DNA from: a virus
DNA: 38,717 nucleotides
IMG/VR virus record: IMGVR_UViG_3300024259_000084
Strand: one strand, 5' to 3'
Shown: piece by piece, positions 1 through 38,717 of the stretch
Position numbering within the stretch: position 1 is the first letter of the stretch
How the letters are laid out: each line of letters starts with the position of its first letter
Position numbers and translations under genes: made by a program
Notes under the pieces: generated by a model
What the model was told of the DNA's origin: nothing
What the model saw: the letters and a program-made list of their open reading frames with translations, nothing else
The model's database searches: none

Positions 1-51
1 TATCCCTGCTTCAGTTACAATACCTTCACTTATTAAATTTTCAAGTGCCAT
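1..51 (-). CDS. 5' end of a gene running off the left edge (MALENLISEGIVTEAGI...), function unknown
   Basis: ATG at 51-49, AAGGAGA SD at 63-57, ATATTTAT motif at 91-84, frame open to position 1. Confidence 0.6.
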   Translation of the reverse strand, partial: MALENLISEGIVTEAGI

Positions 52-83
52 TTTTTTCTCCTTTAATTGGTTACGACTCATTA

Positions 84-91
84 ATAAATAT
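84..91 (-). promoter_or_regulatory. ATATTTAT putative late-promoter motif
   Basis: In the intergenic gap about 33 nt upstream of the ATG at 51; the same octamer recurs upstream of five other starts. Confidence 0.45.
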
Positions 92-122
92 CATACGTTT
101 ATATAACCTATATCCTTTTTAT

Positions 123-773
123 TTATCCACAATGATAGGTGCATCCAACAAAAGCTCTTTTATAATTAGAACCAGACCATTCAAATTCTACAGCATCATA
201 ACTTGCAGATGCATTCATATCAAAAGTGCAATCTTGTGTTATTTTTGCTACTGTATAATTGTGTAATAAATCATCGTCTTGTTTCATACCCAAACCTTGT
301 ATTGGTGATGAAGTAATATAATCTCCATTTTCTAAACTACCACTATAATTTGATACCCATATTGCACCTTCACCAAGTGAATTTATAATTAGTTTTTGGT
401 CATTACTATCTTCAGCCTCCATAGTACTGGTAAAAGAACCTTGATTATATTCCCTTACATATACAGAAGATGTTGTTTGAGTTAGTATTCGTTCACCTGA
501 TTCATTATATGTGAAAGATTCACTAACATTAGTATTTTGATAATTACTTTCAAGTTCTGATATGACACCAAATACTGTTTTATCATATGCAGTATTAGAT
601 AATTTTACTTTTGGTAGTGATTCGTTAATATTTGGTTTAACATCTTGTTTTACGTTATCATTATTATCCCACAAGTTATCATAAGTACCATCGGCGCAAA
701 CTATATATCCAATTGAACCTGTGTGCTCATTTACAGTTCCAGTTGATATAGAATTTCTGTGTTGTCCGGTAAA
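123..773 (-). other. C-terminal domain resembling autoproteolytic intramolecular chaperones of tail fibres (peptidase G2/S74-type role)
   Basis: Residues 4092-4307, from FTGQH to CTYHCG-stop, preceded by HIGIRATDPLSLLHI (GNVGIGTTxP-like fibre motif); family assignment from recall. Confidence 0.55.
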
Positions 774-3700
774 AGTAATTTGACCTACATTAGAATCATT
801 TTTAAGATACCCACCATAAGATCCACCATTATAATGGAAGTGGAGATATTCACTGCTGTTTACTCTCTGACTCCAATAAGTACCAGGAGAAACATTGTAA
901 AGTCGTATACCACCATCATCGTTATCAGTACTTTGTTGAATATGTAGAAGAGAAAGAGGATCTGTTGCTCTGATGCCGATATGTCCATCTGGTTCTAATA
1001 TAATATCATCATCTGCACCTATAATTAAATCTTCTGAGCTATCAGAATTAGAATAAATGTATGTATCAGTAGAACCAAAGAACATTTTTATGTCGTCTTG
1101 TAAAGTTATACCAGTATTGGCATTTAATCTGATTTTTTCAGTAGAGTTATTGTAAAGTTTTATAGCACCACAATCTACAGTTAGAGACAAAATTTCGACA
1201 GTCAATGCATCAGCATCTTGTGCACTAAAGTATGACCTTACCCCAAACAAACTCCCAGCAGCTGCTGCTCCAGTATTATTTCTAACAGTGACATCACCTA
1301 CTGATGACAGAGATCCAATTCTAAGAGCACTTGTTACAGCATCAGTATCCCCTAATTGAAGAACGTCGTTATCTTCTAACTTTAATGTATTAGCAGCTGA
1401 CCTATACATTGATATATCACCACCAAAATTTATACCATAAGCAGCAGTAGTTTGTGCAGTATTTCCAGCATCAGGATAATTACCCTCAGTAGTAGTTCCA
1501 CCACTATAACCAAGATTCAAACCATTTGCAGCGCCAGTTACACCACTATAAGGCCTTCCACCACCTACCCACAATGAACTATCCATAGCTACAGGAGCAC
1601 CTTTAAATAAACCTGCTAAATATCTAGCTCCAGTAATTCCCGCATCTGTTCCAGCAGCTACACCATACACTCCGACATGATCTATTTTACCAATATTTGA
1701 ACCAAATGATCTCCCCGAAATACCCGCAGCCATATGTCTATAATTCGCCGAGTTGGGAGCAGTAGCAGCATCAGCTGGTAAATTAGTTCCATCAAAGTCA
1801 GCATCACCGCTAATAGTAATAAATTTTTCGCCGGATCCAGACCAATTATCTTCTTGCAATCCATCGCCTACCGCATTATGTACTAATATAGAATTAGCAA
1901 AGAAATTGTGTATTGTTTCACCGGAAATTGTATATGTAACTGTTTCGTTCTCTTCTATTTCATTAATCTCCAATAACTCTAACTCAACTATTTCATTATC
2001 TTTATATTGTAGTGTTATATCCCCAACTTCTAATTGAGCACATTCATCTAAACCATAATCAAATTTATTTATTGAATCTTCAGGTGAAACTGAGCTCCAT
2101 CCTTTATCTTTTATAAAAACAGGATGTGAAGGTGTAAGTGTTATATCAACTTCATCAAATTCTAATTTAACTAATTCATCATGAACAGGACTTGAAACTT
2201 TTTTTATCTTCATTTCAGCTATCGATCCAGACTCAAATGATAAAACTATATCACCTTTATTTACATCTTCAATATTTTTCAAAGTTCCGTCTGCCATAGT
2301 AACTTTAGTACCAGCTATAAGACAGCCTGAAGTATAGTTCCATCTGCGAGTAAAATCTATTTCTCCATGAGCGGCTGTGATTTTTCCAATTATTTGAGTT
2401 CCAGCTCCTATTCTATTATCTACAACCCCAGCTATTGTTATAGCATTGGATTCACTTCCTGCTCCGTCATCACCTTTAAGAATTATTGAATTGGCTGTAG
2501 TTCCATCCGAGGTAAGTGTAGAAGTACCTAATGTCCAACCACCAATTGCACCATCTGAAGCTTTTATACCACCCTGCGCAGTAGTATACCAATAATTGTT
2601 AGCATCTATCCAAAGTCCATCATTTGTGCTACTTACATTTGGACCAAATCTCATATTTCCAGAACCAGCTTCTACATAACCCGTGAAAACTCCACCAGCT
2701 GCATTAATAGTTCCAGCAACTGTTGCCGAAGTTGCATTTAATACACCTTCATGTGTAACATTAAATTCATCTGCATCTCCTATCGATATACCATCAGTTC
2801 CAATCCACACACCATCAACATTAGAACCAAATGAAGATTTTCCATTAAGATATATTGATGGACCGGCTGGGTTCAATACAATATTTGTTGCTGATAATGT
2901 AGAACCTACAGTCCATCCACCAATTTCACCCGCTGTAGCAGTAATTGTACCTGACATATTAACATCACCACTAGCACTTAAATGGAAATTAGAAGAACTA
3001 ATTTCTATGTTACCATTTGAGCCACTTAGAAACTGACCACCTCCACCTAAATAAAAGTTTGATGAACTAATTTCAATTGAATCATTCTCAAACTTTAAAT
3101 GTGCACCACCCTTTTTACCTACATAAAATTTACTAACATCTGTAGAAGTTGGATCAGCTTGTAATTGAATGCCAGTTTCTCCAAAACTCGCGCTACCAAT
3201 AGCTATTAATCCTTGAGATGAATCTAATAACATAGCATCATTAAAACTCGCAGATGCGTATATCTTAAAAGAACTATCAAAGCTTGTTGCAGTTCCACCC
3301 GGCACCATATCTTTTGTTACAAACCTTACTGATATTTGGTCATCTGATTTAAATTTTGTGGCGGTGGATAGTACATCAGTTAAAACAATTGATGCTGTTG
3401 CTGCTCCTGGTGAATATGTTCCTTGGTCAGCAAAATAATATTTGTCTACCTCAACACCATTTCTCAAATATTGCACCCCAAGAGCATGGTCATTGCCCGA
3501 AGTAACTTTATATCTAACTTCAAATCCTGTTAATTTACCGCTTCTATTTGCAATACTATCAGATGCATTTTCTAATTCCCAATAAGTAAAATAGTCATTA
3601 TCTGGAACAGTAATACTAGCAGTTACATTTCCAACTTTAAAATTATTATCTCTATCAACAAGCCTCGTACCAATACGAAAATCACCTAATGAACCACTTA

Positions 3701-6700
3701 CAAAAGTTGTCGAATTGCCTAATAAAAAGGTATCCGCCTTCATTAGTAATTTAGGTGATGAGCCTTGGTCAAACTTTATAAAATTATCCCCATCAGCTCT
3801 AACTAAGAAATCACCAGTTCCATCCATATAGACACCAGCATTTGTTCCAGCAACACTTGTATTTGGTGTTGCTCCAAGTGCTATTGTACCACTACTTAAC
3901 GATGAACTAATAATCATCGTAGAAGTTTTTAACCCAAATATCTCAGATTTTATATCAAATGCATTTCCGTCTTGTCTAATATAATTGTCTTGGTCTACTT
4001 GGAAATTAAATTCACCACTACCACTTAACATTATTCCATTATCATTCAAATCTTTTGGAATAGTAGAACCCATTGCAATTGAACTACCATAAGATGATGA
4101 AACTCTCAAATTAGTAGTACTTAAATCAAATGTATCTGCTGCTACATCAATGGCTCCACCTGAACCACTTATGTAATTGGTTGCGTCTCCTAAATAAAAA
4201 TCTGACGAACTTACTCTTAAAGTTGAAGCATCCCAAAATATACCATAACCAGTTGCAGTTCCTGCTTTAAATTTACCATCACCATCGGCGTATACTCCTG
4301 TACCCGCGGTCATACTCAATGAATCTGCTGTTGCTCCCAACGCTATCTTAGAAGTTCCATCAAGATTACCCAATACAATAGTAGTAGCAGAGTGTCCTAT
4401 GGAAGAATTTCCACCCCAAATATCATTTGAACCTATATAAAAATTACTAATTCTTGAATCGGAACTACCATTTAAAGTTACTTTACTACCTATTGTAATT
4501 GAACCTGCGTTACTATCTCCATCCCCCTCAATGGCTATACCACTACCAACTAAAATATGTTTAGACGCTCCACTAATAACAATACCTTCTGCTAATGCTG
4601 AAGCTACCGCTGTATCAGTTATTCTTAAATATGTGGTATTTAAATCAAATGTATCTGCCGCCACTTTAATAGCTCCACCACTACCACTAATATAATTGGT
4701 TGCATCTCCTAAATAGAAATCTGGTGTTTTTAATGATATAGAACTTCCACTTAATGTTGTATTTCCTGTACTATAAATTGCGAGATTTCCACCACTACCA
4801 CTTATGTAATTTGAAGTATCTCCGAGATAAAAATCTGGTGATTTAAGTGTTATATCACTACCACTAAGATAAAAAGTCGTAGTTCGCATATCAATCGTAC
4901 TACCATCGATTCTAAGGTAATTGGAAGAATCACCATAAACATTTAATGCTCCACCACCATCCATATAAATACCTTGAGTAGCAGCAGTTGCAGTTAATGG
5001 TCCTCCATTAGTTCCCAATCTAATAGTTCCACTATTAACGGAACTACTAACAACCATCGTTGCTGTTCCTAAACCAAAAGTATCTGCCTGTATTTCAAAA
5101 TTACCATCTCCACCTATTATATAATTGTTAACATCTTCCTTAAAACTAAATTTACCATCTTTATCCAAATATATTCCAATATCACCATGTGTCATACTTA
5201 CAGTTGCATTAGTTCCTAATCTAATTTTTTCGGTATCTATTGCTAATGTAGTTGAACCTGAAAGTTCAAAGTTTTGTGATTTTATTTGAAAAGTTCCATC
5301 ATTCTTTATTAGATTATTAGCATCTTTTTGAAAATTAAAATATCCACTACCACTTAATATAATTCCATTTGAACTAAAATCAGTTGGTGGTGATGAACCC
5401 ATAGACAATCTTGTTGCACTTCCTGATGCAACTATATCCATAGTGGTTGTGTCTATGTTTAAATTGGTGGTTTTTATTTTTAATTCTTCACTACTTTGAT
5501 TGAATGATAAGAATGAAGTCCCACTTGTTCCAGTACCAACTCTAAAATCTCCATCACCATCTACAAAAAATCCAGTATTTGTATCGAAATCCGTTGCGGC
5601 TCCAAGTAAAATTTTATTGTTTGCTCCATTAGTATCTACACCAGTTATAGTTAAACCACCACCAGTACTTAAATTAAATTTAGTAGTTCTTAAATCAAAC
5701 TCACTTCCATTAAATGTAAAATATTTATCAGAATCCTTGTAGATTTCGAGTTTTGCGGTTCCAGAATCTTCACCTATTACTATTCCAACGCCACTTCCAA
5801 ATGTTCTACCGATTGACAAATAATTTGTAGTTGAACCAGCAGATTTTAGTATCATGTTTGGACTTGTCTTTGGTCCGAATGATAGATAGGAATCTGCTCC
5901 ACCGACCATTGTAACACCATACGTAGTATTTGTATCGTATCCAAGACTCATTGAGCTATGAGTAGATGATATTGATAAATCTGTAGCATCTAACTCAAAT
6001 TGATCAGTAGTCATATCAATATTAGATGCTGTAATATCCAAATGGGCCGATGCTATAGATAAATCTGTTCCATCAAATTTAATATATTCTGAACTATCCC
6101 CAACATGGAATTCGGTAGTTCCTGCTTTATTATGTAACCAAAAACCTGCAGTAGTATCACTAACATTCCGTTTAGCACTTCTGATTGTTCCACCATAATT
6201 ACTACCAGTCATCTCAATACCTTGACCACCAGTACTTCCAAGTTTAAAGTATGCTTGATTGGATGCGGAATATGCTAATTCTATTGCTCCATTTGCAATA
6301 CTCATAGATTTTTGTGTGGATGATAATTGTAAATCTCCATTATTTGCATCTAATTCAAATGCCCGTGTTTGAACATCTACGGCACTTCCACTATATCTAA
6401 TATAATCTGTTGCATCACCAACAACAAATTCTTGATCACCATCAGTATTTGCTAACCAAAATCCTGCAGTATTTGAAGTTACAGATGTTTTACCACTTCT
6501 AATTGCACCAACCGTGGATGAGCCGGTAATGTATATTGCCTTGGTTGAAGTTGATCCAATTCTTCCCCATGAATTAGTTGCATCATATGATTGGAAAATT
6601 ATGTCACCATCCCCAAATGACATTGACTTTTCAGTTGAAGATATTTTTAAATCACCACCACCCGCATTTAATTCAAATTGTTCAAGATTTATTCTTAAAT

Positions 6701-9700
6701 CATTTCCAAGACTTCCACCACTACCAGTTAAAAATAAATAATTATTTGTATCACCGACTTTCCATTCTGCGTTGGTGAACCAATAGTTATTATTATTCAG
6801 ATAAAACCCATCTTTAGTCCCACTTACATCTCGCCCCATTGCCATTTTATTATTAGCATCAGTTTCTATCCAAACAATTCCTGTAAATGAACCTGTTTGA
6901 GCTGTTATGGCTCCTTGTAAAAATACATTTTCTGTAAATAATCCAAATCCAGGAGAAGTATTTCCATATAATAATCCACTGCTTAATCCACTTAAATCAC
7001 CCAGTCTTGCTTTTAATTCTACATCATAAATAGCACTACCAGTTCGTTCTACAATATCAATATAAGGTGTTGTAGAATCATTTGGATTTGCATTGATCCT
7101 AACGAATCCACTGCCTGATCTGCCCGTTGATACGAGTACCTGACCACTTTCATAAGTCTGTGAGGCCTGTGCTGCGTCTCCAAGAGATGCAGTTGATTGT
7201 GTTCCAGGTAACGAACCACTATATCCACGAACAAGGTATAACTTACCACTTAAATCTTTTTCACTTGACGGATTATCTCTTGATGCACTATTAACAAACA
7301 TATACTCCGTTTTAAATCCTGTATCAGAGATTTTCTTTGCTGACAATATCTCACCAGATGTGAATCCACCAACATTTGCAACACTCATCGTTGTGTCTGT
7401 TGCAGATAATTGTACAGAACTTGTGTAAATAGTTGAATTTGCTACATATAATTGTCCACCAACCGCGTTTACACTTTCCTTTTCAAATACGGTTGTGGAT
7501 AAAGTACCACGAATTGTGACCTTTTCAAATTCAGCCTCTCCATTATTCGCAGAAGTTATTCTCCAACCTTTAACTCCACTTGCAAAATCTGAAGTTTGTA
7601 TAATTCCAGCTGAATCTAAAATCAAATTTTGACTTGTTATTTGATCCGTACTAATAGTCCACCCAGCAATTTTATTACGAACATCACTAAAATGTACTAA
7701 TTCATTCGACTCCGCTTCTGATCCGCTATCTGGTCCATCATAAATAACAAGACCATAATGAGATGCAGTAGTTGGATCAACTTCACCAATTCTTACTCGT
7801 ATACCAGCAGGTGAATCTGCATCATATATCTCAATTCTACTCTTAGCCGAATCAATATCTAATCTATCAGTATCTAACTTAAATGACGGAGTTGCAATAT
7901 CAATACCTGATGATTTCATTCTTAAATATTGAGTACTACTAATCGTATAATCAAATCTTGGATCATTACCATCCACACCCATTACCAACCCAGCTATTGA
8001 ATCTTGGTCAAATGTAGTTTTACTACCGAACTTCAACATCTTATCCGTTCCATCTGCGTGTAAAACGATTGCCCCACCACTTGAATCTGGATCACCAATA
8101 CTCATACTTGCGTGAGTAGATGAAATTTGAATATTAGAAGCACTTACTTCCATTTTTGTAGTTCTTAAATCAAGACCATCAGTAGAATCCCACCTCAGAT
8201 AATCATCTCCACTTTTTGCCATTTCAATCTTAGGAATATCATCATCCATTCCAACAATGATACCAATCGTAGATTTATCATAATCAGTAAAGGAAGTTTT
8301 ATTTCCCATAGTCATAAAGTTATCAGAAGCCCCACCTTGTATAGTAACTTTATTTGCTGATCCAACTTCTATTTTTGAATTTGCACCATCTAATAATATA
8401 TTGGCTGCTGCTCCTGGTACACCACCTAAACTCATAGATGCTTGTGTAGATGAAAGTTGTATATTAGAAGCTGCTAATGCTAATGTTCCTGTTTTTATAT
8501 CAAGGTCGGTTCCTGTAAATTTAAAATGTCCAGCACTTCCTACATAAGAAACTCTTGGTCTTGAAACCGAACTTACATATCCAAGAAATACTCCAGTCTC
8601 ACCATAGGCATCTGTTGCTTGTCCAATACTAACAAATGGATTTGCATTTCCACCTTTTAATAATAACTCTTTACCAGTTCCCAACGACATTGAAGCTTCA
8701 TTTGAAGATAATTCAAATCCTGTGGCTGATATATTGATATCCGTAACATTAATATCAACATCAGAACCAGTAATTGAAAAGTTTCCATTTTCAAATACTA
8801 TACCACCATCGGAATCACCAAAACGGAAATTACCATCTCCGTCCATAAAAATACCACTACCCGTTGCTAAACTAATAAAGTCAGCATCTGGTCCCATTGC
8901 AAACGTCGGTGTCTCTTTACCCTCTATAATAATCTTACCCTGTGGACTGTCAGAAGTATGTCCAAAACTCATAGAAGATTCGTTTGTTGATATTTGAATG
9001 GTTGATGCGGATACTTCAAGTTTACGAGAAGCTAAATCAATTTCTCCACCATCGAATTTTATAAAATCTGTTGCATTACCAACATGAAATTCTGGGTCAG
9101 TATTATTATTTGCTAACCAAAACCCCGCGGTTGTTGATGTTGCAGATGTTTTACCTGTTGCTATATATCCATAATCCGCATGACCTTGAAGTGTAATTTG
9201 TTTTGTCGATGTCGAACCTACTGTAATTTTACTATTCGCCCCGTCAAGTAAAATCTTACCCTCACCCAAAGACATACTTTGTTGGGTAGAACTTATTTCA
9301 ATATTTGTTGCATCTAATTCTAATGAACCAACTTGAACATCAAAATTAGTTCCATCATATTGTAAATGGTCACCACTTGCACTTCCAATTAAAAATTTTG
9401 CATCTCCATCAAAATAAATACCATTTCCACTATTATGGGCAGTAGGTGGTGTAGAACCAAGTGCTATTTTACCACTATTTGTTGCACTATCTATAACAAC
9501 TGTTCCAGCATCTAAATCAAAAACTTGTGATTTTATATCTATACCACTACCGGATGAAATCTTCAGATAATCATTTCCACTTACATTACCTTTTATCAAT
9601 ACATTACCACTACTATCAGCGAAGAAACCACTATTGGTTGTGGCTACGGTTGTTGCATCACTCAACCCACCAACTTCTATTGAACCAGCTGAATTTAATG

Positions 9701-12700
9701 TTACTACTCCACCAGTTAATGTGGTATCAGTTAATGTCCAACCACCCACTTTTCCACCAGTAAATAATACTTGTGATCCCGTTACATCTCCATCCGCTGT
9801 TACTTTAAATCGACTTGAAGAAATAAATAAATTAGTATCATCTGTACCATCATTTCCTGTTGCAGAACCACTTAAAAAGAAATTACTGGAATAAATTGCA
9901 TCACTACTAATTCCAAATCCGCCAATGTTACCTGCCGTAGCGGTAATAGTTCCTTGCATTGTAGTATTACCTGCATTATCAAGATAAAATCCTGAAGAAC
10001 TTATTTCTAATAGTCCATTAGAACCACTTACATATTGACCAGCCCCACCTAAGAAAAAATTTGATGAACTTAATATTAAATTAGTACCATTAAATTCTAC
10101 TCTTTGTCCATCTGCATCACCTGCTCTAAAGTAACCACTATTACCTATCCAAACACCATCTCCAGTATTAAGGTCAGTGGCATCCCCCATTTCTATTGCG
10201 TCTCCAGCTCGTAATGCCATATTTGTTGCAGTTAAATCATCACCACTTATAGTCCAACCAGCGATTTTTCCACCGTCAAATAATACTTGTGATCCTGTTA
10301 CAACACCACCCGCGGACACTTTAAATCTACTTGATGAAATAAACGATGCTGGATCTGATGTATCTGCGGAAGCAGATATCCTCCAATATGGTGAATAGGC
10401 TAATGACGCACTTTCTATTGATGCTCCACCGATTAAACCTGCAGATGCTGTAATTGTTCCTTCAAATACCGCTCCACTCGCAACCAATACTCCATCACTA
10501 TCAACTGCAAAATTAGGTCCAAACTTAACAAAATAATTAGTAGTATTACCTTGATCAGCTGGTGTAAAATCAATATAATATTCATCTCTTTGAATATCAA
10601 ATGTAGCCGAACTATCAGTATCTGGTCCCTTGTCGGACATATATAATGCCGCTCCAGTTGCATCTAATGTAGCGTTACTACCACTTAATTTACCATCTTT
10701 AATAATCCAATCACCAATATTACCTGCCGTGGCTGTAATAGTTCCTGTCATAGTAACATCACCACTTGCAGATAAATGAAAATTAGATGAACTAATTTCT
10801 ATATTTCCACCACTACCACTAATGTATTGAGTGTTTTGATTTCCTACGTAGAATGCATCGGCTCTAATATCTAATTCACTTGGACTACTTCTATATCTTA
10901 AATAACTTTCACTTGTAGCTACGAGTTCTAACCCAACACCCGTATAAGAATCACCACTATCTGGTAATACTGAACCGGACCACATTAAGAATCCACCTTG
11001 ACCAGTTCCTTCTGATGCACTTGTGAATCCTTCATATCCTATTGAACGAATAAAGCCAGAACTTACACCTGCCATTTCAATACCACTACCGATGGCATTA
11101 CCAATATACATAGAACCACTTAATATATTATCAGTTCCACCAATGGACGTATTCTCTCCTTGAAATGTAAAAAAATCACTAAAAATTACCGTGTCGGCTA
11201 TATTATTATTTACATCATAAAACTCCACTAAAAATCTTACACTATCTGGTCGGGTGTACAATGGTGGTATCGGTGCAACTACTTTTACATAATCAGGATT
11301 AAAAGCAGTATCTGACGCTGCTTTTACAGAAATATCTGAAATATACCATTCACCTGACGGAACTTTAAATTGTAATTTTCCTGTTCCTGTATTGTCTGCT
11401 GTGAAATTTCCTTCTATGGTTCCAAAGTCGTAATTATCAACTCCGCTTGGGAATTCTGGAACTTCTAATTTTTGAACTCCCCAATGTGATGCTTCTGTAG
11501 TATCTTTATTAAATGCATCACCTACCACGTATACTTGAAAATCACCCCGTTTAGTTACATTCCCACTAACATCCTTTTTATTCGTCTTTGTACCGTAAAG
11601 TTTTGCACGGAAAGTGTATAGTCCGTTAGCAACAAAATTTAAATCATTTTTTACTTGAACACGTAGTTCACTTTCATATTCTCTATTTGATCCAGAGATT
11701 TTCATAGAATCTATTACAATAGAAGAATCAAAAGTTAATGTTCCACTTCCCCCATCTCCATTATTTCCTTCATACGATTCCCAGTATTTTGTTATTCTCG
11801 CCTGGTCAATCCAATACCCCATGTTAGATAATGAAGTATCTTCGTTAGAATCAAATAATATTTCTGAACTTTCTATTGGAGAATCAAATATCTTTTCAAA
11901 GTCCCCAAGTGAACCTTCAGCCTTTGAATAAATCTTTACTTTATGTACATCTCCTGAAAATGTTTTTAAATCGGAAATTTCCATATCAGCGAATGAAACA
12001 TAATTTATAGATGATGTAGTCTGAGTTGAAATATCTTTGTAACTTGTATTTATAGTTTGAGATGCCAAAGGGGCTGGTACAAGAGTTACAGGAGAAGTTC
12101 TCGTATCGTGAACATAAAATAGATCAGAAGTTACAAATGAAGTTTCATTCAATACTTTCATTACTGATGAACTGAAATAAGTAGGGATGGAGTGATATGA
12201 TTCTAATGTGAATTTTGAAGCATCTACTTGTGGTGAAGTTATAGTAACTTCTTGACCTACATATAAACTTGTTACTAATGTGGAAGAATCAGTTGTAATT
12301 ATATAATCATTTGGAGATGGAGAATTCGTTTTTAATAATTTTCCTTGTGAACCAATATGACCACCTTTACCAGTTAATTTAATAAGTGGTTTATTTTCTT
12401 CTATTGTAGCCTTATTTGCTTTTTGTTTAAAATCAAGTTCTGGATAATCACCAGCTACAGAATTTGGAGTTGGTGTAATACTTTGTAAACCGTCTCTCGG
12501 TTGACCACTTACAAGTAAAGAAGAAGTTATTGGAGTTACACTTGGAACATTTAAATATCCCTTAAAAATTTCTGAAACTGTTATAGTTGGTTGTTTATAG
12601 AAAAATATAGGTTCGGTATTTACACCAGCAGCATTTATTGTAATCTGTTTAGTCCACCTTACATTATAAATCCCTTGCCATTCTGTTGGTATATTTACAT

Positions 12701-13046
12701 CAGAAGAATCTGGATTTAATTCTCCAACTATATAAAGAGTTGCTGGACCTGGTTCAACATCTTCATATATTTCAATGGAAACTCTACGAGAACCGGCTTC
12801 TAAATGACCACTAACGGCTTGAGTATATATTACTTCACCGGTTCCGTTATGTATTAACTCAAATTTTAATTCAACACCAGACTTTAAATAGGATGATCCA
12901 CCGATTAGGAAACTACTTTTACCTTGAGTTAATATTGTAGGGCATTCCAATACCCTAAAATACTTGGAATCAAATAAAGTATCTTCTACTAATATATCTA
13001 TGTCTTTTAAGTTTAATAACTCGTTTTTACGTTTTAATACACCCAA
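123..13046 (-). CDS. Giant tail fibre / receptor-binding protein (4307 aa) with internal repeats, Hint domain and C-terminal intramolecular-chaperone-like domain
   Basis: TTG start with AGGAGA SD (13058-13053); Gly/Ser/Thr-rich beta repeats (GTITATAGxIGxW, SSTxxSMSxG, FYLGDxxNYISGSGG); GWRI..GEAEFEKVTIRG motif as in phage tail tip/fibre proteins; C-terminal FTGQH...GEGAIWV...NGDYITSS...YTVAKIT...GCTYHCG. Confidence 0.85.
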   Translation of the reverse strand: MGVLKRKNELLNLKDIDILVEDTLFDSKYFRVLECPTILTQGKSSFLIGGSSYLKSGVELKFELIHNGTGEVIYTQAVSGHLEAGSRRVSIEIYEDVEPGPATLYIVGELNPDSSDVNIPTEWQGIYNVRWTKQITINAAGVNTEPIFFYKQPTITVSEIFKGYLNVPSVTPITSSLLVSGQPRDGLQSITPTPNSVAGDYPELDFKQKANKATIEENKPLIKLTGKGGHIGSQGKLLKTNSPSPNDYIITTDSSTLVTSLYVGQEVTITSPQVDASKFTLESYHSIPTYFSSSVMKVLNETSFVTSDLFYVHDTRTSPVTLVPAPLASQTINTSYKDISTQTTSSINYVSFADMEISDLKTFSGDVHKVKIYSKAEGSLGDFEKIFDSPIESSEILFDSNEDTSLSNMGYWIDQARITKYWESYEGNNGDGGSGTLTFDSSIVIDSMKISGSNREYESELRVQVKNDLNFVANGLYTFRAKLYGTKTNKKDVSGNVTKRGDFQVYVVGDAFNKDTTEASHWGVQKLEVPEFPSGVDNYDFGTIEGNFTADNTGTGKLQFKVPSGEWYISDISVKAASDTAFNPDYVKVVAPIPPLYTRPDSVRFLVEFYDVNNNIADTVIFSDFFTFQGENTSIGGTDNILSGSMYIGNAIGSGIEMAGVSSGFIRSIGYEGFTSASEGTGQGGFLMWSGSVLPDSGDSYTGVGLELVATSESYLRYRSSPSELDIRADAFYVGNQNTQYISGSGGNIEISSSNFHLSASGDVTMTGTITATAGNIGDWIIKDGKLSGSNATLDATGAALYMSDKGPDTDSSATFDIQRDEYYIDFTPADQGNTTNYFVKFGPNFAVDSDGVLVASGAVFEGTITASAGLIGGASIESASLAYSPYWRISASADTSDPASFISSSRFKVSAGGVVTGSQVLFDGGKIAGWTISGDDLTATNMALRAGDAIEMGDATDLNTGDGVWIGNSGYFRAGDADGQRVEFNGTNLILSSSNFFLGGAGQYVSGSNGLLEISSSGFYLDNAGNTTMQGTITATAGNIGGFGISSDAIYSSNFFLSGSATGNDGTDDTNLFISSSRFKVTADGDVTGSQVLFTGGKVGGWTLTDTTLTGGVVTLNSAGSIEVGGLSDATTVATTNSGFFADSSGNVLIKGNVSGNDYLKISSGSGIDIKSQVFDLDAGTVVIDSATNSGKIALGSTPPTAHNSGNGIYFDGDAKFLIGSASGDHLQYDGTNFDVQVGSLELDATNIEISSTQQSMSLGEGKILLDGANSKITVGSTSTKQITLQGHADYGYIATGKTSATSTTAGFWLANNNTDPEFHVGNATDFIKFDGGEIDLASRKLEVSASTIQISTNESSMSFGHTSDSPQGKIIIEGKETPTFAMGPDADFISLATGSGIFMDGDGNFRFGDSDGGIVFENGNFSITGSDVDINVTDINISATGFELSSNEASMSLGTGKELLLKGGNANPFVSIGQATDAYGETGVFLGYVSSVSRPRVSYVGSAGHFKFTGTDLDIKTGTLALAASNIQLSSTQASMSLGGVPGAAANILLDGANSKIEVGSANKVTIQGGASDNFMTMGNKTSFTDYDKSTIGIIVGMDDDIPKIEMAKSGDDYLRWDSTDGLDLRTTKMEVSASNIQISSTHASMSIGDPDSSGGAIVLHADGTDKMLKFGSKTTFDQDSIAGLVMGVDGNDPRFDYTISSTQYLRMKSSGIDIATPSFKLDTDRLDIDSAKSRIEIYDADSPAGIRVRIGEVDPTTASHYGLVIYDGPDSGSEAESNELVHFSDVRNKIAGWTISTDQITSQNLILDSAGIIQTSDFASGVKGWRITSANNGEAEFEKVTIRGTLSTTVFEKESVNAVGGQLYVANSTIYTSSVQLSATDTTMSVANVGGFTSGEILSAKKISDTGFKTEYMFVNSASRDNPSSEKDLSGKLYLVRGYSGSLPGTQSTASLGDAAQASQTYESGQVLVSTGRSGSGFVRINANPNDSTTPYIDIVERTGSAIYDVELKARLGDLSGLSSGLLYGNTSPGFGLFTENVFLQGAITAQTGSFTGIVWIETDANNKMAMGRDVSGTKDGFYLNNNNYWFTNAEWKVGDTNNYLFLTGSGGSLGNDLRINLEQFELNAGGGDLKISSTEKSMSFGDGDIIFQSYDATNSWGRIGSTSTKAIYITGSSTVGAIRSGKTSVTSNTAGFWLANTDGDQEFVVGDATDYIRYSGSAVDVQTRAFELDANNGDLQLSSTQKSMSIANGAIELAYSASNQAYFKLGSTGGQGIEMTGSNYGGTIRSAKRNVSDTTAGFWLHNKAGTTEFHVGDSSEYIKFDGTDLSIASAHLDITASNIDMTTDQFELDATDLSISSTHSSMSLGYDTNTTYGVTMVGGADSYLSFGPKTSPNMILKSAGSTTNYLSIGRTFGSGVGIVIGEDSGTAKLEIYKDSDKYFTFNGSEFDLRTTKFNLSTGGGLTITGVDTNGANNKILLGAATDFDTNTGFFVDGDGDFRVGTGTSGTSFLSFNQSSEELKIKTTNLNIDTTTMDIVASGSATRLSMGSSPPTDFSSNGIILSGSGYFNFQKDANNLIKNDGTFQIKSQNFELSGSTTLAIDTEKIRLGTNATVSMTHGDIGIYLDKDGKFSFKEDVNNYIIGGDGNFEIQADTFGLGTATMVVSSSVNSGTIRLGTNGGPLTATAATQGIYMDGGGALNVYGDSSNYLRIDGSTIDMRTTTFYLSGSDITLKSPDFYLGDTSNYISGSGGNLAIYSTGNTTLSGSSISLKTPDFYLGDATNYISGSGGAIKVAADTFDLNTTYLRITDTAVASALAEGIVISGASKHILVGSGIAIEGDGDSNAGSITIGSKVTLNGSSDSRISNFYIGSNDIWGGNSSIGHSATTIVLGNLDGTSKIALGATADSLSMTAGTGVYADGDGKFKAGTATGYGIFWDASTLRVSSSDFYLGDATNYISGSGGAIDVAADTFDLSTTNLRVSSSYGSSIAMGSTIPKDLNDNGIMLSGSGEFNFQVDQDNYIRQDGNAFDIKSEIFGLKTSTMIISSSLSSGTIALGATPNTSVAGTNAGVYMDGTGDFLVRADGDNFIKFDQGSSPKLLMKADTFLLGNSTTFVSGSLGDFRIGTRLVDRDNNFKVGNVTASITVPDNDYFTYWELENASDSIANRSGKLTGFEVRYKVTSGNDHALGVQYLRNGVEVDKYYFADQGTYSPGAATASIVLTDVLSTATKFKSDDQISVRFVTKDMVPGGTATSFDSSFKIYASASFNDAMLLDSSQGLIAIGSASFGETGIQLQADPTSTDVSKFYVGKKGGAHLKFENDSIEISSSNFYLGGGGQFLSGSNGNIEISSSNFHLSASGDVNMSGTITATAGEIGGWTVGSTLSATNIVLNPAGPSIYLNGKSSFGSNVDGVWIGTDGISIGDADEFNVTHEGVLNATSATVAGTINAAGGVFTGYVEAGSGNMRFGPNVSSTNDGLWIDANNYWYTTAQGGIKASDGAIGGWTLGTSTLTSDGTTANSIILKGDDGAGSESNAITIAGVVDNRIGAGTQIIGKITAAHGEIDFTRRWNYTSGCLIAGTKVTMADGTLKNIEDVNKGDIVLSFESGSIAEMKIKKVSSPVHDELVKLEFDEVDITLTPSHPVFIKDKGWSSVSPEDSINKFDYGLDECAQLEVGDITLQYKDNEIVELELLEINEIEENETVTYTISGETIHNFFANSILVHNAVGDGLQEDNWSGSGEKFITISGDADFDGTNLPADAATAPNSANYRHMAAGISGRSFGSNIGKIDHVGVYGVAAGTDAGITGARYLAGLFKGAPVAMDSSLWVGGGRPYSGVTGAANGLNLGYSGGTTTEGNYPDAGNTAQTTAAYGINFGGDISMYRSAANTLKLEDNDVLQLGDTDAVTSALRIGSLSSVGDVTVRNNTGAAAAGSLFGVRSYFSAQDADALTVEILSLTVDCGAIKLYNNSTEKIRLNANTGITLQDDIKMFFGSTDTYIYSNSDSSEDLIIGADDDIILEPDGHIGIRATDPLSLLHIQQSTDNDDGGIRLYNVSPGTYWSQRVNSSEYLHFHYNGGSYGGYLKNDSNVGQITFTGQHRNSISTGTVNEHTGSIGYIVCADGTYDNLWDNNDNVKQDVKPNINESLPKVKLSNTAYDKTVFGVISELESNYQNTNVSESFTYNESGERILTQTTSSVYVREYNQGSFTSTMEAEDSNDQKLIINSLGEGAIWVSNYSGSLENGDYITSSPIQGLGMKQDDDLLHNYTVAKITQDCTFDMNASASYDAVEFEWSGSNYKRAFVGCTYHCG
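1875..2324 (-). other. Hint (intein-like/BIL) domain, 150 aa, no endonuclease
   Basis: Residues 3575-3724: block A CLIAGTKVTMADG, block B TLTPSHPVF, block F/G HNFFANSILVHN; the +1 residue is Ala. Confidence 0.92.
2913..3035 (-). repeat. 41-aa repeat in tail fibre, distal copy
   Basis: QFLSGSNGNIEISSSNFHLSASGDVNMSGTITATAGEIGGW; 34/41 aa identical to the copy at 10707-10829. Confidence 0.9.
10707..10829 (-). repeat. 41-aa repeat in tail fibre, proximal copy
   Basis: QYISGSGGNIEISSSNFHLSASGDVTMTGTITATAGNIGDW; a third, more diverged copy lies near 9920-10040. Confidence 0.9.
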
Positions 13047-13056
13047 TCGGATTCTC

Positions 13057-13074
13057 CTGAATAGTGTTATTCAG
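13057..13074. promoter_or_regulatory. Perfect 7-bp inverted repeat CTGAATA-gtgt-TATTCAG overlapping the tail fibre SD; possible operator or RNA hairpin
   Basis: Read directly from the sequence; function inferred. Confidence 0.4.
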
Positions 13075-13076
13075 TA

Positions 13077-13084
13077 ATAAATAT
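13077..13084 (-). promoter_or_regulatory. ATATTTAT putative late-promoter motif for the tail fibre gene
   Basis: About 31 nt upstream of the TTG at 13046. Confidence 0.45.
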
Positions 13085-13102
13085 ACGAAATGGGAATTAT
13101 TG

Positions 13103-13110
13103 ATATTTAT
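13103..13110 (+). promoter_or_regulatory. ATATTTAT putative promoter motif for the RHH gene
   Basis: About 30 nt upstream of the ATG at 13140, in the opposite orientation to the other copies, matching the gene's strand. Confidence 0.45.
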
Positions 13111-13139
13111 AGTATGGATATTATATGGAGGATATATAG

Positions 13140-13319
13140 ATGAAAAAAGAAAAAGTATCTTTTACTATTGATGAAGATTTAATAGCTTGGTTTAGGTTGC
13201 ACATAAAGGACGAACATACTACTATGTCAGCCCTTGTTAATGCTTATATTTTAAATTTGAAACGGGATAGAGAAGGTCATTCTTCTCCAAGGAATATTTT
13301 ACTGTCGTCTAAATTATAA
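13140..13319 (+). CDS. Ribbon-helix-helix (CopG/Arc/MetJ-like) DNA-binding protein, 59 aa, absent from the ORF track
   Basis: Hand translation MKKEKVSFTIDEDLIAWFRLHIKDEHTTMSALVNAYILNLKRDREGHSSPRNILLSSKL*; GGAGG SD at 13127-13131; alternating beta strand KVSFTI followed by two helices. Confidence 0.8.
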   Translation: MKKEKVSFTIDEDLIAWFRLHIKDEHTTMSALVNAYILNLKRDREGHSSPRNILLSSKL

Positions 13320-16300
13320 CTATTTAAATTTAGATGGTAATTTCAACTGACTAAATCCATCTATTTTAGATATTTCTAATAAACTGTCTACGGCATCTCT
13401 CATTGATTCAATATGAGAAACAATAAATACAAATTGAAATTGAGTTTTAAGATATTGAAATAGCATATAAACAGAATTCAAATTATCCGAATCCATATTT
13501 CCAAACCCTTCATCTATTGCTAAAAAATTGGCTCGTGGTAAATTACACACGTTAATCAATCCAACACGTATTGCTAATGAACTAACAAATCGTTCCATTC
13601 CACTACTTAATTCAAGTGGCCAAACATTATCTTCATCATATGTAATATATGTATTTATATTCTTTCCATCCATTTCTAATACAATACCAAATTCTACCAT
13701 CTGAGCAAGAATATCATTAACCTCACCTTCAATTGCAGGGAGTGCCTTCTCTATAAGTTCATATGGAATACCATCACGTTTTACCGCGTCCATGTAAAAA
13801 TCGTAAGCTTCATATTTATTTTCTAAATCTTCCACTCTATTCATTGTTTCAATGATAGACGTTTTCTTTGTTTGATTTATCTTTATTTCACCATGAATAG
13901 TTTGTATTTTTTTATCTATGGTTTCTATTTGATAATCAAAATCTTCAACTGAATTTTTTAAATTTTCAATTTCTATTTCTGTCTTATTATTATAGATTAT
14001 ATCATTTTCATTTTCATGGTATTTTTCAATCTTATTATTAGTATTTGACATTTGATGAAGTACATTTATCTTTTTTTCTTTTAAAATAACTTCTTCTGAT
14101 TCTAATTTATTTTGCGTTATTTCAATTTGTTTTAATGATTCAATCACTTCATCATAATTTACTTTGTCATCGTGAATGTTTTCAATCTTTTTTAATTTAA
14201 CATCAATATCATCTAACTTAGAAATATATTCACTTGCTAACTTCTTGTCACCATTTAATCTTTCTTTGGTTTCCATTGCATCTAACGTGAATGGATTGTT
14301 CATACAATACTCACAATTCTCATCCCATCCTAAATTACCAAGTTTTTCAATTTTGTCTAATTTATTACGAACTTCAATTTTTAGCTTGTCAATTTCTATC
14401 TGAATTTTCTGTCGTTTATTTTCCAAATTAATAAAATCGTTATACTTTTGATTCACATTTGAATCAGTATATGATTTCGCTCTATTCGTTAATTCAGTAT
14501 TATTTGATTGTAAAACAATCATTTCTGATTTAACTGAGCCAAGTCTCGTATCTATTACATCAAGTTGAGTATTAAATCCATCTAACTCCACATTCAACTT
14601 ATCTATATCTGAAATGGATGCATCGATAGGTCTTAACTTTTTAGTCAATCCTAATATTTGCTCACTTAATTCTGTTCGTCTTGTTGTAAGAGTTTTCTTT
14701 TGACTTTTTAAATCCCTACGAACTTCATTATATTGAGTATTGTCTTTTTCTATATCAGCCAATTCCACGTCATAATTAGTTTTATTAAAATCTCGTAATA
14801 CTGCTGATATATCTGACATTTCATCGTTTGCTAAAGTATAAAGACTATCGAATGCACTTAATCCCATGAACTGGGCAAGTAGATCTTTCCGTTCTTTTTG
14901 AGTTTTATCTATAAATACAGTTGAATTATTTTGTAGAGAAAGAGATGTTATAATAAAATCATCGTATGTTCCAATAATTCTATATATGTTATTATTTGTG
15001 GTTCTACGTTGATCTCCATTTAAGGAAATTTTATCTCCACTATCATCAATTGTCCAGAAATCAACATCAACTTTTACATGCCCATTTCGTTGTCGTTTTG
15101 CATTACGTTCAATAAAATATTCAGTTTCGTTTATTTCAAAATTAACTTTACATTTAAAATAATTTCTTTTGTTATTTAATACTCTATCCGCTTTATATGC
15201 TCTATCTGACGTATCGAATAAACAAAAAGAAAGAGAATCCAAAAGAGCTGACTTTCCTGATGCGTTTGGTGCGAATAATCCAATAATACCATTTAACTTA
15301 GTAAAATCAACTATATTATCTTCACCATAACTAAACATATTGGAAAATTCAAATTTCTTTAATTTCCAATTTATATTACGAGAAACATCTTCATCTGGAA
15401 GTTGATTATTTAAATCATCATTTATTCCTTTTATTTCTAATAATATTTCATCACTTACTGTGTGGTTTCTTTTTAAATAATCTCTAATTAATTTAAACTG
15501 GTAATCTGGATTTGTAACGTCTCCAACATCAACGGTTCTATCCCCACGAACTCTTTCTGTCAATCTGTCAGTCCTATTTACAACTATCTCCTTTATACCG
15601 TATTTCGTCTGTATTACAGTCAAGGCCTTCTTTAGTTGAACAGAGTCAGTGTTAGATACCCTTACTCTTAACCTGGCCTTTTGAGGCATATCGGGTACAT
15701 CAGGAACTATACCATCATCAATATCCATAGTATAATATCCGTAATCATTTTGTATTTTTATATATTCAGATTTTCTATTTGGAACATCCCATAATAGATA
15801 ACCGTGATCTAATCCTTCCCCATGGTTTTGTTGTACGAGGCTACCACAATAACTTATCGTCTCTTCCTTATTTAGATGCTGTCGAAGGTGAATATCTCCC
15901 AGTAATCCCAAATCGTAACCTTTGAATTTGTTAATTTTAACATCGGATGGCAATCTAAATCCTAAATCTGTTGAACTTTTATCAACCGTTCCATGAAATA
16001 ATACTATTTTAGTATCACCTTCTACATCTGTAGCTTTGATAAAATTTTTCGATTCATCCCATACATCCCACACCACAAACCTAACATCTGCGAATTTATA
16101 TATTCCACTATCTTTTAGATAATGTAAGTTTGGATGATTGAGGTTATCTACTATTGGTGATAAACAATCCATCCTTGATAAATTATTTAAATTACAATCA
16201 TGATTTCCCGCAATGATAATTGTAGGACAAATGTCAGATAAATTCTTAAATAACCTTGATAATTGGTCAATCAACTCAGGTGACATTTCAGTTTTTGAAT

Positions 16301-16484
16301 GTGCTATATCACCACCGATATAAGCTATTGAATTACCATCATTGTGTTTATTTATTGATTCATATAACCGCTCAAACACTTCTTCATATTCACGATGGCG
16401 TTTCAAATTTCTGATTTGTATATCGGATATATGAAATATTTTTTTTAGTTTACGAAATGGAACTTTTACAACTTGCTCTTTCAA
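13320..16484 (-). CDS. Fused Mre11/SbcD nuclease - Rad50/SbcC ATPase (T4 gp47+gp46-like recombination nuclease)
   Basis: Phosphoesterase motifs HISDIQ, GGDIAH, AGNHD, FHG, GDIH; Walker A APNASGKS; coiled coils with CEYC zinc hook (14304-14315); signature LSSGME; Walker B FLAIDEGFG; H-loop VSH; TTG start with AGGAGA SD. Confidence 0.95.
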   Translation of the reverse strand: MKEQVVKVPFRKLKKIFHISDIQIRNLKRHREYEEVFERLYESINKHNDGNSIAYIGGDIAHSKTEMSPELIDQLSRLFKNLSDICPTIIIAGNHDCNLNNLSRMDCLSPIVDNLNHPNLHYLKDSGIYKFADVRFVVWDVWDESKNFIKATDVEGDTKIVLFHGTVDKSSTDLGFRLPSDVKINKFKGYDLGLLGDIHLRQHLNKEETISYCGSLVQQNHGEGLDHGYLLWDVPNRKSEYIKIQNDYGYYTMDIDDGIVPDVPDMPQKARLRVRVSNTDSVQLKKALTVIQTKYGIKEIVVNRTDRLTERVRGDRTVDVGDVTNPDYQFKLIRDYLKRNHTVSDEILLEIKGINDDLNNQLPDEDVSRNINWKLKKFEFSNMFSYGEDNIVDFTKLNGIIGLFAPNASGKSALLDSLSFCLFDTSDRAYKADRVLNNKRNYFKCKVNFEINETEYFIERNAKRQRNGHVKVDVDFWTIDDSGDKISLNGDQRRTTNNNIYRIIGTYDDFIITSLSLQNNSTVFIDKTQKERKDLLAQFMGLSAFDSLYTLANDEMSDISAVLRDFNKTNYDVELADIEKDNTQYNEVRRDLKSQKKTLTTRRTELSEQILGLTKKLRPIDASISDIDKLNVELDGFNTQLDVIDTRLGSVKSEMIVLQSNNTELTNRAKSYTDSNVNQKYNDFINLENKRQKIQIEIDKLKIEVRNKLDKIEKLGNLGWDENCEYCMNNPFTLDAMETKERLNGDKKLASEYISKLDDIDVKLKKIENIHDDKVNYDEVIESLKQIEITQNKLESEEVILKEKKINVLHQMSNTNNKIEKYHENENDIIYNNKTEIEIENLKNSVEDFDYQIETIDKKIQTIHGEIKINQTKKTSIIETMNRVEDLENKYEAYDFYMDAVKRDGIPYELIEKALPAIEGEVNDILAQMVEFGIVLEMDGKNINTYITYDEDNVWPLELSSGMERFVSSLAIRVGLINVCNLPRANFLAIDEGFGNMDSDNLNSVYMLFQYLKTQFQFVFIVSHIESMRDAVDSLLEISKIDGFSQLKLPSKFK

Positions 16485-16489
16485 ACTAT

Positions 16490-16696
16490 TTATTTCTCCT
16501 TGAGAATTTTTCTTGCAACTTTTATTTTATTTGCAGGAACACTAATATCCCATGCAAATACTTTACTTTTCTTAAAATATTCACATACGATTTTTCCGTT
16601 TGCTTCTTTGACTATTTTGTTCACTTTACGTTTTTTCTCCGAATGAATTCTGTATTCATCATCGTAAAGTTTCCAAACGTCTTGGTTTTTTGCCAT
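16490..16696 (-). CDS. Hypothetical small basic protein (68 aa)
   Basis: Fills the gap between primase and the nuclease-ATPase, co-oriented, overlaps the primase 3' end. Confidence 0.6.
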   Translation of the reverse strand: MAKNQDVWKLYDDEYRIHSEKKRKVNKIVKEANGKIVCEYFKKSKVFAWDISVPANKIKVARKILKEK

Positions 16697-17627
16697 TTAA
16701 TTTATATCGCATCAAATCTGAAAACTTCATTTTTTTGGTAGATTTTAGTATATCTACCATTTTTGTAAATCCCAAATCCGATGGATCCTTTTGTGAAAGT
16801 TCTACAAAATATACATCTATACCGTTTCTCATAAACTCATCAACCATTTTTAATGAATCTTTAATAGCGTCAGTGTCTAATGATATATATATCGTTTTTA
16901 CTTTTTTTTCAATAATTTTTCTTTTTAATTTTGATAGGATAGTTTTACCGAATAGAGGAATGGCATTCCTTTTGATTGCTATCGCGTCAAATACTCCCTC
17001 AACTAAACATATTGGCTCATCCCAGTTAATAAGTAAATCAAATCCAATAATATTCTTTGGAGACGGCGAATTTCTATATTTCATTTTACTATCAAATATA
17101 TCCCTACCCACAAAAAAATTTAATTGGCTGTTATTATCATATGACGGTATAATAACTCTATTAGTATACAATCCACTTGTGCAATATCCTATATTATACT
17201 TTAATAAATCTTCTTGTGTAATACCACGCCTGAACATATATTTTTTAGCATTTTCAAATTCAGGACCTCTACCACCATTCCATAATGGTTGATATTCTTT
17301 TGGTAACTCTACAGTTTGAACTTGTGTATTTTTTACACTAGTTCGATTATACGAAGTTTCACCAACGATATCACGAAGCTCACTCCATTGTTCTTTTGTT
17401 GCATTTAACTTTTTGAATAACTGGAATAACGTTCTTCCTTTAAAATCACACACCCAGCAATGATAAAAACCAAATTGTTTAGAATTTCGATTTAAATTTA
17501 CCTGTAATTTTTTCTTATAGTGATTACACTTTGGACAATAAAATTGCAATTCACCAGATTTTAATTTCTGATATTTTCCTATAAGTCGTTCAACTAAATA
17601 ATATAATTTATCCAATAACGAACTCAC
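16659..17627 (-). CDS. DNA primase (zinc-binding domain + TOPRIM)
   Basis: CPKC...HCWVC zinc finger; RVIIP; TOPRIM LVEGVFDAIAI, LDTDA, KDPSD; GTG start. Confidence 0.9.
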   Translation of the reverse strand: MSSLLDKLYYLVERLIGKYQKLKSGELQFYCPKCNHYKKKLQVNLNRNSKQFGFYHCWVCDFKGRTLFQLFKKLNATKEQWSELRDIVGETSYNRTSVKNTQVQTVELPKEYQPLWNGGRGPEFENAKKYMFRRGITQEDLLKYNIGYCTSGLYTNRVIIPSYDNNSQLNFFVGRDIFDSKMKYRNSPSPKNIIGFDLLINWDEPICLVEGVFDAIAIKRNAIPLFGKTILSKLKRKIIEKKVKTIYISLDTDAIKDSLKMVDEFMRNGIDVYFVELSQKDPSDLGFTKMVDILKSTKKMKFSDLMRYKLNGKKPRRLETLR

Positions 17628-17860
17628 TTTGTTTTATTCTATAAAAATCACATTTTAAAGCTTTAATTATTTCAGATTGTCTATGTTTATCTTTATCCAT
17701 TAATTCACCATTTTCATAATGACTATCTTCATCCCACTCAATTACTATATTTAAGTTTGGGCTTATGGTGTGATATGAATGGGGACCAATACATATACTC
17801 ATTTTGTTTCTTTAACTTCCTACCCTTTGAACCTATAACTCTGTCTAATAAATAAACTAT
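17608..17860 (-). pseudogene. Degenerate DUF559/Vsr-like (PD-(D/E)xK) endonuclease remnant
   Basis: The 64-aa ORF 17608-17802 has IGPH...PNLNIVIEWDEDSHY...KDKHRQ..I...C.F.RI. An upstream frame gives GRKLKKQNEY, which joins it by a 1-nt shift. The expected catalytic Asp after IGPY is missing. Confidence 0.55.
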
Positions 17861-17861
17861 T

Positions 17862-18230
17862 TTATTTTGATTTGTCATGTATTAACTTTATAAATTTATC
17901 CAATTCTATAACTGCGTATGTTTTACTTCTATTTCTTTTGAATACCAGAACAGGGTCTACATTATCAGGACAATTTGCTTCTGCTTGTTCTAATGAACTC
18001 CATATTGAAATGGACTGCTGATTTTTCATTTCCCATGAGTATGGGATTAATTTACGACATAATGGGGAGACTTGAAGATCCTCACCACCAGCTCCCATTG
18101 AAGTTGATCTAATATCATCGGGCTCTAATTCATCTTTGAATGCTTCTAATAGTAAATCCCTAACTGTTTGCTGTAATTTACGACCTTTAGCTTTACCACT
18201 CTGGACTGATATTTTTCGTTTTTTAGTCAT
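17862..18230 (-). CDS. Holliday junction resolvase-like PD-(D/E)xK nuclease
   Basis: KAKGRKLQQ, SMGAGGEDL, WEMKNQQ, LEQA, PVLVFKRNRS pattern typical of phage Hjc-like resolvases. Confidence 0.8.
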   Translation of the reverse strand: MTKKRKISVQSGKAKGRKLQQTVRDLLLEAFKDELEPDDIRSTSMGAGGEDLQVSPLCRKLIPYSWEMKNQQSISIWSSLEQAEANCPDNVDPVLVFKRNRSKTYAVIELDKFIKLIHDKSK

Positions 18231-18276
18231 ACTGTAACCTTTTTTAATAACTATTAAACTAAAACCTCAAAATCAA

Positions 18277-18660
18277 TTATATTTTATTTTTCCACACCCT
18301 AATAAATTCTTTCTGTGCCCAATTCTCCGCCTTTTCTTCATATCTATTATCGTCATGGTGATGACCACCTTTTTCTATAGCATAAGCAGTTTCCATTTCA
18401 TAATCCTTTTTATATTTAGACTTACCCATCTTTTTGGCATCTTTAGCATGGTCGATTTCATGTAAAACTGTAATATAAAAATCTTTAACGGATGAATAAG
18501 ATGATCTTATATTGATAGTGTCTCTATCCACATCGTAGTCAGCTTTATCTGGACCATTGGTGATTTTTACTTTTGATTTTAACTTATATTGTTTTACGAG
18601 CTGTTCCGCAAATTCTATATAATCAACTCGTTCTAATAATAGATGTTTTAATTTAATCAT
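18277..18660 (-). CDS. Small HExxH (zincin, ImmA/IrrE-like) metallopeptidase-fold protein with MIKLKxLLxE N-terminus
   Basis: ITVLHEIDH (HExxH at 18448-18462) and downstream YEEKAENWA. Confidence 0.65.
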   Translation of the reverse strand: MIKLKHLLLERVDYIEFAEQLVKQYKLKSKVKITNGPDKADYDVDRDTINIRSSYSSVKDFYITVLHEIDHAKDAKKMGKSKYKKDYEMETAYAIEKGGHHHDDNRYEEKAENWAQKEFIRVWKNKI

Positions 18661-19021
18661 TCGTTTTTTTTCTTAATGTATCTGCTGGTGTCGCATCCTT
18701 TGATAAATTATGTCCTATACGGTGTGGTAATATTTTTTCTAATGTTAAATTTTTTAATTTTTCATTTGGTACAATCATTTTAGTTCCCCTGTCAGTCATA
18801 TAAAAAACAGTTTTACTTATTCCTACTCTAACTATACGAGCCTCTCTACCACTAATATAAATCACATCATCATTATTAAAATCATTACCAATAAAAATCA
18901 TTATAGCCTCTAAAGCGTTTGTTATAGATTCTTTAAATAAAAATCCCGCTACTATCATTAGCACCATCCACCCATAATGTCCTAACACATCTTCTACTAA
19001 CAGTTTTATTTCTTGATCCAC
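18653..19021 (-). CDS. Truncated MscS-like membrane protein (TM segment + MscS beta-domain)
   Basis: Hydrophobic YGWMVLMIVAGFLF, then FNNDDVIYISGREARIVRVGISKTVF...KMIVPNEKL, matching the MscS F..GD.I.....G.V..I....T......iPN..l pattern; GTG start with GGAGA SD. Confidence 0.7.
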   Translation of the reverse strand: MDQEIKLLVEDVLGHYGWMVLMIVAGFLFKESITNALEAIMIFIGNDFNNDDVIYISGREARIVRVGISKTVFYMTDRGTKMIVPNEKLKNLTLEKILPHRIGHNLSKDATPADTLRKKTND

Positions 19022-19054
19022 TTACATTCTCCAAATATATTATATTTCCCTTAT

Positions 19055-19062
19055 ATAAATAT
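19055..19062 (-). promoter_or_regulatory. ATATTTAT putative late-promoter motif
   Basis: Intergenic, about 34 nt upstream of the GTG at 19021. Confidence 0.45.
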
Positions 19063-19072
19063 AATATATACA

Positions 19073-19312
19073 CTAAATCGTATCATCCAAATTAATTAAT
19101 TTACGATTTAAATCTAATAAAACGTCTATTATATCATCATAATTACAATAATTTAATTCAACAAGTATTTTACCAAGTTTTCTATCGTCCCCCCTCATTT
19201 GATTTTGAATTGCCTTTGATAATTGTCGTTTTGTAATAGTATTAGTATTCAATAACAATTTTCCTAATTTTCCACTATCGTCATTATACACTGTATTTCT
19301 CCCATGGATCAT
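19073..19312 (-). CDS. Stand-alone MshEN-like (c-di-GMP-binding) domain protein, 79 aa
   Basis: Two 24-aa motifs KLGKLLLNTNTITKRQLSKAIQNQ and KLGKILVELNYCNYDDIIDVLLDL with a 6-aa spacer, versus the MshEN consensus RLGxxLLxxGLIxxxxLxxxLxxQ; no clear SD. Confidence 0.7.
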   Translation of the reverse strand: MIHGRNTVYNDDSGKLGKLLLNTNTITKRQLSKAIQNQMRGDDRKLGKILVELNYCNYDDIIDVLLDLNRKLINLDDTI

Positions 19313-19327
19313 AAATTATAATATACT

Positions 19328-20461
19328 TTAAGAATCAAATCTAATTAAAAATGAAAGTGGCAATTCTTTATCGTTTTTAATTGGATTTGATAATTTTGCT
19401 ATAACCATTAATTCATTTGCATCATTATAAAGACCTATATTAGTAATATAAGTCCCAAATTCTGAATGGGTTGTGAAATTCTGATAATGTGTTCCAGAAT
19501 CGTATGATAAATTATATGAACTACTTGCTGGTGGCATTACTAAATCAATAGTATTTTCATATTGTGGATTTTGAAGGTTTCCATCGTAAATATATTTTGC
19601 ACCCTGTGGGACATAAATACTTCCACTTCGTCCATTAACTGCACTTGGATTTGTAGTACCAGTAAATTCAAATTCTGGAACATGACAAACATATTCATAT
19701 TCATATGAAGTTTTTGTTGCTTGAAATGTAACAGTAAATCCATCAGTTCCATCATATTGTCCAGACGGTGATGAACCACTACCAATACTTGCAGAAATAT
19801 ATAGAGAACCTGTATCTGTAATTGTGATAAGTCCATGTTCGTAAAATACATTTCCCACGCAACTTCCAGTTAAAGGACTTCCACCAGGAGTTCCAGCGGC
19901 AAAACTTGCTGAATACTGGTAATCGTAGAGTTGTCCGTTTCCATCATCTCTTAAATCTAAAGTGGTGTCTCCACTATCATCTAATATCTTTACGGAGTGT
20001 GGTTTTATTTCTTCGCCATAGTATTCTTGTGGAATTGTTATAACATTAAATTTATTATGAAGTTGTCGTGGATTTATTGAACCCCAACTTTCTCTGCCAT
20101 GTGGCCATTTTCTACTCCAATCAGTGACAGTATAAATTGGGAATCTTGTAGTATTTGATTTTGGATTTGAAGTTTTATCGTATTGATAATATAGATGATT
20201 TAATGAATAATATAATGGAATCTTAAAAAAAGTTCCATCACTATACCAAGTTTTCCAATCTTTACCTACACTTTGAGAATCTTGATTAAATACACCATAA
20301 CTTTGAGATGCAGCTGATCCCGTTAGGAAATTGTGAAAACTACCACTCACACCTTCTATTCCATAAACACCACTTCCACTATCTGTTTGCGTGAAGGTGA
20401 ATTTTTTATAAGTTTTGAATTCTTTTATTGATCTATCGTCTGGAGATATATCCTTAAACAT
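19328..20461 (-). CDS. Tail/baseplate structural protein, paralogue family B (377 aa)
   Basis: C-terminal YITNIGLYNDANELMVIAKLSNP..RFDS shared with the two adjacent genes; LRDDGNGQL motif; structural gene context. Confidence 0.7.
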   Translation of the reverse strand: MFKDISPDDRSIKEFKTYKKFTFTQTDSGSGVYGIEGVSGSFHNFLTGSAASQSYGVFNQDSQSVGKDWKTWYSDGTFFKIPLYYSLNHLYYQYDKTSNPKSNTTRFPIYTVTDWSRKWPHGRESWGSINPRQLHNKFNVITIPQEYYGEEIKPHSVKILDDSGDTTLDLRDDGNGQLYDYQYSASFAAGTPGGSPLTGSCVGNVFYEHGLITITDTGSLYISASIGSGSSPSGQYDGTDGFTVTFQATKTSYEYEYVCHVPEFEFTGTTNPSAVNGRSGSIYVPQGAKYIYDGNLQNPQYENTIDLVMPPASSSYNLSYDSGTHYQNFTTHSEFGTYITNIGLYNDANELMVIAKLSNPIKNDKELPLSFLIRFDS

Positions 20462-20472
20462 TGGGATCTCCC

Positions 20473-21498
20473 TTAAAAATCAAGTCGTACTTTGATAAGT
20501 GCTTCGGTATTTTGGTCTTTTTTGAAAGGCTGAGATAATTTAGCAACTGCAAGAAGTTCATTCTTATCATTATATAAACCAACAGTTGTAATATATGAAG
20601 TTGGTTCGGTAATGAATGAATTATTTACGAGGGTAGCATTAGATCCTGTGAAATATGACGGATTTTGACTGTGATTAAATTCAGTATTTTGTACTCTACA
20701 GAAGTAAAATGAACTTCGTTTACGTTCTTCTCGTCGTGATGCAAAATATGATCCACTTTTTATAGAAGTGAATAGCTTTCTATGATTTAAGTCATTTGTA
20801 GAAGCACTACTTCCCATTGTATGCATAACTCTATCACTAAGTCCAGAAGATAAAGAACTTGGATTTAATAAAATTATACCCGTTTCAGGATAAAATAATC
20901 CATATGAACCTGAAGTTGTGGATGTTGCTGTTGAAGTTGCAGTTGTATGAACTCCGTTTGCAATTGAACCAGATACTACCCAAAATTCTCTTTGAGCATC
21001 TCCTACATTCGAGTTTGAAGAAGCTCCACTGTCATCGATGAGTTTAATAGTATTACTACCACTTGTTAAATGTAATTCCCAATTACCTGGATCCATCTTT
21101 TCTCTATATCGTGCACGATTTGCTACTACAGTTAGAACATCATCACTATAATAATTTGTACCAGAATCCCCATGAAAATTAAATTTAGTTGTTTCTGCTG
21201 GAAGTAAAACTTGTCTAAATTGAGAGTATATTGCTTTAGTAGGATTTGTTTCTCCAGTAGCAGTTCCACCTTCTGAACCGGAACCTAATCTATGACCATA
21301 CGATACAGCAAACTGAACATCCGTTGTTTGATCATCTGACGAATGTACGTCATAATAGTATTTTCCAGTATTGGATGATTGTACTGATCCAGTAAAAAAC
21401 GTGGTTAATGTTCCTACTGCACTTGACCACATTGGTTCAGCAACCGTACTGACCATATTTTCCAATTTATCTTTAGAATCAAAAACTTTAAATGACAT
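20473..21498 (-). CDS. Tail/baseplate structural protein, paralogue family B (341 aa)
   Basis: NRARYREKMDPGNWELHL and YITTVGLYNDKNELLAVAKLSQP, closely matching the neighbouring 347-aa gene; AAGGAG SD. Confidence 0.75.
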   Translation of the reverse strand: MSFKVFDSKDKLENMVSTVAEPMWSSAVGTLTTFFTGSVQSSNTGKYYYDVHSSDDQTTDVQFAVSYGHRLGSGSEGGTATGETNPTKAIYSQFRQVLLPAETTKFNFHGDSGTNYYSDDVLTVVANRARYREKMDPGNWELHLTSGSNTIKLIDDSGASSNSNVGDAQREFWVVSGSIANGVHTTATSTATSTTSGSYGLFYPETGIILLNPSSLSSGLSDRVMHTMGSSASTNDLNHRKLFTSIKSGSYFASRREERKRSSFYFCRVQNTEFNHSQNPSYFTGSNATLVNNSFITEPTSYITTVGLYNDKNELLAVAKLSQPFKKDQNTEALIKVRLDF

Positions 21499-21509
21499 TT
21501 AAGTTCTCC

Positions 21510-22553
21510 TTAAAAGTCCAATCTAACTTTTATTACAGCTTCTCTATCTCTTGATTTTAGTAATGGTTGACTTAATTTAGCTACTGCTAAAAGTTCATTG
21601 TTATCATTGTAAAGACCAACCGTAGTGATATAAGATTTTGGATCTTGAATAAATGTAGGATTTCTCAATTCTGCATTTGACCCTGTGTAATATGTTGGAT
21701 TTTGACTCCAGTTATATTCATCAGATCTAACTCTACAAAAGTAATGAGAAGATTTAATTTGTTCTTCTCTACGTGCTTGGAATTTTGCTCCTGTACTAAT
21801 AGATGATACTAATTCGTATGCAGTATTATCGTTTGTGGCAGTTGATCTTGTCAGTGTAATTGCGAGTGAATCTTGATTTAACGCGTATGCATTCAATACA
21901 ATAATACCGAGTTCTGGATAAAAATATCCAAATGAACCATTAGTTGCTGATTGGGCAACTGCTGTCGTTTTTATTGTTGCAGTACCACCACTTATTGAAC
22001 CACTAACTATGTTGAATACTCGTTGAGATGCGTTAACTGTTGAATCAGAAGTTGCACCACTATCGTCAATTAATTTTAAAGTATTTCCACCTTTAGTCAA
22101 ATGTAGTTCCCAGTTACCTGGATCTATTTTTTCTCTATATCTTGCTCTGTTTACACCAATCGCAAATACATCAGCTGCTTCATAAGATGTACCATCACCA
22201 TCAGCATTAAAATTGAATCGTGTTTCACTTGACGCATTTTTAATACAAATGTTTCTAACTTGACGATAAATTGCCTTTGTTGGATTGTTACCGGCAGATG
22301 TAGATAATGATCCACTTCCTTCGATGTGTCCATAAGACACAGCAAATTGTACCTGTCGTGTAGAATCACTTCCAGCTTTATCATATACATCATAATAATA
22401 ATCACCACTACTACCACTTTGAGTTGATCCGGTATAAAATGATGTTAGAGTATCAGCACCACCAGACCATACTGGTGATGAAATAGTACTTGGTATGTTT
22501 GTTCTTTTATCACTATTTTCTAAAATAGTAAAGAAGTTACTTACTTCACTCAT
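21510..22553 (-). CDS. Tail/baseplate structural protein, paralogue family B (347 aa)
   Basis: NRARYREKIDPGNWELHL and YITTVGLYNDNNELLAVAKLSQP; AAGGAGA SD. Confidence 0.75.
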   Translation of the reverse strand: MSEVSNFFTILENSDKRTNIPSTISSPVWSGGADTLTSFYTGSTQSGSSGDYYYDVYDKAGSDSTRQVQFAVSYGHIEGSGSLSTSAGNNPTKAIYRQVRNICIKNASSETRFNFNADGDGTSYEAADVFAIGVNRARYREKIDPGNWELHLTKGGNTLKLIDDSGATSDSTVNASQRVFNIVSGSISGGTATIKTTAVAQSATNGSFGYFYPELGIIVLNAYALNQDSLAITLTRSTATNDNTAYELVSSISTGAKFQARREEQIKSSHYFCRVRSDEYNWSQNPTYYTGSNAELRNPTFIQDPKSYITTVGLYNDNNELLAVAKLSQPLLKSRDREAVIKVRLDF

Positions 22554-22575
22554 TGTTTATCTCCTTAATATATCT

Positions 22576-22583
22576 ATAAATAT
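22576..22583 (-). promoter_or_regulatory. ATATTTAT putative late-promoter motif
   Basis: Intergenic, about 23 nt upstream of the ATG at 22553. Confidence 0.45.
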
Positions 22584-22595
22584 ATTGTTATTAAA

Positions 22596-23063
22596 TTATT
22601 TAAGTTTAAATCCACTAGAATCACCAACTCCACCTGTGTTTCCACCAACTCCACCTGTGTTTCCACCAACTCCACCTGTGTTTCCACCAACTCCACCTTT
22701 GTTTCCACCAACTCCACCTGTGTTTCCACCAACTCCACCTGTGTTTCCACCAACTCCACCTTTGTTTCCACCAACTCCACCTGTGTTTCCACCAATTCCA
22801 CCTGTGTTTCCACCAACTCCACCTGTGTTTCCACCAGATGCAACTACTATTGGAACCGATTTAATATCACTTCCATTATCATTACTTACAGCTAATGAAA
22901 CAGAATATACTCCACCGTTTATAAAAGTATGAGTAGGATTTTTATCCGTGGATGAATTACCATCTCCAAAATCCCAAAAATATGTTAACCCATCACCGAT
23001 GGAAGTATCATTAAAATTTATTGTTAACGGTGCTGTTCCCTGTTGTATTGACTGTACTGACAT
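22596..23063 (-). CDS. PKD-domain protein with a Gly-rich repeat tail (155 aa)
   Basis: GTAPLTINF...TYFWDFGDG...NPTHTF...G.YSVSL.VSN is a classic PKD; GAGGAG SD; then 10 GGNTGGV units. Confidence 0.85.
   Translation of the reverse strand: MSVQSIQQGTAPLTINFNDTSIGDGLTYFWDFGDGNSSTDKNPTHTFINGGVYSVSLAVSNDNGSDIKSVPIVVASGGNTGGVGGNTGGIGGNTGGVGGNKGGVGGNTGGVGGNTGGVGGNKGGVGGNTGGVGGNTGGVGGNTGGVGDSSGFKLK
22626..22835 (-). repeat. Ten tandem 21-bp units encoding GGN(T/K)GG(V/I)
   Basis: Unit ccaactccacctgtgtttcca on the + strand; variants K at units 4 and 7, I at unit 2. Confidence 0.97.
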
Positions 23064-23079
23064 TTTTATTCTCCTCTGG

Positions 23080-23616
23080 TTAAAATCCTATTGACCAAGT
23101 AAATCCTGAAATAGGTGGTAAATTTATATCACTTCCATCCGAATTTACTGACCAACTAAAATCTGATGTTGGTGCGTTCCAAGGAACGTACATTTCAAAT
23201 AAGTTATCATGTTCTAAGAAAAACTCATATACTTCTGTATCATCATAATTATCCGTTGTCGGTAAAATATCTATTATATCACCGACTCCAGTTAATTCTA
23301 TTTGGTCTTGTAAATTTGACAATGTTGGTCCATATCCAGTAGGTGGTGGATCTACTATAAACGAATTCATAATTTCTTTTTGATTTATAAATGATTCTAC
23401 CATGGGCATATTATCTATTATTCTTCCCTTTAAATTTGAAGATTGAGTTTCATCCCATAATCCATAATCTATTTCATCATCTCCTAATGCAAATTTAGTA
23501 ATGATATATGATAAATCTACTTCCCCATCACCAGAAATACAATCGGCCAAAACTTCTCTTCCACGTTTTGTAAAATTTGCAGTTACTGTTAGAGATGTTT
23601 TATCTAAATATCCCAC
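23080..23616 (-). CDS. Tail-associated protein, paralogue family A (N-terminal + middle domains, 178 aa)
   Basis: MGYLDK...TKRGR...ITKFALGDDEIDYGLWD shared with three other genes. Confidence 0.75.
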   Translation of the reverse strand: MGYLDKTSLTVTANFTKRGREVLADCISGDGEVDLSYIITKFALGDDEIDYGLWDETQSSNLKGRIIDNMPMVESFINQKEIMNSFIVDPPPTGYGPTLSNLQDQIELTGVGDIIDILPTTDNYDDTEVYEFFLEHDNLFEMYVPWNAPTSDFSWSVNSDGSDINLPPISGFTWSIGF

Positions 23617-23625
23617 TATTATTTC

Positions 23626-23880
23626 CTATATTATATTGAATGAAAAATTTGCAGTTGGTAATTGTGGAGTATATTCTTCTGCTGGTGGAGTAAAATATAC
23701 TCCACCACCAGGTTTAACCATTACATCTAATGTCCGAGTTGCTCCAGTATTCATTCCTGTTACTTTTAGTGTTGTAAACTTTGTAGTTGAAATTTCCTTT
23801 CCTTTTAATCTAACTCCACTACTAAACAAAGTTTTTTCTTTTCCAATACCATCTTTACCAACTTGTTTTGCACTTAACAT
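23626..23880 (-). CDS. Isolated C-terminal domain of paralogue family A (84 aa)
   Basis: TTLKVTGMNTGATRTLDVMVK matches TSIIITGQMSGAIYVLPIEVK and TSIVITGESSGAVIEFDVTV at the ends of the full-length paralogues; TAATG coupling at 23880. Confidence 0.65.
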   Translation of the reverse strand: MLSAKQVGKDGIGKEKTLFSSGVRLKGKEISTTKFTTLKVTGMNTGATRTLDVMVKPGGGVYFTPPAEEYTPQLPTANFSFNII

Positions 23881-24182
23881 TATTTATTACTCTCTTCAAT
23901 TCTATTTTTAAAAATAAAAGAATTCATAATTTCAGTATTTGTAATTATAGGTTCGAATACTGGTTGATTGTCTATTACTTGACCATATGGTTTTACAAAA
24001 TTAGAACCACTTGGGGTAACATCCCATAAACCATAATCCACTTCATCATCACCTAATGCAAATTTAGTAATAATGTGTTCTCTATTTTGATTTTCACCAA
24101 AAACAGCAGACCGTAGATAATCAATTCCACGTTTAGTCAATACTGCATCTAAAACTAAAGTTGTTTTATTTATAAATCCCAT
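23880..24182 (-). CDS. Isolated N-terminal domain of paralogue family A (100 aa)
   Basis: MGFINK...LDAVLTKRG...ITKFALGDDEVDYGLWD; TAATG coupling at 24182. Confidence 0.75.
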   Translation of the reverse strand: MGFINKTTLVLDAVLTKRGIDYLRSAVFGENQNREHIITKFALGDDEVDYGLWDVTPSGSNFVKPYGQVIDNQPVFEPIITNTEIMNSFIFKNRIEESNK

Positions 24183-24877
24183 TATACACCACCTGAAGTA
24201 TTATCCACATATTTTACTTCTATTGGAAGAACATAAATTGCCCCTGACATTTGTCCTGTTATAATTATTGAAGTTTCTCTATTAGATGTAAGCATTTGAG
24301 ATTTTATTGTTGATACTCTTGAAACTACCTTTTTACTCAATCTACCACTTTCTTCATTATAAACCGCTCCAATATCATAATTTACATTTTCACCTTGTCC
24401 TGTTCCAATATCAATTACATTTTTATTCAATACTAAAAAACTATATTTTTCATTGGAAAATGCTCCATCTGCTCCTACCGTACTTGGATTTAAAACGTGG
24501 TCACTCATTGACCATTTCGGAATTGTATTTCCATTATATTCTGTATTTAATGCATTCACACCTGTTAAACCAGTTGGAGGAGTTATGTTACTAATATATG
24601 GTAAAGCTGTTGTTCCTATTGGAAGTGTAATTAACTTATATTTCATTACCACTTCTGGATCAACAACTGGTTCTATCATTGGAGTACTTTCCAATACCGC
24701 ACCGTAATAATCTGTCCCCCTTGGGTGTGCTGTATCCCATAATGTATAATCTATTTCATCGTCTGCTAATGCAAACTTTGATATATTAAACTTACCATCA
24801 CTTTTTGATAGATATTCTCTACCTTTTTTAGTTAATACCGCATTTAGTATGTACGAAGTATTATTTATAAATCCCAT
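24182..24877 (-). CDS. Tail-associated protein, paralogue family A, full length (231 aa)
   Basis: MGFINN...LTKKGRE...ISKFALADDEIDYTLWD...GTDYYGAVLE. Confidence 0.75.
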   Translation of the reverse strand: MGFINNTSYILNAVLTKKGREYLSKSDGKFNISKFALADDEIDYTLWDTAHPRGTDYYGAVLESTPMIEPVVDPEVVMKYKLITLPIGTTALPYISNITPPTGLTGVNALNTEYNGNTIPKWSMSDHVLNPSTVGADGAFSNEKYSFLVLNKNVIDIGTGQGENVNYDIGAVYNEESGRLSKKVVSRVSTIKSQMLTSNRETSIIITGQMSGAIYVLPIEVKYVDNTSGGV

Positions 24878-24900
24878 TTATTTTCCTTCGTGTTATTATT

Positions 24901-25713
24901 TTATGATTTACGAACAGTAACATCAAACTCTATTACTGCCCCAGAACTTTCACCTGTAATTACTATTGAAGTTTTAGTTTGTTGTGAAATTCGTTTTGGA
25001 TAAATCATTATTGGTGCTGCCAACCCTGATTTTCTCAAATTACCACCACTACCTATTACTGTTCCAGAAATAGTTTGAGATATATGCTGAACATTATTCA
25101 CAAATGGTAGCCACAATGAATCTAATGATGTATTATTTGATTTTTCAACCATAACACCTTCTTTCACAGTTTGATAATCTGGAGCTAATAAAGCAATAGA
25201 TGAGTCTAACAAAGTAATAGTATAACTTTCTCCTGAATACAAGTTTTGATCGACAGCGCCATAGTTAGAATTATCTTTATGTTGAATTGATATTGCAACT
25301 CCTGGAGCACCAAATTTTTCTAATGTCGGTTCACCAACAACAAGCGCCCTATTGAAATCATTTTCTGTTGTCTCCCAAACTAATGCACTATTTGTTCCAG
25401 ATAATTGAGTGCTTGTGTTATTGGTTTCAACCAACTTTGCCATCGCCCGAGTACCATCGGATCTTGATACCAGTTTATATTTCATAATTTCAGATGGATC
25501 GTTAAATGGTTCTAGTGCTGGTAGATTTTCTATTACAGCTCCGTAATAATCCGTTCCCCTTGTATGTGTTGTATCCCATAGATCATAATCTATTTCATCA
25601 TCTCCCAATGCAAATTTACTGACTGTAAAATTTCCACCAGTTGACAAAAGTTCTCTACCCTTTTTTGTCAAAATAGCGTCTAATGTTCGTGTTGTATTAT
25701 TTAGATATCCCAT
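24901..25713 (-). CDS. Tail-associated protein, paralogue family A, full length (270 aa)
   Basis: MGYLNN...LDAILTKKGRE...VSKFALGDDEIDYDLWD...GTDYYGAVIE; AGGAGA SD. Confidence 0.75.
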   Translation of the reverse strand: MGYLNNTTRTLDAILTKKGRELLSTGGNFTVSKFALGDDEIDYDLWDTTHTRGTDYYGAVIENLPALEPFNDPSEIMKYKLVSRSDGTRAMAKLVETNNTSTQLSGTNSALVWETTENDFNRALVVGEPTLEKFGAPGVAISIQHKDNSNYGAVDQNLYSGESYTITLLDSSIALLAPDYQTVKEGVMVEKSNNTSLDSLWLPFVNNVQHISQTISGTVIGSGGNLRKSGLAAPIMIYPKRISQQTKTSIVITGESSGAVIEFDVTVRKS

Positions 25714-25784
25714 TTTTCTTTTCTCCTGTGTAAAATAATTTGGATTTTTTTATAAGATGTAATAAAACTTGTTATTCTTCACTT

Positions 25785-25792
25785 ATAAATAT
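25785..25792 (-). promoter_or_regulatory. ATATTTAT putative late-promoter motif
   Basis: In the 103-nt intergenic gap, about 72 nt upstream of the ATG at 25713. Confidence 0.4.
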
Positions 25793-25816
25793 AATTTTTT
25801 TTAGTTTTCATCATTT

Positions 25817-28800
25817 TTATTTAACGTTAAGTGGGGTAGATGGTGAGTCTGTTGTTACAAGTTTTGTTGGACTTGTTATTGTTATTTCTACTGCCGCTGA
25901 TTTATCTTCATATCTACTTCCATTATCTGAAACTGTTGTATCGTTAGTTTGAACACACCCAAGATAAAATAGTCTATCAGTACCCAAGGATTCATCCCAC
26001 TTATTATCTAAATCAGATAATACAAAACTTGATGAATATGGATTATGTAATGATGCACTTAATGAAGATGAATAATGATACTCAACTTCAGAATTAAAAT
26101 ATGATGTAACATTCGTTTCAATTCTTGGCATAACTACTTCTTCAAAAATTGATTTTTGACTTCCTAATTGGATTGTGGCATTATAATAATCACTTCCGTA
26201 CCATCCACTTTCATCTCTATCCCCTATTCCATATAAAGCTGGCATTTCTAATATATCCTTTCCTACATATGACCCTGTTCCTGATGCTACTTCTGAAAAA
26301 GTATGACTTGGTGCGTTATATGATACAAGGTCTGCAGAAAACACTACACTTGAACCGGTTTCTTGTGTTTTATAATTTAATTTAAATGGATCATATAAAT
26401 TTACATTTGAAGTAAAATCTTCATGTATAGCGGATGCTGAAATATAAGAACCCGTTTCATTTGTATGAAAATTAACATTAAATGGATTTAAATAATTCAT
26501 GTTTGTTTCTAATGGAACATATTCTGATGACGCTGAAATATATGACCCCGTTTTATTTGTTTTTGAGGATACTTTGAATGGATTACTATAATTTATATTT
26601 GCATCATAATTAGGATACTCCGAGCTCTCTGAAATATATGCCATGGTGTCAATAAATGTTGTGTGGTGTGCTGTCTCAAGTATTGGTTTCTTACCAATAA
26701 TTATTTTATCCCTTTCCAATACAGTTGGTTCTATCATAATTCCAACATTTGCATTTGCTCTTGCTGGAATTAAACTTTTTACTTGTTTATATAATGAACT
26801 ATCATAATATTTTAATAATCTTAAATAATCCCAGAAGTTATTTGGTCCACTATATTTCTGCCAATATAAATTTCGTGCCTCCACAAGTCCGGTATATTGT
26901 TCTTTGTACTGGTCACGTGGATCTCCAATATATTGGTCGAAATCAAGGTCTGGCATTGATAATATAATATCTTCATCAATTGGAGCAGATGGTGAAAAGT
27001 ATATTCCAAGTTTGTTAGAATCAATTGGAGCATTGTCATAAGCCGGTGTTGTAATACTTTCACCGAATTTTAATATTGGGTTTCCTATCTTATCATTTCT
27101 AACATCATCTTCTATTCTAATTTTTGTAGATGATCTACGAGATGGACCAAGATTTGGAACTTTCATTTTAGTTTCATCAACTACTGATGAGAAGTGATCT
27201 TTAAGTCCACTTGTAAAATTATATGGAACTGCAGATGAAGTGAATGATTGGTCTGCACTTGCATCTTGAAACCATTGATTTACTCCAACACTCAAATCTT
27301 TGTCATCATCGAATGAATAACGTGTGACTAAATCTGTATAAGATGCGGATGGGTGGTTTCCATCAAATGATATTGGAGCTGTCACATGATTATCAAATGA
27401 CGATTCTAATAGTGGTGTAGTCCAATTTCTATATTCCATCATAGAACCACTAAATGATTCACCGAAATCAACACTTTCTGGACCACCTATTGTAATTGTA
27501 TTTCCACCTCCATTATATGAAGTATTATATGATTGTGAAACAGCTCCTAATGAACCACTTACTGTCATTTCACTTGTGGATTCTAAATATATTTTACTTC
27601 TACCTACATCGTATTTTTTAGTGTATAATGTATAAACTACATCCTGACTTGTATCATCATCACTTAAATGAGTTCCAGATGCAGAAGTTCTGGTTAACAT
27701 TACCGAATAAAACTCTCCATCATATACTGGTAGTGCTGATGATGTTATTTCATTGTACCCTCTACTGCCACTTAATTTAAAATTAACATATCCATATTGA
27801 TCTGATGAGCCATTGTCTTTAAGTCCAATAGACCAATCTGTTCCTCGTCTAACTAATACTTGATTAGAACCCGTTACAGCTTTAAATCTAAATTCTATTG
27901 TGTCTGGTCGTCTACTTGTTGCTCCATCTCCTTGTGTAACTGCTTGCCAAGTATCATTTTGAACATAAGTGTTATTTGTTGCTCCGAAGAAATTTAATGC
28001 TTTTGTAAATTTTCTTGTTAAAAACGATTCTGCAGATTGTCCTGGTAGTTTTGGTCCACCATATTCCACAACACGTAAAATAGAAGATGGAATACCATAA
28101 CAACTTATCAGACCATTAATTGCTCTGGAGGTCCCTTTTGTTTTTAGGAAATATGGCATATTGTTTATTATACGACTCCATATTTCTCTGGATATATCTC
28201 TATCTGATGTTCCGCTAAATTGCCATGGAGTTTCTGAACCAGTTTGCTCCATTCCCAAAATGTATCGTGGTATGGAAACTAAATCTTTTCCATCATAAAC
28301 TTCCCAACCAAGTGATTGTGCAACAGGTTTTAATAAATCTCTTGCTAAACCACTATCTACACCATCTCGTCTATCATGAACATCGGTCATTGACTTTACG
28401 AATGCCCAAATGTCATCAAAATAATGACCAATCATATCTATAAAGTTTAAGAATAAGTCATTTTCAGAATCATCTTGGACAAATGTTGGAAGATTAACTC
28501 TTAATCTATTCATATTTTGTTTATCATATACAGATGATGAAATTATTTGATTATTATACCAATCAACAGCTACAGATTGTGTAACTCTGTAATTTATATA
28601 CGGGTCGGAATAAGTCCCAGTTCCAGATAGTTTCGGCCATGCATTGTCGTGTTGTATTCCAATGGAACTACTTGAATAAGATGAACTTTTGTTATACATA
28701 TAGTTTTCAAATTTATCAAACGTATTTATAGTTTCACGACGCTTTCTTTCCCACCATGCAATTTGAGTTGTAGAACCACTAATCGGAGATAATCCTGGAT

Positions 28801-31800
28801 TATATGATGATGACCCTGAAAGTGGGAGATAACCAGTTCCACTTAATGTTCCAGAAAGAGACGCACTTCTATCTGAATACATTTCGATTAAATCTAATTT
28901 ATATTTAAAATTCCGGACTCGTTTTTCTGCTGAACCAAAATGTATGAAATTATCGAATAAAAAATGATCAATATTGATATCTATACTTAAACTTCCACTC
29001 AAAAGTTCATTTTCTAAACTTTCTTTTATAGAAGAATCTGTTGTTGTTAATGAATCATATCCTTTATATTCTGTTTTTCCTGTTCCAATGGGACTATTAA
29101 CATTTCCAGGTTCTGGTGTACGAAGAACTATATCACTTATTTCTTCTTCAATAAAAGGAATGAGAGTACAAGTTTCTTCAATAGGTGGTATCATTTCCTT
29201 TACCACACTACAAAAATCTTGATCTTTTATGTCACCCTGTAACGGTTCATATAATTTATATACAGCTGAGTGTGGATATTCTGGATATGTAATCGTATCC
29301 AATTTAAAATTAGTTATCAAACTAAAATTATTAGGGCCAAATTTTATAAGTTTACTTAAATCTTCTTCGGTATCCCTTGGACTATTTATAAACCACTTTT
29401 CAAACCCATTTGAATTTTCATCATTTATAGATTGCATATCATATAATGAATACGAATCAAAATCATGACCAGCTTCATTTCCAAGTTCTTCATATGAATT
29501 TAATAACGTAATAGTATTTCCACTTATTCCAGCAATATCACCCCGTAGTGTTCCAAAGGTAGGTTCTACTGAATAAAGTGATGATGTATAATCTACACTA
29601 AATTCTGTAAATTCATTCCAAGGACGAATGTTTGTAGAATTATCAAAAACTGAACCATTGGGTGCTAAATTCTCATAAGTATCTTTTAAAATAATAGTAT
29701 TTTTATCTATTATGGTTTCAATTTCTGCAACCAAGTCCTCCGTAACAGGAATTTTATCAATAGTGGTTGATATTACAGTTCTTTGTATTTGTACATTTTC
29801 TACCCAAAGTATTCCTTCTGGACCATAGTGACCATATACATATAAAGATGTTGGTTTCGTTAAATCCCAATCTTCTTCTACTTCTGCCGTATAACTTACC
29901 TGTTCCCATTCATCAGTATTGGAAACTGGAATATACCTTTGAAATTCTCGTTGCCATGCGTGATGACTACCTTCCTCTAAAGTTGATGGATGATTTCCAA
30001 TATTAGATCCCCAATATTGACCAACTTCACTTTTTCTATGATGTAACAATCCAACCATTGCACCTTTTTTAATGGTATCGGATTTTTGCCACCAGGTTAT
30101 TGTAATGTTATCACCAACACTAATTCCTTGTGATGCCATTTCATATGGCAATGTTTGGGCTATACCCAACCATCTATGTGCAAGACCCATTGGTTGACTT
30201 TCAACTGTATTAAGTCCCGTTTTAAATGGACCATCATAACTTGTATGATTTGGAGCATCAAATTGAGAATTTTTATCGATGAATTTCATTACAGTATCAC
30301 CATATTGTCCTTCACCTTGTACCCATTTAGCGTGATATCCTAACCAACCACTGTGCCATCTTGATCTACTATTTTGTATATCAACACTCCCACCCCAATC
30401 GAACCAATTAAATCCATATGACCAATTTTCAACCTGTACTGCATCTTTATGTAATGCGGGATCCCAAGCTTTCCAAATTTCATCTGTTATGTTGAATGTG
30501 GGTGTCCACTCCCAAACTAAATTATTTTTTCTATTTCCATTATTCCAAATCCATTCACATTCTTCCAATTCTGGGTCATTATTACTCCCCCAAGTACCAC
30601 TGCTATTTGCGAGTCCGAGTGACTTCCACCCAGGTAAATTAGAAGTAGAACCATCAGCTTCAATAATTTTCCACACTCCAGGTGAAGTGGTAGATAAATT
30701 AGATTCAGATTCTGTATCTATTACATAATCACCGTCAACATCACCAGTTTTATATTCCGTTCCCTTATATGTTATTTTTGCTAAAAATGCTGCAGCACCG
30801 GAAATATTTTTTGTAACCAATCTGAGCTTATCTGACAGTGAAAAATCTGCTGTGCTGAAATCCTTACTTTGTCTCCAGTTATTATGTGATCCCAATTGAC
30901 TTTCATTGCCGTTTGAATCTACTTTATAAAGTATAAATTCATGGTCCGCTTGTATCCACACTTTTATTGTAGAATTCCCTATATCTGGAAAATCACCGTG
31001 GTATTTAGATTTTCTAAATTCTCCTTCATAATTAGTTATTTGAGTGGCATTAGAATTTTTTATTGAAATGTCATCCACAACTTTGATTTCAGTGACTTCG
31101 CTAAAATTTTCATCTACTACGAAAGCATCCTTAATGATAATTTTACCACTTCCTCTACTACCACCCTCTCCCATAAGGGATATAAATCCAGCATCTTCAT
31201 TCGATATTTCTGCATATAACTTATTATCATCTATAAAAGAAATTGTACCAGTTGTTTGGCTATCCATTTCTTCTTGTCTTGAACTGACCATATATGGACT
31301 TGGAGTTCCAGAAACACTTCCTGGTTCAACTTGAACATTTGTAATATACCTAATTCCTGTTTCTGTTACAGTGGTTTTTCCTAAAAGCCATTTTATAGTA
31401 CCATCGGAATTTTCTGGAATAGTTATAGTTTTATATTCACGCTTCCATTCATTTCCACTTATAATTTTAGTTTCAAATGTTCCACCTGCATTTTCAATTG
31501 AAGAGATATTAACCTCGGAGTCTCCCTTATTGATTTTTCCAGAAAATAATTCTCTGTTGGATGTCCAATCATCACTCCAATACACCCAACAACTCAATAT
31601 ATAAGTTTCATTTGATATTCCCTTTACAATAACTTCATACTTGTTATCAGATCCATTAGATGTTGTTTTTAATGTCCATGCACTATTACCTGGATTAGAA
31701 AATTTTTCTATCGTGTGATTATTTGATATTAACGATTTTTCAGTAATATCATTTCCATCAAAAAAGTTCCCATTGGAAACTAAATTTTCAGATATAGGTA

Positions 31801-32584
31801 ATGTTTCATTTTCTATTACAGGAGTATATTTTGATATTACTTCGGCACTCTCGTCCTTGTCTATAACAAATGCATTTCTAATTTTAAGAGTTCCACCTAC
31901 CATGGAATTATTTAATTGAATATCACCTGGACTATGTAAAGTTACAACTTTTCCAGTATCGTCAAATGTTAAATATGAAGTACCATTTACGATTGAATAC
32001 GCTAAACAAGTATAACATATTAACCTAAATTGCTCGTGAAAATCTGGATCATTTATTCCAGGATTTGGTCGTAATCTAATTTCTGTTCTTGAAGGTGATA
32101 TTTCTTGTAACCAAAATTTATCTTCTTGTATGAGAAGTTCTATAAAATTATTATTTTCATCTTTTAATGGTTCTTCTACAGTTCCAGCATATATTTTACC
32201 ATTTGTATCTACCCAATGTGGGTCATCTGACTGATAAATACTTCTATCATTTTTATAAACCAAAATAAACTTATCACTGCCACCAAGTTCTCGTAAAAAA
32301 TTATAAACTATTTTATAAGTTCCCCTTTCATATCCAAGACTTCTAACATGAGAACCAACATCCAACTTTGGTGGAAGCGGATGTGGAAGTTTTCCTGATG
32401 CTATATAATTGTCTGATGTATCATATAAATGAAATTCTATAACATCAGTTGGTGATTCACCAAATGGTATAGGTTCGTCTCCAACATCTAATCCAGAAAT
32501 ACTTATCAAAGGAAGATTTTCAGAATTTAATCTTGATAATTTTCCAGTTACATTATCTAATGTTAATTGTTTTTTTCTTGGCAT
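25817..32584 (-). CDS. Large baseplate protein (gp7/P2 gpI-like wedge core with lectin/CBM-like and LamG-like domains), 2255 aa
   Basis: LKTKGTSRAINGLISCYG (tail_P2_I-like); PDTIEFRFK...FSGSMMEYRNW (LamG-like); CBM-like NLVSNGNF...YILSCWV and ITITWWQKS...LWVENVQI; follows gp25/gp6 genes. Confidence 0.7.
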   Translation of the reverse strand: MPRKKQLTLDNVTGKLSRLNSENLPLISISGLDVGDEPIPFGESPTDVIEFHLYDTSDNYIASGKLPHPLPPKLDVGSHVRSLGYERGTYKIVYNFLRELGGSDKFILVYKNDRSIYQSDDPHWVDTNGKIYAGTVEEPLKDENNNFIELLIQEDKFWLQEISPSRTEIRLRPNPGINDPDFHEQFRLICYTCLAYSIVNGTSYLTFDDTGKVVTLHSPGDIQLNNSMVGGTLKIRNAFVIDKDESAEVISKYTPVIENETLPISENLVSNGNFFDGNDITEKSLISNNHTIEKFSNPGNSAWTLKTTSNGSDNKYEVIVKGISNETYILSCWVYWSDDWTSNRELFSGKINKGDSEVNISSIENAGGTFETKIISGNEWKREYKTITIPENSDGTIKWLLGKTTVTETGIRYITNVQVEPGSVSGTPSPYMVSSRQEEMDSQTTGTISFIDDNKLYAEISNEDAGFISLMGEGGSRGSGKIIIKDAFVVDENFSEVTEIKVVDDISIKNSNATQITNYEGEFRKSKYHGDFPDIGNSTIKVWIQADHEFILYKVDSNGNESQLGSHNNWRQSKDFSTADFSLSDKLRLVTKNISGAAAFLAKITYKGTEYKTGDVDGDYVIDTESESNLSTTSPGVWKIIEADGSTSNLPGWKSLGLANSSGTWGSNNDPELEECEWIWNNGNRKNNLVWEWTPTFNITDEIWKAWDPALHKDAVQVENWSYGFNWFDWGGSVDIQNSRSRWHSGWLGYHAKWVQGEGQYGDTVMKFIDKNSQFDAPNHTSYDGPFKTGLNTVESQPMGLAHRWLGIAQTLPYEMASQGISVGDNITITWWQKSDTIKKGAMVGLLHHRKSEVGQYWGSNIGNHPSTLEEGSHHAWQREFQRYIPVSNTDEWEQVSYTAEVEEDWDLTKPTSLYVYGHYGPEGILWVENVQIQRTVISTTIDKIPVTEDLVAEIETIIDKNTIILKDTYENLAPNGSVFDNSTNIRPWNEFTEFSVDYTSSLYSVEPTFGTLRGDIAGISGNTITLLNSYEELGNEAGHDFDSYSLYDMQSINDENSNGFEKWFINSPRDTEEDLSKLIKFGPNNFSLITNFKLDTITYPEYPHSAVYKLYEPLQGDIKDQDFCSVVKEMIPPIEETCTLIPFIEEEISDIVLRTPEPGNVNSPIGTGKTEYKGYDSLTTTDSSIKESLENELLSGSLSIDINIDHFLFDNFIHFGSAEKRVRNFKYKLDLIEMYSDRSASLSGTLSGTGYLPLSGSSSYNPGLSPISGSTTQIAWWERKRRETINTFDKFENYMYNKSSSYSSSSIGIQHDNAWPKLSGTGTYSDPYINYRVTQSVAVDWYNNQIISSSVYDKQNMNRLRVNLPTFVQDDSENDLFLNFIDMIGHYFDDIWAFVKSMTDVHDRRDGVDSGLARDLLKPVAQSLGWEVYDGKDLVSIPRYILGMEQTGSETPWQFSGTSDRDISREIWSRIINNMPYFLKTKGTSRAINGLISCYGIPSSILRVVEYGGPKLPGQSAESFLTRKFTKALNFFGATNNTYVQNDTWQAVTQGDGATSRRPDTIEFRFKAVTGSNQVLVRRGTDWSIGLKDNGSSDQYGYVNFKLSGSRGYNEITSSALPVYDGEFYSVMLTRTSASGTHLSDDDTSQDVVYTLYTKKYDVGRSKIYLESTSEMTVSGSLGAVSQSYNTSYNGGGNTITIGGPESVDFGESFSGSMMEYRNWTTPLLESSFDNHVTAPISFDGNHPSASYTDLVTRYSFDDDKDLSVGVNQWFQDASADQSFTSSAVPYNFTSGLKDHFSSVVDETKMKVPNLGPSRRSSTKIRIEDDVRNDKIGNPILKFGESITTPAYDNAPIDSNKLGIYFSPSAPIDEDIILSMPDLDFDQYIGDPRDQYKEQYTGLVEARNLYWQKYSGPNNFWDYLRLLKYYDSSLYKQVKSLIPARANANVGIMIEPTVLERDKIIIGKKPILETAHHTTFIDTMAYISESSEYPNYDANINYSNPFKVSSKTNKTGSYISASSEYVPLETNMNYLNPFNVNFHTNETGSYISASAIHEDFTSNVNLYDPFKLNYKTQETGSSVVFSADLVSYNAPSHTFSEVASGTGSYVGKDILEMPALYGIGDRDESGWYGSDYYNATIQLGSQKSIFEEVVMPRIETNVTSYFNSEVEYHYSSSLSASLHNPYSSSFVLSDLDNKWDESLGTDRLFYLGCVQTNDTTVSDNGSRYEDKSAAVEITITSPTKLVTTDSPSTPLNVK

Positions 32585-32886
32585 TATAGTTCCGTAAATT
32601 CTCTGTCTATTATTTTATTTAAATCTTCATTTTCATCATAATCAAAATAACCATGAGACCAAGTAATCTTATTATTTTCTGGATGACCTGATCCATCGGT
32701 TCCCTGTCCTGGGGTTATCTTTTCAAATAAAATTATATTTCCTGATGTTGAATCTCTTAAAATTCCATCTGTTAGATTTCCGGTGGTGGTTCTCTTTTGA
32801 ATAACTTCTATATATTTTGCTTCATCGCGTCTTGTAATTTCTTGATAGAAATCATTAACCTTTAATTCTTCTTTGTTATATGGCAT
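32584..32886 (-). CDS. Hypothetical virion protein (about 100 aa, MPYNKEEL...)
   Basis: ATG at 32886 lies 1 nt after the preceding stop; TAATG coupling with the next gene; the ORF-track start at 32958 overlaps the upstream gene. Confidence 0.65.
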   Translation of the reverse strand: MPYNKEELKVNDFYQEITRRDEAKYIEVIQKRTTTGNLTDGILRDSTSGNIILFEKITPGQGTDGSGHPENNKITWSHGYFDYDENEDLNKIIDREFTEL

Positions 32887-32887
32887 T

Positions 32888-34006
32888 TTATCTTTCCACT
32901 TTGAAACTGTTCTTTTCGTCAAAATATTGAACAGTTTCATCGGCAGTACCACTACCACTTACTATTTTATAATTTATTCTGTAAAATCGTTCTGATTGTA
33001 ATCCGTTCATCCAGAAGTTAAAATAGTTTCCGGTTGAATCACAACTAACTACTGAACCACTGCCAAACGGAACAATAACATCATCTGTATAAGCATCTTT
33101 TATTTGATAATATGTACTGCCACTTGGAAGAGTTTTTACCGTATTATATCCGGTAGTATATTGAGTTGATGAATATGACCGTTCTGGAAACATTTCCCTA
33201 CCAACAACTCTAAATTTTACTTTTGAATTTTCTTTATACTTTTCTCTAAACCCTCTCATATAAATTTGCACATCTTCTAAATTAGCTGATGATAATGCTG
33301 TTAATGAACCAGTTACCCATTTTGAATCATCCCAAACTACTTCTAATTTTGGGGGATAAATTGTGTGAGTTTCCCTTGAGAAAAAACTGAAATTTCCATA
33401 TCGTGTAGTATTTCCTTCTTCAACATCAGAATCAGTATTTCCAATGCTACCACTTCTTTTTACCATAAATCCCTCGTTTGAAACTGTACTGTGTAACCAT
33501 TTCCACATAATATCAGTTACATCCATTCTTACATCTGCTGGTTCATTTGTAAAAGATTGTGATGCTTCGTATCCACTTCCACTATACCACGTTCCACCAG
33601 ATCCAGAAACAGTATTCCATTGGGTTCTTGTTATCCCATTATCTTTCCATTTCCAACCTGCTCCATCTTCTACGATTGGAGAAAGATTATATCTTCCAGA
33701 TCCATTCTCCCATGATTGACTTACTGGATATGAGTATAAAGTTTGATCTACATTCAATGCAGATGAATTTGCATCAAATAAATTTAAATAAAATTTTGTG
33801 CTTGAACCGGAAGTTATTAAACCAGATGATACTGATTGAGAAATATAAGTTAAATCAAATTTAACGAGTGCTCTTGAAACATATATTTGAGTTCCGGCTA
33901 CATTCATATCTTTTCTTATTTCTAAAATTTCATCCAACCCTGTATTCATGCTATGACTTTGTTCGTAAAGTGTTGTGTCCTTTTCACTAAATTCAAAATA
34001 ATGCAT
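32888..34006 (-). CDS. DNRLRE/CBM96-like domain structural protein (372 aa)
   Basis: SRALVKFDL...W.NG.G...DVT.I...W.....NEGF...FSRE.....PKLEV pattern; TAATG coupling to the wedge gene. Confidence 0.65.
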   Translation of the reverse strand: MHYFEFSEKDTTLYEQSHSMNTGLDEILEIRKDMNVAGTQIYVSRALVKFDLTYISQSVSSGLITSGSSTKFYLNLFDANSSALNVDQTLYSYPVSQSWENGSGRYNLSPIVEDGAGWKWKDNGITRTQWNTVSGSGGTWYSGSGYEASQSFTNEPADVRMDVTDIMWKWLHSTVSNEGFMVKRSGSIGNTDSDVEEGNTTRYGNFSFFSRETHTIYPPKLEVVWDDSKWVTGSLTALSSANLEDVQIYMRGFREKYKENSKVKFRVVGREMFPERSYSSTQYTTGYNTVKTLPSGSTYYQIKDAYTDDVIVPFGSGSVVSCDSTGNYFNFWMNGLQSERFYRINYKIVSGSGTADETVQYFDEKNSFKVER

Positions 34007-35934
34007 TATATATCTCCCAATACTCTTCCCCTAATATCTGTATCTGGGAATTTAATTTCAAAAATTGCTGGATCAACCGATGGGTAAACTGTCCCATTAA
34101 ATGTCGCACTTTGAATATCATAAATATTATCTGAATATCCAGAAGATGTTCCCCATTTGTTTTCTACTATAACCAACTCATCTCTATTTTCAAGAGGTTT
34201 AACTATTGTAGCTACACCATCAACTTTTAATAACTCTGAAGCTATTCCTGATAGAATAATTGGTTGATTTATTTGCCACCTATCTATATTAAAATATGTT
34301 TTTAGTGAATCTACACACTTCAACAATACTTCATTTTTATTAAATCCTTTTTTTGTATAAATTGCAAATTGCAATCCTATATTTATTACCCAAGCATCTT
34401 TTAATTGAACTGCATCTGTCATCATTCTATATTGACTTAAATAAATTTTTACATTTTCTTTTACTGCAGTATTTAGTCCGACTAATTTTTTACTTTGATT
34501 ATATCCCAACATATACATATTTAATGCTAATGGGTTTGGTTGAAATGTTGTATCTGACTCATTTTGACCTGTTGCAGAAACTTGTTCATCTTGGATCATA
34601 TAAACTTTAGATATATTGCCATATTTTGATGGTAATGAATATACACGAGTTATATAATCATCCTTGGTTACTGCACGACCTTGAGCTTGAAAATATGCAA
34701 GTGCATTAGTTCGTACATTTTCTATTGTTTCACCACTACTACCACCTGTTGCTGGGTTTGGGTTAGTAACTGCTATAGAATTTTGAGTACTTGTTTTTAA
34801 ACTCGCATCTAATGTTAAAGAATTATCAAACTCTGAACTTATCAATGAAATGTTATTTATTCCGTTTGATGCGACATTATCACTAATACCACCACCGTAA
34901 CTATATTTTATTGTTAATGTAGTATTTGTTGGAACTTGACCATACGTATCTGTATTTAAAAAGTTTGCTGGATCAAATGAAGTATCAAGAAAACTTGGAG
35001 TTCCTGGTAGACTAGACCCAACGTTATTTGGGTTTGGTATTATTTCTTCATCTGCTCCAGAAGCTACTCCTGAGCCGAACCTTAATTCGGTTTTTTCGTC
35101 TGTTCTAATGTAAGTTTTAAATCTCTTTGAAGTTTTTACAAGTTTCAATAAAAATGGTGCAAAATTTCTACCATTCACTAAATCTGGTGAATTCTTTGAA
35201 GTGTTTTCAAAGTCTGCATATACAGTATCTTGTGCTAAAAATGGGACTTCATACCATTTGTTTCCATCACTATCCGTTACTGAAATTATTTCTAAAATTG
35301 GAGTGTTTTGTAAAACTACTCTTTTATATTTTTCAGCAGAACCAAATGTAATATATTCAGTAGAAACCGTTCCACTTACAGCCTTTGCTGATTTTTTAAG
35401 TAACCACTTTGTAATGTTACCACTATCATCCACTTCAAATATGTCTTCTTGTCGTGGACTCATTGAACTTGAATTTCTAAAAATTACATCATCCACACTT
35501 CTAAATACCGTGCCATTTGTTGAAGTTGCTTGTAATCCGTTGGATACATTAAGACAATAATCTTCATTTGGTTGCCGTTTTCCATCTACTACATTATTTG
35601 GATCTGATGGAACGGTTTGGAACACGTCAAGTGTTACCGAAGATGGAGATGATAATTTGGGCTTATATCCATATCCTTGAACTATTTCATAAATTGTTTT
35701 CTTTTCTTCTGCAAATGATAATAAACTTTCTTTAAATTGTTCATCAATATAATATGATAAAACGTCTCCAACATATGATGCCATTTCTATAAACATCATC
35801 CCAGGGTCTGCTTCATTAAAATCATTATATGTGTTTGGGAAATAGGTCTGTGCATATTCTATTAACCCATCCCTGAAACTACTAAAATCTTTATTTAAAT
35901 ATTTTACATCTCTGCTAAGTCCATGTTTAGCCAT
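34006..35934 (-). CDS. Baseplate wedge subunit (T4 gp6 / baseplate J-like)
   Basis: YLNKDF...YFPNTYNDFNEADPGMMFIEMASYVGDVLSYYID and RAVTKDDY motifs; adjacent to gp25. Confidence 0.88.
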   Translation of the reverse strand: MAKHGLSRDVKYLNKDFSSFRDGLIEYAQTYFPNTYNDFNEADPGMMFIEMASYVGDVLSYYIDEQFKESLLSFAEEKKTIYEIVQGYGYKPKLSSPSSVTLDVFQTVPSDPNNVVDGKRQPNEDYCLNVSNGLQATSTNGTVFRSVDDVIFRNSSSMSPRQEDIFEVDDSGNITKWLLKKSAKAVSGTVSTEYITFGSAEKYKRVVLQNTPILEIISVTDSDGNKWYEVPFLAQDTVYADFENTSKNSPDLVNGRNFAPFLLKLVKTSKRFKTYIRTDEKTELRFGSGVASGADEEIIPNPNNVGSSLPGTPSFLDTSFDPANFLNTDTYGQVPTNTTLTIKYSYGGGISDNVASNGINNISLISSEFDNSLTLDASLKTSTQNSIAVTNPNPATGGSSGETIENVRTNALAYFQAQGRAVTKDDYITRVYSLPSKYGNISKVYMIQDEQVSATGQNESDTTFQPNPLALNMYMLGYNQSKKLVGLNTAVKENVKIYLSQYRMMTDAVQLKDAWVINIGLQFAIYTKKGFNKNEVLLKCVDSLKTYFNIDRWQINQPIILSGIASELLKVDGVATIVKPLENRDELVIVENKWGTSSGYSDNIYDIQSATFNGTVYPSVDPAIFEIKFPDTDIRGRVLGDI

Positions 35935-35954
35935 TTAATTTCTCCATTGTATTG

Positions 35955-36389
35955 TCACTGTGCTAATTCACTATATGATTCAAATTGCTCAAAACTTATA
36001 GACACTTGTGCAGACATTCCAGGTTCGAATGATAATCCAAAGTCTATTGATATATTTACTGTATTTCTTCCGTAATCTGGAAGTTCCACTTTAAGTTTTT
36101 TAATATTTACATATGGAAGCCATTGTTCCATAGATTCTCTAATTGCCTCCTCTAATTTATCATTTAAATTCTCATCCATTGGTTCAAAAATAACTTCATT
36201 TAATCTTGAACCAAATTCTGGTTGACCCACCCTTTCACCCTTCATAGTTTTCAATAAATTTACTATATTGTGTTTTGCCTGTTCAAGAGTTGTATTTGTT
36301 TGAGTAAAATGACCAGTGTTGGAATATCCCATTGGTAAACTCAGACCAATGGATACATCTGGATTTAAATCTTTTTCTCTTGCTCCCAT
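35955..36389 (-). CDS. Baseplate wedge protein, gpW/gp25 family
   Basis: NIVNLLKTMKGERVGQPEFGSRL..IFEP; AGGAGA SD. Confidence 0.92.
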   Translation of the reverse strand: MGAREKDLNPDVSIGLSLPMGYSNTGHFTQTNTTLEQAKHNIVNLLKTMKGERVGQPEFGSRLNEVIFEPMDENLNDKLEEAIRESMEQWLPYVNIKKLKVELPDYGRNTVNISIDFGLSFEPGMSAQVSISFEQFESYSELAQ

Positions 36390-36399
36390 GTATAGTCTC

Positions 36400-36993
36400 C
36401 TACCTATTTATTGTTTCTTGACCAACTATTAACCCATCTTTTACTATAATTCTTTTTCTAATATATGATACAGTTCCATTTTCATTTTCAATAGTATCAG
36501 TTACTATAAAATCTTCTGTTAATCCGATATCACCATCCTTTGATTTATAGCCACCAGTCCGTATCTTTCCATCAAATTTAATTTCTTTACGATTAAAAGT
36601 AATATTTAAACTATCAAAAATATTTCTAAATATTATTAACTGTTTTGCTGCATCAATATTTGATTTAGCTACTGTTCTAAATCTTTTTAGTAATCTTGAT
36701 AATTTAGTTTTCTTAGTTTTAGGATTAGTTTGTACCCGTCTAATATTTAACTGTCCTTTTGGTGTTAAATATAAACTACCAGGTAACCTATTTTCTAAAT
36801 AAGACTTATTATCAAGTTTATCTATCTCATCTTCACCAGTTAAATAGGAATGTATAGCATCAGCTTCTTCAGCTGCCAATTTAGCATTTTCTTTTCGTAT
36901 TCTACGTTTAGTTTCAGTATCTTGATCCTTATAAATTCTATCATTTTTTATTTTTTCAAGTTTGTACTTTAAAAACTGTTTATCTAATGCCAT
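36400..36993 (-). CDS. Hypothetical protein (197 aa)
   Basis: Co-oriented ORF in the baseplate operon; ends RIIVKDGLIVG. Confidence 0.65.
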   Translation of the reverse strand: MALDKQFLKYKLEKIKNDRIYKDQDTETKRRIRKENAKLAAEEADAIHSYLTGEDEIDKLDNKSYLENRLPGSLYLTPKGQLNIRRVQTNPKTKKTKLSRLLKRFRTVAKSNIDAAKQLIIFRNIFDSLNITFNRKEIKFDGKIRTGGYKSKDGDIGLTEDFIVTDTIENENGTVSYIRKRIIVKDGLIVGQETINR

Positions 36994-37004
36994 TATTTAT
37001 CTCA

Positions 37005-37523
37005 TTATGGGCGGAAATGTTTTCCACCTTTTTTCTCGTCTATTGCCTTCATTACCTTTGAATAATCTCTTGTCAGTGCGTTTTGTACATGATCTGGAAC
37101 ACTTTCAACATTTACACCAGCTTTTTTTATCGATTCTACTGCTGCAATATCTCGTTTTTGCTGTTTGTCACCTTCAGTATTCATTCCGTAAGAACCTGCT
37201 AATAAATCATTCATTTTATTTGTGTCGTAAGTTCCACCACCCATTGTTGGATAGTCATTAGTACCACCACCTTGAATTCCACCGACCGTTTCATTTAAAA
37301 TATTATTGAGAACTTCATTTTCTGTATAATTGATTGTCTCGTGTTTCTTGGCCTTATATTGTTTTTTACTTGGCAAATTCAAGTGGTTCTCTGTTAAGGG
37401 CTTTGAAACTAATTCGGTAAGTGAAGATGATCTATCTTCCTTAATAAATATCTCGTTTACCTGTTTTTTCACTTCTTTACGGACTACAAGTTCAATTATT
37501 TTTATTAACTCTTGTTTTTTCAT
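37005..37523 (-). CDS. Hypothetical probable virion protein (172 aa)
   Basis: AGGAGA SD; MKKQELIKIIELVVRKEV N-terminus; co-oriented in the operon. Confidence 0.7.
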   Translation of the reverse strand: MKKQELIKIIELVVRKEVKKQVNEIFIKEDRSSSLTELVSKPLTENHLNLPSKKQYKAKKHETINYTENEVLNNILNETVGGIQGGGTNDYPTMGGGTYDTNKMNDLLAGSYGMNTEGDKQQKRDIAAVESIKKAGVNVESVPDHVQNALTRDYSKVMKAIDEKKGGKHFRP

Positions 37524-37540
37524 TTTGTTATCTCCTATTA

Positions 37541-38717
37541 TTAAAACCCATCTAAATATTGTTTTAATTCGTCACTAGAAAAACATCTATCCAATTCTTC
37601 CATTTGTTTTGACAATTCTTCTGATAAGGCTGAAGTATCTGTTTCTTCAAAGTCCGTATCAGCATCTAATTCTTTCCAAGTTCCACCATTATCTTCACAT
37701 TCTTTTTTCGTTGAGTGTTTTGTTATGGTACAGAAACTAGCAGATTCATCATCACCCATAGTTGGTGTTTCTTCTGTTATCTTCTTATACATATCTTGTA
37801 GGTCTTGAATATCCTTTGGATCTATCCACGTTCCACCAGCCGCTTCACAATCTTCTTTTGTCATTTCCCCAGCAACTTGTCCAGCACATTGTGCTAAAAT
37901 TGACATTAATTGTGCTTGTAATACTGGGAGTATAGTACTAAATCTACCAATGGTCTGTAGTAACATACTAACTACCATATCCACTAATCCCATAATATTT
38001 AATACTTCCATTAATTTTTCTACTATTGGAACAATAAATGGTGGTGTCCATTTTAAAATTTTTCTAACTATTTTTATGACCTTTTGAATAATCTTTATTA
38101 CTTGAATTATTTGCTTTAGTACTGGCATCAATTCCATTATTGCCGCCATAACTTCCAATAATTTTTTTATAGTTGCCTTTACTGGTGGAGTACAAACATC
38201 TTCTGGATTTATTGTTGCCCTAGCCATTATTTTATCTACTTCTGCATTTAACTTACCTAATGCTTGATTGAGTTTACCCATCATCTCTTGTATCTTTGCA
38301 GTAAATCCTGACAACATCCAAGCTTCTAAATCTGGAATTTCTAAATTGGACACTTTAAGTAACCATTCATTTTCATCTTCTGTTGGAACATTTACATTTC
38401 CTGACCCCACACAAAATCCTTTTAATGCACCATCATCGGGTTCTTCTCCACGTGTTTGTGGTGGTCCTTCTACGGCTGTTGATTCTTTTTGTGTTTTATA
38501 TGGTGCACATTTTACCACACCGTCTTCAAGAACACATCCAACATGAAGTGAAGTTCCGACTGGTACATCTTCACCTTCATCATATTTCAATAAATCATTA
38601 CCGGTATCAGGCCATATAACTACTGCACCATCATCTCCAGCAACTCCAGGATCTGCTACAAACTGATATGGCCAATCTTCCTTTCCATTAAAAATACCAC
38701 TTCCTTTAATTAATTCA
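37541..38717 (-). CDS. 5'-truncated hypothetical protein with long amphipathic helices and two T-K-x-x-C-E-x-x-G-G-T-W repeats
   Basis: The frame is open from 38716 (ELIKGSGIFNGKEDWPYQF...) into the track ORF, so the true start lies beyond the window. Confidence 0.75.
   Translation of the reverse strand, partial: ELIKGSGIFNGKEDWPYQFVADPGVAGDDGAVVIWPDTGNDLLKYDEGEDVPVGTSLHVGCVLEDGVVKCAPYKTQKESTAVEGPPQTRGEEPDDGALKGFCVGSGNVNVPTEDENEWLLKVSNLEIPDLEAWMLSGFTAKIQEMMGKLNQALGKLNAEVDKIMARATINPEDVCTPPVKATIKKLLEVMAAIMELMPVLKQIIQVIKIIQKVIKIVRKILKWTPPFIVPIVEKLMEVLNIMGLVDMVVSMLLQTIGRFSTILPVLQAQLMSILAQCAGQVAGEMTKEDCEAAGGTWIDPKDIQDLQDMYKKITEETPTMGDDESASFCTITKHSTKKECEDNGGTWKELDADTDFEETDTSALSEELSKQMEELDRCFSSDELKQYLDGF

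Follow-up and report, generated by a model that had tools for sequence, protein, structure and literature searches.

The giant fibre-like protein encoded in the analysed window (the whole 38,717-nucleotide stretch of IMG/VR record IMGVR_UViG_3300024259_000084) contains a Hint domain which, judging from the homologous sequences, is inherited vertically in giant fibres as the middle part of a conserved cassette, formed by the region preceding it (N-flank), the Hint itself and the module following it (tipA). The explanation that we favour, with a probability of roughly 45%, is that this is an active BIL-type autoprocessing domain, by which the precursor would mostly be cut into a shaft, a free Hint and a tip.

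A giant fibre-like protein in a myovirus-like phage

The window has a low GC content (29–36%), and its minus strand carries nearly all of the long ORFs, the largest of which is the one studied here (Table 1). Neighbouring genes code for an SbcCD-like nuclease (13320–16484) and a primase (16659–17627). A baseplate wedge gene is located at 34006–35934, and its product is 40–48% identical to the counterparts in Microcystis phage Mel-JY01 and Flavobacterium phage immuto. On account of the baseplate wedge protein and the neighbouring genes, the element is assigned to a large, uncultured, marine myovirus-like phage.

When the last 833 aa of the protein were compared with cultured phages by tblastn, the only match was a 58-aa stretch of the terminal module tipB, to a tail protein of Colwellia phage 9A, and for the N-terminal 800 aa the cultured-phage search gave a single match, to an unannotated megaphage. 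In PHROGs, neither the whole protein nor the tip had a match, and the Hint alone gave a weak one, to a single family without known function. Two homologues, P0006 and P0022, carry S74 fibre chaperone domains at their ends. The 4307-aa protein is described as fibre-like because it is repeat-rich, because these relatives end in the S74 chaperone and because a stretch of its last ~290 aa is shared with the Colwellia phage 9A tail protein. Its attachment to the phage tail is plausible.

Table 1 Position of the giant fibre-like ORF and its parts within the window.
Feature	Position	Strand	Description and basis
Giant fibre-like ORF	123..13046	(-)	4307 aa, TTG start, repeat-rich (SSSNFHL...GTITATAGxIGGW repeats)
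N-flank (about aa 3495-3574)	2325..2564	(-)	End of the N-extein, ...GEIDFTRRWNYTSG, with Gly3574 at -1; aligns with same-site homologues
Mini Hint (BIL-type) domain	1875..2324	(-)	aa 3575-3724, 150 aa; profile, PDB-sequence and fold matches
Cys1 codon (aa 3575)	2322..2324	(-)	Predicted nucleophile of the N-S acyl shift; family conservation
Block B T-P-S-H (aa 3638-3641)	2124..2135	(-)	Thr and His invariant in two alignments
Terminal His-Asn (aa 3723-3724)	1875..1880	(-)	Predicted site of Asn cyclisation; 12/12 same-site fibre sequences
+1 residue Ala3725, codon GCG	1872..1874	(-)	Translation; compared with orthologues
tipA	1002..1874	(-)	aa 3725-4015, 291 aa; seen only directly downstream of this Hint
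tipB	126..1001	(-)	aa 4016-4307, end GCTYHCG; shuffled C-terminal module, shared part from ~aa 4021 (window ~986)

Extent and class of the Hint domain

The translated domain is exactly 150 residues long, starting with CLIAGTKV, containing TLTPSH and ending in NFFANSILVHN, after which the protein continues with AVGDGL. These 150 residues are the whole of the domain, with no endonuclease insert, and they separate 3574 aa from 583 aa, which adds up to 4307. Both the translation and the profile matches thus agree with the sequence-only reading, which had described a complete Hint with Ala at +1 and no endonuclease, and which had the sizes of the three parts right. The highest score among the Pfam profiles was obtained with AXH (60.6 bits, cut-off 33), a model that consistently picks up this Hint subfamily. 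The domain also passed the cut-offs of Vint (27.1, cut-off 27) and of the NCBIfam model intein_Nterm (27.4, cut-off 24.5), stayed below that of Intein_splicing (34.0, cut-off 35.8), and had weaker matches to Hint, Hom_end_hint and Hint_2. The Pfam profile PT-HINT (PF07591) did not match the fibre copy at E ≤ 1, and it was matched by the relatives P0006, P0044 and P0036 and by the L008 protein. Four further copies from independent metagenomes, three of full length and one a 1396-aa fragment (aa 2912–4307), span the region; they are 99.9% identical, with the Hint and the Ala at +1 unchanged. The possibility of an assembly artefact was rejected for this reason. The phage is encountered repeatedly in ocean metagenomes, those of TARA among them.

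A sequence search of the PDB ranked BIL2 of Tetrahymena BUBL1 first (6Y75/6TMM, E = 1.5e-8), with the NrdJ-1 intein (4e-5) and the BIL of C. thermocellum (2LWY, 5e-4) further down. The AF2 model of the Hint and its flanks, built from 12 orthologues, has a pLDDT of 82–93 in the Hint part and below 50 in the flanks, the packing of which is uninformative. Using this model as a Foldseek query gave the same first match (BIL2 6Y75/6TMM, E = 8e-12, TM 0.83–0.86); the C. thermocellum BIL 2LWY came fifth, true inteins came after it, and Hedgehog (1AT0) was 30th. The TM values to BILs and inteins were 0.77–0.87. From its sequence and modelled fold, the domain is placed in the Hint (Hedgehog/intein) superfamily, with blocks A (Cys1), B (TxxH), F and G recognisable. 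Its nearest solved relatives, both by sequence and by fold, are BIL domains, with inteins and Hedgehog ranking lower.

The features that distinguish the classes of Hint domains give a similar picture. As for A-type BILs, there is an N-terminal Cys (C1), a C-terminal His-Asn (H149-N150) and a non-nucleophilic flanking residue (A+1), and the domain lies in a variable region of a non-conserved protein, here a giant fibre with modular, shuffled termini. Class 1 inteins have Cys, Ser or Thr at +1, where Ala3725 is found in the fibre and Ala in 7 of the 8 members of its clade; they also occupy a conserved host site for which intein-less alleles exist, while the host here is a hypervariable fibre and, among the ~12 sequences sampled, the Hint is present in every tipA homologue found. 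A pretoxin HINT would match PF07591 and abut a polymorphic toxin domain, neither of which holds for the fibre copy, where the swap point lies 297 aa past the Hint. The Hedgehog-type (Hog) arrangement, with a C-terminal position, an adduct-recognition region and no cleavage at a C-terminal Asn, does not fit either, as the fibre Hint has a conserved HN and is followed by a C-extein of 583 aa. The BUBL type, which acts on a lysine acceptor, is set apart by its Ubl domains, which are absent from the fibre flanks, the +1 residue being Ala. On the features that could be checked, the fibre Hint is an A-type-like BIL, and neither an intein nor a PT-HINT. The earlier label of BIL/pretoxin-Hint type stands in its first half, given the nearest relatives and the Ala conserved at +1 in the fibre clade, and finds no support in its second, as the PT-HINT profile is unmatched.

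Conservation of the domain at the same site

The protein and contig collections yielded homologues that carry the Hint at this same site (P0020, P0021, P0022, P0024, P0032, L004 and L020–L026), amounting to about 12 independent orthologues, which is a small number. One of them, L004, is part of a 41.8-kb IMG/VR contig, where it adjoins an endolysin and a large terminase. Although the overall identity is only 27–60%, the T..H of block B and the terminal HN are invariant in these orthologues, and position 1 is Cys in all but L020, which has a Ser, likewise a competent nucleophile. The +1 position is occupied by Ala in seven, Lys in five and Ser in one (P0021). In the closest clade (seven sequences), the junctions read ...R-x-W-x-[YF]-x-x-[GST] | C/S ... 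VHN | A, with the R-x-W-x-[YF] motif of the N-flank kept throughout the Ala+1 clade; P0021 has HN | S, and the second clade HN | K. The +2 residue is variable in the clade whose +1 is small (Ala or Ser). Identity to the sequence studied here is 55–65% in the Hint, 32–61% in the N-flank and 46–63% in tipA, and the seven fibre Hints with Ala or Ser at +1 group together as an exclusive clade (support 0.999) when 286 Hint copies are placed in a tree. The GC3 of the Hint (12.7%) is equal to that of the rest of the gene, for which reason a recent horizontal insertion of the Hint was rejected. At 50–60% identity, synonymous sites are saturated.

The sequence-only reading had taken homologues without the Hint but with an otherwise identical tip as the sign of a passenger. 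For the adjoining tipA, such alleles were sought and none was found, either in the protein index (at the 'longer' lengths) or in a tipA-only scan of IMG/VR. With about 12 diverged homologues at the same site, divergence in step with that of the flanks and tipA never found without a Hint, a passenger insertion was rejected. The conserved site and residues, the exclusive clade and the matching GC3 thus indicate that the Hint is an old, selected resident. They bear as well on the idea that the Hint stays in the mature fibre and performs no chemistry, as an inert lateral knob or the decaying remnant of a mini-intein. The N- and C-termini of the domain are adjacent, so that it could loop out without breaking the fibre, and the missing +1 nucleophile could be read as decay. 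This is nevertheless improbable in our view, since 12 orthologues of such low overall identity have retained Cys/Ser1, T..H and HN, since the domain is conserved no less than its flanks, and since position 1 is Cys in 244 of the 245 wider-family copies located in the best 150 of 838 proteins (see below).

Tip modules and point of exchange

The part following the Hint consists of two modules with different distributions. The terminal one, tipB, has matches on at least 2552 proteins (E ≤ 1e-5); of these, 120 were inspected, and all of them lack this Hint. In P0170 and P0171 it is 94% identical from ~aa 4021 onwards and preceded by unrelated sequence, and it is the sole part that the Hint-less giant fibres P0003–P0005 have in common with the fibre studied here. 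Conversely, the same-site orthologues end differently after tipA, either in a CTYHCG-type end (L004), in the S74 chaperone (P0022) or in at least three further ends (L020, L021, L022–24, L025/26). Given the different ends after tipA and the presence of tipB on Hint-less proteins, it is the terminal module beyond tipA that is exchanged as a unit, and the homologues show the N-flank, the Hint and tipA to act as one apparent cassette.

The expectation that homologous fibres would keep the Hint and swap the downstream 583 aa is thus borne out for the tipB part, while the tipA part is fixed together with the Hint. The analogy with the architecture of polymorphic toxins, which the sequence-only reading had drawn, keeps the differing terminal modules that follow the Hint, and is weakened by the exchange taking place at ~aa 4021, about 300 aa downstream of the domain. 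Its proposal of a receptor-binding or effector tip found no backing, as profile, PDB and fold searches with the tip gave no assignable fold of a toxin, an effector or a receptor-binding protein, and no toxin or immunity gene was identified. For tipA there was no match in Pfam and no sequence match in the PDB, and a likeness to the region preceding S74 in P0006, noticed by eye, was dropped because it gave no significant BLAST alignment. The AF2 model of tipB has a mean pLDDT of 61, and Foldseek found no significant match for that model; the ESM Atlas gave a lead to Peptidase_G2 only (rank 15, score 0.91).

Predicted processing and its products

Class 1 splicing requires Cys, Ser or Thr at +1, and the canonical trans-esterification is impossible in the fibre because its +1 residue is Ala. 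Ligation of BIL flanks without a nucleophilic side chain was reportedly described by Dassa et al. in 2004 and by Aranko et al. in 2013. BIL domains devoid of a +1 nucleophile yield predominantly N- and C-cleaved products, and a single mutation can make them efficient splicers (PMC7664689); those of the A type have a His-Asn end and occur in hypervariable regions of non-conserved proteins (PMC7765530). In the reactions that we propose by analogy, Cys3575 would attack the carbonyl of Gly3574 in an N-S acyl shift, aided by the Thr and His of block B, which would leave a thioester at the end of the shaft, while cyclisation of Asn3724 would free the C-extein, starting at Ala3725. The main products to be expected, as for the tested BILs, would be the shaft, the free Hint and the 583-aa tip (tipA and tipB), and once cut the tip may be released or remain attached through non-covalent contacts. 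The conservation pattern suggests that formation of the thioester between Gly3574 and Cys3575 and cyclisation of Asn3724 are under selection, and that a nucleophile at +1 is not. That the precursor would be cut into a shaft of 3574 aa and a tip of 583 aa is what we infer from BIL precedent, and the occurrence of the reactions and the dominance of one or another product are likewise inferred. Should cleavage be the outcome, the fibre would have a built-in break or joint between the shaft and its host-facing tip.

Some of the observations speak against the simplest form of this reading. Shedding of the tip is difficult to reconcile with P0022, which bears the self-removing S74 chaperone after tipA, so that tipA seemingly stays on the mature fibre. 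Pure cleavage is called into question by the close orthologue P0021, which has Ser at +1 and could splice ordinarily, a hint that ligation is at least tolerated, and by the ability of BILs to ligate their flanks without a nucleophilic side chain as well (precedent cited in PMC7664689). Excision of the Hint with re-joining of the flanks would give a seamless fibre of 4157 aa: after Asn cyclisation, the alpha-amine of Ala3725 would attack the Gly3574 thioester, and the junction would read WNYTSG-AVGDGLQEDNWSGSGEK. The chemistries of both junctions are conserved in all orthologues, and +1 is a conserved small residue in the clade, whereas +2 varies. The separate S74 chaperone of P0022, which implies that tipA is a part of the mature fibre, and the toggling between Ala and Ser at +1 (P0021 compared with P0022 and L020), as if the outcome were independent of this residue, both favour such a nucleophile-free ligation. 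We still regard it as rather unlikely, since the tested BILs give mainly cleavage products (PMC7664689; PMC7765530), since a neutral splicing element should leave Hint-less alleles of the N-flank and tipA, none of which were found, and since the oxygen ester that would be formed by Ser1 of L020 is a poorer substrate for aminolysis.

The wider Hint subfamily

When 1.84 billion cluster representatives were searched exhaustively with the Hint, 838 proteins (themselves cluster representatives) were retrieved at E ≤ 1e-10 through this domain, and the best 150 of these were used for locating the 245 full copies mentioned above. Among these 245 copies, HN is present in 219, and the +1 residue is Lys in 151, Arg in 25, Ser in 15, Glu in 11 and Ala in 10. 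Some proteins carry tandem arrays with up to seven detected stretches (six full-length copies), often separated by linkers of only 1–5 residues, and some members of the wider family sit in YD/RHS-like proteins. Among species-representative genomes, it is in Bacteroidota that the subfamily occurs most often; it extends to Paenibacillus and its relatives and to several archaeal MAGs, a distribution which is as expected of BIL/pretoxin-type Hints and not of homing inteins. The copies from cellular genomes are mostly located 1–15 residues from the end of the protein, and some have no terminal Asn; such a layout resembles that of Hedgehog, and only the chemistry of the N-junction would matter in it. 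What is exposed here is a large, uncharacterised Hint subfamily, the sole studied relative of which makes isopeptide bonds.

These data raise the question of whether the thioester of the fibre Hint could be used for transfer, the C-terminus of the shaft being conjugated as an isopeptide to a lysine or another amine, be it inside the fibre or virion or on the surface of the host. BIL2, the best match in both sequence and structure, links its N-extein to lysines of various substrates through K(epsilon-NH2)–C-terminal isopeptides (PMC8616854), and it is by analogy with this protein and with the Hedgehog-like terminal Hints of Bacteroidota that a transfer is considered at all. The prevalence of Lys at +1, the near invariance of Cys1 (both among the copies from the best 150 of 838 proteins) and the location of the cellular copies close to the protein end point in the same direction. 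In the fibre, on the other hand, the +1 residue is Ala, the Ala clade has no conserved Lys near the junction, the flanks have no ubiquitin-like domains, and a simple transfer would not need the strict conservation of HN seen in the fibre clade. Transfer is thus a distant prospect for this protein. It is equally unlikely, although it would be analogous to the isopeptide formation of BIL2, that the activated Gly3574 may cross-link the chains of a trimer, join shaft and tip by a non-standard bond or covalently 'harpoon' the host surface. If either ligation or transfer were true, the fibre would offer a case of natural, nucleophile-free protein ligation in a structural protein.

Comparison with known systems

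When the literature was searched for Hint domains in phage tail fibres, terminase inteins were all that came up. Within the literature searched, no phage fibre with a conserved Hint cassette has thus been described, and the cassette points to what may be a new route of fibre maturation. The closest characterised system is BUBL1 BIL2 of Tetrahymena thermophila (6TMM, 6Y75), which shares Cys1, the His of block B and the terminal Asn with the fibre Hint, at an identity of only about 24%. Its flanks are ubiquitin-like, and the upstream one is conjugated to lysines (PMC8616854), whereas the fibre Hint is flanked by a phage fibre shaft and a tip and has Ala at +1. The BIL of Clostridium thermocellum (2LWY) and other A-type BILs have in common with it the Hint fold, the N-terminal Cys, the C-terminal His-Asn and the non-nucleophilic +1 residue, as well as a variable, non-conserved, extracellular host protein (PMC7765530). 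The fibre Hint differs from them in that its host is a fibre of a phage virion, in that its conservation is shared by a fixed module downstream, and in belonging to a distinct sequence subfamily (motifs KNIED, DHPxxVKxKGWSS and NHNFFAN).

With pretoxin HINTs (PF07591), the similarity is one of layout, with the Hint placed towards the C-terminal end of a very large, filamentous, repeat-rich protein whose terminal modules differ among homologues, while the profile itself is unmatched and the 291-aa tipA lies between the Hint and the swapped module. The class 1 mini-inteins (NrdJ-1, DnaB, gp41-1) resemble it in their fold, in blocks A, B, F and G and in having no homing endonuclease; it differs from them by the Ala at +1, its host is no housekeeping enzyme with a conserved insertion site, and searches for alleles lacking it were without success. 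The self-processing known so far from phage fibres and spikes is carried out by terminal S74/G2 chaperone-protease domains. These are comparable in that they cleave themselves during the maturation of trimeric phage fibres, and S74 is present on P0006 and P0022, but their fold and chemistry (a Ser-Lys dyad) are unrelated, they are terminal, and they remove only themselves. With a conserved internal Hint that is co-inherited with the tip module, a virion appendage would mature by another kind of step, one based on a thioester.

Fibre homologue and C-terminal module

A related fibre of 2798 aa (P0006), which ends in an S74 chaperone, has in common with the giant fibre of the window a stretch of 65 aa that is 88% identical and ends ...WYTTAQGGIKASD. 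This stretch lies about 75 aa upstream of the Hint domain in the fibre of the window, and no Hint is found beside it in P0006; the different Hint that P0006 carries is included in the table. Among marine viral proteins, the last part of the giant fibre, tipB, is a very common C-terminal module: it gave more than 2552 matches. Some of the proteins bearing it also have collagen or MAM domains, and one such record is labelled as Micromonas pusilla virus. Peptidase_G2 chaperone domains gave a weak lead for tipB in the ESM Atlas, and its most conserved stretch was of low confidence in the structure model.

The cluster containing the protein of the window also holds near-identical fibre fragments (P0008-P0010), which NCBI lists under MAGs with the names Candidatus Woesearchaeota and Marinimicrobia. 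Most likely, contigs of phages were placed in these cellular MAGs by the binning. The second giant ORF of the window matched nothing in Pfam or PHROG.

Features of the window and of related Hint proteins
Feature	Position	Strand	Description
tipB	window 126-986	(-)	...GDYITSSPIQGLGMKQDDDLLHNYTVAKITQDC...GCTYHCG
Second giant ORF	window 25817-32584	(-)	2255 aa; adjoins baseplate genes
Different Hint of P0006	aa 132-269, near N-terminus		C...SHN; Leu at +1; PT-HINT 24 bits
Tandem array members			P0023, P0027, P0029, P0033, L029, L032, L039, L040

Arrangement of the Hint subfamily

Copies of the Hint subfamily also follow one another head to tail; in the largest of these arrays seven stretches were detected, six of them full-length copies. 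The linkers are often just 1-5 residues long (e.g. VHN-RY-C and VHN-KGF-C). Lys occupies the +1 position in 62% of the full copies located in the best 150 of the 838 subfamily proteins. On contigs of 50-219 kb from IMG/VR and metagenomes, a phage protein 629-781 aa long is conserved (L008-L011, L040, L044, L047 and L048). Its N-terminal part of ~470 aa, for which no Pfam family was matched, closes with a Hint-like ...SFVTHN followed by AP, after which come one or two full Hints, the last of them followed by only 1-7 residues.

Relation to known domains

Across the whole subfamily (window 1875-2324, (-), and members P0023-P0169), the top-scoring Pfam family was AXH, the Ataxin-1/HBP1 module (44-137 bits), and a PDB search matched Ataxin-1 AXH chains to the first ~105 residues of the Hint of the window (E 4e-6 to 8e-6). 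No paper mentioning AXH and inteins together was found in the literature searched. These matches suggest a relationship between the AXH domain of eukaryotes and the Hint lineage of this fibre.

In cellular genomes (L059-L109; mostly Bacteroidota such as Aquimarina, Tenacibaculum and Flavobacterium), the subfamily copies mostly stand at the very end of the protein, where the Hint is followed by 1-15 residues; one example, L030, is carried by a protein of 1404 aa with many YD-like repeats. Several of the cellular copies have lost the terminal Asn and kept Cys1. The arrangement of the cellular C-terminal Hints is a Hedgehog-like autoprocessing layout.

Follow-up and report, generated by a model that had tools for sequence, protein, structure and literature searches.

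MshEN domains are among the tightest c-di-GMP receptors and, in the literature searched, have been described on cellular proteins only. In Vibrio cholerae MshE, the N-terminal subdomain (MshEN_N, residues 1-62) binds c-di-GMP on its own at 0.35 µM and cGAMP weakly, at 330 µM, and the G11 and G40 mutants are folded but have lost binding (PMC5013675). A Lys at motif position 1 is found in the tightest known binders: GSPII-B of Thermus thermophilus PilF binds at 6 nM and its K167R mutant 25-fold worse (PMC11731258). A single Gln-to-Glu change causes a 77-158-fold loss that still leaves an affinity of about 0.5-1 µM, two such changes abolish binding, and Leu is tolerated at position 1 of the second half-motif (PMC11731258). 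Ser at this position abolishes binding in the background of PilF GSPII-A, a domain that does not bind despite a near-consensus motif, and in an unsuitable structural context even a perfect consensus may not bind (PMC12002112). XpsE and GSPII-A, neither of which binds, have lost the Gly residues at position 3 (PMC5013675, PMC12002112). Spacers of more than five residues between the half-motifs also occur in GSPII-C by our reading of the alignment, and this domain is reported to be binding-competent (PMC12002112). Among the listed matches naming both MshEN and phage, no phage-encoded MshEN was evident from title or abstract.

The DNA analysed here, hereafter the window, is a stretch of 38,717 nucleotides (IMG/VR record IMGVR_UViG_3300024259_000084) which, judged from its sequence, belongs to a large uncultured myovirus. 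Its genes include those for baseplate wedge proteins, an SbcC-like protein, a primase and RusA, and the nearest cultured phages are Microcystis phage Mel-JY01 (48%) and Flavobacterium phage immuto (41%). A previous sequence-only reading had proposed a stand-alone MshEN domain at 19109-19270, which corresponds exactly to residues K15-L68 of a 79-aa open reading frame on the minus strand (19073..19312). That reading had also doubted the expression of the gene for want of a clear Shine-Dalgarno (SD) sequence, a view that came from the wrong start codon. Because the ATG at 19312 has no SD, while GGGAGA stands 6 nt ahead of the GTG at 19291, which aligns on the GTG start of L003, the full-length relative closest to it (in a DNA alignment starting 14 nt upstream), the true start is probably this GTG. 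Relatives' proteins likewise start about 6 residues ahead of K-L-G. The predicted 72-aa product is hydrophilic, of 8.3 kDa and without a transmembrane (TM) segment, and since the GTG carries an SD, the doubt about expression that was based on its lack falls. A promoter and terminator scan was uninformative (5 sigma-70-like sites against 11.4 expected; 0 terminators). The features of the locus are collected in Table 1, and residues are numbered on the 79-aa frame.

Table 1. Features of the head gene and its neighbours in the window.
Feature	Position	Strand	Basis and remarks
Revised coding sequence (probable start), 72-aa MshEN_N-type cytoplasmic four-helix protein	19073..19291	-	GTG start, SD, fold and homology
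5' in-frame extension to ATG, 7 codons, probably untranslated	19292..19312	-	ATG without SD; no counterpart in relatives
Shine-Dalgarno sequence GGGAGA	19298..19303	-	6 nt before GTG; (A/G)GGAGA plus 6-7 nt precedes most window genes
MshEN motif I, K15-Q38 (K-L-G ... L ... I ... Q), Asn at turn position 10	19199..19270	-	Sequence; structural alignment sets K15 on MshE R9
Spacer M39-R44, 6 residues, Gly41 invariant in family	19181..19198	-	6 residues in 52/52 distinct family variants
MshEN motif II, K45-L68 (K-L-G ... I ... L), Asn at position 10, Leu for Gln at position 24	19109..19180	-	Sequence
p377, upstream neighbour, last of three paralogous structural-block proteins; conserved left island border	19328..20461	-	91% identical in L003 and L092; no Pfam or PHROG match
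Downstream neighbour, one-TM protein with MscS beta-domain (mini-MscS)	18653..19021	-	PF00924, 24.8 bits against cut-off 20.2
Zincin-like metallopeptidase; conserved right island border	18277..18660	-	PF18818, 30.5 bits against cut-off 27.5; syntenic in relatives

Both 24-residue halves reported for this frame are indeed present at near-canonical spacing, the spacer being of 6 residues against the canonical 5. The R-to-K and G-to-N substitutions are real as well and correspond to Lys at position 1 and Asn at turn position 10 of both halves. The sequence-only reading had considered that the substitutions could shift ligand specificity or abolish binding, but Lys is a favourable natural variant at motif position 1 (PMC11731258). 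Further deviations are a Thr at position 11 of motif I, a Lys at position 4 of both motifs and the Leu24 of motif II. Neither half matches the strict or the relaxed (PHI-BLAST) pattern of Wang et al. 2016 (PMC5013675), because position 10 is Asn where G/A/S is required and because of Thr11 in half I and Leu24 in half II. Of the ligand-contact positions, both halves have Leu2-Gly3 and a hydrophobic residue at 17 and at 21; the Gln24 of half I has no equivalent in half II. A profile check with the Pfam MshEN model (PF05157), which had been suggested for the assignment, gave no match even at E<=10; this model has 90 positions and covers part of the C-subdomain too. The only Pfam match of the frame was a sub-threshold one to DUF4388 (E 0.024), and PHROGs gave none.

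Homology was apparent in direct comparisons. A single-sequence phmmer search of the PDB found T. thermophilus PilF (7e-5), Geobacter PilB (1e-4) and MshE (0.15), and a profile of the phage family described below reached 3.2e-11, 3.3e-11 and 1.7e-6 on the same three proteins, with the halves in register. Against 1.84 billion representatives, phmmer gave 414 matches at E<=1e-3, in which two classes of relatives could be distinguished: bacterial multi-repeat MshEN/DUF4388 proteins of 30-37% identity and short-looking N-terminal-domain proteins of 50-60%. One of these matches, P0025, scores 3.7e-52 on Pfam MshEN, over 81 residues. The AlphaFold2 (AF2) model, with the family alignment as input, has helices at 11-22, 28-39, 46-52 and 58-76 and a core pLDDT of 86-91. 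The best 8 Foldseek matches of this model in the PDB were all MshE or PilF GSPII domains, mostly c-di-GMP-bound (rmsd 1.3-2.0 Å over 51-55 residues). In a VIA search of 48,161 chains the best match was MshE 5HTL (Z 8.4, rmsd 2.4 Å, model residues 15-72 on chain residues 9-65), and ranks 1-6 were all GSPII N-domains (MshE, PilF-GSPIIB, PilF, XpsE-N, Xanthomonas citri PilB-N and PilF-GSPIIA). Taken together, the sequence and model comparisons show that the gene encodes a predicted soluble four-helix homologue of the c-di-GMP-binding N-subdomain of MshEN/GSPII. The earlier description of an MshEN domain without its ATPase therefore needs to be narrowed: the N-terminal four-helix subdomain is there and no ATPase is attached, but the C-subdomain of a whole MshEN domain is missing. 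Searches with Pfam and PHROGs found no alpha/beta MshEN_C, ATPase, glycosyltransferase or other output domain, and the protein stops 11 residues past the head.

The phage head shares with MshEN_N of MshE (5HTL; PMC5013675) the four-helix bundle, the two tandem 24-residue half-motifs with K15 set on R9 (rmsd over 57 residues), Leu-Gly at positions 2-3 of both halves, the hydrophobic clamp and the Gln that ends half I. It differs from it by the lack of MshEN_C and ATPase, by Lys1, Asn in place of the turn Gly, a 6- instead of 5-residue spacer and a Leu ending half II; it is also phage-encoded and known from sequence and a model. With PilF GSPII-B/-C (8PDK; PMC11731258) it has in common the Lys at position 1 of motif I (Foldseek rmsd 1.3-1.5 Å over 52-53 residues), and in these domains, as in the phage head, a residue other than Arg is tolerated at position 1 of motif II and spacer length is variable. 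Unlike the phage head, GSPII-B/-C keep both terminal Gln and the C-subdomain and are attached to a hexameric ATPase. The fold is shared by the non-binders PilF GSPII-A and XpsE N-domain (Z 5.5 and 6.6; PMC12002112, 9G1W, 2D28), but these have lost Gly3, Arg/Lys1 or Gln residues, whereas the phage head keeps the Gly in both halves and the Gln in half I.

The relatives of this gene in other phages form a family of longer membrane proteins that we call family F, in which a disordered linker joins an MshEN_N head to a single TM helix and a coiled coil in the periplasm. We found 107 IMG/VR contigs with family F loci and kept 80 of them, which, with 2 further contigs, brought the number examined to 82. 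All 82 relatives encode either proteins of 181-231 aa with TM helix and coiled coil or proteins that run off the contig end. After the head comes a variable acidic or proline-rich linker, followed by a conserved ELSED..TKF segment and the TM helix, and then by a conserved EI.EAK.LP ... EYPS.P.G.NWPRSYEQYK stretch and a long C-terminal helix. The AF2 model of a full-length relative (pLDDT 62.6) is of low confidence except in the head and the last helix and was used for topology only. In ocean metagenomes, a profile search recovered proteins of about 197-236 aa that fall into at least 5,325 distinct clusters at 90% identity, essentially none of them annotated; the PHROG matches are limited to the TM/coiled-coil region at the C-terminus and belong to families whose function is unknown. 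Family F is known from metagenomes only: tblastn with the ORF and a full-length relative against 50,697 cultured-phage records gave no true match, and the family was not found described in the literature searched.

The head of the window protein is 55-63% identical to those of family F in the best tblastn segments, the closest being L003 (63%, or about 61% in the codon alignment), and both occupy the same slot, between the p347/p341/p377 paralogues and the zincin/RusA genes, with a homologous start codon and SD. In contrast to family F, the window protein ends 11 residues past the head and has no TM helix or coiled coil, and barrel, lipoprotein and thioredoxin are missing. With tblastn, neither the ORF nor any other part of the window contained the C-terminal part of F (TM helix, YPS..NWP.S.EQYK segment and coiled coil); a full-length copy may still lie outside the window in this phage. 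Comparison of the loci thus shows the window gene to be the severed, predicted cytoplasmic head of an abundant inner-membrane protein of marine myoviruses. As for the stand-alone domain initially proposed, the 72-aa frame is indeed free, but the free form is secondary, since 82 of 82 relatives are membrane-anchored or cut by the contig end.

Conservation within the family allows the putative ligand site to be evaluated. The Gly at position 3 is kept in 51/51 variants for the first half and 50/51 for the second, and motif I has Gln24 and a K or R at position 1 in all 51. Position 1 of half II is Lys in the window copy and its nearest relatives and Thr or Ser in most of the family; position 10 is Asp or Asn instead of Gly, and half II has no conserved Gln. 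The relaxed pattern matches none of 52 family variants in half I and 7 of 52 in half II. The window copy itself deviates at three near-invariant positions of the family (D-to-N24, E-to-K48 and T-to-I62). Since Lys-Leu-Gly opens both halves, the hydrophobic clamp residues are in place and Gln closes half I, the ligand of the head is most likely c-di-GMP. With the Gln of half II missing, the affinity is probably in the micromolar range. Whether binding would occur at physiological concentrations is, on these residues, predicted to be roughly evenly balanced for the family and slightly less probable for the window copy. A further conserved element, the family-invariant K28-R29 (T-K-R-Q), begins helix 2. 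From the helix topology we infer that these two residues are located away from the nucleotide site, at the opposite end of the bundle, which may hint at a second contact surface of the head.

In the relatives, the head-bearing gene belongs to an island of conserved order located between the p347/p341/p377 paralogues and the zincin/RusA/primase block. F is preceded by a 430-aa signal-peptide protein resembling an outer-membrane barrel in 76/80 loci and by a 197-aa lipoprotein in 67/80, and it is directly followed by a signal-peptide thioredoxin-fold protein in 76/80 (PF00085, 37.9 bits). A Popeye/cNMP-binding membrane protein is encoded further downstream in 30/80 loci (PF00027, 60 bits), 2-4 tandem type IV pilin genes lie just downstream of full-length F in 21/80 (PF07963, above cut-off) and a holin-like gene lies near it in 18/80 (PF11351, sub-threshold). 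None of the barrel, lipoprotein, thioredoxin, Popeye, pilin and holin-like genes was found in the window, where the order is p377, head, mini-MscS, zincin and RusA. Because the mini-MscS gene of the relatives stands ahead of the barrel gene and the head-bearing gene and not after the head, the arrangement of the window is not the result of one simple deletion. The head gene sits at the boundary of the structural and replication blocks, not among obvious early genes.

Several observations bear on the host. One relative is on a contig binned in a Candidatus Pelagibacter MAG, the binning of phage contigs being weak evidence, and the window has a GC content of 33%, similar to the Pelagibacter group. 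Strong SD use, as seen in the window, counts against a Bacteroidota host. In the Pelagibacter family (41 genomes), GGDEF was found in 1/41 and MshEN in 8 PilB-type ORFs; the x-L-G signature was missing from the PilB N-termini in 3/3 ORFs examined, unlike the phage head. GGDEF and psbA were not found in five relatives of 94-126 kb (31-72% complete). In seawater metatranscriptomes, 17 runs from 14 studies contain the stretch, and contigs that span the ORF and differ from it at 0-1 positions come from four runs of three studies; contigs of this kind show neither strand, level nor RNA origin.

The truncated allele really exists: 72 blocks of the sequence collection have exactly this 79-aa product in their index, and the neighbours and gene order were identical in the 23 contigs examined that encode it (ENA, JGI, NCBI and Logan samples). 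A second truncated lineage, P0018, with contigs from three runs, encodes a 70-aa protein ending inside the linker, in the order p377, 3' stump of the barrel gene, head, zincin and RusA. The free form is confined to two small lineages out of thousands. Two other 79-aa database matches of stand-alone appearance are unreliable and were not counted as truncated lineages, namely P0034 (contig coverage 0.8x) and P0078 (AT-rich/GC-rich chimeric contigs). The p377 identities form a trichotomy, with 90-91% between the window, L092 (70 aa) and L003 (full length). The codon analysis covered 61 aligned codons only, with a Fisher test per pair. It gave dN 0.31, dS 1.32 and dN/dS 0.24 (p 5e-5) for the window against L003, dN 0.16, dS 0.97 and dN/dS 0.17 (p 1e-6) for L003 against L092, and dN 0.30, dS 0.52 and dN/dS 0.58 for the window against L092, the last not distinguishable from 1 (p 0.155). 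By three-point subtraction, the window branch has 2.5-3 times more amino-acid change than the other two. The lower dS between the free heads, together with a Thr-to-Ile change that both share (Thr in 50/51 other variants), suggests that they are sisters, which on these 61 codons favours one truncation event. Constraint seems, from the same codons, to have been relaxed after truncation.

We tentatively favour the interpretation that the severed head is still functional as a soluble ligand-binding protein. Among the observations in its favour is that residues of the ligand site are kept even at positions on which folding does not depend. The anchor and envelope module would have been lost in this lineage and the head alone retained, with its own SD; it would still fold and bind the same ligand as in full-length F. 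Freed from the membrane, it could act as a soluble 1:1 nucleotide binder or buffer, or as a competitor for the normal contact of the head. It would then be under weakened selection and may be heading to loss. It is somewhat unlikely that the gene is already a decaying remnant, that is, a non-functional leftover of a deletion that took the envelope module and the anchor. Such decay would fit the absence of barrel, lipoprotein, anchor and thioredoxin, the elevated dN on the window branch and the three altered near-invariant positions. It would also fit an omega that is not significantly below 1 between the truncated copies, against 0.17-0.24 with the full-length relative, and the barrel-gene stump in L092 indicates that deletions in this island leave debris. 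Yet the frame contains no in-frame stop despite 50/183 nt differences between the truncated copies, which in a simulation ignoring indels had a chance probability of 0.03-0.05. The start and a consensus SD are kept, as are all ligand-site signature residues of half I and the K-L-G of half II. Moreover, two lineages with different flanks retain nearly exactly the domain and nothing more, and the identical allele occurs across many samples.

The head might otherwise target proteins, mimicking the N-domain of a host PilB/MshE/GspE-type ATPase and competing for its docking partner at the inner membrane, and so altering pilus function or type II secretion, for instance to block superinfection. [quoted passage not shown] The relatives show only sub-threshold P-loop matches and no T2SSE ATPase above cut-off, so that the phage must use host machinery, and the invariant K28-R29, which may lie opposite the nucleotide site, could provide the second surface. 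We nevertheless regard such a decoy as quite unlikely: the window has no pilin genes, the PilB N-termini of the candidate host group lack the x-L-G of the phage head, and nucleotide binding accounts better for the strict conservation of the Gly and Gln at the ligand contacts. Besides interference with pilus and exopolysaccharide receptors to block superinfection, the sequence-only reading had put forward a free domain that titrates c-di-GMP or related cyclic dinucleotides. In a dedicated anti-defence role, the free head would sequester either the c-di-GMP made by STING-type CBASS or 3'3'-cGAMP, as Acb2 and Tad proteins sequester other signals. The protein is indeed small, soluble and phage-encoded with a cyclic-dinucleotide-binding fold, and the ESM Atlas lists other viral clusters of GspE-N-like proteins of 75-84 aa. 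Bacterial STING CBASS signals via c-di-GMP (PMC8748872), and the cGAMP binding of MshEN_N, although weak (330 µM), points the same way (PMC5013675). We consider this role very unlikely, as the head is a truncated membrane-anchored envelope protein and does not come from a sponge lineage, its selection appears relaxed, its free form is limited to two small lineages and its gene is not among obvious early genes. Acb2, Acb4, Tad1 and Tad2 resemble it in being small and phage-encoded, and messenger sequestration has been proposed for it too, but their folds are unrelated and no similarity to known sponge families was seen with Pfam, PHROGs or fold searches. Known phage sponges are oligomers with interface pockets, while the binding predicted for the head is 1:1, monomeric and probably micromolar. 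It is likewise improbable that the phage cut a functioning soluble c-di-GMP/cGAMP binder from its own envelope protein, which would be the first viral nucleotide sponge of MshEN fold, would blunt c-di-GMP lifestyle signalling of the host or STING-type CBASS, and would illustrate a route from receptor domains to sponges.

To conclude, our results place an MshEN_N head on a membrane protein that ranks among the commonest unannotated ones in ocean myoviruses and identify two lineages that carry it in a free form of 70-72 residues. Binding of c-di-GMP by the head would mean that a second messenger of the host is read or manipulated at the envelope by marine phages of a very abundant group. Should the host lack housekeeping c-di-GMP, the c-di-GMP made by defence systems such as STING-type CBASS (PMC8748872) would be the more interesting target. 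If the head does not bind, the family would be a new non-binding branch of the GSPII fold, in which the invariant T-K-R-Q marks another function. The truncated form provides a minimal construct for assaying c-di-GMP binding and, as an experiment of nature, bears on whether receptor domains can turn into sponges.

The free head of the window, a 72-aa MshEN_N-type protein, lies in a variable island between three tandem paralogues of 377, 341 and 347 aa and the zincin and RusA genes. The paralogues have no match in Pfam or PHROG and are conserved across 67 related loci. On the other side of the head gene stands a mini-MscS gene, whose product carries a single hydrophobic helix and which is kept in 20 relatives, but elsewhere within the island than in the window. 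It overlaps by 8 nt the gene of a HExxH protein that also matches a PHROG with an anti-restriction annotation. A 178-nt contig (window 18985-19162) from one marine metatranscriptome run of 2016 reached a depth of 42, versus 5-12 for neighbouring contigs; it covers the head gene's 3' half and the beginning of the mini-MscS gene. The two giant ORFs of the window share 40-89% identity with relatives, over parts only.

Features of the window and of related phage loci (L003, locus of the closest full-length relative; L004, another related locus; L092, sister lineage with a 70-aa free head)
Feature	Position	Strand	Remarks
Giant ORF, 4307 aa	window 123-13046	(-)	
127-aa HExxH protein	window 18277-18660	(-)	zincin-like MPTase-PolyVal family PF18818, 30.5 bits
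122-aa mini-MscS protein	window 18653-19021	(-)	PF00924 MscS beta-domain, 24.8 bits vs cut-off 20.2
Three tandem paralogues, 377, 341 and 347 aa	window 19328-22553	(-)	common C-terminal ending ...GLYND.NEL...AKLS.P..K...
Giant ORF, 2255 aa	window 25817-32584	(-)	
Envelope module, conserved in phages	L003:8221-11007		in 76/80 related loci
Multi-TM cyclic-nucleotide-binding protein	L004:11247-11897		PF00027 60 bits, PF04831 (Popeye domain) 54 bits; 30 related loci
Type IV pilin or pseudopilin genes, 2-4 in tandem	L004:12813-13722		G-FTLIEL N-terminus, PF07963 above cut-off; 21 related loci
3' stump of barrel gene	L092:1335-1461		between the 377-aa protein gene and the free head; reads ...YGIEFGSNYQFLGF*

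Two short public contigs (L149, L150) appeared to encode a stand-alone 79-aa protein; in both, an AT-rich phage head gene is fused to GC-rich bacterial sequence directly past the domain, and they were set aside as probable assembly chimeras mimicking such a protein. In Pelagibacteraceae, PilB-type ATPases possess the MshEN domain by Pfam, the x-L-G signature is absent from the three PilB-type N-termini examined (L145-L147), and GGDEF was found in only one of 41 genomes searched. The PilB domain of this family looks like a probable non-binding MshEN branch.

In relatives, the phage gene with the Popeye domain is located two genes past the head-bearing gene; it encodes a second messenger-sensing membrane protein of the same island. 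The pilin or pseudopilin genes sit downstream of the envelope module, and no T2SSE ATPase scored above cut-off in five long contigs. The module is absent from the window. In the sister lineage L092, a deletion has left a visible scar, the stump of the barrel gene. The gene order of the module comprises a 430-aa protein with a signal peptide and a beta-barrel-like C-terminus (no match in Pfam or PHROG), in many loci a 197-aa lipoprotein, then the head-TM-coiled-coil protein and, last, a thioredoxin-fold protein with a signal peptide (PF00085). Jointly, the proteins of this module would span every layer of the Gram-negative envelope.
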